Program-made: the position numbers and the translations under genes
Part shown: piece by piece, positions 1 to 64,000 of the stretch
Numbering within the stretch: the first letter of the stretch is position 1
Layout: each line of letters opens with the position of its first letter
The notes under the pieces: generated by a model
The model's database searches: none
Told to the model about the DNA's origin: nothing
The model's input: the letters and a program-made list of their open reading frames with translations, nothing else
DNA from: Octopus vulgaris
Lineage: Eukaryota
Length of the DNA: 64,000 bases
Direction of reading: 5' to 3'
Assembly (NCBI GenBank): GCA_951406725.2
Contig: OX597817.1
Location: 44,764,001-44,828,000 of the forward strand

Positions 1-860
1 TGTTTCTAACTTCATATTCCCTTTGCCATTCTCAGCTACTGCCACCAGCATTGTGATAATAATATTCAACAAAAAGCCATATAATATTTTAAAGTCTGGT
101 CATACATCATCAGGCGACTAATTTGCTTCAATTTCGCGTAAATATGAAGATATTTCAGGCACTTCCTTTGTTGTTTTTTCTAAATATTGTCATATAAACT
201 AGCTTCAGCTTTGCCCATTCAGCGTAACGATCCATCCACCATGTTTTCGCACGCCTTACTTTACTATGATGAAGACGGATGCCTCGATTACGTATTGTGA
301 CAAATGTCACGATTACTTATTGCTTTAAAGGTGAGAATTTTTACTAATTTTGTTCGTGTTTTTTTTAGTACAGTATATTTCTAATCGTAGGACATGGATC
401 AAAACCTTTCAGCGACTGCATTTTATTTTACATATGCCGAAAGTTACCAAAGTATATGATGTGATTGTTATATTAAAAAAAATAAATTACTCTCGCATTA
501 AAGCCACTGTATACCATTGTTTTGTGGCCAAACAGCGAGGAAAGAATGGCATTTCTAAGATATAGGTTGAAAAGAGAATTTTTCTGCGAGTGAAGTATTT
601 ATACATATACAGGATTTATATATATATATCACGTATATTCATAAATATACGTGACAACGACTGAACACAAAATGCAATTTTATATAAATATAACGAATTA
701 TCGTTCTTATTTTTGTCCGAAATCGGCGAAAAATTGAAGTAATTATTAATCTTTCTATAAAACAATTCGAAAAAGTTGCTACTAAAGGAATGAGTCAATA
801 TTGAAGAACATGACGTAACCCAAAAACTAGAACGGTGTTAAACATGTCGTGATCTTCTGG

Positions 861-924
<64 letters not shown>

Positions 925-958
925 TTACTATTACTACTACTACTACTGCTGCTGCTAC
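861..958. repeat. (ACT)n/(GCT)n microsatellite
   Basis: Direct reading of tandem ACT units grading into GCT. Confidence 0.95.
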
Positions 959-1124
959 CACCTGCACCACCACCACATCATCGATAACAACAGCATATCT
1001 TAGAAAGTAAAGAGTTGGAAGACGTGGATAAATATTTTGTTCGACGCACTGCAGATTCTACCAGTTCGCTGCCATAATAATAGTTTCAAATTTTGGCACA
1101 GGCTGTGCAGCATTTTAGGATTGA

Positions 1125-1499
1125 AGGCGGCGAGCTTGCAGAATTGTTAGCACACCGGCCGAAATACTTTGCGTTCTGAGTTCAAATTCCGCCGAGGTCG
1201 ACTTTGCCTTTCATTCTTTTGGGGTCGATTAAATAAGTATCAGTTACGCACTGGGGTCAATATATATCGACTTAATCCGTTTGTCTGTCCTTGTTTGACC
1301 TCTCTGTGTTTAGCCCCATGTGGGCTATAAAGAAATAGGTATTTCGTGTATTTACGTTCTGTGTTCAAATTCCGCTGAGGTCGACTTTGCTTTTCATCGT
1401 TTCGGGGTCGATAAATTAACTACCAGTTGCCACCGAAGTCGATCTAATCGACTGGCCCCCTCCCCCAAAATGTCGGTCTCGTGCCCAGAGTAGAAAGAA
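1125..1499 (+). mobile_element. tRNA-derived SINE family A, dimeric copy
   Basis: Head AGGCGGCGAGCT..., B-box GAGTTCAAATTCC and conserved core GCCTTTCATCCTTTCGGGGTCGAT. A second unit restarts at GGTATTTCG. Many homologous copies occur in the window. Confidence 0.85.
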
Positions 1500-1952
1500 A
1501 TAATAGCAAATTTTCTTTCAAAAGTTTTGGTACAAACCAGCAATTCTCGAGCGTGAGGCTAATCGATTACATCGACCCTAGTTCTTGACTGATACTTTAT
1601 CATATCGACCCTAAAAGATGTAAGGTAAAATTGAAATGGGCGGAACAAGAAAAGAAACCGTAACACGGAAGGAGAAATAGAGCAAATCATTTGTTCCCAC
1701 AAAACAACGGTTCAGCCAACCTGGAACTTTTTTTAAATAATTGTTTGTAATTTAGCATCAAGACCAGCAATTATACGGGAGGCGTTGTTAATCGATTATA
1801 TCGATCACAGTGCTTATACTGTATTTTATGAACTTCAAATGCATGACAGGCGAAATTGAAATAAAGAAAAAAAAATGAACTCAGAATTCGAAGGACCGGA
1901 AGAAATGCTGCAAGTCATTTTGACCGACGTTCTTACCATTCTGGCAGGTCAT

Positions 1953-2553
<601 letters not shown>

Positions 2554-2736
2554 ACGAACTATTGAGTTTGGTGTAATGGCCTACCGATGTATACTATGAG
2601 TTTCTTTGCCCTAGGAGTCGGGAAGACACTCGGCAAGAAATGGAAGCAAATTTGAAAGAAGAAAAAAAAAAATAATAATAATAATAATAATAATAATAAG
2701 AGAACACAGGGACCTGTAGCTTATATTAATTTGCAG

Positions 2737-4446
2737 AAATATCCGTTGAAGCCGTTGCTTATGGATCCAGTTCGTAATGATATATAACCGCCTCTGCTGC
2801 TGTTGACACTCTAATTGATCATTCGGATCGGCGGCTTTTCAATACAAAGCAGATCGCTAGTAGCTTGTTGAAAGGAATTATCATTTACCGATGTGCTCAT
2901 GGAAACCATTGCAGCGTTTCGTTAACTGGCGCTGAAATTTCCATAGGATTACAATGGCCGAATTTCGAGTATGAGCAGCCATGTACGGTGATTTACATTT
3001 TAACACCATCATATTTCCGTTATTTAAGCATATAGAAAGAAGCCCGATATATCAGAACATACAAAAGATGCAGACTCATAACGCGTTTACGTTATGGATG
3101 GGCAGCGTTATAAAATGAAATATGATACATATTTGCTAAACTTTTTCCTTCTCCACCTTTCGCCTTCTCTCTCTTTGAAATTTTCGCTTTATCAATGTAA
3201 TAGTTTGTTAGTCTATTTTCAGTAGCTACTACATCTTTACTTACTTCTCACTACAGAGAACTCTTTACCTTGTAATGTTTGCGTACGTGTCTAACACTAC
3301 TCATCGGGTTGAGTAAACTCTACTTATTGTGTTTAGTATTTTCTACTAAGAGTAGTTCACTATATCGAAACGTATGTAAACAGTGGAATATTGGAGTAAT
3401 ACTCGTATTAAGGCGGCGAGCTGGCTTAGCAGTATTTCGTCTGTCGCTACGTTCTGAGTTCAAATTCCGCCGAGGTCGAATTTTGCCTTTCATTATTCCG
3501 ACGTCGATAAATTAAGTACCAGTTGCATACTGGAGGGTTGATCTAATCGACTGGTCCCCTCACCGAAATTTCGGGCCTTGTGCCTAAAGTAGAAAAGGAG
3601 TAACGTCCGTATGATTTTTCCATTTAGTATATTCTTGTAACTCTTCAGAAATATTTTCTAAAAGTTTCGACTGAAAATACAAAGAAGTATTTGATAATCA
3701 CAAACCTGGATGCAGATGGCGCTGATAAGAATGAATTGCAGATGCACAGACGTTCCTCTACAAATACACGCCTGGAAGTGTTTGAAAAGTGCATACTAAA
3801 TATAACATGAATTCCTGACACACACATATGTATACCAACTAAAATGTTTTGGCTGATTCAAGATCTGCTATGTGTTAATTGTGGAAAAGGCAATTTAAAT
3901 TTATGCTCAATAAGCATCTTACGAGATAAGTATATAATATTAACAGTATATAAACTGATAAGTATATAATATTAGCTGTATATAAACAAAGTTACTTGAT
4001 ACTTAGAAAACTGTTTGTCTAGGAACAATGGAGATTACATCTGCACTTAAAAGAGAAGAGCATGAATCTGAAGAATCTCTCCAGAATTGCTAATCGGTTA
4101 TAATGTAATAACCTCCTGTATATTTCCATTTTGATATCATGAGTTTTATTGTAGTCTATTACAACGCCACTATAACCTCGACCATAAGCTTTCGATGATA
4201 TCATTGTAAACTTTGCCAAACCCGATATAATCCGTTTACAATCTAGACAGCCTCTCTATTATTTCGAAAATGCAGTCTGGATTAAAAAAAAAAACTACAA
4301 CAATGACAACAAAAAAGAATGAAGAGAATTGATGATGATGGTGTTGTGGATGCATTTATCGAGGAAGATGTGAGTGAAATCTTTGATAAATATTATTTGA
4401 TGCGCAAAAGACGTCCTATACTGAGTAGAGGGATTTTGTCAGCATG
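2737..4446 (+). pseudogene. candidate decayed terminal nucleotidyltransferase (TUTase/GLD-2/Cid1-like) pseudogene, exon-like blocks
   Basis: Manual translation after AG acceptors gives ISVEAVAYGSSS**YITASAAVDTLID (resembles the hGS..x..DhD motif), RTLYLVMFAYVS, and FLYKY...EVFEKCILNIT*...FWLIQDLLCVNCGK (resembles the PAP-associated CI[E/Q]DPF..N motif). Multiple stops and frameshifts; similarity judged by eye only. Confidence 0.3.
3410..3598 (+). mobile_element. SINE family A, internally deleted copy
   Basis: AGGCGGCGAGCTGGC head, GAGTTCAAATTCCGCCGAGGTCG, tail GGGCCTTGTGCCTAAAGTAGAAAAG. Confidence 0.8.
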
Positions 4447-4703
4447 ATTTGTTTCGAAATACGAAAAGATATAATGTAGACAGATGAAAAACAAAAAGAT
4501 ATTATTTTAGAGTTCAACGAAACAGAGCTGCTAACATTTTACCAAAATGCATTTTTCTGAAAGTACCAGCAAATTTAGACATTGAGAATTTCTAAGTATA
4601 ATGAAAGTTGATTTTAAACCAGGTTTTTCCACACGGAAATCTCCAAGTGTTAGAAGTAATCGTCACTGTCTGTAAATCTTGAGGCTTTTGTAATAGTTTA
4701 AAG

Positions 4704-5005
<302 letters not shown>

Positions 5006-5010
<5 letters not shown>

Positions 5011-5266
5011 TTGATAGAAATGGTAAGACAACAAAAGAATGGAAGAGAACTTGATATTAGGTAAATAGAGGAATTTATCTGTAAATATAATATGAAACAA
5101 TTATTCGGTAACCATGATAAAACTCCGAGTTTCGGATGTCGGGGCGGGAACTCACGCCGCCATCTCTTCAGTTATCCAGCCATCAGAGAGGGCAGCGTGG
5201 TTTCCGTCCGACATCCTAAACTCGGAGTTTTATCATGGCTACAGAATAATTGTCACATATTATATT

Positions 5267-5270
<4 letters not shown>
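5006..5270. mobile_element. fold-back (inverted-repeat) PLE-terminus-like element carrying a hammerhead motif, between two (TA)n tracts
   Basis: Arms ~5080-5167 and ~5185-5270 are imperfect reverse complements (CCATGATAAAACTCCGAGTTT / AAACTCGGAGTTTTATCATGG). Confidence 0.7.
5116..5176 (-). ncRNA. type I hammerhead ribozyme, canonical C3:G8 core
   Basis: Minus strand: GAUAA-CUGAAGA-GAUG...CAUC-C-GAAA-CUC(G)GAG-UU-UUAUC. Helix I is 5 bp, helix III is near-palindromic, cleavage triplet GUU. Confidence 0.7.
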
Positions 5271-5310
<40 letters not shown>

Positions 5311-5313
<3 letters not shown>

Positions 5314-6930
5314 TTAAATCCTTAAAAATGTTTTAGCCCGAAGGCCGCGGCCATGCTGGGGCACCACCGCTGAATGAGCTACACTAGTTTGTGAATCTAC
5401 CTCTGATACGTGGCACTTGATCAACAAGGGAGTTCGATGCTGCTGCCCGCATCCGTGTCTCCTGTCGTGAGGTAGGTTCATCTGGGACTCCCAACAAGAA
5501 GAGATCCAGTTTAGTTTTAAAGAAACCCACATCCACACCATGTAAGTCTCTCAGGCATTTAGGGAGGATGTTAAAGAGCTGTGGTCCTCTGAAACCCAAG
5601 CTGTTGCAGTATCTGGACCTGTATTTTGATGGTGATGTTGGAATCCTTGGCACCATGCAGCGGCGCCCCGTTCTGCGGTTGGAGTAACTTTGAATGCCAA
5701 AGTTTGGGACAAGACCCTCCAGGATTTTCCAGATGTATATCACTGCATATCTTCTTCCGCCTCCGCTCCAGGGAGAAGAGGTTTAATACCTTCAGTCTTT
5801 CCCAGTAGCTGACATTTTGCATTGAGACGATTTTCTTTGTGTAGCTTCTCTGAGTTGCTTCGAGTTCTGCTGTTTGTTTTATATTGTGTGGTGACCAAAG
5901 TTGGGAGCAGTAGTCCAAGCGGCTGAGGACAAATGTTTTCCATAGGACCATCAGTGTCTCCTTCTCTCTTGTTCTGAAAGTTCGGAGAATCCATCCAGCT
6001 AGCCGTCTGCATTTTATCACCAGATTAGCAATATGCATTTGGAAAGATGCATCATTGCTCATGTCAATGCCCAGGTCACGCACTGATTTTGACTCAGGGA
6101 TTGCAATTCTTCCTGGGCCAGTGTATCCAGTCTTCACGTCATTTACCTTTGTGTGCCAGTAGCGCAGGGCCTGGAACTTACCTGCATTAAACTGCATGTT
6201 GTTGTCCTCAGCCCACCTGTATATTGTGTCCAGCTCATGTTGCAGATGCGCAATATTTTCAGGGTTTTGTATTGCGTGGGAGACTTTTGTGTCATCTGCA
6301 TAGCTAGCAAGGGTGGTCATCGTAGCAACTGAAGGCATGTCTGAAAGGGCCACTATGAACATCAGTGGCCCCAAGACAGTGCCCTGTGGGACACCGCTTG
6401 TTATTTGCGTTTCCCTGGAGGTGGCTCCATTGCTCACAACTGCCTGTTTTCTGTCTTTTAGGAAGTTGTGCAGCCACTCTCCAAGTTTCCCGCCTATGCC
6501 GAGACCACGCAGTTTGTGACAGATCATACCATGGTCGACTTTATCAAAGGCTTTTGCAAAGTCAAGATATATTACATCCACATTTGAGCCATTTAGTAGC
6601 TGTTTCAACACCCAGTCATAGTGTTGCAGGAGCTGTGTTAGGCAGCCTCTACCTGGTCGAAATCCATGCTAGGTGTCAGACAGTAAGTCATTTTCTTCAA
6701 GGAACATGATTAGTTTCTTACGGACTATTCGTTCCATGACTTTGCTGATGTGTGAGGTCAGAGAGATAGGCCTATAATTTTTAGCATCTGCTCTGCTACC
6801 TCCCTTATGGATAGGGCATATTACCCCCTCTTTCAGTTTGACTGGGAGCTTACCACTTGCAAGAAAGCTCTGAAAAAGAAGCTGTAGCGGTTTTGCAAGG
6901 GCTCGTTTGCACGATTTGAGAAGGATCGCT
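5311..6930 (-). mobile_element. 5'-truncated CR1/L2-group LINE (RT domain), defective
   Basis: ORF 5571-6611 has DVIYLDFAKAFDKVDH, SGVPQGTVLGP, YADDTK and VRDLGI. Upstream YRPISLTSHISKVMERI. In-frame TAG near 6670, frameshift near 5745, 3' tail (TTTAAGGA)2; (TA)n on both flanks. Confidence 0.92.
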
Positions 6931-7787
6931 GTATATATATATACAGTTCTCTATCTCTTGAAGGAAGACATGGAAATGAACAATTTTGAGTCATGAGCTT
7001 AGTTTGAATAACTAAGGAATTCTTCCTTTAAGTTAGTCTTACATTAAAAAGCGAGTAATTATTATAAGTCTTTTAATAGTAATTTCAACATATCTTACTT
7101 TAATTGCGGAGTTTTGAGCAGCTCTTTTCACTTCACCTAAGGCAAAACTTAAGTCATCTAAAACAAATATTAAACGAACGTGTTGGTATAATTATAGAAA
7201 TTCAGTAATTTTCTGTTCAATGGAAACTGCCTGGCTATTTCTTGGTACGAAGTGACAATGTGGAGTTAAGCGCTTGGTAGTAATGGTTTTCCTGAATTAG
7301 TTTGATTAAAATGGTTTTAAAACGAGCATTCATTAGTCAACTGAAACAGGAAATTTGCTCTCGGACATTCAAAATGATATTGGAAATGAAGTTAAAAGAG
7401 TAACAGAGCCTTTAATATAAACTGACCTGTCATTTATTTTGCACTTTCTTCCCAGCGTGTAACAGTAGAGGGAGTTATTCATCTTTGCTTAACAGGAAAC
7501 AATTTAATACTAATGAAGTAATAAAAGCGGCGAGTAACAGGATAGTTAGTATGCTGGGCAAGATGATATAGTGGTATTCCGTCCGGCGTTATGTTCTGAG
7601 TTCGAATTTAACCGACTTCGATTTACTTTCGTTCTTTTTTTGCGTCCATAAAATAAACTCCAGTTGAGCACTGGAGTTGATGTAATTGGCTTAATCATAC
7701 TCGCAAAGTGGTTGCGTTGGGCTGGAATTTGAAATCAATATGAATGAATCTGTAGAACGATTGACGACCAAATATTTTCAGTATTTA

Positions 7788-8310
7788 TTGGGTTGTCCGG
7801 AAAGTTCGTGCCGATTTTTAAAGGAAAGGAAAAGGTCAATATAAATACTTGCCATTACATTTTTAATCAACCTAATATGAACCATTTTGTTGCACAATGC
7901 GTCTTCATTTTTCCTTTAACTTGAAAATACCCTCTTCCCAGAACTGAGGTAGTTTCATGAAAGAATTCATGAAGGTATCTTTTTACGTCATCCAAGGAAT
8001 TGAAATTTTTACCATTAAGACTATTCTGCAGAGACTTGAATAAGTGGAAAACCGAAGGAACACCATCTGGTAAATATGGAGGGTTGGGTAAGACATCCCA
8101 GCCGAACTGCAGCAATTTTTGTCTGGTTTAAAAAGCATCAGGTGCCGAAAATGAACTTTAGGAATATAAATCTTCTTCCACGATAAGATAGCTTAACCTG
8201 TGCTCTAAATGGAGATGTAGTCAAATCCTATTTTATGGAATCAACCATGTTCTAAAATAAGTCGAAAGGTAAACTACTATAAATCGGCACGAACTTTCCG
8301 GACAACCCAA
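7788..8310 (-). mobile_element. internally deleted mariner element
   Basis: Perfect ~30-bp TIRs TTGGGTTGTCCGGAAAGTTCGTGCCGATTT with TA on both sides. Transposase remnant WDVLPNPPYLPDGVPSVFHLFKSLQNSL is a degenerate YSPDLAPSDYHLF motif. Confidence 0.92.
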
Positions 8311-8489
8311 TATTTATATAAAACCAGTAAACATGCTACGTCCATTCCTTAAGACAAGTCTGACACATATTTGTTCCAGCGAGCTTTTAATTTCAGCCAT
8401 ATTTTCTGATTAGCTAATTCATTTCTCTTCTTCTTATTCGTCTGTGTCGCGTTGCAGACGGCTTTTTGATATCTTACATGTATTCTTAT

Positions 8490-8547
8490 ATATATATATA
8501 TATATTCATATAGATACATATACATACATACATGCATACATACATAC

Positions 8548-8590
<43 letters not shown>

Positions 8591-8660
8591 CATACATACA
8601 TACATACATACATACATACATACATACATACATACATACATGCATGCATGCATACATACG
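8490..8660. repeat. (TA)n/(TACA)n microsatellite
   Basis: Direct reading. Confidence 0.9.
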
Positions 8661-8822
8661 CACGCATAGCTATGTGGTAAGAAGGTTGCTTCCCAACCAC
8701 ATGTTTCCAGGTTCAGTCCCAGCGCGTGGCGTCTCGAGCAAAGTATCTTCTCTTATGGCTTCGGGCCGATCAAAGCCATGTGAGTGGGTTTAATAGATGG
8801 AAACTAGAAGAAGCCTTTGTAT
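8661..8822 (+). mobile_element. SINE family B, 5' half
   Basis: TGTGGTAAGAAG..GCTTCCCAACCACATG..GGTTCAGTCCC head, matching the full copy at 52266-52670. Confidence 0.75.
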
Positions 8823-9066
8823 ATATATATATATATAATAGAAATATTAAAATTACTAAGTCTCTCTAAAAGAGATTACAGCAGCGTTCCTGGAAATTAA
8901 TAGTTATCGCCATACTAATATGGCATTCTTATAAAAATAAGAAAAAAGCTGTCCGCTTATTAGCTCCATGAGGCCATCGCCTAAAGTTAGCTATTCGATA
9001 CACAAACTGTATCCATATAACCTTCGAACAAGGGAGGTCAGTCGCTCCACACTACTTGACCGACAG

Positions 9067-9107
9067 CTACAGACGCGTTTCAGGGTATTTGCCCTTTGTC
9101 AATGCAG
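9067..9107 (-). ncRNA. minimal type I hammerhead ribozyme, U3:A8 variant (left arm)
   Basis: CUGCA-UUGACAA-AGGG-CAAAUA-CCCU-GAAAC-GC-GUC-UGUAG. Confidence 0.75.
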
Positions 9108-9142
9108 AGTAGTCAGACCCAGTAGGTGTCGCTTCTGACTAC

Positions 9143-9185
9143 GCTGCATTGACAAAGGGCAAATACCCTGAAACGCGTCTGTAGC
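9143..9185 (+). ncRNA. minimal type I hammerhead ribozyme, U3:A8 variant (right arm)
   Basis: GCUGCA-UUGACAA-AGGG-CAAAUA-CCCU-GAAAC-GC-GUC-UGUAGC. Helix I 6 bp, helix II 4 bp, palindromic ACGCGU helix III, GUC triplet. Confidence 0.8.
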
Positions 9186-9314
9186 TGTCGGTCAAGTAGT
9201 GTGGAGCGACTGACCTCCCTTGTTCGAAGGTTATATGGATACAGTTTGTGTATCGAATAGCTAACTTAAGGCGATGGCCTCATGGAGCTAATAAGCGGAC
9301 AGCTTTTTTCTTAT

Positions 9315-9414
9315 NNNNNNNNNNNNNNNNNNNNNNNNNNNNNNNNNNNNNNNNNNNNNNNNNNNNNNNNNNNNNNNNNNNNNNNNNNNNNNNNNNNNNN
9401 NNNNNNNNNNNNNN
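9315..9414. other. assembly gap (100 N)
   Basis: Run of N. Confidence 1.
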
Positions 9415-10205
9415 AGTATAGAGGAAGGTATATAAAGGGAAAAAAATTGACAAATCACTCAGTCACCGGCTGACACTCGCTGACGATACGCCGAAGAGGC
9501 CAGGGAACAGAAGAAAGAAGACAGGCACCCAACATCAGAGCTGAAGACACCTCCGAAAGGGGGATGGCACTTCAAAACGGTTGAGGAGTAGGACGTGGTT
9601 CCTCCTGATGATGTCTTGAGCTAACTGGATCCTATAAAGGAGCTGTTGTGGTAGCAGACCATGAAATACGGTTGTAATTCCTTCCTAATATTTTGACTAT
9701 AGACATAGTGTTTCCTTTGTCTGGTGTTATAGCGATTTTTTGATGATGGCCTCTACTCTCCAGGTGTATTTCTAGTATCCATCAACTCATACTCAAAACC
9801 GTGTCGTTCTCAAGAATTCAGGGAACCTGAGAAGACTACGACCAGTGCTTCTTTTCTTCCTGCCAAACCAATACAGACAAATATGAAGTTCAATTGTTTC
9901 AACACAGATTAAGAACCGCAGTCTGTAGTAGACTGCCTCTTAAAGCCTCATCAGTTGTATACACAATACAGATTTCTAACACTGGCATAAGCTGTGATAA
10001 ATGTTAAAAGAAGGGTTATGCCAATCAACATATTATAAAATTAGATATCATTTTGAGATATGAGAGGGAAGAAACGAAAATTCGACCAAGGGAATATTGG
10101 AGACAGAATAAATGGTTTAGTGCGGTGCTTTAAAATTTCTTCCATTTGTAAAATATTACGATGAAATGTTCGGTGTTAGAAAAAGAAAACCCAAAGTATC
10201 TCCTC

Positions 10206-10433
10206 CTTCTTCTTCTTCTTCTTCTTCTTCTTCTTCTTCTTCTTCTTCTTCTTCTTCTTCTTCTTCTTCTTCTTCTTCTTCTTCGTCTTCTTCTTCTTCT
10301 TCTTCTTCTTCTTCTTCTTCTTCTTCTTCTTCTTCTCCCAATTATTATTCTTATTATTGTCGTCATCGTCGTCGTCATCACCATCATCATCATCATCATC
10401 ACCATCACCATCATCATCATCATCATCATCATC

Positions 10434-10475
<42 letters not shown>

Positions 10476-10476
10476 G
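10206..10476. repeat. (CTT)n and (CAT)n microsatellites
   Basis: Direct reading; explains the poly-E/S/L/K/H/D ORFs. Confidence 0.95.
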
Positions 10477-11147
10477 TCTTCCACCCTCATTTTCTTTCTC
10501 AAGCTAATATTTCTACATCGTCTTATTTTGATTCCTTGTTTCATTCTTTTTTACGCTTTCTTTTATTTCTCTCTCTCTTTTTTTTTCGCAAAACTCCAAT
10601 CACACGGTCTGTCAAACTATAAAAGACCATTAGTCACGGATTTCATTCTTTTAACTCTGGCTTTTTAGTTAAGGACTCTGCAGACAACGTGATTCTTTTC
10701 GTAAACAGGAGACAACAAGATGGAACCAACCAAAACATAACAGACAATAGAACAACAAAAAGAAACGAAGGATGAAATACAACCAAAATACGCCAATTCC
10801 ACAAAAATGCTCCACCACTTCAAAATACACCGCCACCACGAACTACACCACCACGACCAAAATACACCACCATCACCACACGGCAAGACATTTATCATAA
10901 AAGCTATGAAATGAAAACTGGCCTCACTTTCACAGCCACAAGGCATTCTCTGTAATTTATTCGTGAATTTTATACAGCAAAAATTCTTAAGACCCAGTCG
11001 CTGTCTTGATAGGCCATTGATTCCAAATAAAATCTGTTTGCATTTTTTGTTTTGCTTTTTAGTCAATGTTATAGTTTGTATGTGTAACTTTTAAACTTTC
11101 TGTAACCTTGTCCATATGTAAATACACACACACACACAAACATATAT

Positions 11148-11695
11148 ATAAGTTAAGTTAAGTTAATGTCTTGGCTCAAAAAGCAAAAATCAAGGCCATG
11201 TAGGGGGACATGGAGTTATGTACAGGGAGGGTGTTCATGCAAAAGTTCAGGCCATTTCTGGTCAAGAGAGACTTTGAACCGAGCTGTCGTCGGCATTTTC
11301 AATATCTCGTCCGGCACCTTATTCCACGGATCCGCAACCCGGACGGAGAAAGCCCTTCTCCTTCGATTGAGATGAAATCGTCGCAGATACAGCTTTTCGG
11401 AGTGACCCCGCAGCCGACGCTCTGGAGCAGGAGTGAAGGACAGCTCTTTCGAGAGGTTACACTTTCCGCTTATGATGTTGTGAGCGAGAATGAGATCACC
11501 ACGGCGTCGTCGTTCTAGAGAATAAAGCTTGTCTTCAGCTTGTCTTCAGAGGACAAATGCTTGAGACCAAGAACCACGCGGGCAGCCAGCTTCTGGACTC
11601 TTTCGAGATGATGTATATCTTTGAGGAGATAAGGAGAAGAGGCTTGAATTCCCTACTCCAATATGGGTCTCACCAGCGTGACATAGAGCGGTAGG
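11148..11695 (-). mobile_element. 3' fragment of a second CR1/L2-group LINE
   Basis: Manual translation LYVTLVRPILE*...LERVQKLAAR...YSLERRRRGDLI...RLRGHSEKL...AFSVRVADPWNKVP; (TTAAC)n 3' tail at 11148-11166. Confidence 0.85.
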
Positions 11696-11718
11696 AATAT
11701 GTATACATATGTATACAT

Positions 11719-12037
11719 ATGTCACCGTCACCGTCACCGTTACCGACCAAGCTATTAGATGTTATTGCACATCGCTGGTCACAATGCGCTTCGCATTGTT
11801 TTAGCCTTCAAATGACGCCACCCCGCTGGCTAAGCGAGCAGGCCAAGAGAAGAAAGAGTGAGAGAAAGTTGTGGCGAAAGAGTACAGCAGGGATTGCCAC
11901 CGCTCTCTGCAGGAGCCTCGTGAAGCTTTTAGGTGTTTTATGCTCAATGAACACTCACAACACCCAGTCTGGGAATCGAAACCGCGATCCTACAATCGCG
12001 AGTCCGCTGCCCTAACCACTGGGCCATTGCGCCTCCA
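11719..12037 (-). mobile_element. SINE family C with tail type 1
   Basis: tRNA-like head TGGAGGCGCAATGGCCCAGTGGTTAGGGCAGCGG...GGTTTCGATTCCC; tail ends in (GGTGAC)n. Confidence 0.85.
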
Positions 12038-12276
12038 TGTATACACATGTATTCATATGTATATATACACACACAGAGACATACATATATGTGTGTCTTA
12101 AAGGAATAGGGATTCAAAATCCAGGCAGATATCTAGCTGGGATTGGAGGATCTACAGAGTTGCCTATATACATCGAATGAATGAAAAAATTTAGAATCGT
12201 GTAAAGTAAAAGATTAAACTGTACATTCTTCGGTAGGCAAATCGTGAGTCAGCTTCAATGGATTCCTTGTAGAATG

Positions 12277-12481
12277 TATTTCTTTACTACCCTAAACATA
12301 GAGGGGACAAACAAGGACAGACATAGCTATTAAGTCGATTACATCGACCCCAGTGCGTAACTGGTACTTAATTCATCGACTCCGAAAGGATGAAAGGCAA
12401 AGTCGACCTCGGCGGAATTTGAACTCAGAACGTAACGGCAGACGAAATACGGCTACGCATTTCACCCGGCGTGCTAACGTT
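12277..12481 (-). mobile_element. SINE family A
   Basis: Reverse complement of the family A consensus. Confidence 0.85.
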
Positions 12482-13000
12482 GAGAGTATTTAATCAAGAC
12501 ACTATGAAAAAAAAAAAAAAACAGAAAAAAACGGGGATTTATGCATCTACAAAATTTATTTATTCAAGCATTTTCTTCATATTATATTCCGACATGTGTT
12601 TCTATTGCATAAGTAATTAAGCGCCCTTTGATATAACAGCATTCTGCATTTAGTTGAATAACATTAAATCAGTTGCAGTATACGGTCAAACCTAAAGGTT
12701 AATAAACTTATATAGATTTATCCGAAGTGTTTACCACACGTGTGAGTAACGTGAAGTTAACGTAAATCAACTAAGTTCATAAAGGACACTAAGACATTTG
12801 CCCAACAAAGAGCTGTGTTGTAATGCAATAAAAAAAGCAACACTTTGATAACATATTTCTAAAGACAAAGAATTCTCTATTCTTCACTATATGTGTGTTT
12901 GTTTGTATGTGTATATATATATATATGTAGATAAATATATATAGATATATATATACATATTGATCTATATATCTATCTATGTATCTATATATCTATCTGT

Positions 13001-13049
<49 letters not shown>

Positions 13050-13319
13050 CATATATACTCTCTTTGACTTGTTTCAGTCATTTGACTGTGGCCATATATA
13101 TATATATATTGAAGTTAATCTCTCTATATATATGTAATTATTAAATAGCGCAATACGGTAGTATTGCTTCCCAGTATATTATCGGCTGCTTTTCCAGTAT
13201 ATATTACTGCATTGTTGTACCACTATTATATATATATACACATACATACACGCATATGTACATACCTGCACAGAAACGCACACGTACACACACTCACACG
13301 CACACACACACTCATTTAT

Positions 13320-13882
13320 ATCCGTGATTATCTGACTTTGCTGGAGGAATTACAAAGTCAACTTTGGCAGAATTTGAACTCAGAACGTAAAGACGAAGGA
13401 AATGTCGCTTAGATTTTGGCTGGCGTTGCTAACGATTCTGCCAGCTCGCCACCTTACCTAATTATTATACTGATTTCAAATTTTTGCATAAGGCCAGCAA
13501 TTTTGGGGGAGGGGCAAGTCGATTACATCGATCCCAGTATTTAAATGGTACTTACTTTATAAACCGCGAAATGATGAAAGGATGAAAGGCAAAGTCGACC
13601 TCGGCAGAATGTAGTCTCAACGCACAAAGGTGAAGGAAATACCTATTTCTATTTCTTTACTACCCAGAAGGGCCTAAGCTCAGAGAGGACAAACAAGGAC
13701 TGACAAACGGATTAAGTTGATTATATCGACCCAAGTGCGTAACTGGTACTTATTTAATCGATCCCGAAAGGATGAAAGGCAAAGTCGACCTCGGCGGAAT
13801 TTGAACTCATAACCTAACCGCAGACGAAATACCGCTAAGCATTTTGCCTGGTGATGTTAATGATTCTGCCAGTTCACCTCTT
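13320..13882 (-). mobile_element. cluster of SINE family A copies (fragment plus dimer)
   Basis: Repeated GGATGAAAGGCAAAGTCGACCTCGGC and GAACTCAGAACG motifs. Confidence 0.8.
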
Positions 13883-14887
13883 TAATTAATAATAATATTA
13901 CTTGAATAACTCAGGCGGGAACTTAAGTCTCATTCAATACGATTTGAATACCTATGATGTTGCTGCTTCAACGGCATAACCCAGCGTTTGTTTCCTTCCA
14001 GGAAGCGAACCAATCAGTGTTTTGTTTTTACACAAACTGCATTCAGGTGAATATACCACGTCAGTTTTGTTTTTATTTTGAAGTTACTAGTTGTCATTTA
14101 ATGTTAGATTTGATTGTTGTTTTTTTACAAGTGGGGTAGGTAAGTAGATGCACAACTTGGACGTATTTTATCGGCTTGGAAGAGATAAAAGCAAAGTGGA
14201 TATTAGAAGGTTTTGAACGCGAAGATGAGAGAAGAAAGTGACGTCTGAATTGCATTGACTTTAACACTTTATTTCTTTTAACAATGCATCGATTAACATT
14301 CTTTTATATAGTAGTGAGACTTTATTGTGACTTCCTTGCAGTCATCATTGTACCAATGTCAATATAAAACTTTAAGCTTTTAACCCCTGCTATAAGCTCT
14401 GCTATGAACGTGCGCAAGCAATATAATAACGTCTAGTTGTTTTACGGCATCAAATACAATCGAGAGAAACATATTTTCATCTCTCAAAAATTGATATATT
14501 CATAGCAAAGTCTGCTTTTTGCAGACTAGAGCAGTTAAATCTTCCAGCTGTCCTCACTGAACTTTTATCATATTTTGCAATTTGCTTCGAGAACAAACAA
14601 AGTAAAGAGCCACAAAATAATATATAACCTTAATCTTCGTCCAGTGTTATTTATTGTTAATAGCATTATTGGTTACTTAGTAAAATAATGGTAGCTACAG
14701 GTAACAAGACCTTGGAATAGTTTAAACATGTCTCAGCTGAAGTTGCTAAAGATCTTTATATCTATTAAATTACTACTTTCTCTAAAATCTTGACTTCCGG
14801 TTCTTAAGTTACATCGAAAATATTATAGGTCTGAGATGTAATATGCATGCAGACATCTTTTCCTCGGCAGTCTACCACTTACTTTCT

Positions 14888-15186
<299 letters not shown>

Positions 15187-15732
15187 CCGTGTGTGTGCCA
15201 GTGTGAATGTGTGCGTGTGCCTGTGTTTATACAAGTGTATAGAACACACACACGCACATATACATACACTCATACTTATATATGAATATTCTTGAATCAT
15301 AGATCAAGACGAAATCTGCAGGACTCTCTTAGTTGAAGAAAACTGCAGAACAGTTTTCTTAACAACTATATTATATATGAGAACTTGTATATAAGAACTA
15401 ATGCTTTCAAATTGGTACAATGACATCGAGTCCGGCGAAGGGACTAGTCAATTACATCGACTACAGTAGTCAAATGGTACTTGTTTGATCGACCCCGAAA
15501 GATGAAAGGTAAATTCGACCTCAGCGAAATTTGAACTCAGAACGTAGGAATGGACGAAAAGCTGCCAAGTGTTTTCCTCCGTGGTTTTACAAATTCCGAA
15601 ACCCATAGAATAAGTACTAGGCTTACAAAGAATGAGTCCTAGAGTCGACTTGCTCCACTAGAGGCGGTGCTCCAGCATGGCCGCAGTCAAATGGCTGAAA
15701 CAATTAAAAGAAAAAAGAATAAAATAATGATG

Positions 15733-15789
<57 letters not shown>

Positions 15790-15794
15790 GTGAT

Positions 15795-16830
15795 TATGAA
15801 TTTAAGAGGCCGAGCATGATTTGAATCGATTACCAAGATGCATTTGACAGTATTCTCCATATATGGCGACTGGAAACACCAGTCATGAACAAGGTAGCAC
15901 CAACCAAAATAATATATGCAAAGCAGGCCATAAATAAATGACAAACAGTGCTGTAGTTCCAGACAAAAGAGGAGCTAAAAAAAACTAAAGCCATTCCCAT
16001 TCGAAGAGGAATATTCCCCTCCTTTCTGCCTTTAATTGACATCCTAAACACCTGGATGTGGCTGTAACTACTACGGTAAAACAGTAAACCATCTTTGGTT
16101 TATGGATGATCTAAAACTGTATGCTGTAAATAATAAACAACCGGATAATTTACTACAGATGTGCATAGATTTACCAAAGAAATAAGAATGAAATTCAGCT
16201 TAGAAAATTGTGATAAAGCAATCTCAAAAAGAAGAAAACTAGTTAAGATTAACAATATCACACTAGATAAATAAAATAAAATAAGAGAATCAAACCAAAC
16301 ACAGATATACATATACCTAGGAATTAATGAATTGGATGCGGTACAACACACACAGATGAAAGAGTATATAAAGAAGGGATACTATAGATGAATTACGTTA
16401 ATACTAAAACAGAGCTCATCGCAAAAACAGGATGATAAGTATCAATACACTAGATGTCTCAGTTGTAAGGTACAGTTCCAATATTGTTAATTCGACACGA
16501 AATGAACTAACTAAACGAGACATGAAAGACAGAATTTAGCATTAACCACCCAAACTCTGAAATAGAAATGTTACGTATAAAAAGAGCTAGAGGCCTTATA
16601 TACCTAGAAAGCTACTATAAAATAACCACCATAGGATTAGAGAATATCTAACTCTGAAACAGGGAAAACTGGTACAATTAGCAGTAAAATATGAGCAAAT
16701 GAACAAAAACTGTTTTCTGGAAACCGAAAAATACAAGAAAGAGGTCATAGTACCCGAAAACTACGAAGAAAAGTAGGAAACAAGAAAAGCTGTTAAGCAA
16801 CTAAAATCTAAGCTAAAAGCTAGGTATAAC
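15795..16830 (+). mobile_element. degenerate R4/Dong-clade non-LTR retrotransposon RT fragment
   Basis: Manual translation KAIPIRRGIF..., VNHLWFMDDLKLYA, YIYLGINE; lies directly after the (TAA)n tract at 15724-15790. Confidence 0.7.
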
Positions 16831-19011
16831 TTAATTGGCGAAGGCATGAGTATTTGGTTAAGAGTCTCACTGCCCTATGCCTTGGGTAATTGTCTTGTAT
16901 TAAAACCAGGGCCCCACCAACATCATGTTAGAGGAGTGAATTCGGTTGAGGAAAACTAGAAACTTGTCGCCTATATATGTATTTATCTGTGTGAACCTTT
17001 GTGTCTGTGTTTGCTCACTTCTGCCTTGCTTGGCAAATAGCGTTAGTTTCTTTACATCGTTATATCGCGGCGGATTGACAATATAAATACCAGATAAATA
17101 TTGAATTGGAGTTGTTCGACTAAAATCCTTCAAAGCGGTTTAATGGCCGAAACAAGTAAAAGATAAAAAGTTTCTTTAAATATACATTATTGCATGAGCT
17201 TGTGAGTGTGTTATTACATGGTTGTATAATCATAGATAAATAAAAGACAAATCTCCTTCACATCATACCCTGCCGTCTAAGAGAAAGAGAATACTATCTA
17301 CATCTGAAACACCAAGAGGAAGGAATGCTTAACGGGCATGGGTCGAACGTCTTTCAGAATTATTCTGGTATATTGAAATGGTCCTCGACTCACCGACCAC
17401 ATCAACATGTATTTAGGGTGATTTATACTCTTTCTGTCTTGTTTTTTCAGCTAGTAATAAATATATAAATGCCAGGTGTGTAACTTCCCCCGAAGGTATG
17501 TATATATATATATTTAAGCACAATAACCATGAAGGCATCAGGTGTTGGTAGGGTACTGTAGGCATGTAAGTATCAAATGCAATTTAAACTCAACTTCAGT
17601 TGACTCCAGACTGGTTATAGCGGATCCGTATGTATAAAAAGAACAGAAATGGAGTTAAGAACGTATGACAGCTGCTTCGATAAAATGTTATTGGTGTATT
17701 CATAGATTACATCATAGAATATTACCCACCGTCTTTAGATAAAATTCTAAACAGGTATAAACAGGTGATGATGAATCCAAGCAACATTGTTGGATAATTT
17801 GTATTGTAAAGGAAATATCTAAGATTCGAATTTATAAAGAAAATAGGAGAGGCTGTAACGGGTGTGGGAGTGACAGACAAATCAAACGACTCTGTTACTT
17901 CAAATCACCTACTTCAATTAGTCTAGAGGCAATGTCTATGAGAGCGTACAAGAATTACAGATATTCGGTAGCCATGAGATGTTCTTAACGTCACTTAAGT
18001 CAGGCAATTAAGAGAGACGACAGAAAGGAAACCTCAGGGCAGCAGAAAATCATACAATTGTCATCATCTTTTCACGCACCTTTCTGCAGAGTCTACCCGA
18101 CCCAATCATCACATGAATTGGCAGACAAGCCCTCACTCGGGGAAAGTTACTACATATTGGCTAACCTAACCTTGTTTAGTCCGCCAGTCGATGAAGTCTC
18201 CCGGAGCGTGGCCGTGATTGTGTGCATAAAGCTACTTGGGACCACATTTGAGAGGTGGGTGGCAGGCTGTGAAAAAAATCATTCGAACCACCTTTAAGAA
18301 TGTGATCTGTTGTTACATTGTCAAATATGCTACCCCTTCCTGACGCCACACACTCACCCAAATAAAAACACATATACACTCTTGATAATTTATTTCATCC
18401 TGAATATACTCACAGCACAGAATTTTCGAACACAGTTTTGCCTCGTGTATTATCTGAGAATTTAGTAAATGCAAGCTGCAGACATACATACTCCATGCAC
18501 ATATCATCCTATTTACTCACACACAGAAAAAAGAAAAAAAACATGCAACACACTCATTGAAACAGACAGAAGTACATATATATATATATATATTTACATA
18601 TTTAAAAATATATTGCGGTAAATATTATCTGAATGTAAAATTTTACTCTTGTCTCCAAATTTTACATTATTTTGCTCTTAGTATGTTTATTTGCTTAAAT
18701 ATATCGTCACAAGACTTATAAACACTGAAACAAATAGCAAGATGGAGATGTCACATCAACACAGTGGAAATTCATAAAATACACAAGTATATGTAGCTTA
18801 TTTAACCTGTAATTTTCCAATCAATTCCAGTTTGTCTTCGTTTGTAATGTACCAATTAGTGATAAACTGATTCTTTATTTCAATTCCTTGCTGTGTTATG
18901 TTCGATCAATTTTTCAAACGTTCTTTATCTTTAGTTTTCAAATCACGCCTGTTTTGCAATGTGCAGTATAATGACTTGAATGCTACCCTAGTGTCTTGCC
19001 TAGGTCTTGTG

Positions 19012-19305
19012 TAGGGATCTTTTCGATTTGAACGGCAGTTTTTCTAGCGGTGTCATATGAAATTGTCACCCATAATTATAACCCTAGTATCGATCTATTG
19101 CATTTCAATCTCTTTTAGGGTTAGGGTTAGGGGTGGGGGAAGGGTATCTTTTTTTTTTCACAAATGTAAATAAACTCAATCTGTTTCTTAAACGAGGGAC
19201 ATATTCATACGGCACAGAATGCTTTTTAACTCAATAGACGTCACTGATTGGTTGAAATTGCAGAAATTGAAGAAAAACAACGAATATATTACAAACTATA
19301 GAAAG
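19012..19305. mobile_element. unclassified interspersed-repeat-like segment containing short TTAGGG repeats
   Basis: TTTTAGGGTTAGGGTTAGGGGTGGGGG at ~19114-19140; only one copy in the window. Confidence 0.3.
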
Positions 19306-19484
19306 GGATGTGAGTTCGAGTCTCACATAAATAGGAACATCTTTTTCTTTTTCTGTCGAGTGCTTTTATGCACATTTATTAGACTATTTTCCTTAGTTAT
19401 TGCACGGTAATCGCCACAAGTTTTAAACTTATATAAAACTACCGTTATTATATAAAAAAATATATATATGACATATATATATGT

Positions 19485-19695
19485 ATGTGTGTCTGTGTTT
19501 GTCCCCCACCATTGCTTGACAACTGACGTTGGTGTGTTTACGTCCCCATAACATAGTGGTTCGACAAAAACGACCTATATAATAAATACAAGGCTTACAA
19601 ACAGTAAGTCCTGGTGTCGATTTGTTCGACTAAATGCAGTACCCCTGTATGGCCACAGTCAAATTACTGCAACGATATAAGAATAAAAAAGAATA
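19485..19695 (+). mobile_element. SINE family B, 3' half
   Basis: GTGTTTGTCCCC..GCTTGACAAC..GGTGTGTTTACGTCCCC..GGCCACAGTCAAA. Confidence 0.75.
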
Positions 19696-20459
19696 AATTG
19701 ATATATATATATATATATATAATCTCCAACTAATCTTTAAAATGAATTTTTTAAAAACGCATTCTTTCGTTAGAGCAACCTAAATTTGGTGCATATGCTC
19801 ACACTAAGATCATTCATATGCAGTTTAGTTTGTAACATAGTTAAGGTATGATTAGATAATACATCCTTGTGACTGCATGAGTAGAAGTCAAATAATGGTT
19901 GGTGCAAGTCTGCATCCCATTGAAAAGCTCCTCCTCTCTTATTCTCTTCCATTCAAGCACTGCAAGGAGGATAACAACACGTGATGAGTTATCTCAACTT
20001 TACATTTAAGGGTGCTCAGCTTCATCTTAACAAATTCGCCGGCAACGCTTATTCTTAAATATTTAATGCTTTGCAAAAATTCGAATCTTATAGAACTAGT
20101 GATATGAATGACTGGATTTAATTCCCTAAAGTTGAACTCAAAAGAATGATATATTAGGCGCTAAGGTTCTATGTCAGATGAACTGACTTCTTTAAGTTTA
20201 TGAAACAGCGTTCTTTTCATAGGGCTACAATGCAGATTCATATAAATAGAGGCATAATATAATGCAGTGAATACCCACAAATAGTATTATGACATTGATT
20301 TATGCTTTCTCCTGTGTACAGAGGTAGTGCAAATATAGGTAGTATTTCAATTATAAACTAAGGAATATCGTATACAAACTGTTATCAAATATATATTTCA
20401 GATAAAAACGAAATATATTCAGAAAAGCAAAATCTAGAGGTTATATTGATTCAATATTG

Positions 20460-20865
20460 AGGCGGCGAGCTGGCAGAATTGTTAGCACGCCGGGCGAAAA
20501 GCTTAGCCGTATTTCGTCTGCCGTTACGTTGTGAGTTCAAATTTCGCCGAGGTCGACTTTGCCTTTTATCCTTTCGGGTTCGATAAACTAATTACCTGTT
20601 ACGAATTTGGGGTCGATGTAATCGACTTTATCCCTTGGTCTGTCCTTGTTTGTCCCCTCTGTGTTTAGCCCCTTGTTGGTAGCAAAGAAATAGGTATTTC
20701 GTCTGTCGTTACGTACTGAGTTCAAAATCTGCCGAGGTCGACTTTGCCTTTCATCCTTTCGGGGTCGATAAATAAAGTACCAGTTTCGCACTGGGGTCGA
20801 TGTAATTGACTTAATCCGTTTGTCGTCCTCTCTGTGTGTAGCCCCTTGTGGGTAGTAGAGAAATA
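20460..20865 (+). mobile_element. SINE family A, dimer
   Basis: Full head plus two body units joined at GAAATAGGTATTTCG. Confidence 0.88.
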
Positions 20866-20944
20866 TATATATATTGATTCAATATTTTGTAATGATTGAT
20901 ATAACAAGAGCTAAGAAGCAAATTTCATTATACAGAAAACATAT

Positions 20945-21368
20945 TGCTTTCAAATTTTGTCACAGTGCCAGCAATTTCGATGCAGGATGGATGCTTATAA
21001 TATCGATCCCAGTGCTCAAATGTTACTTATTTCATGGACCCCACAAAAGGAGGATAAGCTGGTGGACCTTGGAAGAATTTGAACTCAGAACGTATAGGTG
21101 GACGAAATGTCGCTAAGCATGTTACCTCTTTCTTTCTCTTTCTTTATTGCCCACAAGGAGCTACACACAGTGAAGACAAACAAGGACAGACAAACGGATT
21201 AAGTCGATCATATCGACCCCAATGTGTAACTGGTACTTATTTAATTGACCCCGAAAGGATGAAAGGCAAAGTCTACCTCGGCGGAATTTGAACTCAGGAC
21301 GCAAAGACAGACGAAATACCGCTAAACATTTCGCCCTGCGTGCTAACGTTTCTGCCAGTTCACCCCCT
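20945..21368 (-). mobile_element. SINE family A copies (inverted relative to 20460-20865)
   Basis: Reverse complement of the consensus. Confidence 0.8.
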
Positions 21369-21921
21369 TACTATTACATATAAACATATTAAAATATTGT
21401 CGCGTAAATAACTTGAAGATTTTTCTAAATACTTTATAGTTTTAAAATAATAAAGCAAACAACAAACAGACATATGCAAGGAGAATAGCAACCTATCAAC
21501 GTAACATTTGTACAAAAGTAGTATTTCGAACAGGCAATGTAAATAGAACAGAAGTGTAAATTGTGAAATATATTTACAAAAATACAGCTGTTTGATATAT
21601 TATGTTGTCGGGATTGTGTGAAACTAAAGTATTTGAAAGGCTGCTCAGGTACTTTGTAAACCGTCTGGGGGTTTTGCTAAAGCAGAAAATAATCTTATTT
21701 AATTCTGACATTACGTACTTTATCTATATCTTAATAGAAAGCTAATTTATTGCATAGAACGTCTATGAATTTTAGGGGAAGTATAATGCAATGAACAGCA
21801 AGCGAGAGACACTTTTGTCATCTCCATTGCGGCTGAACTGAAATCTGTGATACTCAAGGTGTTGAGTACATAATGCAAACCCAAGGTAGAAAATATTATT
21901 AACCAAACAGTATTGAAACTA

Positions 21922-22120
21922 AGGAAATGTACTTGCATAGCAAGTGACCTGATCTGAGATCGTGTGCTGGAACGAAAACAATTGCAGCGTGGAAGGTGTT
22001 TATAAGCCATTTAAGAAACACACAAAAACCGTTAGATTCCCTTCAACATTCAAATTTAATTTGTCAAAATATTTTCGTCGCTTTGAGACCGCGACCTGTT
22101 CACTGACAAAATTCCGTGCT
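21922..22120 (-). mobile_element. ~200-bp non-autonomous hammerhead-bearing element (same family as 48493-48830)
   Basis: High identity to 48635-48830 over its whole length, with the same 5' boundary (..CCGTGCT). Confidence 0.8.
22060..22110 (-). ncRNA. minimal type I hammerhead ribozyme, G3:C8 variant
   Basis: UUUGUCA-GUGAACA-G-GUCGC-GGUCUCAAA-GCGAC-GAAA-A-UA-UUU-UGACAAA. Helix I 7 bp, helix II 5 bp, palindromic AAAUAUUU. Confidence 0.7.
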
Positions 22121-22509
22121 AATGAAAAATATGTTATAAAAACATTGCCCCCATTTTTGTCTTCTACTTAGTAAAGCAACATCAGCTTAAACGACATATC
22201 AGAATACTTACCTATTATTACAAACAAATATTATGTTTGACTCTAGGTTTCAAAAGCATTTATAAGGCCCGTGCACGTTCCTTGCATGCGGTGTATTGCA
22301 TACAGTCTAATTGAGTTTCATTTATTCGCCGATGTGTGTAGGATACGAAAAATTGCTGTCTGACAAAGTTCATTAACACGCCTTTGTCGTGGATGGGAAT
22401 TGACCAGCATACTCATGATGGCGACAATAATGTTGTAAGAGTCTGTAGCGAGATCAATCTCTAGTATGGCATCCTGGAATCGACAAGCCTTTTATAGGGT
22501 TAGGGTTAG

Positions 22510-22950
22510 GCTCCACACGGTAATGTTTAATGAGACATCGAAGGAGCGGCGTCCAGTGGCATAATCGGTGACCCAGGTCAGTGAAGCAGCCTTCTTCATT
22601 AGATGATGGTGCAGTGTTGTGGAATAGTGCATATAGCCTGACGCGGCGCACAAAACTATGAATATCAGTCCGTAAATGGATTATGAAGCGTAGAGTGGAA
22701 TGTGCAAAGGAAGATGAAAGAGAGGAGAAAAAGGTGGAATAAGCGAGAGGCAGATGGCGGTCGAGGGTATATATTTTGGAGAGATTAGAACGAATGGCGG
22801 CACGCATAATGCGGTAGGATCTAGTACCGAGTATGAATAGGGTGGCAGAAGCAGAGTAGAAAGTGGGGGAGAAATGAAGGCGGTAACCTCTGGGGATGAA
22901 GTGGCAGTGAAGGCAGCAACTGAAAAATGAAACGTAGCTAGAGAAGCATA
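22510..22950 (-). mobile_element. possible N-terminal fragment of a Penelope-like ORF
   Basis: FHCHFIPRGYRLHF and DIHSFVRRVRLYALF...HWTP resemble PLE N-terminal segments (judged by eye). Confidence 0.35.
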
Positions 22951-24474
22951 GTTTTTTGAAAATCAGCGGGGAAAGATTAATAGAAGGTTAAAAGAAACGA
23001 AAAGGAAGTGTGAAAAGGTGTTTCTTTAGGCGGTAGTGAAGATGGATGAGGAAGGATTTGTTATCGGGCATGCTGGAAAAAGGAGAAAAAAGAAAAAAGA
23101 AGAAAATGAGAGAGAAAGGTAAAGTAATGATGTGCGGAGTATAAAAGTTCCAAAAATTCAAAAGTTGTGAAGAGAAGAAAAAAAGAAGAAAAGGAGAGAG
23201 AAATAGAAGAAAAGAAGAGAAGACGAACAGAAGAAGAAAAAGAGAGAGAAAAGCAAAGTAACAATGTACGGAGTAAGAAAAAACAGAAAGTTCAAAACAG
23301 TTCAGTCGTATGTTGTTTTTATATCCTGAGTGCATATTTCGCACCCGCTTGAATTCGCTTATGATAGCATTTCCTATGGAGAACTAGGAGCCATAGTCAA
23401 CAGATTTCGTAGTTCAATAAAAATTTAATTGGAAAATTCGAATCTGATTTCTTATAAAAAGATGCCACACTAGGTTATTTACATAATCTGCTTAGTTTTT
23501 AAGGTCTTTGAGATCAATATATTTCGCTATATGAATGTGGCCGACTGGCATAAATTTGCTGTCTCCATGTCGATATCTCAATTAAACTCAATTAAATTCG
23601 AATGAAATTATCACCTCGATAACAATTCTCATTTCACAACATTTCTCTTTCTCTTGAGATTGTGAGTAGGACTGAATGAATGATCACGGTACGTAATTCT
23701 GTTGTAGTTTGGTTACAGCTTCTTAAACAAGTGGTCGCGGCAACCGTGAATAACTCGTACTGATTGCACGAAGTACTTTAAAATGTTCACTATTGGTGAT
23801 AGATCCCATCCCTGAACAGTAGTGTATTGTCCATTTCTGTGTGAATAACTTCAAATTTCTCTTCTGCAACCACAAACCTCTATCTATCGAAAGGTGCCGA
23901 GTTACTTAACTGTGGTGATCTTTGCATTTTTAACATACTATAATCATTATAGGCAAAGTTTATTACTTCAACATCTGTTCATTGCAGCACTGCTATTTTG
24001 TTCTCAATCCAGCATAAAATAACTTTCTTTCATTATACGTACAAATTCATGAGATTTACCCAACTTCATCTTGACAGATGAAAAAGGACAGCATGATAAG
24101 AGCTGCATCACGAAATATTGTTCAATGATACTGAATCAAAACAGCGAAAGAAAAAAAACGTCTAACAAAAACCGAAGAAAAAAAAAACAGTTGAATAATA
24201 GTGGCGAGTCATTCTGAAATAGCCAAACTCTTTGCAGGAGTTTGGTTATTTCACACCTGTTACTTGTTTAGAACAACTGGAAATAAAGTACAGATTATTA
24301 GCCTCATATTGTCCTCACGGTTGATGCATTGTATACAGTACATTGCTCTTAAATAGTGTTACTAACATATATATTATAAAGACACAAATATTGTGTGAGA
24401 CAGATGCATACACATATACATACATACATCATGTATATATATATATCGTAAAATGTGACTATTCCTAACAATAA

Positions 24475-24477
<3 letters not shown>

Positions 24478-24542
<65 letters not shown>

Positions 24543-24578
24543 AATATAAGGGTAAAAAATATATATATATATATATAT
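24478..24578. repeat. (TA)n microsatellite at the 3' end of the Neptune element
   Basis: Direct reading. Confidence 0.9.
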
Positions 24579-24579
24579 A

Positions 24580-26820
24580 GTAGAAATATGTTACAAAAAG
24601 AAAATATAAAATACACGTGGAAATGTAAGGGGAAAATATGAAAAATCCACGAAAAAGCATATTGTAAATAAAAAAAGAAAAGGCTTTTTTTATGAAAGGT
24701 AACGACAGATATATACATTTAGATGGACTGAGGTAGTAATAAAAGTAAAAGTCATTATTATGAGATGATTAAAAAGTCAGAAAGAAAAGCATACCATGGT
24801 TTCTGCAAAGCTATTCATTGCTTTGAATAAACACCGGCTAATACACAGTGTCAGGTCTAATAGTTCCTGAGAAAAAAAAAACATTTGTAAGGGACGTAAG
24901 TGTTCTGGATTATTTGTAAGGGAGGTAAGTAGTTCTGGATTTAGTTATAGAGTTGTAATGTGAATGGCGTAGGGAGTGTATAGGGGTTAGTGGTTTTAAT
25001 TGATGGGTTAGTGGTGTTCTGTATTTAGTTGTGTGTTCATATTTAGTTGGGGGAGATATTTATTGATGGAAAATGCCTCTTAATTCAACCTTTGTTGCAT
25101 CGTGGTGTTCTGTGAACATTGATAGAAGGGGAAGATTTGGAAATTAAGATTAAGATTCCTGGCACGCATTTCTATGTGTTCACTAACCTGTAACTGTCTG
25201 TGGGTGGCGGATTTGCTCTTTGTGAATGGTGGTTTTTCGATGGAGTGCAATTTATGTTTGTCCAATATAGCGGTTACCACACCCTAAGCATGTCATGACA
25301 TAGAGTAGATTTTCAGAGGCGCAGGTGAAATTTGATTTGATCTTAAATATTTCTCCTTGTTTGAAGTGAAATTCTGAACCCTCCAAAAGGTGGGGGCATG
25401 TTCCACAGTTAGTACGCTCACATTTTTTCACTTTTGGCTCTGTTGTTAGTGGATACAGTCTTGCGCTGGTTAATATTTTTTTCAGTGACTTCGGTTGTTT
25501 TTTGCTTTTTATAATTTTGTATGAGCTTAAAATTTCGTTCATTTTGTCTGCTGTGAGGATGGGAAGATTTTGGGTGATAATGTTGAAGGCCTCGTTGTTT
25601 CTAGGGTTATGTGTGGAAATGTACGGGAGTATTTTTAATTCTGGTTTGCCTTAACATTTGTATATCTATTTCCTTAGCTCTTTTAATGCCTTCATTTATT
25701 AATGAGATTGGGTAATGTCTTTTAGTTAGTGTTGATCTAAGTTCAAGGAATCTTTGTTCACAAGTATATGTATCCGAAACTATGATACAGATTCTTTTCG
25801 CTAGATTAAAGGGTATATTAATTTTTCTGTGTTTGGGGTGGCAAGAGTTAAATAATAGGTATTGTTTAGAATCTGTGGGTTTATAAAAGATATCTGTTTT
25901 TATGTGGTTGTTAACTATTTTAATTAAGATGTCTAGTTGTTTACTGTTGTGTTCCATAGTGAATTGTATGTTGCTATGTATGTTGTTAAGCATTATTTTG
26001 AAATCAAGGAGTTTATCCATGCTGTCTTTCCAAAGTATGAAGTAATCATCCAAATATCTCTGCCAGTTCCCCTTTAAATAGCAATTAAAAGAGGCGCCAT
26101 ATTTTTCTAGTGATGATTGGTATAACCTGAGTTCTAGGTAACCTATTACAAGGTTTGCAATCACTGGAGCAGCTCTGGTTCCCATTGCAATTCCACATTT
26201 TTGTCGATAGTAAGTTGTATCGCACATGAAATAATTGTTCAGCAGGATGAATTTGAGTGCTTCAATTATAAAACTGTGGTTAATGCGTCCAGGGATCTCT
26301 TCTGGGTATTTTTCTAGCCAGATTGTGATTGATTCTATACCATAGTCGTGTGGGATATTGGTGTATAGATTCACCACATCGAAAGATACCAGCAGAGTTC
26401 CTTCCTTTACTGTCTTCGGGAGGTGGTTCAGCATGTCTAGGTCATCCCTGATAAAGCTTTTCACATATTTTAAAAACGTAAATATTTGAGTAATATGTCG
26501 AGGAAGTTGCTCAAACGGTGGGTTACACAAGAAGGGCCAGCTACGATGGGTCTCAGTTTGAGGTCAGTAGGGGGGGGGGGCATTAATGCATAGGCTTGTA
26601 GAGACTTTGCAGGCTTCACAAATGTGTGGATCTTTATGTATTTTGGGTAATTCGTAGAATAGACTAGGACTGTATTTAAAATTGGATAAATAGTCTATTT
26701 CATGTTTAGTGAGACCCCGCATTTTTGTTGCAAGATTCCCGATATTAAACTGTGTGTTGAAACAGATATTGTTGTATTTCGGGGTGGTATTCTTTTTAGC
26801 CAAAGAACCACAGGTACTAT
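24580..26820 (-). mobile_element. Penelope-like element, Neptune type (RT + Cys linker + C-terminal GIY-YIG endonuclease), frameshifted and 5'-truncated
   Basis: FYELPKIHK...LRPIVA, LVSFDVVNLYTNIP, YRQKCGIAMGTRAAP, WQRYLDD, TDIFYKPTDSKQYL; linker CERTNCGTC; NLLYVMTCLGCGNRYIGQT. Confidence 0.93.
24786..24824 (-). ncRNA. minimal type I hammerhead ribozyme, A3:U8 variant, in Neptune 3' terminus
   Basis: AAAGCA-AUGAAUA-GC-UUU-GC-A-GAAA-CC-AU-GG-UA-UGCUUU. Helix I 6 bp, palindromic ACCAUGGU, GUA triplet; helix II only 2 bp. Confidence 0.65.
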
Positions 26821-27073
26821 GTATTCGTTCTTTACTCTTTTATTACTGTAATTATATTGACTTATGTCAATTGTCCGGAAACTTTTCTCCATACATCAAT
26901 GACTTCTTCAGCGACACATTCCGTCCTTGGGTCTACCCCTACTACGCTTATGAACTAAGTGGAGAGCGAATATATAACGCGTGAGATTAGTTGGCATAAG
27001 AAACACAAAACAAATTACCGCCCGGAAATACAACAATGTACACACTCACACACACACAAACATACATACACAT

Positions 27074-27377
27074 ATGGGGATGCCTAAAAGACAAAGTCTA
27101 CACTATGAAACCTGCAACAGTCACTGATTTGAGAACAACCATTGAACAAGAATGCACACAAATATTAAACTAATTGGTTTTGTGATGTTTGCGATTCCAT
27201 TGCTTTGCTTTGTCATCGGTGCCTGGAGCGGAGCGTACGTCAGTTTGGAAACAGGTGTTGAATAACCAATAAAATCATGTCTGTAGATTCTATTAAATTT
27301 TGAAAATGAAATGTATTTTGATAAACATCTATTTTACGATTATTTAAAGTGTTTATACATTTTGGGGACACTCTGTA
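27074..27377. mobile_element. degenerate Tc1-like non-autonomous element
   Basis: End TACATTTTGGGGACACTCTG-TA resembles a Tc1 TIR; weak counterpart at 27074; internal DLRTTIEQEC-like remnant. Confidence 0.4.
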
Positions 27378-28374
27378 TATGCGTGCATATGTATGGCATA
27401 TAGATTACTACTTTTCTTTCAGACAAGTTAGCGTTGAGACAGTCGTGTCAACTTCCTTTTATTAAAGACGCTTCTAGTCTGGTGCAATGCCATTCCTAAA
27501 TTACGCATTCCAAACTGTTCTCAAAATTATAATCTAGAGCATTATTACTGCCGTCTATTATAGAAAGCAACAGAGAGTAGGAAAATGATTACAATTGAAA
27601 TCAACGTAAAGTTAAGTCGCTACAAATCTCTTAATTTATGTCATATTTACCGCGTCTGCATTTTGATTTCAGTGTTCATACAGCTATTAATTAGGCCCCA
27701 GAAGATATATCTAGGTATCTAGTTATATCTGGATTTCTAGATTGTTTGATGGTGCTATAAAGTAACATTGTATTCTGGCTAGTTATATATTATGTAGTAC
27801 TTGATAACATAATCGATTCGCTGCTTGCAGGCGCTTGGTTAATCGACAAGAAATCTTATACTGGTTTGCCCGTTCTAAGTTTCACAGACATAATATTGAT
27901 ACCGGCATTAACCAAAGCCTTTTTTTTTAGAATTCCTTACTACTCAAGGTATATTGCTTCAATATACAATCGGTAGCTTCTTATTCAGATGGTGATGTCG
28001 AAATATTTTCGATAATCTTATAGACTTAGGAAGGTTATGACAGAAACTTTAACATCAAACAATATAAAAATATATAGAGTTCTTCATAAAAATATAAAAA
28101 CCAAGCATAATTATAGCTTCTACACTCATATATGCATATGAGCGTGTATGTGCATATATATATATATATATATTTATATTATATAGTGGGTACTATTATT
28201 CAGAGGTACCGCACGCTAGGAAGGACTTTTGCAGTCAAAACTACTCAAATAAACAAATTGTACCGAAAGCAAAACTTCAAAGCAAGTCATTTAAAAACAG
28301 AATTTGGTTACATATCACCTGTGATTTCGCAATCAATGCAGAATATGCATTCTATGCTCTTCAGTGCAACGAAC

Positions 28375-28535
28375 TCTGAGTTCAAATTCCGAGTTCTGAG
28401 TTCAAATTCCGTCAAGGTCGATTTTACCTTTCATTCTTACGGGGTCGATAAATTAAGTACCATTTAAGCACTGGGAGCGATGTTATTGATTTACCCCTCC
28501 CCCAACTTGCGGGCCTTGTGCCAAAGTTTGAAACC
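28375..28535 (+). mobile_element. SINE family A fragment
   Basis: Duplicated TCTGAGTTCAAATTCCG followed by core and tail. Confidence 0.7.
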
Positions 28536-28538
28536 AAA

Positions 28539-28572
<34 letters not shown>

Positions 28573-28739
28573 AACGTAGTTGTATGCTGTCAACCTAATG
28601 TGACAGTCCCATGAGAGGGAATAATACTACTGCTATTTAGCCCTAGGAAGCAGCACCTATTCCCGCCGTCAGTGAAACATTTCCTGTGTCCTTATGTTTA
28701 CAAGGGGGAGATAAGCACCCCCACCAACCGAAGCCAAAA

Positions 28740-28782
28740 TCCAGAGACTAGTTTCTGCGTCATTGCTCGTCTTCAGTCTGGA
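28740..28782 (-). ncRNA. type I hammerhead ribozyme motif, C3:G8, eroded helix II
   Basis: UCCAGA-CUGAAGA-CGAGCAAUGACGCA-GAAAC-UA-GUC-UCUGGA. Helix I is 6 bp perfect, palindromic ACUAGU. Confidence 0.7.
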
Positions 28783-29149
28783 GTAGCATACCTTGCTAGT
28801 TGGAGATGCCTATCTAGCCCTTGTAAACATAACAATTCTAATGAAATACATTCACTGATTTCAAAAATAAAAATAATACATTTCTAAAACCTCTCATTTC
28901 TAAATCATCTTGCATCGCATCGCTCCCTCTCGGGTGGGATAAAGTACAACTGGGTGTGGTGCATCCCTCTTTGTGGATGTGTCTCGTGAGGGTCTTTTAC
29001 GATATGACCGTAGGTATATTCCATTTTCAGTCTCTATCATTTGTCATACACTCGATGAATACTGAAGGATTTCTGAGGTCTATCCAGCGACAATTCTAAA
29101 AAATACTGTGGATGACGTTAGATAGCCATGGGCAGAGAAAGTGCTTCAT

Positions 29150-29236
29150 ATACACACATACACACACACACACGCACAGAGAGAGAGAGAGAGGGAGAGA
29201 GAGAGAGAAATAGAGAGAGAGAGAGAGAGAGAGAGG

Positions 29237-29273
<37 letters not shown>

Positions 29274-29292
29274 TTCTCTATATATATATATA
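29150..29292. repeat. (CA)n(GA)n(TA)n compound microsatellite
   Basis: Direct reading. Confidence 0.9.
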
Positions 29293-31006
29293 AATTTCTG
29301 TACATATAGAAATGATTCCCTATATGAATTTGCTCTTCAGATTGGATGCTCCGATGAATCTATAAAATACTGCACCACACTCAGCTCTGATTGTAATGCG
29401 GCTCATAGCACAAACAGCTGTTAGCTAATGAAGTACTTCGCATAATATTCTCTTCCTTTATCATTCATTCAATTTCACATTACGCTCTGTACTCAACTAT
29501 TTCATTATTCTGAACCATATGTATATTGTGATCTAACGCCAGGTTAATACTATCGCTATACCTAAGCGAAACATTAATATGTGTGCATCGTGTGTGTGCA
29601 TCGGTATATCTTTATGCTTTCGTACAACAAGAAACGTACCCAAACTCGCGTGCATATATATAGGATAATACAATCCGAAACAAACACAATAAAGTCACTT
29701 TATTTAGAAAAGAAATAAAACCAATCATTAAGCGTAAGGATAACTCGCATCGACCATGGAACAACACCAACGTTGTCAGAATGGCTCTACTGGACTATAG
29801 TAAAAGATTAATCACACAAGAGCAAACAGGCTAAGATACATCACATCCTCACGGAATTCTAAGCAAGCGAATAATTTCTAATGCATTGAAATCTATCTAA
29901 CGGTCGAATAATATTTTTTCATGCCCGAAAGGTTTAGAAGTATTGTTCTATTTGGAGTCGGTCAACGGAACTAGAACGTTAAGTTATCTATTTTACTACT
30001 AAATCTAGTTGGCCTTAACATAGCTTATAACACACACTCAGACACACACACACAGACACACACACACAAACACACATACTGAAATATACACACAAACACA
30101 CATCCAACTATATATTATTAGGTATGTATGTATAGATATGAATTTGCGAGTTAAGAGTGCACACAACACATAAATACACTCACACACAAACACACACACA
30201 AAGGTAGACAAGCAAACATTCTTATATAGGGATATTTGTTTGTATTACATATATGTGTGTGTGTGTGAGTGTGTATGTGCAAGTGTGTGTGTATGTGAGT
30301 GAGTGAATGATTGAGTGTGCGTGTGCGTGTGTGTGTGTGCGTGTATCTTCAAGTCAGCAGTATATATATATATCGTTGTTGACAGTAAATAAAAGAACAA
30401 GACAATGGGATGTTGAATGAATACTGAAAAAGGCAATGAAGAAAGGAAATAGAAAATTTGAAATGGTTGAAGAGATTTATAGAAAAAAACAAAACAAAAA
30501 CGGAACGAAAGAATGAACAAAATAGTGGGAGTAAGAAGGGGCGATAATTAAGTGATGTTGCAGGGAAGCGAAAAGTGTGAAAGAGTGTGTTCTGTGAATC
30601 ATTTCTTGTTGAGGTAAATGTTGTGGTAAGAATCAAGTAGGCGTAAGATCGACGCTGTAGACAATGAACAAGAACTGAAATAGCAAAGGAAATCAGGCGA
30701 AAGATAAAGTATAATTGCTGAGAGGATCTATGATCATAGCCTGTATATTTAATTTCTTAATAGATTCAAAACAATGATAGAATACATAATAAAATCTGTA
30801 CTTTTATAATTTGTTATTATTTATGTAATCATTTTTCATAAATGAAATTTCTCTGGAAATACGAGTAAGAACTACTTTTTAGTAATCGCTGAAAGAAAGG
30901 TGAAAGTAGAATAAAAATCTTGGAATAAGATTGATTCTACATAAAACTAGTGATTTAGGGAAAATACACTTTATTTAGAGTTAATATTTTTCTTACCGGT
31001 ATTAAC

Positions 31007-31183
31007 GTGAAGTTGTTACCAGAAGTTGATACCAGAGGGCGTACACTCTTCTACCCTGATGTAATCTCTAGGGATACAGGCATCCAACAACAGGACCTCC
31101 GTAATGCTATGATGGACCGTGAAGTCTGGCGTAGCATAGTAAATTCCATTTCTCGAACAGGGTCGAACAATGATGATGATGAA
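31007..31183 (+). mobile_element. 3' end of RTE-type LINE
   Basis: RGRTLFYPDVISRDTG...DLRNAMMDREVWRSIV, a typical RTE C-terminus, followed by a (TGA)n tail. Confidence 0.7.
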
Positions 31184-31191
31184 GTTGTTGC

Positions 31192-31563
31192 TTATTTGTT
31201 TGTTTGTTTGTTGAGCGAAGCGGTCTTCGTGGGAGAAATTCGAAACGTGGTCCTTTGCTGTTCGTAAGACCCGCAGAAGAGAAAACAGGTCAACCCGCGA
31301 AACCGAGAACATCGACGGATGGATGAATGTACATCCAGGCTCAGCGGTTGCGTAGGAAGTCGGGGACAAGAAACAGGAAGAAAGAGTGAGAGAAAGTTGG
31401 AGCGAAAGAGTACAACAGGGGTCGCCATCACCCCCTGCCGGACCCTCGTGGAGCTTTAGGTGCTTTCGCCCAATAAACACACGCAGCGCCCGGTCTGGGA
31501 ATCGAAGCTGCAATCCTCCGACCGCGAGTCCGCTGCCCTAGCCACTGGGCCATTGCGCCTCCA
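31192..31563 (-). mobile_element. SINE family C with tail type 2
   Basis: Family C head and body, distinct tail ending in (CAAA)n. Confidence 0.85.
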
Positions 31564-31885
31564 CTGAAGTTGTTGCTGAACCAATTGAATTCTTCATCTT
31601 CGTATGAACAGTGTTTGCTGAAGACGTACGGATGTATCATTCATTTGCAGACTTAACGAATCAACATCTTCAATGTACAATGTTCTACTGAACTGAACAT
31701 ATTGCACTATTTATTTACAGATGTTTGCTTCGTATTTGCAAATCCCTCTCGCATCAACTATAATTTTCATCATCAGGGCTTCATGGAGTTGATACCAGTC
31801 AAGTGCTATAACATTCATCTGAGCGTATGAATTACTACAAGACGTTGCCTTTAGTTTGAAATGAAACTAATATATTTGAAAGTAA

Positions 31886-32275
31886 TCTATATATATAAAG
31901 CTGAAGTTGTCTGTGTGAGGCAGGTTTGACTGCCTTCAACTAACACTATCTCCTCCGAGACTCTGCAGCGCAAGTTGACCAAAATTGAGAGTATGATAGA
32001 AGAAGGCTTGCTCTTCCTTCCGTAGAAGATAAAATTCAAATCGGACTATGTTAAGACCATAAATTATTTACATCAAAAAGGTGCTTATTTTCTATGAACA
32101 TCCTTATATTTTATCATTTTTTGACTGCTGTGTCGCCATTTCTCGGTGTATTTCAACCGGAAAAATGTTCCCTTAAAGAGAATAACAAGCTACATAATGC
32201 AACATGTTAAATTTTCAAAAATTCTAATTCTAAAGTGTCGAAACAAACCCGAGCAATGCCGGGCGATACTGCTAG
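31886..32275 (+). mobile_element. non-autonomous Helitron
   Basis: 5' TC (A|TCTATATATATAAA), 3' CTAG|T, subterminal hairpin CCCGAGCAATGCCGGG at 32248-32263, inserted between A and T. Confidence 0.82.
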
Positions 32276-32849
32276 TTATGGAATAAAACGGAAAAGTAAG
32301 AATTCACCTCTCATTATGAATTCATGGTTTCCATTAGCCAACAAAGTTCTTAAGACCAAAGCAAGTTGCCCATTGCATAAGTACTTTAGGTATATACTTT
32401 GTCGTAGCACTTTGATACTGACAAACGAAAATCAACGATGGTAAACCGTTTAAATAAGAGTTTTTGTATATTTCTGTTTCAGAAATAAAACCTTAATTAC
32501 ATTGACCTTCTTTAATTTTGACAGTGAGTATTCAAGTAGTTTGATGAATTTAGATACATGTTCAGAAACTACAATGTATTTAGATGAGAGCTGCATTGAG
32601 TTATCCTTTCAGTAAACTCCTGTAGCAGTATGAACGTGACACAGAATGTAGCAATGCTTAATTTGAGAGGTACGATAGACCATCGGGTGTTTCCATCCAA
32701 TTTCACTCACAAATTTTAAGCCGATCTGAAGTCATTAAAAAAGATACTTGCTCTAGATTGGAGACTCTTTAACTCAGTGGGTCCATGCAAATTTGAATTT
32801 GTACGGCTTGTTCATTGTTTATAACCATGTGATCATCGAGCTCCCTTAT

Positions 32850-33267
32850 ATTTTTCTTTATTGCCCACAAGGGGCTAAACATAGAGTGGACAAACAAGGA
32901 CAGACAAACGGATTAAGTCGATTACATCAACTCCAGTGCGTAACTGGTACTTTATCTATCGACCCCGAAAGGATGAAATGCGAAGTCGACCCCGGCGGAA
33001 TTTGAACTCAGAACGTAACGACAGACGAAATACTTATTTCTTTCCTACCCACAAGGGGCTAAACACAGAGGGGACAAACAAGGACAGACAAAGGTATTAT
33101 GTCGATTACATCGACCCCCAGTGCGTAACAGGAACTTAATTCATCGACCCTGAAAGGATGAACGGCAAAGTCGACCTCGGCGGAATTTGAACTCAGAACG
33201 TAACGGTAGACGAAATACCGCTAAGCATTTCGCCCGGCGCGTTAACATTTCTGCCAGCTCGCCGCCT
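32850..33267 (-). mobile_element. SINE family A, dimer
   Basis: Reverse complement of the dimeric consensus. Confidence 0.88.
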
Positions 33268-33319
33268 ATTTCGAGCTCCCTTATATGCTGCAGCCAGTCT
33301 TTGGAACGCTCCCCTTGAC

Positions 33320-34135
33320 GTTCTTGCAGTTAGTCGTCGGCATTGGTCTCTAATATATGTCACGTGTAGCAGGTTTGCACTGTTGTTATCTGTCCAGTCA
33401 TTAATTGTTTCGAACCAAGATTTTCTCTTTCTCCTTTTCGACTTCCATCAACTGTATTGTGAAGAATAGCTTTGGACAGCATACTTAACCATACGATGTA
33501 AGCTCTTGTCTTGTTACCTCCTCAAGTAGATATTCCTATCTGTCACCATATTTGTTGACTGGTTGCCTGGTAAAGGCTTTCATTTTGTGCTCTGTGTAAG
33601 AGATGCGTAGCAGCCTTCTGAATGCTTGGCTTCTTCGCTCTGTTAGGTGTAATAGTCCAGTCCTCACATCCACACAGAAATATTGAACTCACCAGAGATT
33701 TGTCTATTCTGTGTCTTGCGAAAAATCTAATAGAATTGCTTATCCATATGGTGTTCAGCTTCATCATGGCAGCAGGAGGAGCTAAATTGAACCTAGTTAT
33801 CTCTTTTCGACGTTGTCGACTTCGTCAAGTCTACCGCCATTTAACTTAATGTTGGTCGCTTGTTTTGGCTGCAATTGTTAATCAGGATCTTGCTCTTTTC
33901 TGGGATGATCTCCATCCCGTATATTCCTGATAGTTTTTCCTGTCTGGTGGTGAGTTCCTTTTTCTTCCTTAGTTTCCTGTCACTGCTTCGTAGCAGCTCA
34001 ATATAATTAACAAAGCGCATTTCTTCTCTAGACAATTATAACCTACAAGCTTCCCATAGATGAGTGTAGAATCTCCAGTTATGAACAATATATAATATAT
34101 AATATCCTGTGGCAATATTATTTTCATGAATTTTA
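33320..34135 (-). mobile_element. degenerate RTE-type LINE RT fragment
   Basis: YGMEIIPEKSKIL and KSLVSSIFLCGCEDWTI (RTE LYGCESWT motif). Confidence 0.7.
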
Positions 34136-35737
34136 AATTTGCTATACTGTATTAATTCATTCCGACGTTCATTTATTTTAGAACTTGCCTGTCCCACGAC
34201 ATACATCTATGTAAGTCCCTATTTAACTTTTCCCAGTACTTTTGTGTATCTTCGAAGATTTGTGGCTAAGGTACAAAACATCATCGTCGTTAAAATCCTC
34301 CTCCTCTTCCTCCTCCTCCTCCTCCTCCTCATCATCATCATTGGGTTTTCTTCCATTTGTTGTTGAGTACCTGCCTGGAACCTAGGACAGTTTTCCTATT
34401 GTTTCCTCTTGTTCAGTTTCCTATTGCTTCGCTCCCACACGGGGGCTAGTCCGGCGACTGTAACTATGCTCTGGTCTTATAGTATCAAACTCCATAGTTC
34501 TCCTGTCCGGCTTCCTTTTGTCATTTTTGTGACAGCGGCTTCGAAACAGTCTCAGCAGTTTCTTGTGCTTTCCCGCCTAAAGTGTCCAATGCATTTAACT
34601 TACAGTTTATAATGTAGAAGCTATAGTTTATAAATGGGACGGACAATTCATTTTATATCTAATACCTTATTTCTAACATTAATTTCAGTTTTTATTAGTT
34701 TGACTCTACTATAAAACTCTTGTATAATATCTCCTTCACTGTATGATGTATGTGAACAGTTTCGCCTACATCTGGATATTTTTATGGTTGGCACTGTTAT
34801 AATGATCTAATTTCTGTGTCTCTATATAATTTCATATTCTCATTTATAGTTAACTTTCTCCTTTTATAGGGCCTTTGGGGCATATGTCTAATCCCAGACA
34901 CATTTTATGTTCTGGTTGAATTTATGAACAATTTTTATTAGGTCATCAACTAGGTATTATACCTTGTAAATGCTATTACTACACCCAGATGAGATAGTTT
35001 CTAGCTTATCTATAGCATCTAAGCATGGGTTGTTTTATTCAATAGATTTGATAATGTGATCAGAGAGACGTTTCTGTCTTGAAGATTCCTGTTCGTATTA
35101 GTATAGGACTGGATTTGATGATTCTATCTTTGCTTTGCAGTGATATTCTTGCTTTGTATTTTGTTTTGTTATGGGTGATGCACTCTGTAAGCTTCTTCGC
35201 TGCTATGTAATTCAGAAAGTGTCTAGAATACAAAAGTGAGGAATACTAGTCAGACAAGGCCATGTTTGATGACATCATTTTAATGTTTTCGATAAAGGGC
35301 CACGTATCGGGTGTGTAGCCCTGAACTCGCCGATGTTTCTATTTCGGAATATTAACGCTGGTCCTTTCTCGAACAACAATAAAAGTGTTGTCTCCTCAGC
35401 TGGTCAATGAATATCCTTCCTACTTAATTCTGAGATCTAGTTATATGCTACAAATAAGCTGTAGGTACCTTCCTAATTTTGGAGCTTTCCAGTTGATCGA
35501 ATTTCTTAAGGAGTTGTTGAGTTCATTACTGGCCATATTCAGTCATATTTGCGCTGCTACTATATATTTTAACTCCTTGTCTGATTGATCTTTTGCGCCT
35601 TATTTCGTTGTGCTGAATAATTTGTTCCTATATTCTCACACAATATACCTCATGTTCCGTTGATGTTAGAAGGTTTTGCGGCGTTATGTATTATATTAAT
35701 TCACAAAATATTATTATTAGAGAAATGAATTTGACTC

Positions 35738-36152
35738 TCTCTCTTTCTCTTTACTTGTTTCAGTCACTTGACTGAGGCCATGCCGGAGCATCGCCTTTAG
35801 TTGAGCAAATCGACCCCCAGGACTTACTTTTTGTAAGCCTAGTACTTATTCTATCGCTTTATATTGCCAAACTGCTAAGTTACGGGAAGTAAACACACCA
35901 CCAGCGGTTGTCAAGCGATGTTGGGGGTACAAATACAGATGCACAAACATACACATACATACATAGATACATATATACATATATACATATATACGACGGG
36001 CTTCTTACAGTTTCTGTCTACCAAATCCACTCATAAGGCTTTGGTCAGCCCGAGGCTATAGTAGAAGACACTTGCCTGAGGTGCCACGCAGTAGAAATGA
36101 ACTCGTAACCATGTGGTTGGTAAGCAAGCTACTTACCACACAGCCACTCCTA
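35738..36152 (-). mobile_element. SINE family B, full length
   Basis: Reverse complement of 52266-52670. Confidence 0.88.
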
Positions 36153-36164
36153 TCACCAATCGGT

Positions 36165-37100
36165 TGTGGGTCCGTCTTTGGAAGTCGGATTGTTAAATTG
36201 TACTTTGACGTGATTCATGGTTACACTCGATCCTTCAAAGGTTTCCTTGTCACTTCTCTCCTGTATGTTTTCGTTTTGGAGCGACTGCCGCAGTGACAAT
36301 GTAGAAAGACCTCCCCGTCATAGACTCAGACAGGTCGGATGAAAAAGTGAGGGATCCGATAAACGAACAGCAGTAGAAATTTACCGAAGTACACGATGAT
36401 CAGAATGATTTTGTGGGGTTGCAGTTCAGCAGCTAGGTGGGCAAGTTCATACCGGGCTAGCATCGATTTTTGATCGCAGTTGGTTTTATATGGAACCATC
36501 TTAATTCTCTAGTTACCTGGATCTAGCGCTACTCCTTGGTAGATAAGAATTAGGAAGAAAATGTGTTTAGGGAAGGGTGGCAGCTTTACTCAGAAATGAG
36601 CCAATGAATTGTGGGCTTTGAGAGGTTGAGAAGAAACCGTAGTTATATACTAATGCAGATCATCCTAGTTATTCCAGAAAACAGTTAATCAAAAGGAAGT
36701 GTCTGCTCTTCCAGTTGATATAGAAGTGAGAGTTGCCCGCCGATCAAGAAATAAATCTGGAAATATCAATCACAACATAGTGGCGTTGCGATGCTTTAGC
36801 TTGCCTTACGTTGGTGCACTCTGAGGCTGACGGACTTGTAGAAATATACTGACCTTTGGGACGGTTACAACGACAACAAAGTCAAGGCAAAATAGTGTAG
36901 GCACTTTTCAAGCGACATCCCTTTCTGTATCTTATCCAATAGATCGAAGATTAATTGTAGATCAGGTGTAGCCCGATGTTAGATGTGTGACTTCTAGAAT
37001 GAGACCAAACATACCTATCAGCTGTACAGTTTCCTCTTCTAGGAAAAAATCTCGCGCATTATATAAAGATTCAGGGAAGAATACGGACGAAATGCTCTTT
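36165..37100 (-). mobile_element. possible highly degenerate Penelope-like C-terminal fragment
   Basis: Remnant VYDGEVFLHCHCGSR...KDRV resembles the GIY-YIG C-x-C region; heavily disrupted. Confidence 0.25.
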
Positions 37101-37228
37101 GTATGTCAAGTAGTTTCTACTGGATGATTTTCAAGTCTGTACTATAGCCAGTTGAAGAAGTTGGACATTACCCGTTGAGACAAAGCTATACAGGCAATGA
37201 AGTGTCAATCCCTGATACGTTGTGGACT

Positions 37229-37535
37229 GTGGAGGCACATGGCCTAGTGGTTAGAGCAGCGGATTCGCGGTCGAGGGATCGTGGGTTCGAATCTGAGACC
37301 AAGCGTTGTGTGTGTTTATGAGCAAAACACCTAAGCTCCACGCGGCTCCGGCAGAAGGTAATGGCAAATTTCTGCTGACTCTTTCGCCACAACTTTCTCT
37401 CACTCTTTCTTCCTGCATCTTCAAGCTCACCCGCGACGGACCGGCGTCTCGTCCAGGTGGGAAACCTATACATCAAGGAAACCGGGAAACCGACCCTTAT
37501 GAGCCAGGCATAGCTCGAGAAGGAACAAACAAACA
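37229..37535 (+). mobile_element. SINE family C with tail type 3
   Basis: Family C-like head (GGTTCGAATC B-box); distinct tail ending GAAGGAACAAACAAAC. Confidence 0.82.
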
Positions 37536-38417
37536 TTGTTGACGTGTGAGTTTGTGCTGAACTTTTCCTGTCACTTTTGGAAGAAATCTGATTATCATTC
37601 TTTCCTTTATGAAAATAGACGTACCACATTCATTTGGCAAAGGTAGGCGAATACTTTGACTGGGTGATGTTTATGGCTAAAGGAGTTATATGGTTGATTA
37701 GTCTGAAATGTTTGAAGAGAGAACATTTCATCACTAGCCATTAACTCAGCTTAATTTAATTACCACCTGAAAAGGGATAGTGAGAATAGAGAAGACGTTG
37801 CCAAGGTTGCTGCGGTTTACGAAAACTGTGTTAGAGTGACATGATAGGAAATGTTGAACGAGCATACTCGAAATATGCATTTCTATGAGGAGCAAACCTG
37901 CCACATTTGATAGATTAGTGAAGGTGCAGTAATCTGTTTGTATCGAGGTCCCTAGAAGTACCGCGGAACTTTTTGAGGTGAAATATTTATCATTATCCTG
38001 TTTTTTTGTTGATCTTATTTTTATTCGATATAGACCACCAGGTTTTTTCGTTTTTATCTCGTCTGTGTATTTTCCGCAGAACCTTGGGTTCTGCTAACAA
38101 GTTAAATATAACCTCATCATCATTGCGGGCTGCAACAGAGCAGCATCAGCAGCATCAATACTGCCACCATAAACACCAGCACCAGCACCAGCACCACGAG
38201 CATCTTCATTGTTATAATATCATCATCATCATCGTCATAGTTGTCGGTGCGTTTTCAAATGTCATATAAGCCATTGCTTCCTTCTAAGTATGCCTGGATA
38301 TCTGAGTTTTGTCTTTACAGGTGTTGATTTGTGTTGATTTCTTATATGTTGTTCTTTGTTTCTGTTGTTACCTTATAGCTTCTCCTTTTTTTCACATGGC
38401 ATATAAACACTATAAAC

Positions 38418-38733
38418 AAGATCACCGTGATCACCGTGACCGACCAGGCTATCAGATGCTGCAACACATCGCTGGTCACAATGCGCTTTGCTTTGTTTTA
38501 GCCTTCAAATGACGCCACCTTGCTGGCTAAACGAGCAGACCAACAGAAGAAAGACTGAGAGAAAGTTGTGGTGAAAGAGTACAGCAGGGATCACCGCCAC
38601 CCCCTGCCGCAGCCTCGTGAATCTTAATGTGTTTTCGCTCAATAAAAACTCACAACGCCTCGGTCTGGGAATCGAAACCGCGATCCTACGACCGCGAGTC
38701 CGCTGCCCTAAACACTGGGCCATTGCGCCTCCA
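38418..38733 (-). mobile_element. SINE family C with tail type 1
   Basis: Matches 11719-12037. Confidence 0.85.
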
Positions 38734-39037
38734 CATAAACAATATACTGATACTGAATGATAGCTGAAATTTGATTTCGTATTTGTGCATACAGGGTCGG
38801 GGATTGCCTTCATTGCCTGTATAGCTTTGTGTCAATGAGTAATGCCCAACTACTTTAGCTGGCTGCAGTCCTGACTTGAAAATCATCCAGTGGAAACTGC
38901 TTCACATACTATGTATTTTCATTAGTTAATTGTTTATTTAGATAATTGTTTCCTACGTGCGTGCCGTTTGAGCTCTGTTAAGTGTTTTAGTGCTCTGTAT
39001 ATACTGTGTGATTCCCTATATATTGTTGGGTAACAAA

Positions 39038-39265
39038 AGGCGGCGAGCTGGCAGAAACTTTAGGACGCCGAGCGAAATGCGTAGCCGTATTTCGTCTGCC
39101 GTTACGTTCTGCGTTCAAATTCCGCCGAAGTTGACTTTGCCGTTCATCCTTTCGGGATCGATCAATTAAGTACCAGTTACGCACTGGGGTCGATAAAATC
39201 GACTTAATTCGTTTGTCTGTCCTTGTTTGCCCTCCCTGTGTTTAGCCCCTTGTGGTTAGTAAAGA
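39038..39265 (+). mobile_element. SINE family A monomer
   Basis: Consensus match; flanked by a direct repeat TATATTGTTGGGTAACAA (39019-39036 and ~39272-39289), a likely target-site duplication. Confidence 0.88.
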
Positions 39266-39562
39266 TATACATATATTGTTGGGTAACAAGTGCATATGTT
39301 ATAAGTTTTGTAGTTTTGTGTATTGAATAATATTAGTGGGTTATCAATAGACAATAGATTGGCATAGCAGTGAATTGGCGTATTATCATGCATTATCAGA
39401 TTCAGCACTTTATGCATGAAATTCAAATCCCGATGGATTCTACTACGTCTTTCATCATTTTAAGGTCGAAATATACAGTACCTGTTAAATACTAGTCTCG
39501 ATTTACTCAACTCAACGCTTCTCCAGATATCCGTCCTTGTGCGAATGTTATAAATATTATCT

Positions 39563-39790
39563 AATTCTTTACTACCCACAAGGGGCTAAAGACAGAGGGG
39601 GCGAACAAGGACAGACAAATGGATTCAGTCGATTACATCGACACCAGTGCGTAACTGGTACTTAATTAATCGACTCCGAAAGTATGAAAGACAAAGTATA
39701 CTTCGGAGGAATTTGAACGCGGAACGTAGCGGAAGACGAAATACGGCTACGCATTTCACTCGGCGTGCTACCGTTTCCACCAGCTCACCG
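39563..39790 (-). mobile_element. SINE family A monomer
   Basis: Reverse complement of the consensus. Confidence 0.85.
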
Positions 39791-40588
39791 ACTCTGTTAT
39801 AAAAAATCATCGTCTGATGATTATGCAAGTAAGTTGTGTGTCATTCGCCTGCATGTTGATAACGTACAGTATAGACTCACTGAATGTTTGGTGCCGTGTA
39901 CGGTTCTACTTACAGAAATGAGCAATGCTTATATAAGAATAGTCGTTGCGTTAGTCACTTTAATGTTGAATTCCATTCCCAAAAGGGTTTATTGCAAATG
40001 TTTCGTATCATATTTCAGAAAGAATGTAGAAGAAAAGTAGATAATTTTAATTAAAAAGAAGCTAATCTTGCGCAGATGTGTATTACACACAATATATTTT
40101 CATATATAGTTCTTTCAAGCCAAGCATATGCTGCTTCTGAGATATTTGCGTAGACTGGAAACCTCCATGTTAAATTTTTATCGGAATTACTAATAGAGGC
40201 AAGAACTTATAAAATGAAATCCTATGGGGTCTTGAAGTTTCATAATCCATTTTACTTGTCTCTCAGTATAAAATCTTCTTTGTATTAATGATTTTATCCA
40301 GAAAACGATTTTTTTTGCACATGTGCTTGCAATGTAACTATAGTATTTTGTTTAAATATTTTATTCCTTAGAAGGATTACGAAACCTTGAAGAGCATTAT
40401 GCTTTCTATAATGCTCCATCTGAAAGGTTTCGTTGCTACCATCATACACATCCACTGGTCTGCACACGTTATGCTCGGAAGAAAATTGTAGTGTGTGCAC
40501 TGTGTTATTGAATTCAAAGTAGTCACTAGGCAATTTAGTGAACTGAGTGGAGACTACCGAGTACTTATATTTTATATATATCTTTTTT

Positions 40589-40985
40589 AAGGCGGTGAGC
40601 TGGCAGAAACGTTAGCACGCCGGGCGAAATGCGTAGCCGTATTTCGTCTGCTGCTACGTTCTGAGTTCAAAAACGCCGAGGTCGATTTGCCCTTCATACT
40701 TTCGGGGTCGATTAAATAAGTACCTGTTACGCACTGGGATCGATATAATCGACTTAATCCATTTGCCTGTCCTTGCTTGTCCTCTCTGTGTTTAGCCCTT
40801 TGTGGGTAGTAAGGAAATAGGTATTTCGTCTGCCGCTACGTTCTGAGTTCAAATTCCGCCGAGGTCGACTTTGCTTTTCATCATTCGGAGTCGATAAATT
40901 ACACACCAATTGCGTATTGGATCAGTCTAATCGCTTGGCAACCCCACTCCGCAAAATTTCCGGCCTTGTGCCTAGAGCAGAAAAG
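40589..40985 (+). mobile_element. SINE family A, dimer
   Basis: Same architecture as 1125-1499. Confidence 0.88.
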
Positions 40986-41087
40986 ATTATATACATACTT
41001 TTGTTTATTTAATCATCGTTATCCTAATTTGTTCTCCAACTATTATTTGTATTCTTACTTTTATAATCCGCATCGTATATTCTTTTA

Positions 41088-41289
41088 TTATTTTGTTTAA
41101 GTCATTTGACTGCGACCATGCTGGACCCACCGCCTTTAGTCGAGGAAATCGACCCCAAGACTTATTCGTTGTAAGCCTAGTTCTTATTCTATTGGCCCCC
41201 TTTGCCGAACCGCTAAGTTACGGGGACGTAAACACACCAGCATCAGTTGTCAAGCGATGTTGGGGAGACAAACGCATACAGAGAAACAA

Positions 41290-41331
<42 letters not shown>

Positions 41332-41490
41332 TCGACGGGCTTCTTTCAGTATCAGTATCAAATCCACTCACAAAGCTTGGGTCAGCCCGAGGCTATAGTA
41401 GAAGACACTTGCCCAAGGTGCCACACAGTTGGATTGAACGCGGAACCATGTGGTTGTTAAGCAATCTACTTACCACACAGTCACAACTGC
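41088..41490 (-). mobile_element. SINE family B, full length
   Basis: Consensus match with internal (CA)n(TA)n. Confidence 0.85.
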
Positions 41491-41647
41491 ACCTTGGTGC
41501 CCCAAGTGTTCACTTTCAAGACTTTACTCCCTGAGAGTGTTTTGGTCAGTAGTGTCATGTATAGCGACCAGAGAGTATTCGGGGTCTATTAATAATATGG
41601 CATTTTATTTCTCGTTGCTCTATTCAATCAGCTGGCAAAATGAGTAG

Positions 41648-41825
41648 TCCTGCATTTCAAAGGGCGAGCCTCGTCACATTCTGTGTCACACTGAATGTCC
41701 CTGAGAATTATGTTAGGGGTACACGTGCCTGTGGAGTGCTCAACCACTTGCACAACAATTTCACGATCAGACTGTTTCGTTGATCGGTTCAACTGGAGCC
41801 CTTATCGTCGTAACCGACGGAGGAC
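41648..41825 (+). mobile_element. solo copy of SINE family C tail type 4
   Basis: Matches 42350-42526. Confidence 0.7.
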
Positions 41826-42147
41826 CAATAATATGGATACTAGTTATCAACATAAGATTTTAGACAATCAATTGGTAGTTACTGATCTACCGTGTCGAAT
41901 ACAGTCGAAAGCGAGATAAGGTTTCACAGAAAATTACCTCCGAATGGCGCTGCGGACACTCTATAACTGAAGTATCACTGAACAGTCCCTGCTACCTATT
42001 ACCCAATAGAAATTGTACACATTTCCTTGTACACTTTTCCTTGTAAATAGCTGATAACAGTTACAAATACTTATATGATTAAACAAACGGTTTGCTGAAT
42101 TGCTCTGTATCGAGGGGTAGATTTCAACCACAGATATAACTAGATGG

Positions 42148-42526
42148 TGGAGGCGCAATGGCCCAGTGGTTAGGGCAGCGGACACGCGGTCGTAGGATCG
42201 CGGTTTCGATTCCCAGACCGGACATTGTGAGTGTTTATTGAGCGAAAACACCTAAAGCTTCACGAGGCTCCTGCAGGGGGTGGTGGTGAACCCTGCTGTA
42301 CTCTTTCACCACAACTTTCCCTCACTCTTTCTTCCTGTTTCTGTTGTACCTGTATTTCAAAGGGCCAGCCTTGTCATAATCTGTGTCACGCTGAATCTCC
42401 TCGAGAACTACGTTAAGGGTACACGTGTCTGTGGAGTGCTCAGCCACTTGCACGTTAATTCCACGAGCAAGCTGTTCCGTTGATCGTATCAGCTGGGACC
42501 CTCATCATCGTAACCGACGGAGTGCG
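42148..42526 (+). mobile_element. SINE family C with tail type 4
   Basis: Family C head and body; tail CTGTATTTCAAAGGGCCAGCC...CGTAACCGACGGAG. Confidence 0.85.
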
Positions 42527-43954
42527 AAAAATAAAAATTACTAGTTGATATTCTTATAATGTCATACTGGCTTATGTTAAAGATACTCAGCACGAAGAGA
42601 ACATTTTCAATGTCTGAACATTCTATAAAACGCACCATCACCACACAGCTATTCCGACGTATTGTAAATAACTTGATAGAGCCATAGAGTGATTGACGTT
42701 AACTGAATCAAAGATAGAATTATTTACTGATATAAAGGATTGATTGAACTAATTGGCGCGAAACAGATTTACGCCTCTGATTAATTATTAAGCAAGGCAA
42801 AATATTGTTTAATTTGACTGCATTGTAAGAAATGGTGGGGGATAATTAATTACTTTGTATGAAGTGGAAAAAAATATTTCGCTAAGATTCAATTATATCA
42901 TCGATTTTTCTTTCGAATATATTTCTTTTGTATTATTCTATTCCTTTCGGATGTACAATATCGTTGTCCGCCATGTTGCTTTGGTGAGTAACACACACAA
43001 ACAGACACGTCGGCATGCGCACATACACATACTGCAGACACATTGAGAAAAATCATTAAGAAAGGCCTGGAGATAGTAGAAAGAAAGTTGCATTTAGATA
43101 AATGGCTTATCTCTAAAGCGTAACAGAAAAATCCATTAGGGCAACAATCAGATGAGTTCGTTAATAGTCAATATCACATAGAAATATGCAGAAGTTACAG
43201 ATCTTGTAATGTTAACGCAGGAGGTGGAGATACCTTGGAATGAAATATTTTAAATACTGACGCTAAATATATTGGATGTTTTGCACAATGAGAAGATATT
43301 AGTTAATATCCGTAGTTTCCTATAGATTTACATGGCTTTTACATTCGGGAACAAAACTACAACAGGAAGCAAACTGTATTAAATGTTTTTACGCCATTCT
43401 AGCCGGAAGGTCTTGTTGCATCGACGTAAGAATCTGTGTAATATTCTATGTCTTTGCCAATATTGTTCACAACAATGTATAACATCTCATGCACAAACAC
43501 GACTATAATTTTGTAATTCAAGAAATGCTAGACATAATTTCATCATGTATTGGATTGTATACAAATCTAACCAGCCTTCAGCACGAAATAATTTTATGTC
43601 AGTTGAAAGTAGAGGAAAAAATATATATAATATTAATTCAACGATTTAAAAGTGAAAATAAGCAGCATTTTAATTACTCACTGCTATTGCTATCTGATTA
43701 AATTGAGAGAAGATATTAGAATAATATTTATACTCGTGTAAAAAAACTAACAATTTACAAATTTGTTGATGTATATTAAAAGCTTGTGTCGGTTTGACTG
43801 TACTTGTGGAGAACCATATCGTTGCTATGGTAGGAATAAACATAATTTGTTCATTATATGGTTACATTAATTCTCTCTTTACCGTTCACCATCCCGTGTC
43901 TCTCTTCCGCTCTCTCTCTCTCTCTCTCTCTCTAGCTCGGTATACATACATACG

Positions 43955-44009
<55 letters not shown>

Positions 44010-44145
44010 TTATACATACACACACACCTATATATACTGTATTTATTGATACATATATACATATTTTCATGTTGTATATAAATGCATATCTGTCTATCGT
44101 TATATATATATATAAGAAAGTTGGTTTGTGAAACCACGTGGTTGA

Positions 44146-45360
44146 ATATATAGAAAATCGTAAAAAGTGAAAAAAACTACAGAAGGCTTGTTTTAAAAGG
44201 TTAAAAAATATATATTTGAGTCAATATGTCTGAAGAATATTATAAATTTTTTTCTTACAATGACATAGTTTAGAAGAACCTTGCAAGAAGGATATGCACA
44301 ATAGTGTCAGAACAAAATACCAGGAACTTTAGACTGCAAGAACTCAAAAACACCCTAATTGACAGACATTACCCAGCTCAACTTATAGAGGATGGGATCA
44401 GACGTGCAACAGAAATCAACATAGAAACTTTAAGAAAAGTTCAACACAACAACACACCTTCCCCAAAAATACTACCTTACATATCTACATACAACCCCAG
44501 AAACAAAGAAGCCATCATCACCCAGAATTTACCAATACTTCATAAGGACCCCAAATTAAAGGAAATTCTATACATACACCAAATCATTAAAAGCTACAAA
44601 CAACCTAAATTCTCACAAAAGGAAAATTGTTTTCTGAAATTACGGATGCAAAAGTAAAAAAAATGTGGTAGATCGAACTGTGCAACATGTCCAAACCTGC
44701 TAGAAGGATCAGAATTCCTCTTCAAAGAGGGACAGAAATACAAGATCAAATCTAACTTTACTTGTGCCTCTGAAAACATAATTTAAGTCATAAAATGCTC
44801 GGGCTGCCACCAAGACTACGTGGGATCAACGGGACTATCACTCAGACGTAGATGCACACTGCATCGACAACAGATTACCTTTTAGTGAGCACATTGAGAA
44901 ATGCGTAAAGCAACTACTACCACAATTTTTAATCTTTCCATTTTACCAATGTGCGATCGGATCATCAACACAAATTAGACTAAACAAGGAAACATTCTTC
45001 ATTGAAAAGTACAAGCCCAGACTTAACCATTCCAACATACTGATACAGAGAAATTCACACCAAGGGAAAGGCAAAAAATTTTAAGCGATTATCTCCCTTA
45101 CACCGGAAGAAATTACTCATTACCTCCCCTTATTCAGAACTCTTTTCAACATAAACATAACGATAACTCTGCTCAACATAAACATAACGACGTAAGAAAT
45201 TTGAAAAGCTAAACGCGAAACCGGTCTTTCTTCTAAACTATGTCATTGTAAGAAAAAAAATTTATAATATTCTTCAGACATATTGACTCAAATATATATT
45301 TTTTAACCTTTTAAAACAAGCCTTCTGTAGTTTTTTCACTTTTTACTATTTTCTATATAT
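44146..45360 (+). mobile_element. 5'-truncated Neptune-type Penelope element with inverted terminal repeat
   Basis: NLARRICTIVSE...RHYP...LPYISTYNP; CGRSNCATCPNL; SNFTCASENII*VIKCSGCHQDYVGST. 44146-44278 is the reverse complement of 45228-45360; (TA)n nearby on both sides. Confidence 0.92.
45194..45232 (+). ncRNA. minimal hammerhead motif, U3:A8 variant, in Neptune 3' terminus
   Basis: AAGAAA(U)-UUGAAAA-GC-UAAAC-GC-GAAAC-CG-GUC-UUUCUU; palindromic ACCGGU; one unpaired U at the base of helix I. Confidence 0.6.
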
Positions 45361-45382
45361 ATATCTATATATATATATATAT

Positions 45383-45635
45383 ATCACGTGACCAACCAAG
45401 CCATCAGATGTTGCAACACATCACTGGTCACAATGCGCTACACATTGTTTTAGCCTTCAAAGACGCCACTCCACTGGCTAAGAAGAAAGAGTGAGAGAAA
45501 ATTGTGGCGAAAGAGTACACCAGGGACCACTACCAACTGCTGGAGCTTTAGGTGTTTTCGCTCAATAAACACTCTCATCGGCCGGTCTGGGAATCGTGAG
45601 TCCGCTGCCCTAACCACTGGGCCATTGCGCCTCCA
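45383..45635 (-). mobile_element. SINE family C tail type 1, internally deleted
   Basis: Matches 11719-12037 with deletions. Confidence 0.8.
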
Positions 45636-46709
45636 TATATATATAACATACTTATGCATAAGTTTGTATGTGCGTGCGAGTAGGTGCACGTGCATACTAT
45701 TTGAGTAAATATATTTACTTACTATGCTATGGCTTTTGGATGCACAGATTCGTGCACATTATATACAAATGTTATTTTTGTATACACAGTAATTCGAATA
45801 AGTGTATGCACTTTACACGATCTGGCTGACGATTTCTGTGTATGTACGTTAAATGTTTATGTGGAAATCAAACAAAAGAATATTTTTACATACGTACACA
45901 TTTACATACACACATATATATGAACACACAACGACACATATATTCAGACAAAGCCATGCAAATTTGCTTGTGTCTGTTTGTTTTTGTGTATAGTCATATT
46001 GGTGTTATAATCTCTCTTAAGTACAATGAACTACTTATATTCGTTACTGAGTAACAATATGTTTATATTTTTATTAGAGTATGTAACTTCAAACATGTTT
46101 CAATCATTTTAATCCTTATCAGCTGATGTTTGACTTCACGTAACATGTCGAGTCAAAGACAGAATTGTTATGAGTGCATTGAAACATGCATAATTTATGG
46201 TGTAGTCGTATAGAGCTGTTTAAAATTTGAATATTGTAATTATGAGATTCTCCCTGCTGGATAAATTGTAGATAAATGAGTTTTAGCACATTTTAAGTGG
46301 TATAGTGGAGGTTACAGAGATGTTTTTTTTATTGCATCTGTAAAGGTAACAAGACACGAAGTGCCTGGATCTTATTTTTATATTTGTTACTTCTTTTTTC
46401 AAATTTTCGGTTCTCAAAATTAAGGTATATCCTCGAGGACAAAGCGTTTTTGATACCGGAAAATATGGTATATACAGTTCTCCATACTCTGCCAACATGG
46501 GAGCACACTGGGTCAACTTGACATCTGCGTTTTATCCAAGCACCCGAAGGACCCAACACTCAGACAAGTACAGGAGTAGTCCTCATAAATGAAACGTACC
46601 CAGTACTAAATAGGAAATATACGTAGAAGGTAGTCATATCCCAATACCCACAGATTATATATACAAAGGTACAGTTGTTAGCAGGTTCTTATATATATAT
46701 ATATATATG

Positions 46710-47018
46710 TTGGGTCATACCATAAATAATGCGGTAAATAATATTTCTCTTATCTTTCATAATTAAGATAAATATAGTTGTTTTAAATCTAAAATACATT
46801 CTCCTTCATTTTCTACAATGCAATGCCATCTGTCTGGTAGACTTGAAAGCCCCTCTTCCAAAATCCATTTATCCGCGATGAAAGATACTCCTACAGTTCT
46901 GATCTGACCCCGTCTACATAATTCATGTTTTTTTCTGTCCAAATCATTTTGAAGACTGCTGAATAAATGATAATCAGATAGGGCAATGTCCGGCAAATAT
47001 CGTGAGTGGGGCATCGTT
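46710..47018 (-). mobile_element. mariner 3' fragment
   Basis: PHSRYLPDIALSDYHLFSSLQNDL (YSPDLAPSDYHLF motif); TIR-like TTGGGTCATACCATAAATAATGCGG next to (TA)n. Confidence 0.8.
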
Positions 47019-47042
47019 TACCATTCCTAAGGCTGGAGCAGT

Positions 47043-47214
<172 letters not shown>

Positions 47215-48158
47215 TCAAATGGCTTCTTGCAGCTTCCGTCAACTAAATTCACTCACAAAGCCTCTATAGTAGACGGGACTTGCCGAAGTTGCCTCGAAGT
47301 GGGACCGAACCCGGGACGACGTGTTTAAACAGCAATCTTCTTACAAAAAATTTACATAAAGGTTTCAACATAGTAATCAAATAAGTAGTAGCACACAAGT
47401 AAAGCATTGAGTAAAGACATTTCAAAGAAATATAATTACCGTTGCAATAAAGTGAAATCAATAAGGTCAATGGCTTATGTTAATCAAAGGGAGACATCTT
47501 TAAAACTTTAATTAATTTAAAATAGAATTACAGCGCAATGGTGATGGGGGACGAAAAAAAATGTTAAAGGACTATTATTGTTTTAATCTGCTATTTGGAA
47601 AGCAAGGTGTCACCTCTCGAGAAGTCTGAATCTTATTAAACTTTCTACTCAAAACAGTAGGTATGCTTCACGTTGCTTTCCAACTGAAGTGAGAAAAGAT
47701 CATTATATAGGTGTAAAGAAATATACATAATTTGGTGTGACATTTATGAAGCGTCTAACAATTTCCTAAGGACAGCATATATTCTACAGCAGCTACCAGA
47801 ATACTTGATATAGCAATCTGAGTAACAATAGGGTGCTGCATTCACCACCGTGGGATCGTGGTTTCAGTTCCTAAACTGGGTAGTCATTGTGTTCTTGAGA
47901 AAAACACTCCATCTCATGTTGCTCTGAGATCACTTCGACACCGTACGCGTGGAACACTGTTCACCTGTTCAGGTAACGCCGATTTGACGAAGGAAGCGAA
48001 CTAATGTACAGCACATACAGATGAACGCTATAAGTAAATCATTTGTACTGGTCATTCGGCCAGATTTACATAGTCTTCGACGGGAGATTTCGCATATGTA
48101 CATACATACATAAATGCATACATACATGCATGCATGCATACATGTATACATACATACG

Positions 48159-48230
<72 letters not shown>

Positions 48231-48249
48231 GGTATATATATATTTATGC

Positions 48250-48414
48250 ACACACACAAACATATACATCTATATATACAACGGGCTTCTATCAGTCTCC
48301 GTCTAACAAATCCACTCGCAAGGCTTTGGCTGGTCCGAGGTTATATAGTAGAAGACACTTGCCCAAAGTGCCCGGAGCCATGTAGTTGGGAAGCAAGTTT
48401 CTTACCACTCCTGT
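48250..48414 (-). mobile_element. SINE family B, 5' part
   Basis: AAATCCACTC..AAGGCTTTGG..GAAGACACTTGCCCAA..ACCACTCCTG. Confidence 0.75.
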
Positions 48415-48417
48415 ATA

Positions 48418-48492
<75 letters not shown>

Positions 48493-48497
<5 letters not shown>

Positions 48498-48829
48498 TGC
48501 AGCGTGGAAGGTGTTTATAAGCCATTTAAGAAACACACAAAAGCCGTTCGATTCACTTCAACATTTGAGTTTAATTTGTCAAAATACTTTCGTCGCTAAA
48601 ATCCGCGACCTGTTCACTGTCAAAAATCCGTGCTGCACGAATTTTTGTCAGTGAACAGGTCGCGGATATTAGCGACGAAAATATTTTGACAAATTAAACT
48701 CAAATGTTGAAGTGAATCGAACGGCTTTTGTGTGTTTCTTAAATGGCTTATAAACACCTTCCACGCAGCAATTGTTTTCGTTTCAGCACACGATCTCAGA
48801 TCAAATTACTTGCTATCCGAGTACATCTC

Positions 48830-48830
<1 letters not shown>
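48493..48830. mobile_element. palindromic (head-to-head) pair of the ~200-bp hammerhead element inserted in (TA)n
   Basis: Arms 48493-48633 and 48635-48775 with a 1-nt centre; the right arm continues to 48830; (TA)n on both sides. Confidence 0.88.
48644..48693 (+). ncRNA. minimal type I hammerhead ribozyme, G3:C8 variant
   Basis: UUUGUCA-GUGAACA-G-GUCGC-GGAUAUUA-GCGAC-GAAA-A-UA-UUU-UGACAAA; the mirror copy on the minus strand (48575-48624) has a helix I mismatch. Confidence 0.72.
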
Positions 48831-48864
<34 letters not shown>

Positions 48865-48904
48865 CATACATATACCACTCCTGCATATATATGTATATAT
48901 ATAC

Positions 48905-48941
<37 letters not shown>

Positions 48942-48954
48942 TACATATATATAC

Positions 48955-49200
48955 AGGAGTGGCTGTGTGGTAAGGAGTGGCTGTGTGGTAAGGAGTGGCT
49001 GTGTGGTAAGGAGTGGCTGTGTTTGTCACCTCATCATCGCTTGACGCAGCTTTTGGTGTGTTTACGTCCCCGTAACTTAGCGGTTCGGCAAAACAGGACC
49101 GATAGAACAAGTACTACGCTTACAAACAATAAGTCGTGGGGGTCGATTTGTTCGACTAATGGCGGTGCTCCAGCATGGTCGCAGTCAAATGACTGAAAAG
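48955..49200 (+). mobile_element. rearranged SINE family B (tandem 18-bp head repeats fused to the 3' half)
   Basis: (AGGAGTGGCTGTGTGGTA)x3.5, then the family B 3' sequence. Confidence 0.8.
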
Positions 49201-49822
49201 CATAAGCGTTGAAATTTTAACGCTCACGCTTCTAAGCATATGTATTTAAATCAATCTCTTTGCAATCTGGACGTCCTTTCACACGGAATTTTGAAGCAAA
49301 ATCCTGAAGAAATTTATATACATAGATATGAAGTGTTTATAAATAAAAAAATGTATTTAAGTCGAAATAAATTTTGGGGTTTTGGTTTTATAGTAATTTT
49401 TTACGTTATCTTATATTATTCTATATTCATGATGTATTACGTTACATCATAATATAACTAAATTGTTAGATTGCCAATTGAATCTATTTAATTTATTGTT
49501 TGTAATTTGTATTATACCCCAATTTCTGTAGTATTCAACTGTCGTACCAGTGAATTGCATGTTTTACACACCTCTGGAAGGAATTTCAGTCCGTAGTTAC
49601 TTATATATGTATATATATAAATTTAGAATGAGGGCGAAAAATTGAATTTTAATTTGATTAATATCAATTTAAAACCAGTGGTCTAGCATATCAAAATCTG
49701 AAGGTTTAGAAAATTATATTACATACATATAAGAAGGGTGACAACAACGTGGACAACCCTTATGCTAGAAGTAGATCCGTTATGGTCTTACCACTAAGAA
49801 ATGTTCTCAAGAACATCCCTCT

Positions 49823-49825
<3 letters not shown>

Positions 49826-49854
<29 letters not shown>

Positions 49855-49894
49855 TGTATGTATGTATGTATGTATGTATGTATGTATGTATGTG

Positions 49895-49944
<50 letters not shown>

Positions 49945-49955
49945 TGCGTGCGTGC

Positions 49956-49990
<35 letters not shown>
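49826..49990. repeat. (TATG)n(TG)n microsatellite
   Basis: Direct reading. Confidence 0.95.
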
Positions 49991-49993
<3 letters not shown>

Positions 49994-50464
49994 CGGGCTT
50001 ATTTCAGTTTCCGTCTACCAAATCCACTCACAAGGCTTTGGTCGGCAATACATTAACAGAACACCGTTTTGCTGAGATCCTGTTGTCACGAATGTAAAGT
50101 GCTAAAAGGCGAAGGCATACTATGTGACATGAGTGGCAGTACTGATACAACATTGATTGGCAGTCACTAGTTTTCAGTGTATATTTTGCAGTGGGATTTG
50201 CATGACATGCGTTGAGTCGACGCCTGCTACTGATGAAATGCGTGTACACTGAAATGACGTGGTCTAATAGTTCTGTCACCCATGCGAGACGATTCTACTA
50301 TGCAAACGATTTGTCTCTGCTTCTCAGCATTTTACGTCTCAGCGGGTGCCCCTCTCGGTAATATGGTATTTTAATAACACATCACAATAAGTAGGATATA
50401 CCATTAGTTTATAATTCAGCTTCTGTTACTAGTATTTATAATTGTATGTATGTGTGTGTTTCTA

Positions 50465-50645
50465 TACGAGGGGCTTTGAAAGGTTCTTTGCTTTAAGGCT
50501 ATCCCGAAAGACTTGGGTGGGAAAACTGAAGGACCCAAGTTCATAAGTGTGTGAATGTGAGAGAGGAAGATGTTGAATAAAATTACAATTAACTGATCCT
50601 TCTGTATTTTGTTTTACCCAGAGCCAGGAACTTTTCGGCACAATA
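50465..50645. mobile_element. degenerate mariner-type MITE
   Basis: TA-CGAGGGGCTTTGAAAGGTTCTTTGCTTT versus AGAGCCAGGAACTTTTCGGCAC, imperfect TIRs. Confidence 0.4.
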
Positions 50646-51224
50646 TGTATCGAATTTATTCATATATGTATTGAATTTATTCAGATTACCATTTCGATAA
50701 AAGCAGAAAACATAAGAACATCAGTCCTTCTAAAGGTCACTGAGTGTATGTTTTTCCATTTCAAAACCAACCATTGTAAACTGGATACAGTGGCTTTGCA
50801 TCGTGTCAGTCGATGCAATATTTCAACAATGAATTGAATAACTATTTAATATGTTCATTTTTTTTTCGAATAACTGTATGTCCCAGGAGACTGAATTTGA
50901 CTACTTTCTCTACTGTGTAATGTTCGTACGGAGCGAATAAACGAATATGCGTGTTCATTCGATTCGTATTTCTAAAATGGAAGCTAAATAGAAAAAGATG
51001 TCATAACAGTGTAAGTGGAGCAGTCAGAAGGAAGCAGATTTGTTCCGTATTAGTAAATAATAATGCAGACATAGAAGAATAAATTTTAAATAACATTCAA
51101 GGAGATCAATCTTACTTTTCGGGCAGAGTTGCTCAGTCAGGCGATTGATATTTAAACATCATGAAAATAAAGGAGAAAGTCATAAACACATGCACAGACC
51201 CATACTCTACTGCTCCTCTAATAC

Positions 51225-51639
51225 TTATTTCTTTACTGCCCACAAGGGGTTAAACACAGAGGAGACAAACAAGGACAGACAGACGGATTAAGTCGATCAT
51301 ATCGACACCAGTGCGTAACTGGTACTTAATTTATCGATTCCGAAAGGATGAAAGGCAAAGTCGACCTCGGCTGAATTTGAACTCAGAACGTAGCGACAGA
51401 CGAAATACCTATTTTTTACTACCCACAAGGGGCGAAACACAGAGAGGACAAAGAAGGACAGACAAACGGATTAAGTCAATTATATCGACCACAGTGCGTA
51501 ACTGGTACTTAATATATCGACCCCTAAATGATGAAAGGCAAAGTCTACCTCGGCTGAATTTGAACTCAGAACGTAACGGCAGACGAAATAACGCTAAGCA
51601 TTTCGCCCGGCGTGCTAACGCTTCTGCCAGCTCGCCGCT
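51225..51639 (-). mobile_element. SINE family A, dimer
   Basis: Consensus match; direct repeat GCTCCTCTAATACT flanks both ends (probable TSD). Confidence 0.9.
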
Positions 51640-52265
51640 CCTCTAATACTATTATCATTAAGATTTCACAGGGTTTCAGTGATTACTAGAATACCATAAT
51701 TCCTAGATTGAGTGCACTCATGCCCTTTGTATACATTGAGTAATAAAGGAATTGCGACCTGTATTATCGTAGAAACTCTTTAATACCCATATATTGTAGC
51801 TTACGTTTGTCCTCGTAAACCAATTAAGGACATTAAGATAATGTTGATTATTCCCATTGATAAAACTATTGAGGAGGTATTTTAGTCGCTTTAATTGATC
51901 CCAGTACATTTTCTGTTTTTATATTTCCATCTAACTTTAAACTGAAACGTCGAGAGACAACATTACCTTAGATTCATGTACTATTACTGTAATTTCAATA
52001 CCTTTCATATTTTGTAACGGAACTCAGAGTATTTGGTCGGAAGGAATACAAAAAAAATCTGTCGTTTATTCAGTCGAGCTAACGAATATCAAATACTTAT
52101 CATTTTCTAAATTAATTTCCAGGAACAACGTGGTATTAATAATATCTTATAAATAATGTATTCTTAATACTAAGCTGTTATCTATATAATCCTAAATGAG
52201 TCTTAAGTAAAGATAAAGGGAAAAGATCTCATCTTCTAAAGTACTTTCTCAATGAATAATATATA

Positions 52266-52670
52266 AGCGCAGGAGTGGCTGTCTAGTAAGAAGCTTGCTT
52301 TCAAACCACATGGTTCCGGGTTCCGTCCCACTGCGTGGCACCTTGGGCAAGTGTCTTCTATTATAGCCTCGGGCCGACCAAAGCATTGTGAGTGGATTTG
52401 GTAGACGGAAACTGAAAGAAGCCCGTGGTATATATGTATATATATACATGAATGTATGTATGTGTATATATTTCTGTGTCTGTGTTTGTCCCCCCAACAT
52501 CGCTTGACAACCGATGCTGGTGTGTTTACGTCCCCGTAACTTAGCGGTTCGGCAAAAAAGACCGATAGAATAAGTGCTAGGCTTCCAAAGACTAAGTCCT
52601 GGGATCGATTTATCGACTAAAAGCGGTGCTCCAGCATGGCCACAGTCAAATGACTGAAACAAGTAAAAGA
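52266..52670 (+). mobile_element. SINE family B, full length (CORE-type)
   Basis: GCGCAGGAGTGGCTG..GGTTCCGTCCC head; CACCTTGGGCAAGTGTCTT resembles the CORE domain; internal TA/TG tract; tail GACTGAAACAAGTAAAAGAG. Confidence 0.9.
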
Positions 52671-53591
52671 GTACAAAATGTGTTACTGATACAAAGATGC
52701 AAACAATTTCTAACTGTATGTTAGATTCGGTTTGCGTGATATTTTGCACTGAGTTATTCCAGAACCAAAATGACAAGAGGCTTGGCTTGTGACCCCAAAC
52801 GCAACACGTAATTACTATTTATTTCAACAAAACACAAAGATTAAATATTACGTGCAGAAAAGCATTTACAAGTAATCACCCATAATTCTGCTGGACTGGC
52901 TTCATAAAATTCATTTAACGTCAAGATGGCGTTCGCAGTTCCCCACTCTGGTGCATTTTTGAAGTTCATTTTTAACAGCTATTGCGAAAATGTAAATCAT
53001 CGAGATACCGTTCAAGGGTTTGGTTTCAGAAATATGCTAAAATATTTGAATTGAAATCAATTACTGCCATACTGCCATTATTTATATTAGCCACAGTGCA
53101 AATAAAAGCGGGATAAATATCCAATTTTATTGTATTTTTTCAGATGTTTATTAAAGAAAAACCCTCAACCAGTTGCTAACATTTTATAATTTTCTGAATG
53201 GTGTCTATTAATTATTCAGTGATGTGGCGCCATGCGCATGTCTTCGTTCAGCTAATGTTTGTTAAAAGTCTACTGCAAGCCTTATGTCACTAACTCAAAC
53301 CGTAATTTACACCCCAAATAGGCAATCAATAAAAATCGATTAACAGTCACATGATGATAAAAATCTTCTATATATGGCAACACGCATGTGTTTTATGAAT
53401 ATATAAATTTCATGCGTGATGTATTTATATAATGATTTATTTTTATTAGTTAAGCAGTAAATTGAGACATTTTGGGGTCTACGGCATTTACCCTCCACCT
53501 CCTCCTTTTATTGTATATGTTATTTTTGCTGTTGTTGTTCCCGCAATATCACGCTTGATATGTTAGACACAGGAACCGTTTTACGTTTTAC

Positions 53592-53698
53592 CTGTAAGAT
53601 ATTTTGCTGTTCTCACCGCCGCCGTCGTAAGCATTGTCGTCGCTTTCGTTTATGTTGTTCTTTATGTGTTCCTCGTATTGAGTAACACCTCCTGTCAT
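53592..53698 (-). CDS. candidate first coding exon of an unknown gene
   Basis: ATG-open frame MTGGVTQYEEHIKNNINESDDNAYDGGGENSKISY ending at CAG|GTAAAA donor; non-repetitive and locally CpG-richer; no downstream exon identified. Confidence 0.25.
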
Positions 53699-53927
53699 CG
53701 CAGTAATTTCCTCCCATCGCAATAACAACAAGTGAAATAATCACGTGAACGATGAGAAACAACACTGGAAATTGGTCGGGTGATTTATACAGCAGTAATC
53801 ATATTTTATTACCAGGATCTGTTCAGGTTTTAGTGGGAAACAGATAAACGTCAGATAAATTAATTCATATCTGAGAGAACTTCGTCTTGATTTATAAACG
53901 GCACTCCTTAGACACCAACACGCACTC

Positions 53928-53936
53928 GCAAACACA

Positions 53937-53999
<63 letters not shown>

Positions 54000-54040
54000 A
54001 CACACACACAAACACACACACACAATCACACACACACCGA
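53928..54040. repeat. (CA)n microsatellite
   Basis: Direct reading. Confidence 0.95.
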
Positions 54041-54369
54041 CACGCATAGCGCCACACATCCACACAAATACACGTATGCGTGTGTTTTCGTTACATTGAC
54101 TTTACCCTTTCCGTGTTTTTAATATACTCACGAGTTCAGGCGTGCAAACGCCTATACGTACGCGTGCACATACATATGCCAGTAACACGAGTCTGTATGT
54201 ATATATTTCTATGTTTGACTCTGTGTAAAACATTGATATACATGTTCATAGTTACAATAAATTGTCAGAGTTCTTAGAGTGTCAGATAAAATATCATGAT
54301 AAATAATTTGCCTTTAATCCCGCCAAGATCGATAAGACTATAACGGAGATTGGAAGTGTTAAAGATATG

Positions 54370-54421
54370 CATATATATATATATATATATTGTGTATATA
54401 CATATATATATATGTGTATAT

Positions 54422-54457
<36 letters not shown>

Positions 54458-54509
54458 TATATGCATATGCATATTTATATGTATATGTATGTACGTATAT
54501 ATATATATT

Positions 54510-54568
<59 letters not shown>

Positions 54569-54577
54569 TTATATATA
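54370..54577. repeat. (TA)n-rich microsatellite
   Basis: Direct reading. Confidence 0.9.
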
Positions 54578-54582
54578 CTCAT

Positions 54583-55001
54583 TTACTCTTTTACTTGTTT
54601 CAGTCATTTGATTGTGGCCATGCCGGAGCACCGCCCTTAGTCGAGCAAATCGACCCCAGGACTTATTCTTTGTAAGCCTAGTACTTATTCTATCGGTATC
54701 TTTTGTCGAACCACTAAATTGCGGGGACGTAAACACAACAGTATCTGTTGTCAAGCGATATTGGTGGGGGGACAAACACAGACACACAAACATATACACT
54801 CACACACACACACACATACATATATATATACATATATGCGACGGGCGTCTTTCAGTTTCCGTCTACCAAATCCACTCACAAGGCTTTGGTCGGCCCGAAG
54901 CTATAGTAGAAGACACTTACCCAAGGTGCCACGCAGTGGGAATGAACCCGGAACCATGTGATTGGTAAGCAAACTACTTACCACACGACGACTCCTGCGC
55001 C
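54583..55001 (-). mobile_element. SINE family B, full length
   Basis: Reverse complement of 52266-52670. Confidence 0.9.
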
Positions 55002-55061
55002 TATATATATATATATGGTAAATGAAAGACTAAAGATGGAATATGCGATAATGTATTATTA

Positions 55062-55165
55062 ATCACGACAAGTGTTTCGATATATCTAGCATTGACACTC
55101 AGGGTGGCATACTTAACAACTGGTTCAGGAGCATCCGTCGGTGCAGATGTGTCTCATCGGGTGAT
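55062..55165 (-). ncRNA. degenerate hammerhead motif with long helix II insert
   Basis: AUCAC-CCGAUGA-GACACAUCU...AGAUAUAUC-GAAAC-ACUU-GUC-GUGAU; U4>C substitution; near (TA)n. Confidence 0.5.
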
Positions 55166-57616
55166 AAATAGACACAGCTCGTTAAATAACAGTTCTGCAA
55201 TGTATCTTCTCATTTCCTAGAAAGAAAAGCAGCAAAACGATGGAAATATCTTCATTTACATAGAAGAGCAAAGATAAAAAATCACAGTTGCAAAAAACAA
55301 ACGAACATACAATACAGCAAATGTATTAGCTAGCTCTAGAAATCTTGAAGGTTAGTTATAACACGGTGTATTTTTGTCTAACTGTATTTCATTCTATTTT
55401 GGGAAAATGGATGTCAGGATGGTTATAACGTTCACTTTGCAATCATAATGTTCCTGGTTCTATCTCAGTATACCTTTCTATAAATAACAAAATCCTTATA
55501 TCGCAACAGCGGATCGGAAGTGGCATCGTGCGTGAAATTTGGTGTTTGGAATCTATATAGAATACTATGAGATGACCTGTAATTCTAACTCAAAGAACCA
55601 GTCTTATCTTAATGTCACACGTCTTCCGATAGGAGATAATGTTAAAGGTACAAGTGCCTGTCAAATACACAACCCACTTACATTATAATACGATAAGTAA
55701 ATTATTTCCATTTATCTGACAACTCCAACTTCTCCATTTCCAACTACTATTTGTCAGATATTCAGTGAATCTACTTAAGGCCGTTCATATTATACTCAAT
55801 ATGACGCAGAGGTATACCTGTTTACTAAATTCAATATCCCACCAATATAAGGGGTAGGGGATTACGTAATGGTCACTTCAAACTATCAGGGACAATGTGG
55901 ATTGTCTTAATGCTTGCTGTTATAAGGATTTACCCAAAATTGAAGTTATATATATTAAATTTTACACTGCAAACTTGACAGTGGAAACCATTACTTTTAA
56001 TTGATAATGTTCTTGGAGGGTTGATATTCTACATTACATTTCTTCACCTTGTAGAAAGTAGGTAACGGTATTCCCTGATATATCGTACTGTCGATGATAA
56101 AACTATTTTTATTCAGTTCAGGAGATCAGAGCCAGCGTTTTGGTTTTATCGTTCGTGGTAACGCAAAATTACAATTATACACTTGCTACCAAAAATACAT
56201 TCCATTTAAAAACTTTCTTTTTTTATTATTAGCAAAACCAGTTTTTCAGCAAAAGTAAATACTCAGACGTGATGTCATACTGAATGTTTAAACAAACTAA
56301 AACTGATTAACATTCGATGTGTTTTTCGGGTCAACATTTACAATGAAATGTTTAAACGCTAGTATAATTGACAGTAAACCCATCTCGTTTATTCGGTCTA
56401 ATACATTTTTCTGATTCTCTCTTTCGCCTTCGAGCTAAATTTTTTTGTGTTTTGTCTGTCTGTCACTCTTATTACTATATCACATATATCGAATAGGTAA
56501 ACTTGTCTATGTGAAAGCATTAAAAGCATTTGTGATGTTTTTCGATGTTCCACAACATGCATGGATAAGCATAATCCGAAGTAAAATAACGATGAATCAG
56601 TGATGTGGCAGGATTTATTGTGGCTGACAATATATTTGTCAGATTATTGATAATTCAATAGCTAGGCAATATATATGTTATTAACAATTACACTTAACTT
56701 TTTCTCATACCATTTGCCAACGAAGGTATTAATGTCTGGCCTCCAAGTTACTGAGCAGAAGTAACTCAAACGTGATACTAATATGATATATAATAATAAA
56801 TGTATTGTGTGACCAGCAATCTACAGATAGAAACAAGTGAAAATTTAAACATAGACTTTCTTTTTAGACAAAACGAGTTTTGTATATACTCATGCATTAT
56901 CATATCTATAAACCTGACATACAATAGGTGCAATTTACATTCGTCTCTGTGGTGCTGCCCTGGTTTCATAACTTATCACTTAGTCAATAAAACCGCTGTG
57001 TCCTCAGAGGTGTTTTATACAGTTTGACGCAATTTTGCCACGAACCCACATAGTAGATAGATAAACGCCTGGGGTCTCTTAACGTTTGGAAGATGATTCA
57101 TGAATTTGATACTGCGAAATTTGTAGTTTCCTCTTAAAATCACTTATACTTCTATATTAATTTTGAAGAGCCATATATTGATACCAATATTAATAAGTAC
57201 GTATGTATGCGTGTATAGTGTATGTAAGTTCGTCTTTGGACGAGCCTAAATATATAATGGCCGTCTCTAATATCAAACATCTTTGTTTTTCTCTGATGCA
57301 ACACATCCAGCATTGAGTTTCGCTTCCTATATATTTGGATGCGATAGGTTGGACATCGTACAGAGATGGGTAATGACTGGTTAGCTAAGTAATTGTTTTA
57401 TGGGCAGGTGCAACATGGGGAACTTCCAAGACGTAAACAGACGAGAAGATTTAAGGATCTTGTCAGAAATAATCTTTAGGGTCTTAGAGTGGGTCTTGGA
57501 ATCTGGAGGTAGATGACGGAAAATAGAACGGTTTAGAAAAAAATAAAGCATTATTGTAAAGGAAATACAACACAGGTAATCGAACTTCTTAAACAAGAAT
57601 TTACTTCAAAACCAAA

Positions 57617-57812
57617 CAGTTTCTAGGCTGAGCATATATTAACATCTGCTGAGCATATATTAACATATGTTAACAGTTTTCAGGCTGAGAATATATTGTC
57701 ATCTGCTGAGCATATAGTAACATATTAACAGTTTTCAGGCTGAGCATATATTGTCATCTGCTGAGCATATATTAACATATATGAACAGGTTTCAGGCTGA
57801 GCATATATTGAC
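57617..57812. repeat. ~55-bp minisatellite (about 3.3 units) built from paired GCTGAGCATATATT subunits
   Basis: Repeating AACAGTTTTCAGGCTGAGCATATATTGTCATCTGCTGAGCATATATTAACAT. Confidence 0.9.
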
Positions 57813-57999
57813 TAAGTCAGGCATGCTTTTCATATGAGATATCCTGACTGCATTTACCAACTGACGAAACAACCTTGTTCTGTAAAGAATTACAGCTACT
57901 ATGTATATATCCATCCATCCATCCATATATTTGAATTCAAAATTTTATTCGCGCTAAATGCGAGCTATGACTCATCAGTTTCACTGAAATTATGTATTA

Positions 58000-58320
58000 A
58001 CGACACACACGAACACACACACACATACACACGCACACACATACACACACACACACACGCACACTCACGCTCACATACACGCACATACACGCACACACAC
58101 ACACCACCCAGACAGACCTACGCAAAAACACACGCAAACGCACACCACCCAGACAGACCCACGCATACGCACACACGCGCATTCACACACACCCCAAACA
58201 GACGCACTCACACACACACACACTTACACACACGCACATACACTCACACACACACACGCACACTCATGCAGACACACACACACACCACGCAAACAGATGC
58301 ACTCACTCACTCACACACAT
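58000..58320. repeat. degenerate (CA)n-rich tract
   Basis: Direct reading; explains the His/Thr-rich ORF 57834-58352. Confidence 0.9.
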
Positions 58321-60734
58321 ATAACAAATATATTAATAGAATATATATATAAAATGAGCCAAATCATTTAAACGATTATCAGAGTTATCCCGCCTATCTT
58401 TCCACACAATATACCCATAATACATCTTTGATGTGTCCGTTCCACAGTGGAACGTAGGCGGTGTGCATATCTGATGAGCGAATCACATCTCAACGGTGCA
58501 ATTATGCAAAACTATTCATAGTCTTGATCTACTCCACTCTCCTATATCATTCTCTAACTTCCCACAGCTGTATATATACGTTATCCGTGTACACACAAGC
58601 CAAAGAAAAAAAAACCGAGTTCAGACACACATATTTTCACCCACATATATACGCAGACATAATTGCGCTTGCGAATATCTGTTTGTGTCCTCTGCTGATG
58701 TGATTATGTTCTGTTGTAAAACGCTGCTTCAAGCATAGATAACTTGTGAATTTTACCTTTACTAATGCGAAGCAAACAATTATGGGTTAAGTATATCATT
58801 TGTTAAACAGTAATTGATAAAATGTATACTAGATTAATTTACAGCAGTCGATATAATGTGACGAAAATCACTGACAGTGTTTCCCTATCTCGGCTTTAGT
58901 ACAATGACTGAAACCAGAATAACAATTAAAGTAAATATATATTCCCCTTGTGTACAAAACAATTACGTCTCCTACTTTTAACTAGAGTATATTATATGAG
59001 AGGATACCGTACTCCTGTTAAAAATTAATGGTATACACATTTATAAGAGTGAATTTTGGCTTTTATCATATTAACTACAAATCTCTGTGTTCGACATGTG
59101 TAATCTAAAATATAATTAGTTAACAAGAAATACTCTGACAGTTTTTTTTCGTAGATACGTATCGACGTGACGAGATTAACATGGCTATTCTAATCTGTAT
59201 ATGATGAAAACTGCGATGAAGCAATGTCGGCTAATAAAGCGTGTCTTGTTATATAAACTTTGTTTAATAAAATTTGTTGCGGAATAACATTACAGTTGAT
59301 GTAAAACTTAAATAATGTCTGTCGTTTCGGAAATGAATATATGAAATTTAGATCAAGTTGCTGAAAACTTTAGGTAGTAATTATTCTCAAACATCAATAA
59401 GGCAGAACGAATCGACGATTAATATTTGCTATTTAGCTAAACAACAAAACAAAAACAATTTGTTTCTAATTGGTAAATTTTAACTTAGAGCCATAATAGT
59501 CGGGTGTACGCAATTACGCAATTAACATGTCTAGTTGTTAATATATGCTTTTGTAATTATAAATCTCACTTCAGTCAGTATATTTGATTGTTTGATATTT
59601 TTGTAGCCTCGTATATGCTTACAGCTATATCCATTCCTAATATTTAGATAAAATCTAAGAATTACATAAAATATCAACAGCGTATATTTGAAAGAAAAAT
59701 TTACAAACAAAAACCATAAATAAATATCAGAAATTAGCAATCAGTAAACAAGCAATATTCATAGTTATCAGTAATATTAAATATATAATTATTTTATTGA
59801 TTGTTACTCTCCGGATTTTACGACAGAAATGTTGCCACTTATTTGAATATATAAACTTTCTTAAATCTCTCACGTATATTAGATGTCATGTGTTCGAGAG
59901 TTCATAAATAATTGCAAAGTGACGATTTATTGATTATCCTAAATCTGTTGGCTTAGCAGTTCCTTTGATGATGACGTCATCATTTCCCTTTGAACTGATG
60001 AATAATTATCATTAAGAGAATGTTATTTTTGATTTAGTTCAACATATTTTATCAATTATTTTGTATGATCCGGATCCAGAAATCTCATCAAATCGCAAAA
60101 TTAATTGCTCTGAGTCGAGCTATTATGCTGTAATCACCTTTATCATAATTACTAGAGAATATATATCAGAATTCTTTATCCGTAAGGTTTTCGACTAACG
60201 AGTTACTTTAACGAAATATACAGCTGTACACAGTGAGGATACCTATCGGTTGTCATATAAATACTGCTATCAGGCATTCGTATGATAGTCTTTGTTTCAA
60301 CTAAGAATTAAATCTAAATTATAGACTCTGGTTTGTCTGCAGAGTAACAAAGTTCGGAAAGTCTCGATGAACATTCTTCAATATTCCATAGTAGTATTCT
60401 CTTCTGATGCCAAATGTACAAACCAAGAGACAGGAATATTATTAGCTAGTTGACTGTTCCATGAGCTAAAGGTGAGAGAGCGTTAGTTAAAGCTCTGGAA
60501 ATAATTATATATGAATTGTGACTTCGTTGCAAAAAAATTATTTAAAAATTAATTTGGCTGAATTTACAAACCAGACACTTCTCATTAGCCCTATGCCATC
60601 GGATTAATCAGAGAATAAAATATAATTAAAACTAACTTAATATTGAAGTAGTTATTTTTTAGTAAGAAATAGAGGCAAATTTCGATTCGAGCGGGATTTC
60701 CAGACATATTATAAGAACGACGGCTTAATATCGT

Positions 60735-61376
60735 TTCTACTAGAGGCATGAGGTCTGACATTTCGGTGTAGGGACTAAACGTTTACATCAACCTCAGTAC
60801 TCCACTGGTACTCATTTCATCGCTCCTGAAGCGTTGAAAGCCAAAATCCGCCTCGGTAGAATTTGTACTCAGAACGCAAAGATGGACGAAATGCCGCTAA
60901 GTATTTTGCTTCGGGTACTCTGATTTCTTATTTCTTTACTACCCACAAGGGGCTAAACACAGAGGGGACAAACAAGGACAGACAAAGGGATTAAGTCAAT
61001 TATATCGACCCCAGTGCGTAACTGGTACTTATTTAATCGACCCCGAAAGGATGAAAGGCAAAGTCGACCTCGGCAGAATTTGAACTCAGAACGTAACGGC
61101 ACACGAAATACCTATTTCTATTTCTTTACTAACCACATTTCTTATTTCTTTACTACCCACAATGGGCTAAACATACAGAGGACAAACAAGGACAGACACA
61201 CGAATTAAGTCGATTATATCGACCCCAGTGCGTAACTGGTACTTATTTAATCGACCCCGAAAGGATGAAAGGCAAAGTCGACCTCGGCGGAATTTGAGCT
61301 CAGAACGTAACGGCATTTAGCCTGGCGTGCTAACATTTCTGCAAGCGTGCTAAAATTTTTGCCAGCTCACCGCCTT
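60735..61376 (-). mobile_element. SINE family A dimer plus older copy
   Basis: Repeated consensus units. Confidence 0.85.
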
Positions 61377-61856
61377 AATCGAAAGCCAGCACGGTTTTTT
61401 CTTTCTGCCAGTCTAGGCTTCTATAAGAACCACGCATATTCATTCTACTGAAAACAGCCATCATATTTGTAATTTTGCTTCCTGAGAGCGTCCGACATTT
61501 TAGCCGTTGAAAACCTGTTTTAAATATTGTAGAAATCGTAATTTTTTCCTATGGTAATTCATTTATTACTTTTCTTTGAATTCTATGAACTATATTATTC
61601 CTAATTAATTATTTCACATCACTTCTGTCTTGTAGTGTTCAGTAATCTTATAACACTTTCAGCTTACATACGTCCTCCAATCTGATATATTTCTCTCAAC
61701 ATACAATATTTTCTTAATTGAGATTTCTAGTCAGATTTGTTCGCTTTCACAACTGTAAGCGTCTACTCGTGCAGAACTGTACTAGCGCAAATGAGTTGAA
61801 TATTTCTCGCTCCCAAGTTAATTACACACACACACACACGTACGGACATACACATA

Positions 61857-61889
<33 letters not shown>

Positions 61890-62181
61890 GCAAGCAGACA
61901 CACAAACACGAATATATTTATTTTGTATATATTGATGTGCGCACCTACATATGTGTGTATGAGGTGTGTGTGTACAGCTGTATGTCTATGTAGGTGTATG
62001 TGTGTACGTATGCGTGTTTGAGTATGTGTGTCTGTAGGTTTTTCCGTTATATTGAAAATATTTGTATGTATGAGTTTGATCTTTTTTTTTTTAATAACGA
62101 GGCTAGACTTTTACAATTATTATTTAGGTTTAGTTGCGAGTAGCAGCATTTTAGAATCTACTGACGTTTCAAAACATTCTA

Positions 62182-62394
62182 TTGGGTTTTCCGGAAAGTT
62201 CGTGCCGATATATAGTAGCTTACCTTTTGACTTATTTTAGAACATAGTTGAGTCCATAAAATAGGATTTGACTACACCTCTATTTAGAGCACAGTTTAAG
62301 CTTTCTTTTCGCGGAAGAAGGTTTATGTTCCTATAACTTGTGTTAATTCTGTAACCCTTCAAATTAGAAGATAAGAAAGTTCATTTTCGGCACT
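62182..62394 (+). mobile_element. 5' end of the mariner family seen at 7788-8310
   Basis: TA-TTGGGTTTTCCGGAAAGTTCGTGCCGAT TIR and 5' UTR match the reverse complement of 8140-8310; remnant EDKKVHFRH. Confidence 0.85.
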
Positions 62395-62820
62395 AGAAGG
62401 ATAGAGCATCACATGTTTGCCTATGAAAAATAACAAGTCAGTCACAGCTGTTCAGCGTGAATTCAGATGCCATTTCAACATTTACCGAAATCAGGCTGTT
62501 CCCGTCCGCAACATAGTCTTACGTTGGGTGAATTCACTTCGTGCACGAGGTACACTAATGAACAGGAGCTCGGTGAGGGCGCCACGAACGGTACGGACTG
62601 GGGAAAATGTGGAATGCGTCAGCCAAGCTTTGATGCAAAGTCTGAATCGTAGTGCTTAGAGGCATTCCACTGAACTTAGCATCGGTAATCGATCTGTAAG
62701 GCGTATTTTGCATGAAAACCTGAATTTCCACACGTGGAACAGTTGAAACCATGGCACTATGCACCGGTTTAATTTCGCTCGTCAGATGGAAGCAATTTTT
62801 AAGTAAATGACAACCTAATT
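62395..62820 (+). mobile_element. Tc1/mariner-superfamily transposase N-terminal HTH fragment (DUF4817-like)
   Basis: SVTAVQREFRCHF...RNIVLRWV..LRARGTL...PRTVRTGENVECV...S*RHSTELSIGNRSVRRILHENLNFH. Confidence 0.75.
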
Positions 62821-62834
62821 TTGAAGACAGTAAT

Positions 62835-63600
62835 GGAAATTATTTACATTTTTTACATTTGACGGATATTTGTCCCCATCTTGTTTGTTGTTAACACAAC
62901 GTTTTTTTTTTTACATTTGACGGATATTTGTCCCCATCTTGTTTGTTGTTAACACAACGTTTCGGCTGATATACCCTCCAGCCTTCATCAGGTGTCTTGG
63001 GGAAATTTCGAACCTGAGTTCTCATTCCTAAGGTATTTTACGATGTTATTATTACTATTGTTGTTGTTGTTGGTTTTGTTGTTACTGTTGTTGTTGTTGT
63101 TGCTGTTGTTAGTAACCCGCGCTCTTAACCACTACACCATATACCTGTGGGCAATTACGGAATGAATTTTAGGGTTTATAACTCTAATATTTTCCTATCC
63201 TTCCTTAATACCAGTTCCCATATGCTACTCATATATGCACTCGGTCTGCTTAGGAGGCTATTATGTCCTAACATATACGTTGCTTCATTTAGTTATCGTA
63301 TTTTCCTGTGGTGTTCTCTATCTATTATTTTAACTTTATCCCACAGGGGAAGGTGGTCTCCATTTTTCCATACATGATTAGCTATACCCGATTTATCAAT
63401 GTCTCCTCGGATCACAGCTTTGCGATGTTCGTCTACCCTTATTTGGGTGGGGGGACATATTTCACCTTTGTATAACCTACCACAACTGCATGGGACGGAT
63501 TACACAAAGTTTTTGGTCGTATTCTCTTCTACTCTCGAAAGAGATATTTGCGAAGTGTTGTATTATTTTTGAATACTGTCCTGATGTCATATGGGCCGCA
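62835..63600 (-). mobile_element. Penelope/Poseidon-type PLE 3' portion (GIY-YIG endonuclease plus terminal repeat)
   Basis: Manual translation TKNFV*SVPCSCGRLYKGE...IRVDEHRKAV...SGIANHVW..GDHLPLWDKVKIIDREHHRKIR*LNEA. An opposite-strand fragment KNMTQNCVYSIP lies at ~63635-63680. Confidence 0.85.
62951..62996 (-). ncRNA. minimal type I hammerhead ribozyme, C3:G8, loop-less helix III
   Basis: GACAC-CUGAUGA-A-GGCUG-GAGGGUAUAU-CAGCC-GAAAC-GUU-GUGUU; palindromic AACGUU. Confidence 0.8.
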
Positions 63601-63920
63601 TATATTTTGTATCTTTTTTGAGTGGTCTTACACATACAAAAGAATATGACCCAAAACTGCGTGTACTCCATCCCAAACAGCTGGTTGCGGTGTAGCCCAC
63701 GGGGTACGAATGACTTGTCAGGTGACTTTTCAAGGGGTGTCTTATTAAATAAACCCTGTTTCGCTTGGTTTTCATACACCGTGTTTTTAGCTAACGTAGG
63801 ATTTAGTACTTGCGCAAGAATGTCGAGGGACAGATCCCGTTGCAATGTTACAAACGGTTGAATTTTTTTCCTATATATATACCTGTGTAGGTACGTATGT
63901 ATGTATGCATGGATGGATGG

Positions 63921-63958
<38 letters not shown>

Positions 63959-64000
63959 GTGTGTGTGTAGGCATAAATGAGATGACCTCTGTGTAATTTC

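What the first reader, a model, noticed from the sequence alone, without database searches (positions are those of the whole stretch)
24786..45232. Two related Neptune elements carry positionally homologous HHRs with covarying sequence
Seen: the elements at 24.6-26.8 kb and 44.1-45.4 kb share protein motifs (FNLAKRIC/NLARRIC, SNFTCASEN) and a TTACCTCCC motif after the ORF. Their HHRs differ in sequence but not in structure: helix I AAAGCA/UGCUUU vs AAGAAA/UUUCUU, core A3:U8 vs U3:A8, helix III ACCAUGGU vs ACCGGU, and both have a 2-bp GC/GC helix II. Inference: structure-preserving covariation indicates selection on an ultra-minimal (~39 nt) ribozyme; A3:U8 is the least familiar variant.
Basis: partly seen in the sequence, partly recalled or inferred. 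Interest (0 to 1): 0.75.

Follow-up and report, generated by a model that had tools for sequence, protein, structure and literature searches.

The report
Penelope hammerheads abandon canonical core pair
Two broken jumping-gene copies each carry a tiny hammerhead RNA motif of a known kind, and across their thousands of relatives in this genome the usual C-G core pair is replaced by A-U, U-A or G-C while the fold is kept, which likely reflects selection on a weak self-cutting RNA whose cutting is untested.

Summary
Mostly confirmed. Both elements are 5'-truncated Penelope-like retrotransposons (RT, CX4CxxC linker, C-terminal GIY-YIG; Neptune/Nematis type), each with a 39-nt type I hammerhead motif in its 3' pseudo-LTR. 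A3:U8 and U3:A8 are family states, not copy decay. One core pattern matches 4,296 sites genome-wide (control 5). In sampled rows A3 goes with U8 in 98/100, U3 with A8 in 62/66, G3 with C8 in 62/85; canonical C3:G8 appeared once. Close relatives in metagenome contigs keep C3:G8 in the same fold, and covariation across 18 motif types far exceeds shuffled and slid controls. Younger subfamilies spread with GUAAA in place of GAAA, and copy 5' ends do not mark the cut site. Most likely a slow, dimer- and protein-dependent ribozyme that is not needed for each insertion. PLE hammerheads, U3:A8 and 1-2-bp stem II are published; natural A3:U8 and G3:C8 were not found in searchable papers (Lunse 2017 unavailable). 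The scan noted A3:U8 before in another genome.

The parts
24580..26840 (-). Element 1: 5'-truncated, frameshifted EN+ Penelope-like retrotransposon ending in a (TA)n tract
   Evidence: tblastn of full-length homologue P0003 covers 26713-25041 at 41-53% identity; 5' limit approximate, from family copies; 3' end from sequence
25607..26563 (-). RT core and thumb reading frame (318 aa; contains FNLAKRIC)
   Evidence: RVT_1, E 4e-7; homologues are about 730-770-aa RT + GIY-YIG proteins
25041..25650 (-). Linker with CX4CxxC and C-terminal GIY-YIG endonuclease, broken by stop and frameshift (contains SNFTCASEN)
   Evidence: translations; P0003 residues 553-751
24920..24928 (-). TTACCTCCC motif; in the family it lies about 80 nt upstream of core position 3; role unknown
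24786..24824 (-). Minimal type I hammerhead motif, A3:U8 core, extra A before GAAA, ACCAUGGU palindrome; predicted cut between 24792 and 24791
44114..44278 (-). Inverted 5' arm of element 2: pLTR piece (97.8% to 45228-45360) plus the terminal tail; begins one base after the predicted cut site
   Evidence: tail matches the end of family copy L105
44279..45360 (+). Element 2 direct arm: RT thumb, linker, GIY-YIG (broken) and 3' pLTR ending in (TA)n
   Evidence: P0003 residues 491-751 at 44277-45027; 68% DNA identity to element 1 over 354 bp of coding sequence
45120..45128 (+). TTACCTCCC motif (a second, TTATCTCCC, lies about 30 nt upstream)
45194..45232 (+). Minimal type I hammerhead motif, U3:A8 core, 2-bp helix II, ACCGGU palindrome, unpaired U2.1; predicted cut between 45226 and 45227

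Best explanation
Both motifs are the pseudo-LTR hammerheads of one clade of Penelope-like retrotransposons whose families keep helix I, a palindromic helix III and a Watson-Crick 3:8 pair while swapping C:G for G:C, A:U or U:A, and they likely act as slow ribozymes that would fold as dimers between the two pLTR copies of a tandem transcript, probably with help from the element's protein. Shown: the element type, family-level cores, compensatory changes, tandem layout with two motifs 3,468 bp apart. Inferred: dimer folding, cleavage, protein help. Inferred from the damaged but amplified subfamilies and from insertion ends: cleavage is not required for each insertion, so selection on catalysis is weak or intermittent; the two window copies are probably impaired versions.
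For: Family-level cores: A3:U8 in 26 of 26 parsed element-1 relatives; the U3:A8 motif recurs in element-2 relatives. Genome-wide CCGG-class pattern 4,296 vs control 5: A3 1,269, C3/G3 172, U3 2,855 by subtraction; hand counts on listed rows: A3 with U8 98/100, U3 with A8 62/66, G3 with C8 62/85, C3 with G8 1/15. Metagenome relatives (46-49% protein identity) carry C3:G8 with the same tiny helix II and CCGG (L339 in both pLTRs, L340). On the rooted 79-copy tree the 3:8 pair needs at least four double changes by hand parsimony, including G:C to A:U inside one well-supported lineage; 2.1:1.1 goes A:U to G:C; helix III goes CCGG, CCGCGG, CCATGG, CCAATTGG. 18 motif types: 92.8% of cells paired vs 64.2% shuffled, covariation score 0.748 vs 0.189 shuffled and at most 0.215 slid; 3:8 paired in 18/18 (one a U-G wobble). 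Hammerhead dimer is more stable than two monomers in 17 of 19 motifs. Tandem unit with two motifs in L261. Literature: weak dimer cleavage of PLE min-HHRs (PMC4209133); an anole PLE hammerhead cleaves only with protein and is dispensable for insertion in vitro (PMC11167929); U3-A8 covariants reported active (PMC3088659).
Against: No cleavage data. 48 of 75 element-1-clade rows have TAAA where GAAA belongs (hand count; 167 strict matches vs control 0), and half of element 2's family lacks A1.1 (36 of 73). A small subfamily has U3-G8 (4 of 66 rows; L249, L251). Pair 10.2:11.2 is broken in 3 of 18 types. In the one test not selected on the motif, core columns were not clearly more conserved than flanks: lineage 1, 4 internal changes in 9 columns vs 0.71 per flank column (79 of 97 copies kept); lineage 2, 0 vs 0.47 with 70% of flank columns also unchanged (36 of 38 kept). 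Only 1 of 73 arms starts exactly at the cut site. Element 1's monomer prefers another hairpin, and its dimer target (-18.6) is above the dimer minimum (-25.4 kcal/mol). The shuffle control ignores relatedness, and two of its five measures were not above shuffles; the motifs were picked by a pattern that fixes most core letters; the dimer energies have no shuffle control.
Confidence: 0.6

Rival explanations
1. The fold is kept for a job other than cutting: it is a protein-binding or RNA-dimerising signal at the front of the element's RNA, and catalysis has been lost in much of the clade.
For: GUAAA subfamilies amplified and kept gaining helix I and III changes that preserve pairing; 33 of 73 element-2-family arms begin between 70 nt upstream and 4 nt downstream of the cut site, mostly near the front edge of the motif, not at the cut; canonical C3:G8 is almost absent; Cervera and De la Pena leave non-cleavage roles open.
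Against: The 3:8 pair is a tertiary pair of the active conformation (PMC3884650) and it covaries; 14 columns including U4 G5 A6 A9 G12-A15 U16 are invariant in the 18 types, although partly by selection of the rows; the GUAAA state can be read as a one-base register shift that keeps a G12 and a GC/GC helix II; the youngest subfamilies show GAAAA (lineage 1) and a paired A1.1 (lineage 2) again.
Confidence: 0.25
2. The motif is an efficient ribozyme whose cut defines the 5' end of the transposing RNA.
For: The inverted arm of element 2 begins one base after the predicted cut; one further arm begins exactly at it.
Against: Only 1 of 73 arms starts at the cut and most short arms include uncut upstream sequence; inversion points in other loci are scattered; no reads ended at the cut in the anole element (PMC11167929).
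Confidence: 0.1
3. The motif is an inherited relic drifting neutrally; apparent covariation is common descent plus my pattern choice.
For: Weak within-lineage conservation signal; broken states fixed in subfamilies.
Against: Positions 3 and 8 and helix I were free in the patterns yet pair in four combinations; the two window 3' UTRs share no long alignment (best 47 bp at E 0.001) while the fold persists back to relatives from other hosts.
Confidence: 0.05

Closest known systems
Minimal type I hammerheads (min-HHR) in pLTRs of metazoan Penelope-like elements; Cervera and De la Pena 2014, PMC4209133 (read parts 1-2 of 4 of the text and part 1 of 3 of supplement 2; supplement 1 not searchable)
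   Same: Position in the pLTR, type I topology, palindromic short helix III, G10.1-C11.1, occurrence in Neptune elements, thousands of dispersed copies in variable families, a U3-A8 variant (Schistosoma).
   Different: Their consensus has a long helix II (5 or more bp) and an extra base after A9; here helix II is 1-2 bp, there is no base after A9, C3:G8 is nearly absent, A3:U8 and G3:C8 are common, and one lineage has a 5-nt strand before helix III (GGAAA, GUAAA, GAAAA).
Small PLE hammerhead variants that cleave as dimers; Lunse, Weinberg and Breaker 2017, PMC5785218 (not held; seen only as a citation and a review sentence in PMC6765202; that it covers very short stem II is recalled, not read)
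   Same: Small size, PLE association, palindromic stem III, dimer model.
   Different: Cannot be stated; the paper or its supplements may already list A3:U8 or G3:C8 cores.
Natural hammerhead core variants; Perreault et al. 2011, PMC3088659 (passages read)
   Same: Natural U3-A8 covariation; stem II of one or two pairs; an insertion in the GAAA strand (U13a) is tolerated.
   Different: No A3:U8 or G3:C8 in the passages seen; the insertion here lies after G12 (GUAAA), not after A13; their fast short-stem-II ribozymes use a pseudoknot, which I did not identify here.
PAc (Poseidon, Anolis) hammerhead; Frangieh et al. 2024, PMC11167929 (read parts 1-2 of 4)
   Same: pLTR hammerhead with a 3:8 pair; engineered G3:C8 partly rescues; protein-assisted, not needed for insertion in vitro; tail at one end.
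   Different: Poseidon clade, canonical C3:G8, overlaps the start codon; here the ORF homology begins about 1.5 kb downstream of the motif in tandem locus L261.

Membership tests
EN+ Penelope-like element | RT followed by C-terminal GIY-YIG endonuclease in one ORF | tested here: met
   RVT_1 hit; homologues carry PF00078 and PF01541; both copies align to P0003 in that order
EN+ Penelope-like element | pLTR from partial tandems, inverted 5'-truncated copy, tail at one end | tested here: met
   inverted arm with tail in element 2; tandem unit in L261 and L339
Neptune clade | CX2-5CxxC linker upstream of GIY-YIG, CCHH in the EN, (TA)n targets (PMC8557442, passages read) | tested here: met
   CX4CxxC in both translations, CxxC inside the GIY-YIG core with downstream H residues; (TA)n at the ends
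Neptune clade | RT phylogeny with reference Neptune rather than Nematis elements (both share the linker) | not tested
   no named reference sequences were available from the tools
PLE min-HHR (Cervera and De la Pena 2014) | Type I core in the pLTR with palindromic helix III and G10.1-C11.1 | tested here: met
   G10.1-C11.1 in 17 of 18 types, A15.1-U16.1 and C-G in 18 of 18; not met cleanly in window element 1 (extra A)
PLE min-HHR (Cervera and De la Pena 2014) | [quoted passage not shown] | tested here: not met
   helix II is 1-3 bp and G10.1 follows A9 directly
Hammerhead ribozyme | Consensus core C3 U4 G5 A6 N7 G8 A9 / G12 A13 A14 A15 U16 H17 | tested here: not met
   positions 3 and 8 are A:U, U:A or G:C; all other core letters present in the CCGG class; GUAAA in 48 of 75 lineage-1 rows; no Rfam hammerhead hit
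Hammerhead ribozyme | Watson-Crick pair between positions 3 and 8 | tested here: met
   17 Watson-Crick and 1 U-G in 18 types, four pair types
Hammerhead ribozyme | Site-specific self-cleavage after H17 | not testable with these tools
   no raw RNA reads were available; insertion ends do not mark the site

The most novel reading that the evidence does not exclude
One retrotransposon clade has walked a 39-nt hammerhead through all four Watson-Crick pairs at 3:8, left the canonical C:G behind, and in one lineage re-registered helix II so that a new G12 and a five-base GUAAA/GAAAA strand replaced GAAA, while the element kept spreading. The dated ladder of subfamilies would be a natural mutational series showing either unreported active cores (A3:U8, G3:C8, 12a insertion) rescued by the element's protein, or a ribozyme fold retained as a non-cutting RNP signal.
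Probability: 0.3. Interest if true: 0.65.

Novelty: new variant of a known kind. Interest (0 to 1): 0.42.

Why it matters
What hammerheads do in Penelope-like elements is an open question (PMC8557442, PMC11167929). This clade supplies ordered natural variants, from canonical outgroups through three swapped cores to apparently damaged but successful forms, so one panel of cleavage assays could tell whether the element selects cutting or only the fold. It also shows that descriptors requiring CUGANGA miss thousands of motifs per genome (about 4,300 in one pattern class here), which bears on reports of PLE groups lacking hammerheads. The two window copies themselves are ordinary dead insertions.

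Tried and rejected
Rfam scan: no hammerhead family matched. Monomer folding gave no signal over shuffles. Idea that element 2's inverted arm records cleavage: rejected as a rule, 1 of 73 arms at the cut; ends more than 4 nt downstream of the cut could not be seen in that sample. A looser pattern for six-base helix III loops was too noisy (702 vs control 319) and was dominated by an unrelated repeat. The 26-row alignment A3 was misaligned 3' of helix III and was not scored; 18 CCGG rows were realigned instead; the 7-row alignment A5 was not scored. RNA: no RNA holder listed and no raw reads; contigs of four runs show the element-2 family and its A1.1 variant in several coded organisms but cannot show ends or expression. 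Relatives from other hosts: a strict scan found the motif near the ORF in 5 of 27 close loci, all C3:G8; a relaxed scan of 22 loci added four more C3:G8 motifs (L343, L348, L420, L423) and some doubtful hits; many contigs end too soon. Literature searches for natural A3:U8 gave nothing relevant (octopus search). Lunse 2017, Przybilski and Hammann 2007 and Arkhipova 2017 were not held, so novelty of A3:U8 and G3:C8 is unproven. A splice-acceptor reading of the TTACCTCCC region fits lineage 1 but not L101, L102, L106 and was not pursued.
Full report
Observation. Both 39-nt motifs are present. Element 1 has an extra A between GC-UUU-GC and GAAA. Element 2 has an extra U between AAGAAA and the core, so U2.1 faces U1.1.

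Element type. P0001 matches RVT_1; its longer homologues are about 730-770-aa proteins with RT and GIY-YIG, and P0003 aligns along both copies. The CX4CxxC linker, (TA)n flanks, inverted arm and one-sided tail fit Neptune or Nematis as defined in PMC8557442 (passages). I could not separate the two. Locus L261 holds a partial tandem with two motifs 3,468 bp apart around an ORF; metagenome locus L339 has the same layout.

Family state or decay. The nearest relatives of element 2 repeat its motif, including the unpaired U. In 73 arms taken from 70 loci among 646 matches of a downstream pattern, 36 lack A1.1, 33 have it and 4 are unclear. For element 1, 26 of 29 closest relatives parsed; all 26 have A3:U8, but only 3 have its GCA-GAAA state. 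That A is probably CpG decay of GCG-GAAA (inference).

Genome-wide core pairs. TGANNAG-N5-8-CGAAACCGGTH matches 4,296 sites against 5 for the reversed control. A3 accounts for 1,269, C3 or G3 for 172, U3 for 2,855 by subtraction. My hand counts on the listed rows (first 100 of each search): A3 with U8 98/100; U3 with A8 62/66 and with G8 4/66; G3 with C8 62/85; C3 with G8 1/15. The mismatched G3 and C3 rows mostly carry helix II strings of the A:U and U:A families, so they look like single-copy mutations (inference). Canonical C3:G8 is thus nearly absent from this class.

Outgroups and tree. Metagenome contigs with 46-49% protein identity carry C3:G8 with a 2-3-bp helix II and CCGG (L339, L340); 5 of 27 close loci gave a strict hit, all C3:G8, and a relaxed scan added four. 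More distant PLE loci include single A3:U8, G3:C8 and U3:A8 examples (L396, L381, L363, L434). A tree of 79 copies with a parseable motif, built on endonuclease DNA and rooted on these relatives (a 154-copy FastTree agrees), shows three ladder-like lineages. Lineage 1 (support 99.4; holds element 1) starts with G3:C8 and changes to A3:U8; a second lineage has A3:U8; lineage 2 (element 2) has U3:A8. By hand this needs at least four double changes; the node joining the last two lineages is weak (40.3), which does not lower the count. In lineage 1, pair 2.1:1.1 goes A:U to G:C, one G:C pair of helix I is then lost from both strands, and helix III goes CCGG, CCGCGG, CCATGG, CCATTGG, CCAATTGG. In lineage 2, pair 10.2:11.2 goes U:A to C:G.

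Covariation count. On 18 CCGG-class motif types, 92.8% of 180 cells pair (shuffled 64.2%), 59 cells show double changes (19.4), and the covariation score is 0.748 (shuffled 0.189; slid at most 0.215); the 3:8 pair shows A:U 7, U:A 5, G:C 3, C:G 2, U-G 1. Two of the five measures did not exceed shuffles, the shuffle ignores relatedness, and the rows were chosen by a pattern that fixes most core letters but leaves 3, 8 and helix I free.

Evidence against strict selection on cutting. Of the first 100 of 651 rows for the lineage-1 pattern, 75 belong to the lineage; 48 have TAAA, 22 GAAA, 4 GAAAA, 1 AAAA (hand count). A strict TAAA pattern has 167 matches against 0. On the tree the strand goes C-GAAA, G-GAAA, G-TAAA, G-AAAA; this can be read as loss of G12 or as a register shift that makes a new G12, a GC/GC helix II and a five-base strand. 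Perreault et al. report a tolerated insertion in this strand at another position (U13a). The A1.1-less subfamily amplified, and a young nested subfamily (L151, L152, L158) has A1.1 again; recombination was not excluded. In a test on copies chosen by protein only, core columns changed 4 times in 9 columns against 0.71 per flank column in lineage 1 (79 of 97 copies) and 0 against 0.47 in lineage 2 (36 of 38; 70% of flank columns also unchanged): weak. Of 73 arms, 33 begin within -70 to +4 of the cut site, 17 run beyond the 550-base limit, and only 1 begins at the cut; short lineage-1 copies also start at the front of helix I. Earlier notes on other genomes (e1-9871955, e1-9827386) described the same and prompted the larger sample. 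Whether this marks an RNA start or RT stalling is unresolved.

Folding. Monomers do not beat shuffles, and element 1 prefers a hairpin that traps helix I. The double-hammerhead is more stable than two monomers in 17 of 19 motifs and equals the dimer minimum in 4, including element 2; any palindrome favours dimers, so this is modest support.

Mechanism. Shown: type, position, family-level cores, compensatory change, tandem layout. Inferred: the tandem transcript carries two motifs that pair through helix III and cut slowly after H17, probably with the element's protein, as shown for the anole element, where cutting was dispensable for insertion (PMC11167929); PLE min-HHR dimers cut weakly in vitro (PMC4209133). 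Covariation of the 3:8 pair, which belongs to the active conformation (PMC3884650), is the main reason to prefer residual catalysis (0.6) over a purely structural role (0.25).

Novelty. PLE hammerheads including Neptune, natural U3:A8, and 1-2-bp stem II are published. Searches for natural A3:U8 found nothing, but three key papers were not held and supplement 1 of PMC4209133 could not be searched. The scan reported A3:U8 in another genome (e1-9564841) and U3:A8 in a third (e1-7786987); I did not check those. Verdict: a new variant of a known kind; the value lies in the ordered series of natural cores, not in the two copies.

Noticed in passing
window 48493-48775: 283-bp fold-back (96% arm identity) of another repeat; each arm holds a hammerhead-like motif with G3:C8, an extra base after A9, a long helix II and an AUAU palindrome (core at +48651); similar copies in L096, L102, L126, L232.
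   Followed up: partly
window 28776 (-): Hammerhead-like motif with canonical C3:G8, 6-bp helix I and CUAG palindrome but a poor helix II; no PLE protein match nearby.
   Followed up: partly
window 24920-24928 (-), 45120-45128 (+); L033, L082, L303, L123, L308, L093, L152, L348, L361: A TTA(C/T)CTCCC-like motif lies 77-86 nt upstream of core position 3 in lineages 1 and 2 and in two metagenome relatives, further upstream (94-162 nt) in others, and was not found in L339, L340, L343, L157; candidate promoter or RNP element, untested.
   Followed up: partly
L201, L205, L208: 13 of 100 rows are a separate motif family (AUGAAGA core-like string, CCA(U)UGG palindrome) with no match to element 1.
   Followed up: no
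L125: L127: 3' UTR: An old G3:C8 subfamily has GAUA in place of GAAA.
   Followed up: no
L249, L251: Small lineage-2 subfamily with U3-G8, a possible intermediate between core pairs.
   Followed up: partly
L419-L441: Penelope-like ORFs on short contigs of bacterial and archaeal MAGs, most likely animal DNA binned in error.
   Followed up: no
window 9071-9180; 5571-6668 (-): A 110-bp near-perfect palindrome that scores above the MIR399 cut-off, probably as a generic hairpin; and a 365-aa RT frame with no match to the PLE proteins.
   Followed up: no

Follow-up and report, generated by a model that had tools for sequence, protein, structure and literature searches.

Inverted repeats of variable length, tails and microhomology joins are already known for Penelope-like elements (PLEs) (PMC8557442, PMC3846280, PMC2377424; here and below, published work is represented by the passages of the cited papers that bear on the subject). 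The Neptune/Nematis group of endonuclease-bearing (EN+) PLEs is defined by a CX2-5CxxC linker and (TA)n targeting (PMC8557442). The hammerhead ribozymes in PLE pLTRs are described as having low activity, with evidence in vivo absent (PMC4209133), and the relevant passages of PMC8557442 call their function unclear. Hammerhead mutants left insertion unchanged in vitro, where the ribozyme was found dispensable (PMC11167929). In the same in vitro work the Anolis Poseidon protein cut and extended both target strands, and RT began at two sites, one on either side of the tail (PMC11167929). With regard to palindromic junctions, Arkhipova et al. 2013, in the passages concerned, favour self-priming on antisense template. 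Our literature search (main texts, most subscription papers lying outside its coverage) found no map of PLE breakpoints against the hammerhead cut, and the available part of a 2026 retrozyme preprint does not mention cleavage sites.

The octopus element studied here shares with the Neptune/Nematis EN+ PLEs (PMC8557442, PMC3846280) the order of RT, CX4CxxC linker and C-terminal GIY-YIG, the TA-repeat targets, the variable head-to-head arms, the 30-40-bp tail at one end and the microhomology joins; we found no structural difference, and in the passages on these elements the arm ends are not base-mapped against the ribozyme. With the minimal pLTR hammerheads (PMC4209133) it shares the U3-A8 core, a version of the C3-G8 core known from Schistosoma PLEs, as well as the tiny palindromic helix III, the dimer type and the pLTR location, but its stem II has just 2 bp, the base at N1.1 with which stem I would close is absent from about 70% of the family copies, and the octopus motif is a prediction. 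As in Anolis Poseidon PAc (PMC11167929), two arm ends bracket the tail, the targets are AT-rich and the ribozyme lies upstream of the tail. In PAc, however, ribozyme and ORF start overlap and the ORF contains the tail, whereas both lie upstream of the ATG in the octopus family; moreover, the passages on PAc report no RNA ends at the cut, whereas the octopus family has a small genomic excess there. The HDV-like ribozyme of R2 (PMC3774820) offers the same logic, in which a cut site is read from genomic 5' junctions, but the R2 cut defines full-length 5' ends, whereas it accounts for a few percent of octopus arms at most, and two near-full-length octopus copies do not start at the cut.

The octopus element and its inverted arms

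The window is a 64,000-nt stretch of Octopus vulgaris DNA (GCA_951406725.2, contig OX597817.1, 44,764,001-44,828,000, forward), and all coordinates are positions in it. The element has the following parts.

44114-44146, minus strand: PLE tail, about 33 nt, on the inverted arm only (436 exact matches family-wide)
44146-44278, minus strand: short inverted arm, a copy of 45228-45360, inner end blurred by AA microhomology
44279-45135, plus strand: PLE ORF, 5'-truncated and decayed, with the end of the RT thumb, the CX4CxxC linker and a putative GIY-YIG-type endonuclease
45138-45190, plus strand: 27-nt-spaced sub-repeats opening the pLTR
45227-45352, plus strand: 3' part of the pLTR, the tail-less end of the long arm
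45353-45385, plus strand: TA microsatellite target on the right of the element, with a second TA run at 44100-44113

The first-pass annotation had paired 44146-44278 with 45228-45360 as an inverted repeat, and blastn of the element against the window bore this out (44278-44146 versus 45228-45360, 97.8% identity over 134 columns with 2 gaps, E 2e-59). In other family copies the ORF just upstream of 44279 reads ...CCCTTCAA/CCTTGC and thus ends in TTCAA before 44279, which creates an AA microhomology at the short-arm junction. Because of this microhomology the start of the short arm is placed at 45228-45230, so the duplicated segment does begin 1-3 nt from the predicted cut, as had been claimed, and 45227, the first base past the cut, is never included. 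The tail on the inverted arm was absent from that annotation. In near-full-length copies (L254 and L265) the tail continues into the 5' UTR about 25 nt ahead of the ORF ATG; the upstream pLTR begins at 45281 in L254 and at 45177 in L265, in neither case at the predicted cut. The family is large: the 2.8-Gb genome contains at least 655 arms carrying the 45231 anchor, together with 436 exact copies of the tail.

The ORF of the window copy, interrupted by frameshifts and stops, carries the linker CGRSNCATC and an endonuclease with CxxC and two His. A longer family copy (L262) matched RVT_1 at E 5e-8, and the DKG motif, IIYVIKCSGCHQDYVG and two His were read from translations of family copies; these translations gave no Pfam GIY-YIG match at E 0.01, so the endonuclease is assigned from motifs alone. 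The element thus combines a PLE-type RT followed by a C-terminal GIY-YIG with CCHH (the endonuclease by motif), a pLTR repeating the 5' region of the element, the optional 30-40-bp tail and an inverted truncated arm, as EN+ PLEs do, and it has the CX2-5CxxC linker between RT and EN and the TA flanks of (TA)n targeting that mark the Neptune/Nematis group. As to the name Neptune given at first pass, the C-terminal GIY-YIG and the CX4CxxC linker agree with either a Neptune or a Nematis PLE. We rejected membership in Naiad/Chlamys, since the EN is C-terminal rather than N-terminal and a hammerhead is present, and we rejected a non-LTR retrozyme, which consists of non-coding tandem hammerhead units, since this is a coding PLE family with a single hammerhead in the window copy. 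The window element is an ordinary 5'-truncated, decayed insertion of an endonuclease-bearing PLE within a TA microsatellite.

The predicted hammerhead and breaks at its cut site

The hammerhead motif that had been noticed at 45194-45232, with a predicted cut after C45226, stands at the level of sequence. Its parts are as follows.

45194-45232, plus strand: predicted type-I minimal hammerhead with U3-A8 core, predicted cut between 45226 and 45227
45194-45199, plus strand: 5' strand of stem I, AAGAAA
45201-45207, plus strand: core, UUGAAAA
45208-45216, plus strand: stem II, 2 bp
45217-45226, plus strand: GAAAC-CG-GUC, with C17 at 45226
45227-45232, plus strand: 3' strand of stem I

The motif has the Watson-Crick 3-8 pair, GAAA, NUH and stems I-III of a minimal type-I hammerhead, its helix III is the palindromic ACCGGU of the dimer type, and the U3-A8 core is almost invariant across about 43 arms of the family. 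Stem I has 6 bp, or 7 bp in the A-variant, in which an extra A at N1.1, after the GUC, completes it (14 of 46 arms); the lineage of the window copy lacks this A and has U facing U where stem I begins at its base. The hammerhead was not reported by an Rfam gathering scan of the window, and MFE folds alone do not yield its catalytic fold; self-cleavage after C17 is predicted. Two long copies, L108 and L115 (matches at locus 1501-1528), are missing exactly GTC just 5' of the predicted cut, which could have arisen by chance, or else through re-ligation or an imprecise jump across the cut. A pLTR intron like that of D. virilis Penelope is suggested by GTAAG donor-like words at 45192, where stem I starts, and 45248, together with a pyrimidine-rich TAG at 45330. 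The contigs of four runs presumed to be RNA contain neither a splice joint nor a pile-up of ends, features that contigs are unable to reveal.

To select arms that break inside a short interval, we used genome-wide patterns that forbid two conserved upstream bases, and the printed matches were scored by eye. The interval at the site (45224-45231) gave 34 matches, of which 7 were dropped as longer arms with small deletions. The 27 scored starts fell at 45227 (17), 45226 (2), 45228 (4, the window copy included), 45230 (1) and 45231 (3), with zero at 45224, 45225 and 45229. The 17 starts at 45227 represent 16 independent loci, two of them sharing one locus, and amount to about 3.8% of 655 arms at an assumed pass rate of 0.69. 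They belong to multiple sub-lineages and occur in solo, tailed, tail-less and inverted contexts; about 10 are inverted or complex and 7 are solo, the solo ones mostly in TA runs (all rows but one). Three control intervals gave 58 matches with 13 dropped (12 starts at 45227, 10 at 45238 and 0-4 in other bins), 52 with 9 dropped (10 at 45197, 7 at 45200 and 0-5 in other bins) and 41 with 6 dropped (8 at 45280 and 6 at 45283). Position 45227 tops 40 single-base bins with 17 starts, followed by 10, 10 and 8. The 39 non-site bins have a mean of 2.9 and a variance of 6.7, and the negative-binomial tail for 16-17 starts is about 0.001. At the sequence-matched C/TTTT site 45309, 6 matches with 2 dropped left 4 breaks among 1208 arms (0.4%, a denominator that takes in older sub-lineages), a rate 9-fold below that of 45227, with a local background also 2-3-fold lower.

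As a null we used simulations in which microhomology blurs and favours junctions, with an assumed mix of partners. They gave 4.7-5.0 expected starts at 45227 for a background of 0.4% per nt (P for at least 16, 3e-5 to 8e-5), 7.0-7.6 for 0.6% (P 0.002-0.005) and 10.5-11.3 for 0.9% (P 0.07-0.11); a separate run scaled on the 45197/45200 control interval gave 8-11 (P 0.006-0.04). The observed/expected ratio at 45227 is about 2, against 1.9-3.7 at the non-site bins 45238, 45283, 45200 and 45197, and as a ratio 45227 is not an outlier. The 45228 bin, which holds the window copy, is not enriched (4 starts versus 1.2-4.4 expected). The excess at 45227 is thus a modest, unreplicated feature of the family, about 2-fold over the null and concerning about 4% of arms, and the nearness of the window copy to the cut is weakly above chance.

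For an unbiased view we took the first 100 of 436 tail matches listed and 51 contig-1 regions from 1208 3'-anchor matches. This sample yielded 150 loci, 135 with a scorable arm, and 193 arms once duplicates were removed; de-duplication also merged identical long arms and the twin arms of perfect palindromes (e.g. L302). Start rates per nt rose from 0.21% at 45306-45335 through 0.29% and 0.55% to 0.63% at 45231-45245 and 0.80% at 45225-45230 (6 of 125 at risk), were 0.25% at 45205-45224, reached their peak at the upstream edge of the ribozyme (45174-45204; 0.88%, 31 of 113 at risk) and were 0.2-0.5% upstream of 45174. Certain piles of arm starts, e.g. at 45254, could result from BLAST breaks where sub-lineages have diverged. 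The peak zone may correspond to the 5' ends of RNAs that the pLTR promoter produces. The inner ends of inverted arms are scattered across more than 1 kb, and 53 of 57 inverted loci carry the tail on one of their arms only. The arms meet directly or overlap in 36 of 56 head-to-head pairs (mean overlap 4.2 nt, with at least 2 nt of microhomology in 26, or 72%), and the other 20 have filler; 11 of the 56 are symmetric to within 3 nt, at varied positions, and only 2 have an arm at 45225-45230. Since the starts are scattered and so few pairs have an arm at the site, the ribozyme does not set the inverted termini.

Other hammerhead-bearing families in the window

Hammerhead-like cores occur in four PLE-type families of the window, at 45201 (plus), 62991 (minus), 48652 (plus) and 24818 (minus). 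Their positions 3-8 span every Watson-Crick pair (U3-A8, C3-G8, G3-C8 and A3-U8, respectively), the pair is conserved inside each family where checked, and Rfam reported none of the four cores. The three families other than the one studied here showed no clear single-base peak at the site, each test being weak. In the old and noisy C3-G8/GUU family, 2 site starts were found among the first 100 of 1606 matches listed, which are mostly mutated full-length copies and deletions. The A3-U8 family gave 7 matches with only 6 breaks, none exactly at the site. The G3-C8/UUU family, scored by eye on the first 100 of 382 matches listed and bearing a UUU triplet, had about 7 starts at the site, 8 at the base preceding it and 7 at the second base past it.

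Several of these elements deserve description in their own right. The element at 48493-48830 is a short non-coding PLE-type element present in hundreds of copies, with two 141-nt head-to-head arms, TA flanks, a 55-nt tail on one arm, the G3-C8 core, a 7-bp stem I and the UUU triplet. A second PLE copy of Neptune/Nematis type, with RT and the A3-U8 hammerhead, lies at 24560-26700 (minus) and is about 68% identical in the linker-endonuclease part. A fragment at 62850-63600 (minus) has a GIY-YIG-like frame (by eye) and the C3-G8 hammerhead; its 3' piece is tandemly duplicated, and the second copy begins about 7 nt before the predicted cut. Elsewhere in the window, an Rfam MIR399 match barely over threshold (9071-9180; 58.7 versus 57 bits) forms a long hairpin, which probably is an inverted repeat that stems from a repeat element rather than a plant microRNA, and a 365-aa frame at 5571-6668 (minus) resembles a non-LTR retrotransposon reverse transcriptase.

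Origin of the inverted arms and of the excess at 45227

We consider it probable that the window insertion consists of two cDNAs, primed on the two cut strands of the target and joined by the 2-nt microhomology, and that its proximity to the ribozyme cut is due rather to chance. The TA target would be cut on both strands and priming would take place on each at opposite ends of the tail, one cDNA beginning at its far end and the other at its near end; each would halt early where annealing to the partner or the flank is possible, and the two incomplete cDNAs would be joined via microhomology. The anatomy that we see includes the one-arm tail, the TA flanks, the head-to-head arms and microhomology at most junctions. 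Fold-back of a single cDNA was rejected for the window copy, because the tail is on the short arm and the ORF on the long arm, which simple fold-back cannot make. In addition to the two-cDNA route, a few percent of the family's cDNAs may run off an RNA 5' end made by the hammerhead and leave the small excess at 45227, a step that we hold tentatively.

That the excess at 45227 reflects a microhomology or target-like hot spot, and not an RNA end, has in our view close to an even chance. T-runs would pair with the AAATTT of partners or with tail ends, and ATTT would merge into TA repeats. Microhomology of at least 3 nt with T-runs is found in L094, L099, L103 and L104, the four non-site bins have ratios comparable to that of 45227, and both the P of 0.07-0.11 at the 0.9% background and the lack of a clear peak in the three other families agree with a hot spot. 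Against it, the matched C/TTTT site has its 9-fold lower rate (tempered by the lower local background), and the negative-binomial tail remains small for 16-17 starts, while the null already weights microhomology. Since 45227 exceeds the null (16-17 versus about 7) and 45309 is low, chance plus microhomology is not the whole family story.

It is possible, though we would not put it at even, that the excess is a genomic record of hammerhead cutting by a Neptune-type PLE in the germ line, the 5'-OH product being reverse-transcribed and inserted by a minor, dead-end route. If the excess is real, its likely source is a tandem transcript cut only at the upstream ribozyme. Trimming of a run-off product could also leave an arm that misses the site by 1 nt. 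The breakpoint map around the GUC, which the first-pass annotation had proposed, gives this idea partial backing: it is not uniform and 45227 is the largest bin, but the ratios elsewhere are similar, the other families show no clear peak, arms starting at the site are as often solo as inverted, and the window copy itself stops short.

The same annotation suggested that the window arm itself may be a cDNA of the 3' self-cleavage product. Such run-off, with 1-3 nt trimmed at joining, is doubtful. A tandem transcript cut at the upstream and not the downstream ribozyme would supply both arms, with priming at the first tail giving a cDNA of about 160 nt that ends at the cut and priming at the second tail giving the long arm through the intact ribozyme. 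The family-wide excess in several sub-lineages speaks for it, and so do L093 and L120, which pair a site-starting arm with a longer piece, and the agreement of R2 ribozyme cut sites with genomic 5' junctions (PMC3774820). Moreover, in near-full-length copies the cut precedes both the tail and the ORF, and the 3' cleavage product therefore contains the priming sites. On the other hand, the arm lacks 45227, its lineage has the U-U opposition in stem I, minimal PLE hammerheads are poor cleavers in vitro (PMC4209133), and Anolis RNA-seq, as far as described in PMC11167929, has no reads ending at the site. Cleavage has a low probability for the window copy, since its arm misses the site by 1-3 nt and the 45228 bin shows no enrichment.

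Another reading takes the excess as a capped transcription start that happens to coincide with the cut. We regard this as distinctly unlikely. The A-variant has TCATTT at the cut, presumably an initiator-like word, and by eye about 8 of 21 site-starting arms have a G immediately before their first base, a pattern that copying of a cap could produce. In the control intervals, however, some 17-21% of starts also follow a G; the difference is small, and the extra-G signature was dropped as too weak. In D. virilis, an intron ending at helix I of the ribozyme follows 46 bp after the start site (PMC2377424, PMC4209133), and a start so placed fits the upstream hot zone better than 45227.

The broadest claim, that hammerhead cleavage creates PLE inverted termini generally and so explains them mechanistically, is highly improbable: L302 has both arms at 45227, and in L102 and L117 one arm lies at N1.1 with its partner 1-2 nt away at most, but 54 of 56 pairs lack an arm at 45225-45230, the symmetric pairs lie at various positions, ends are spread over more than 1 kb with microhomology at most abutting junctions, and Naiads form inverted structures without canonical hammerheads (PMC8557442). 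We also rejected arms both at the cut as strong evidence, since one arm keeps C17 in L102 and L117, the arms of L112/L113 have a single upstream junction in common and so count as one, and symmetric pairs are common elsewhere.

The window element is a further example of a known PLE type, in which the inverted-repeat geometry is borne out and the broad ribozyme reading is refuted. These results argue that any real cleavage would be a side route rather than what produces the inverted termini. A clean breakpoint peak would make hammerhead cutting by PLEs in vivo testable from genomes alone. If the excess at 45227 is truly a record of cutting in the germ line, it would provide the in vivo evidence that the cited papers describe as lacking, and PLE ribozymes could then be ranked for activity from maps of breakpoints.

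Follow-up and report, generated by a model that had tools for sequence, protein, structure and literature searches.

Short repeats with a predicted hammerhead motif in Octopus vulgaris are solo pLTR copies of a Penelope-like element with a fixed 5' end

In Penelope-like elements that carry an endonuclease (EN+ PLEs), solo pLTRs are mentioned as few and are ascribed to recombination or deletion (PMC3846280), while head-to-head repeats are explained by antisense self-priming (PMC8557442, PMC3846280); the origin of the PLE tail, of the inverted arms and of the solo repeats is described as still open (PMC8557442). For the element PAc, in vitro work reports internal priming at two sites inside the start of the ORF with extension on both strands, a process that depends on RNA past the start sites but not on ribozyme cleavage (PMC11167929). 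The minimal hammerheads of metazoan PLEs are reported with a U3:A8 core pair (PMC4209133), and in PAc a C3G/G8C double mutant partly restores cleavage (PMC11167929). In another class of retroelements, a G at the start of full-length L1 copies has been interpreted as a reverse-transcribed cap (PMC2912911).

Here, I show that a short repeat found in the window (the whole 64,000-nt stretch of Octopus vulgaris DNA that was analysed) is the last ~206 bases of the pLTR of a protein-coding EN+ PLE, including the first ~30 codons of this parent. A monomer and a two-armed insertion, 89-90% alike, lie where the first-pass annotation had drawn them (Table 1; +1 is the A of AGCACG, window position 22120, minus strand). 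Its account of a G3:C8 hammerhead about 10 nt from the start, of a helix II that is kept while its loop varies, and of full copies terminating in GTACAT[CT]TCC also holds: the core reads GUGAACA, helix I begins 10 nt into the unit, the stem of helix II is constant across subfamilies, the loop being variable, and the terminal motif is followed by (GTAA). The claim that the unit is non-coding and holds no ORF does not, for an ATG at 22010 (-) and 48743 (+), about unit position +111, opens the N-terminus of the parent polyprotein (frame MAYKHLPR...). As to the common start at AGCACG, the fixed 5' end is real, but the modal end is AGATGC, lying directly before AGCACG and thus 6 nt upstream of +1. 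The window monomer, which starts at +1, is 6 nt short of it and ends at the second of two 3' end sites (site 2, below); a target-site duplication (TSD) was looked for at this locus and none was found. In the dimer the junction of the two arms is at -3, inside an imperfect palindrome of 7 bp (TGCACG in the right arm); L018, L021 and L214 have the same junction. The left arm is a normal site-1 arm; its reading as a damaged full copy was rejected, its 3' end being the first priming site of the family (+138..150). The right arm shares 96.5% identity with the 3' pLTR of L295, a parent copy with an EN, and the (TA)n target that holds the dimer sits inside an abundant interspersed repeat (48236-48408, 49013-49198).

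Table 1. Positions of the unit copies and of their parts within the window
Feature	Position	Strand	Remark
Solo copy (monomer), subfamily A (loop GGUCUCAAA)	21922..22120	-	unit positions +1..+199
Minimal type I hammerhead motif of the monomer, predicted	22059..22110	-	descriptor and folds
First ~29 codons of the parent PLE ORF in the monomer	21922..22010	-	spans site 1 and the tail
PLE tail of the monomer	21922..21977	-	~55 nt between the two 3' end sites
Tail-less (left) arm of the two-armed insertion, subfamily B2	48493..48634	-	site-1 end (CAATTG), helix I mutated
Head-to-head junction	48631..48637	.	imperfect palindrome TGC(A/T)GCA at the unit 5' end
Tail-bearing (right) arm, subfamily B2	48635..48831	+	site-2 end
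Hammerhead motif of the right arm, predicted	48643..48694	+	
First ~29 codons of the parent ORF in the right arm	48743..48831	+	
(TA)n target holding the dimer	48413..48875	.	

The hammerhead spans unit positions +11..+62 and is made of helix I, the core, a bulged G, a 5-bp helix II, GAAA, and a palindromic AAUAUU helix III; by its core, helices I and II and palindromic helix III it is predicted to be a minimal hammerhead ribozyme, with the putative cut of the monomer between 22067 and 22066 (-). Folding of the motif yields z values of -3.0 for the monomer, -3.75 for the right arm and -1.4 for the left arm, in which helix I is mutated, and folding of the whole unit is unremarkable (z -0.13). 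The motif was called by my own descriptor together with these folds, an Rfam scan having called no hammerhead at the unit, and a comparison of family copies revealed no clear extra conservation of the motif.

The link to the parent comes from upstream sequence shared by 10 arms at 9/79 sampled loci. Followed for ~1 kb across microsatellite-rich DNA, this sequence reaches the end of a GIY-YIG ORF, which also has an RT and is 1,000+ aa long. For this ORF-end region there are 364 candidates, of which 40 were scored, with identities of 97-100%, and the unit lies downstream of the EN in 26/30 EN-bearing loci. A case in point is L292, which holds a 999-aa open stretch with an RT motif (YVDD, read in translation), a CX3CXXC linker and GIY-YIG. 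Pfam gives a GIY-YIG match above cut-off in the parent ORF (E 1.6e-5) and no RVT_1 match in the 999-aa stretch; a CX2-5CXXC linker and a CCHH in the EN were seen by eye in the translation. The protein has 176 homologues, mostly unnamed, the closest named one being an octopus protein, and it shares only 21-26% identity with two other PLE families of the genome. At L302, L314 and L294 the tail is joined directly to the parent ORF, the unit standing both before and after the ORF at L302, and ~1 kb of the 3' region plus the unit standing ahead of it at L314; in PAc, too, the start sites are located within the ORF (PMC11167929). The window dimer arms are 94-97% and the monomer 89-92% identical to the parent pLTR. 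An ORF with RT and C-terminal GIY-YIG, linked to the unit, marks the parent, a young element, by its sequence as an EN+ PLE.

The search for an autonomous PLE sharing this terminus, proposed in the first-pass annotation, thus ended in a parent ORF, so the unit is not an orphan; an orphan element had been hinted at by best-score samples (60 loci, upstream extension of at most 15 nt) and was overturned by the position-ordered sample. A PLE remnant of the window (25252-26563) and two intact families found through it were tried as parent and rejected, the unit matching one of 50 loci, in a separate piece on the opposite strand. The tail-to-ORF junction occurs at 22 loci; the stretch of ORF that follows exceeds 1.5 kb at 3 of them, measures 30-215 nt at 14 and comprises just a few codons at 5. 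No intact full-length parent was seen, the 3 long loci among the 22 each being interrupted or lacking a start, and the 5' ORF is held by only 23 candidates, so the thousands of solos must stem from few or vanished masters. At one further locus (L138:1-720) the endonuclease region of a different PLE family is followed immediately by the parent 3' region, through a nested insertion or an inter-family template switch.

A 20-mer of the unit core has 5,824 exact matches in the 2.8-Gb genome, which count arms and not insertions and are a lower bound, and its reversed control has none. Exact matches fall to 554 for the 21-mer just upstream, to 22 for the tail-to-ORF junction, and to 23 for the 5'-ORF candidates. 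The main sample was drawn from 96 of the first 100 listed core positions, from which 4 second cores of dimers and 9/10 cargo copies (see below) were removed, and was completed by the two window insertions, giving 79 loci and 120 arms; the pooled set holds 130 loci, 9 duplicate loci having been removed. Samples were drawn by exact-match patterns on C1/C2 and are biased to young copies. Divergence from the class majority ranges from 1.4% (B2) to 3.2% (A). At 10/86 sampled loci (L121, L123, L185, L186, L188, L189, L192, L210, L225, L229) one unit dimer has been amplified as cargo within a larger dispersed repeat, with at least 500 nt of flank in common per side. Sequencing runs under four organism labels (A-D) contain 72-89% of the sampled words of the unit, therefore the family is likely shared among related species.

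The 5' ends pile up at one place: 61 of the 79 loci have an arm starting at -10..+3, another 9 start at +4..+15, and 9 extend upstream. That the 5' end does not result from random truncation, as claimed from the window alone, is thereby borne out in the sample, the 9/79 upstream-extended loci being few where most copies might have extended. A lesser pile-up at +10 (11/120 arms) is probably an alignment artefact beside variable positions 7 and 9. As a control, an unrelated autonomous family of the genome has two 3' sites alike (17 and 12 of 30 copies, 1 running on), whereas its 5' ends are scattered from -84 to beyond -1,480 in 25/30, with 1/30 at -23 and 4 fold-backs at +2 in one cluster. The scatter argues that the 5' wall of the unit is not an artefact of the method, and, for the control shows no solo pile-up, solo behaviour is not general.

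At the wall stands an extra base. Of the 868 AGATGC copies that stop short of -10, the first 100 have G 57 times, C 23 times, T 13 times and A 7 times at position -7 (hand count), the parent base there being C or T; the base preceding the extra G (T26, A24, C5, G2) resembles AT-rich target DNA. Among the sampled loci the extra base is G in 17 versus A in 2, or 10 versus 2 (p 0.001) after subtraction of the cases that microhomology or a TSD explains. I infer that the extra G is a copied m7G cap and that -6, the A of AGATGC, would be the transcription start. There the parent reads CTCAGA, which would fit the initiator consensus. A spliced leader or a short first exon was rejected, no base being common beyond one G.

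Alternatively, the wall might not be a transcription start but a point of RNA processing or an RT stop within the 3' pLTR, set by a 3' splice site or by the border of the microsatellite tract. A branch-point-like CTAAC and a pyrimidine tract lie upstream, with CAG right at the wall, and an intron of D. virilis ends at helix I of its hammerhead (PMC4209133). Yet the AG is retained in many solos, the upstream exon or leader that splicing should leave in common is absent beyond the one G, an RT stop would not add a single G at a fixed place, and the wall is ~35 nt away from the microsatellite, all of which makes this account distinctly improbable.

The 3' ends are as constrained as the 5' end. 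For 120 arms, 46 end at +132..150 (site 1), 66 at +193..201 (site 2) and 8 elsewhere. Two-armed insertions make up 39/79 loci of the main sample and 66/130 of the pooled set; 59 of these 66 dimers pair a site-1 with a site-2 arm, 7 pair another end with site 2, and none has the same site twice, so that 59/59 classifiable dimers have one of each. Arms of different subfamily were found in 3/15 dimers typed as B1/B2, about 5 being expected with random pairing, and no mixed A/B dimer was found beside 28 A/A dimers; L190, once considered a mixed A/B1 dimer, has an identical loop in both arms and was left uncounted. At least some of the mixed dimers would consist of two RNAs from co-active sources, later gene conversion being the alternative, and mixed arms do not fit antisense self-priming as the source of head-to-head repeats. 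As for the targets, (TA)n accounts for 56 of the 110 insertions ending at site 2, and 30/54 of the others have a TSD of 8-15 bp (shuffled control mean 1).

Which RNA is copied is indicated by copies that begin at the wall and do not stop at the tail. Seven of the 22 exact tail-to-ORF junction loci start at -10..-3 and run 57-215 nt into the ORF (L318 and L319 among them may be one event), hence RNAs beginning at the wall continue into the ORF. At L341 the wall is joined straight to an internal piece of the ORF, as would result from a template jump from the RNA end. Subfamilies A, B1 and B2 are found at 38/15/36 among solos and at 11/3/11 among upstream-extended copies (p 0.84), and each is present among the ORF run-ons, every solo subfamily thus having an ORF-linked counterpart; no downstream flank common to solos was found among 65 tail-bearing arms, a comparison of low power. 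Run-ons, subfamily shares and unshared flanks favour the view that the solos are by-products of the parent mRNA.

The same three observations count against the idea that the unit propagates itself as a non-autonomous element, in which solos, or copies of ~300-400 bp reaching from the start to an ORF fragment, hold an internal Pol II promoter, are transcribed by read-through and are re-copied in trans. Moreover, PAc needs RNA past the start sites (PMC11167929), which a solo lacks. On the other side of the scale, solos outnumber upstream-extended copies by ~10:1 (5,824 versus 554 exact matches) and 5'-ORF copies are few; a copy beginning at the RNA start would retain an internal promoter, as found in the Penelope of D. 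virilis (PMC2377424); the cap G fits equally well; and short unit-ORF(187 nt)-unit structures are present (L350, L351). I regard self-propagation as unlikely, though a serious contender. Candidates for short non-coding masters were observed at G000:C28 (L330/L351 and L331/L350): an array in which a site-1 unit recurs about seven times, and structures with 187 nt of ORF between two units. Along the same line, one may speculate that 206-nt promoter-bearing cap-to-tail solos (or ~350-nt run-ons), shed in one step through internal priming, serve in turn as sources of transcripts and new insertions. Such a Pol II "mini-Penelope" parasite would be the missing first stage toward retrozymes, its insertion being the work of a dimeric enzyme that takes up two RNAs and begins at a different site on each strand. 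This proposal, too, is doubtful.

The reading I prefer, with a probability of about 65%, is that the solos are made by the parent enzyme priming reverse transcription inside the 5' pLTR of its own capped mRNA. The parent mRNA would start at -6 within the 5' pLTR, both start sites being present twice. The GIY-YIG domain would nick both target strands, and internal priming would follow from each nick, at site 2 for one strand and at site 1 for the other. Priming at the 5' pLTR copy would yield cDNAs of 145 or 206 nt running to the cap, and priming at the 3' pLTR of the same mRNA would yield the ~10% of upstream-extended copies with scattered 5' ends; a need for RNA beyond the start sites, as in PAc, would favour the former. 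A monomer would arise when a cDNA is joined to the target, and a dimer when two cDNAs, at least sometimes from two different RNA molecules, are joined head-to-head by microhomology, often in TGC(A/T)GCA. The ribozyme would be carried along uncut, and most solos would be dead ends.

Several points weigh against internal priming. The cap is deduced from DNA junctions; with no intact full-length parent in sight, thousands of solos must be laid to few or vanished masters; the control family has no solo pile-up; the sequence of the 5' end doubles as a good 3' splice site; the run-ons could derive from tandem RNAs or from short non-coding masters; and the three heterotypic dimers could be due to later gene conversion.

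In its size and hammerhead the unit resembles a retrozyme, whose monomers, released by tandem hammerheads, would form circles that serve as templates for rolling-circle reverse transcription, and retrozymes are indeed pLTR-related and have monomeric derivatives (10.64898/2026.07.22.740005). However, head-to-tail repeats with two whole hammerheads occur in 0/79 loci, the one site-1 array (L330/L351) lying outside the sample, and no sequence 3' of the tail is placed upstream of the start. In addition, only 5/200 arms have an end 3 nt or less from the predicted cut, the copies starting ~60 nt upstream of it, which suggests uncut RNA as the likely template. A retrozyme origin is thus very improbable. 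Likewise, no tRNA, 5S or 7SL (Pol III) head was found at the unit by Rfam, the head being the parent's pLTR; by the tests run, the unit is neither a retrozyme, for want of tandem repeats, nor a SINE, for want of such a head. Of the first-pass view of a PLE-mobilised non-autonomous unit, it stands that PLE machinery inserted it, whereas a self-contained retrozyme- or SINE-like element is wrong or unsupported, for an autonomous PLE has a pLTR with which the whole unit is collinear, and seven wall-starting copies run into the ORF.

The window contains further elements. At 8937-9314 lies a near-perfect 378-bp inverted repeat, close to whose centre a hammerhead-like motif with a U3:A8 core and a CGCG palindrome can be read by eye; the repeat is probably another two-armed PLE-type insertion, its Rfam label MIR399 being a mislabel; a second inverted-repeat element with 81% arms (5073-5277) adjoins (TA)n. 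Broken remnants of two other EN+ PLE families, their DNA unrelated to the unit, lie at 25252-26563 (-) and 44274-45380 (+), and a frame fragment of a LINE-type reverse transcriptase (365 aa, by eye) at 5571-6668 (-). Elsewhere in the genome, L091 (G000:C9:2168500-2176500) and L099 (G000:C6:17950500-17958500) represent two young PLE families with open frames of 753 and 811 aa and U3:A8 hammerheads, the latter with an overlapping upstream frame of 495 aa that has no Pfam match.

In the open-access papers searched, I found no start-anchored solo pLTRs with a cap G as the dominant product, no strict pairing of site 1 with site 2 and no arms of mixed subfamily. The main text of a paper on octopus repeats (PMC13282606) contains neither "hammerhead" nor "ribozyme", and its library may hold the unit family. 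The transposon class to which the family belongs is known, the family being a variant of it, and nothing points to a host function. Its importance lies in that thousands of short, near-identical insertions read out the PLE reaction: one arm per start site, the RNAs sometimes different, and an extra G at the transcription start. Specific predictions thereby follow from the in vitro result on PAc, and the family offers a reason why most animal minimal hammerheads stand alone; it also calls for caution, since short repeats of such kind may be misfiled as SINEs or retrozymes.

To sum up the comparison with known systems, in what their published descriptions cover, the parent resembles EN+ PLEs of the Neptune/Nematis type in its ORF with RT and C-terminal GIY-YIG, in a pLTR that holds the hammerhead and the first codons, in an optional tail and in two internal start sites (PMC8557442, PMC3846280; PAc, PMC11167929), as well as in the inverted head-to-head tail-less arm and in a TSD or (TA)n target (PMC8557442, PMC3846280). 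It departs from them in that solos with one fixed 5' end and an extra G account for about nine in ten hammerhead loci, in a tail of ~55 nt versus 30-40, and in a microsatellite-rich 3' region of ~1 kb. With the minimal hammerheads of metazoan PLEs (PMC4209133) the unit shares the unpaired base between 9 and 10.1, G10.1-C11.1, a longer helix II, a palindromic helix III and mostly single genomic motifs, and differs by its G3:C8 core and UUU cleavage triplet, its activity being predicted only. Like metazoan non-LTR retrozymes (PMC7229834; 10.64898/2026.07.22.740005), it measures 150-450 nt, has a type I hammerhead, is pLTR-related and PLE-mobilised and occurs as dispersed monomers; unlike them, it shows neither tandem arrays nor circular permutation and is collinear with an autonomous parent that is 95-97% identical. 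Finally, as in L1 twin priming (PMC2912911), a second nick would prime internally, the cDNAs would be joined by microhomology and the starting G would be a copied cap, whereas here both arms cover one segment of the RNA from two fixed start sites, and some pairs would come from different RNAs.
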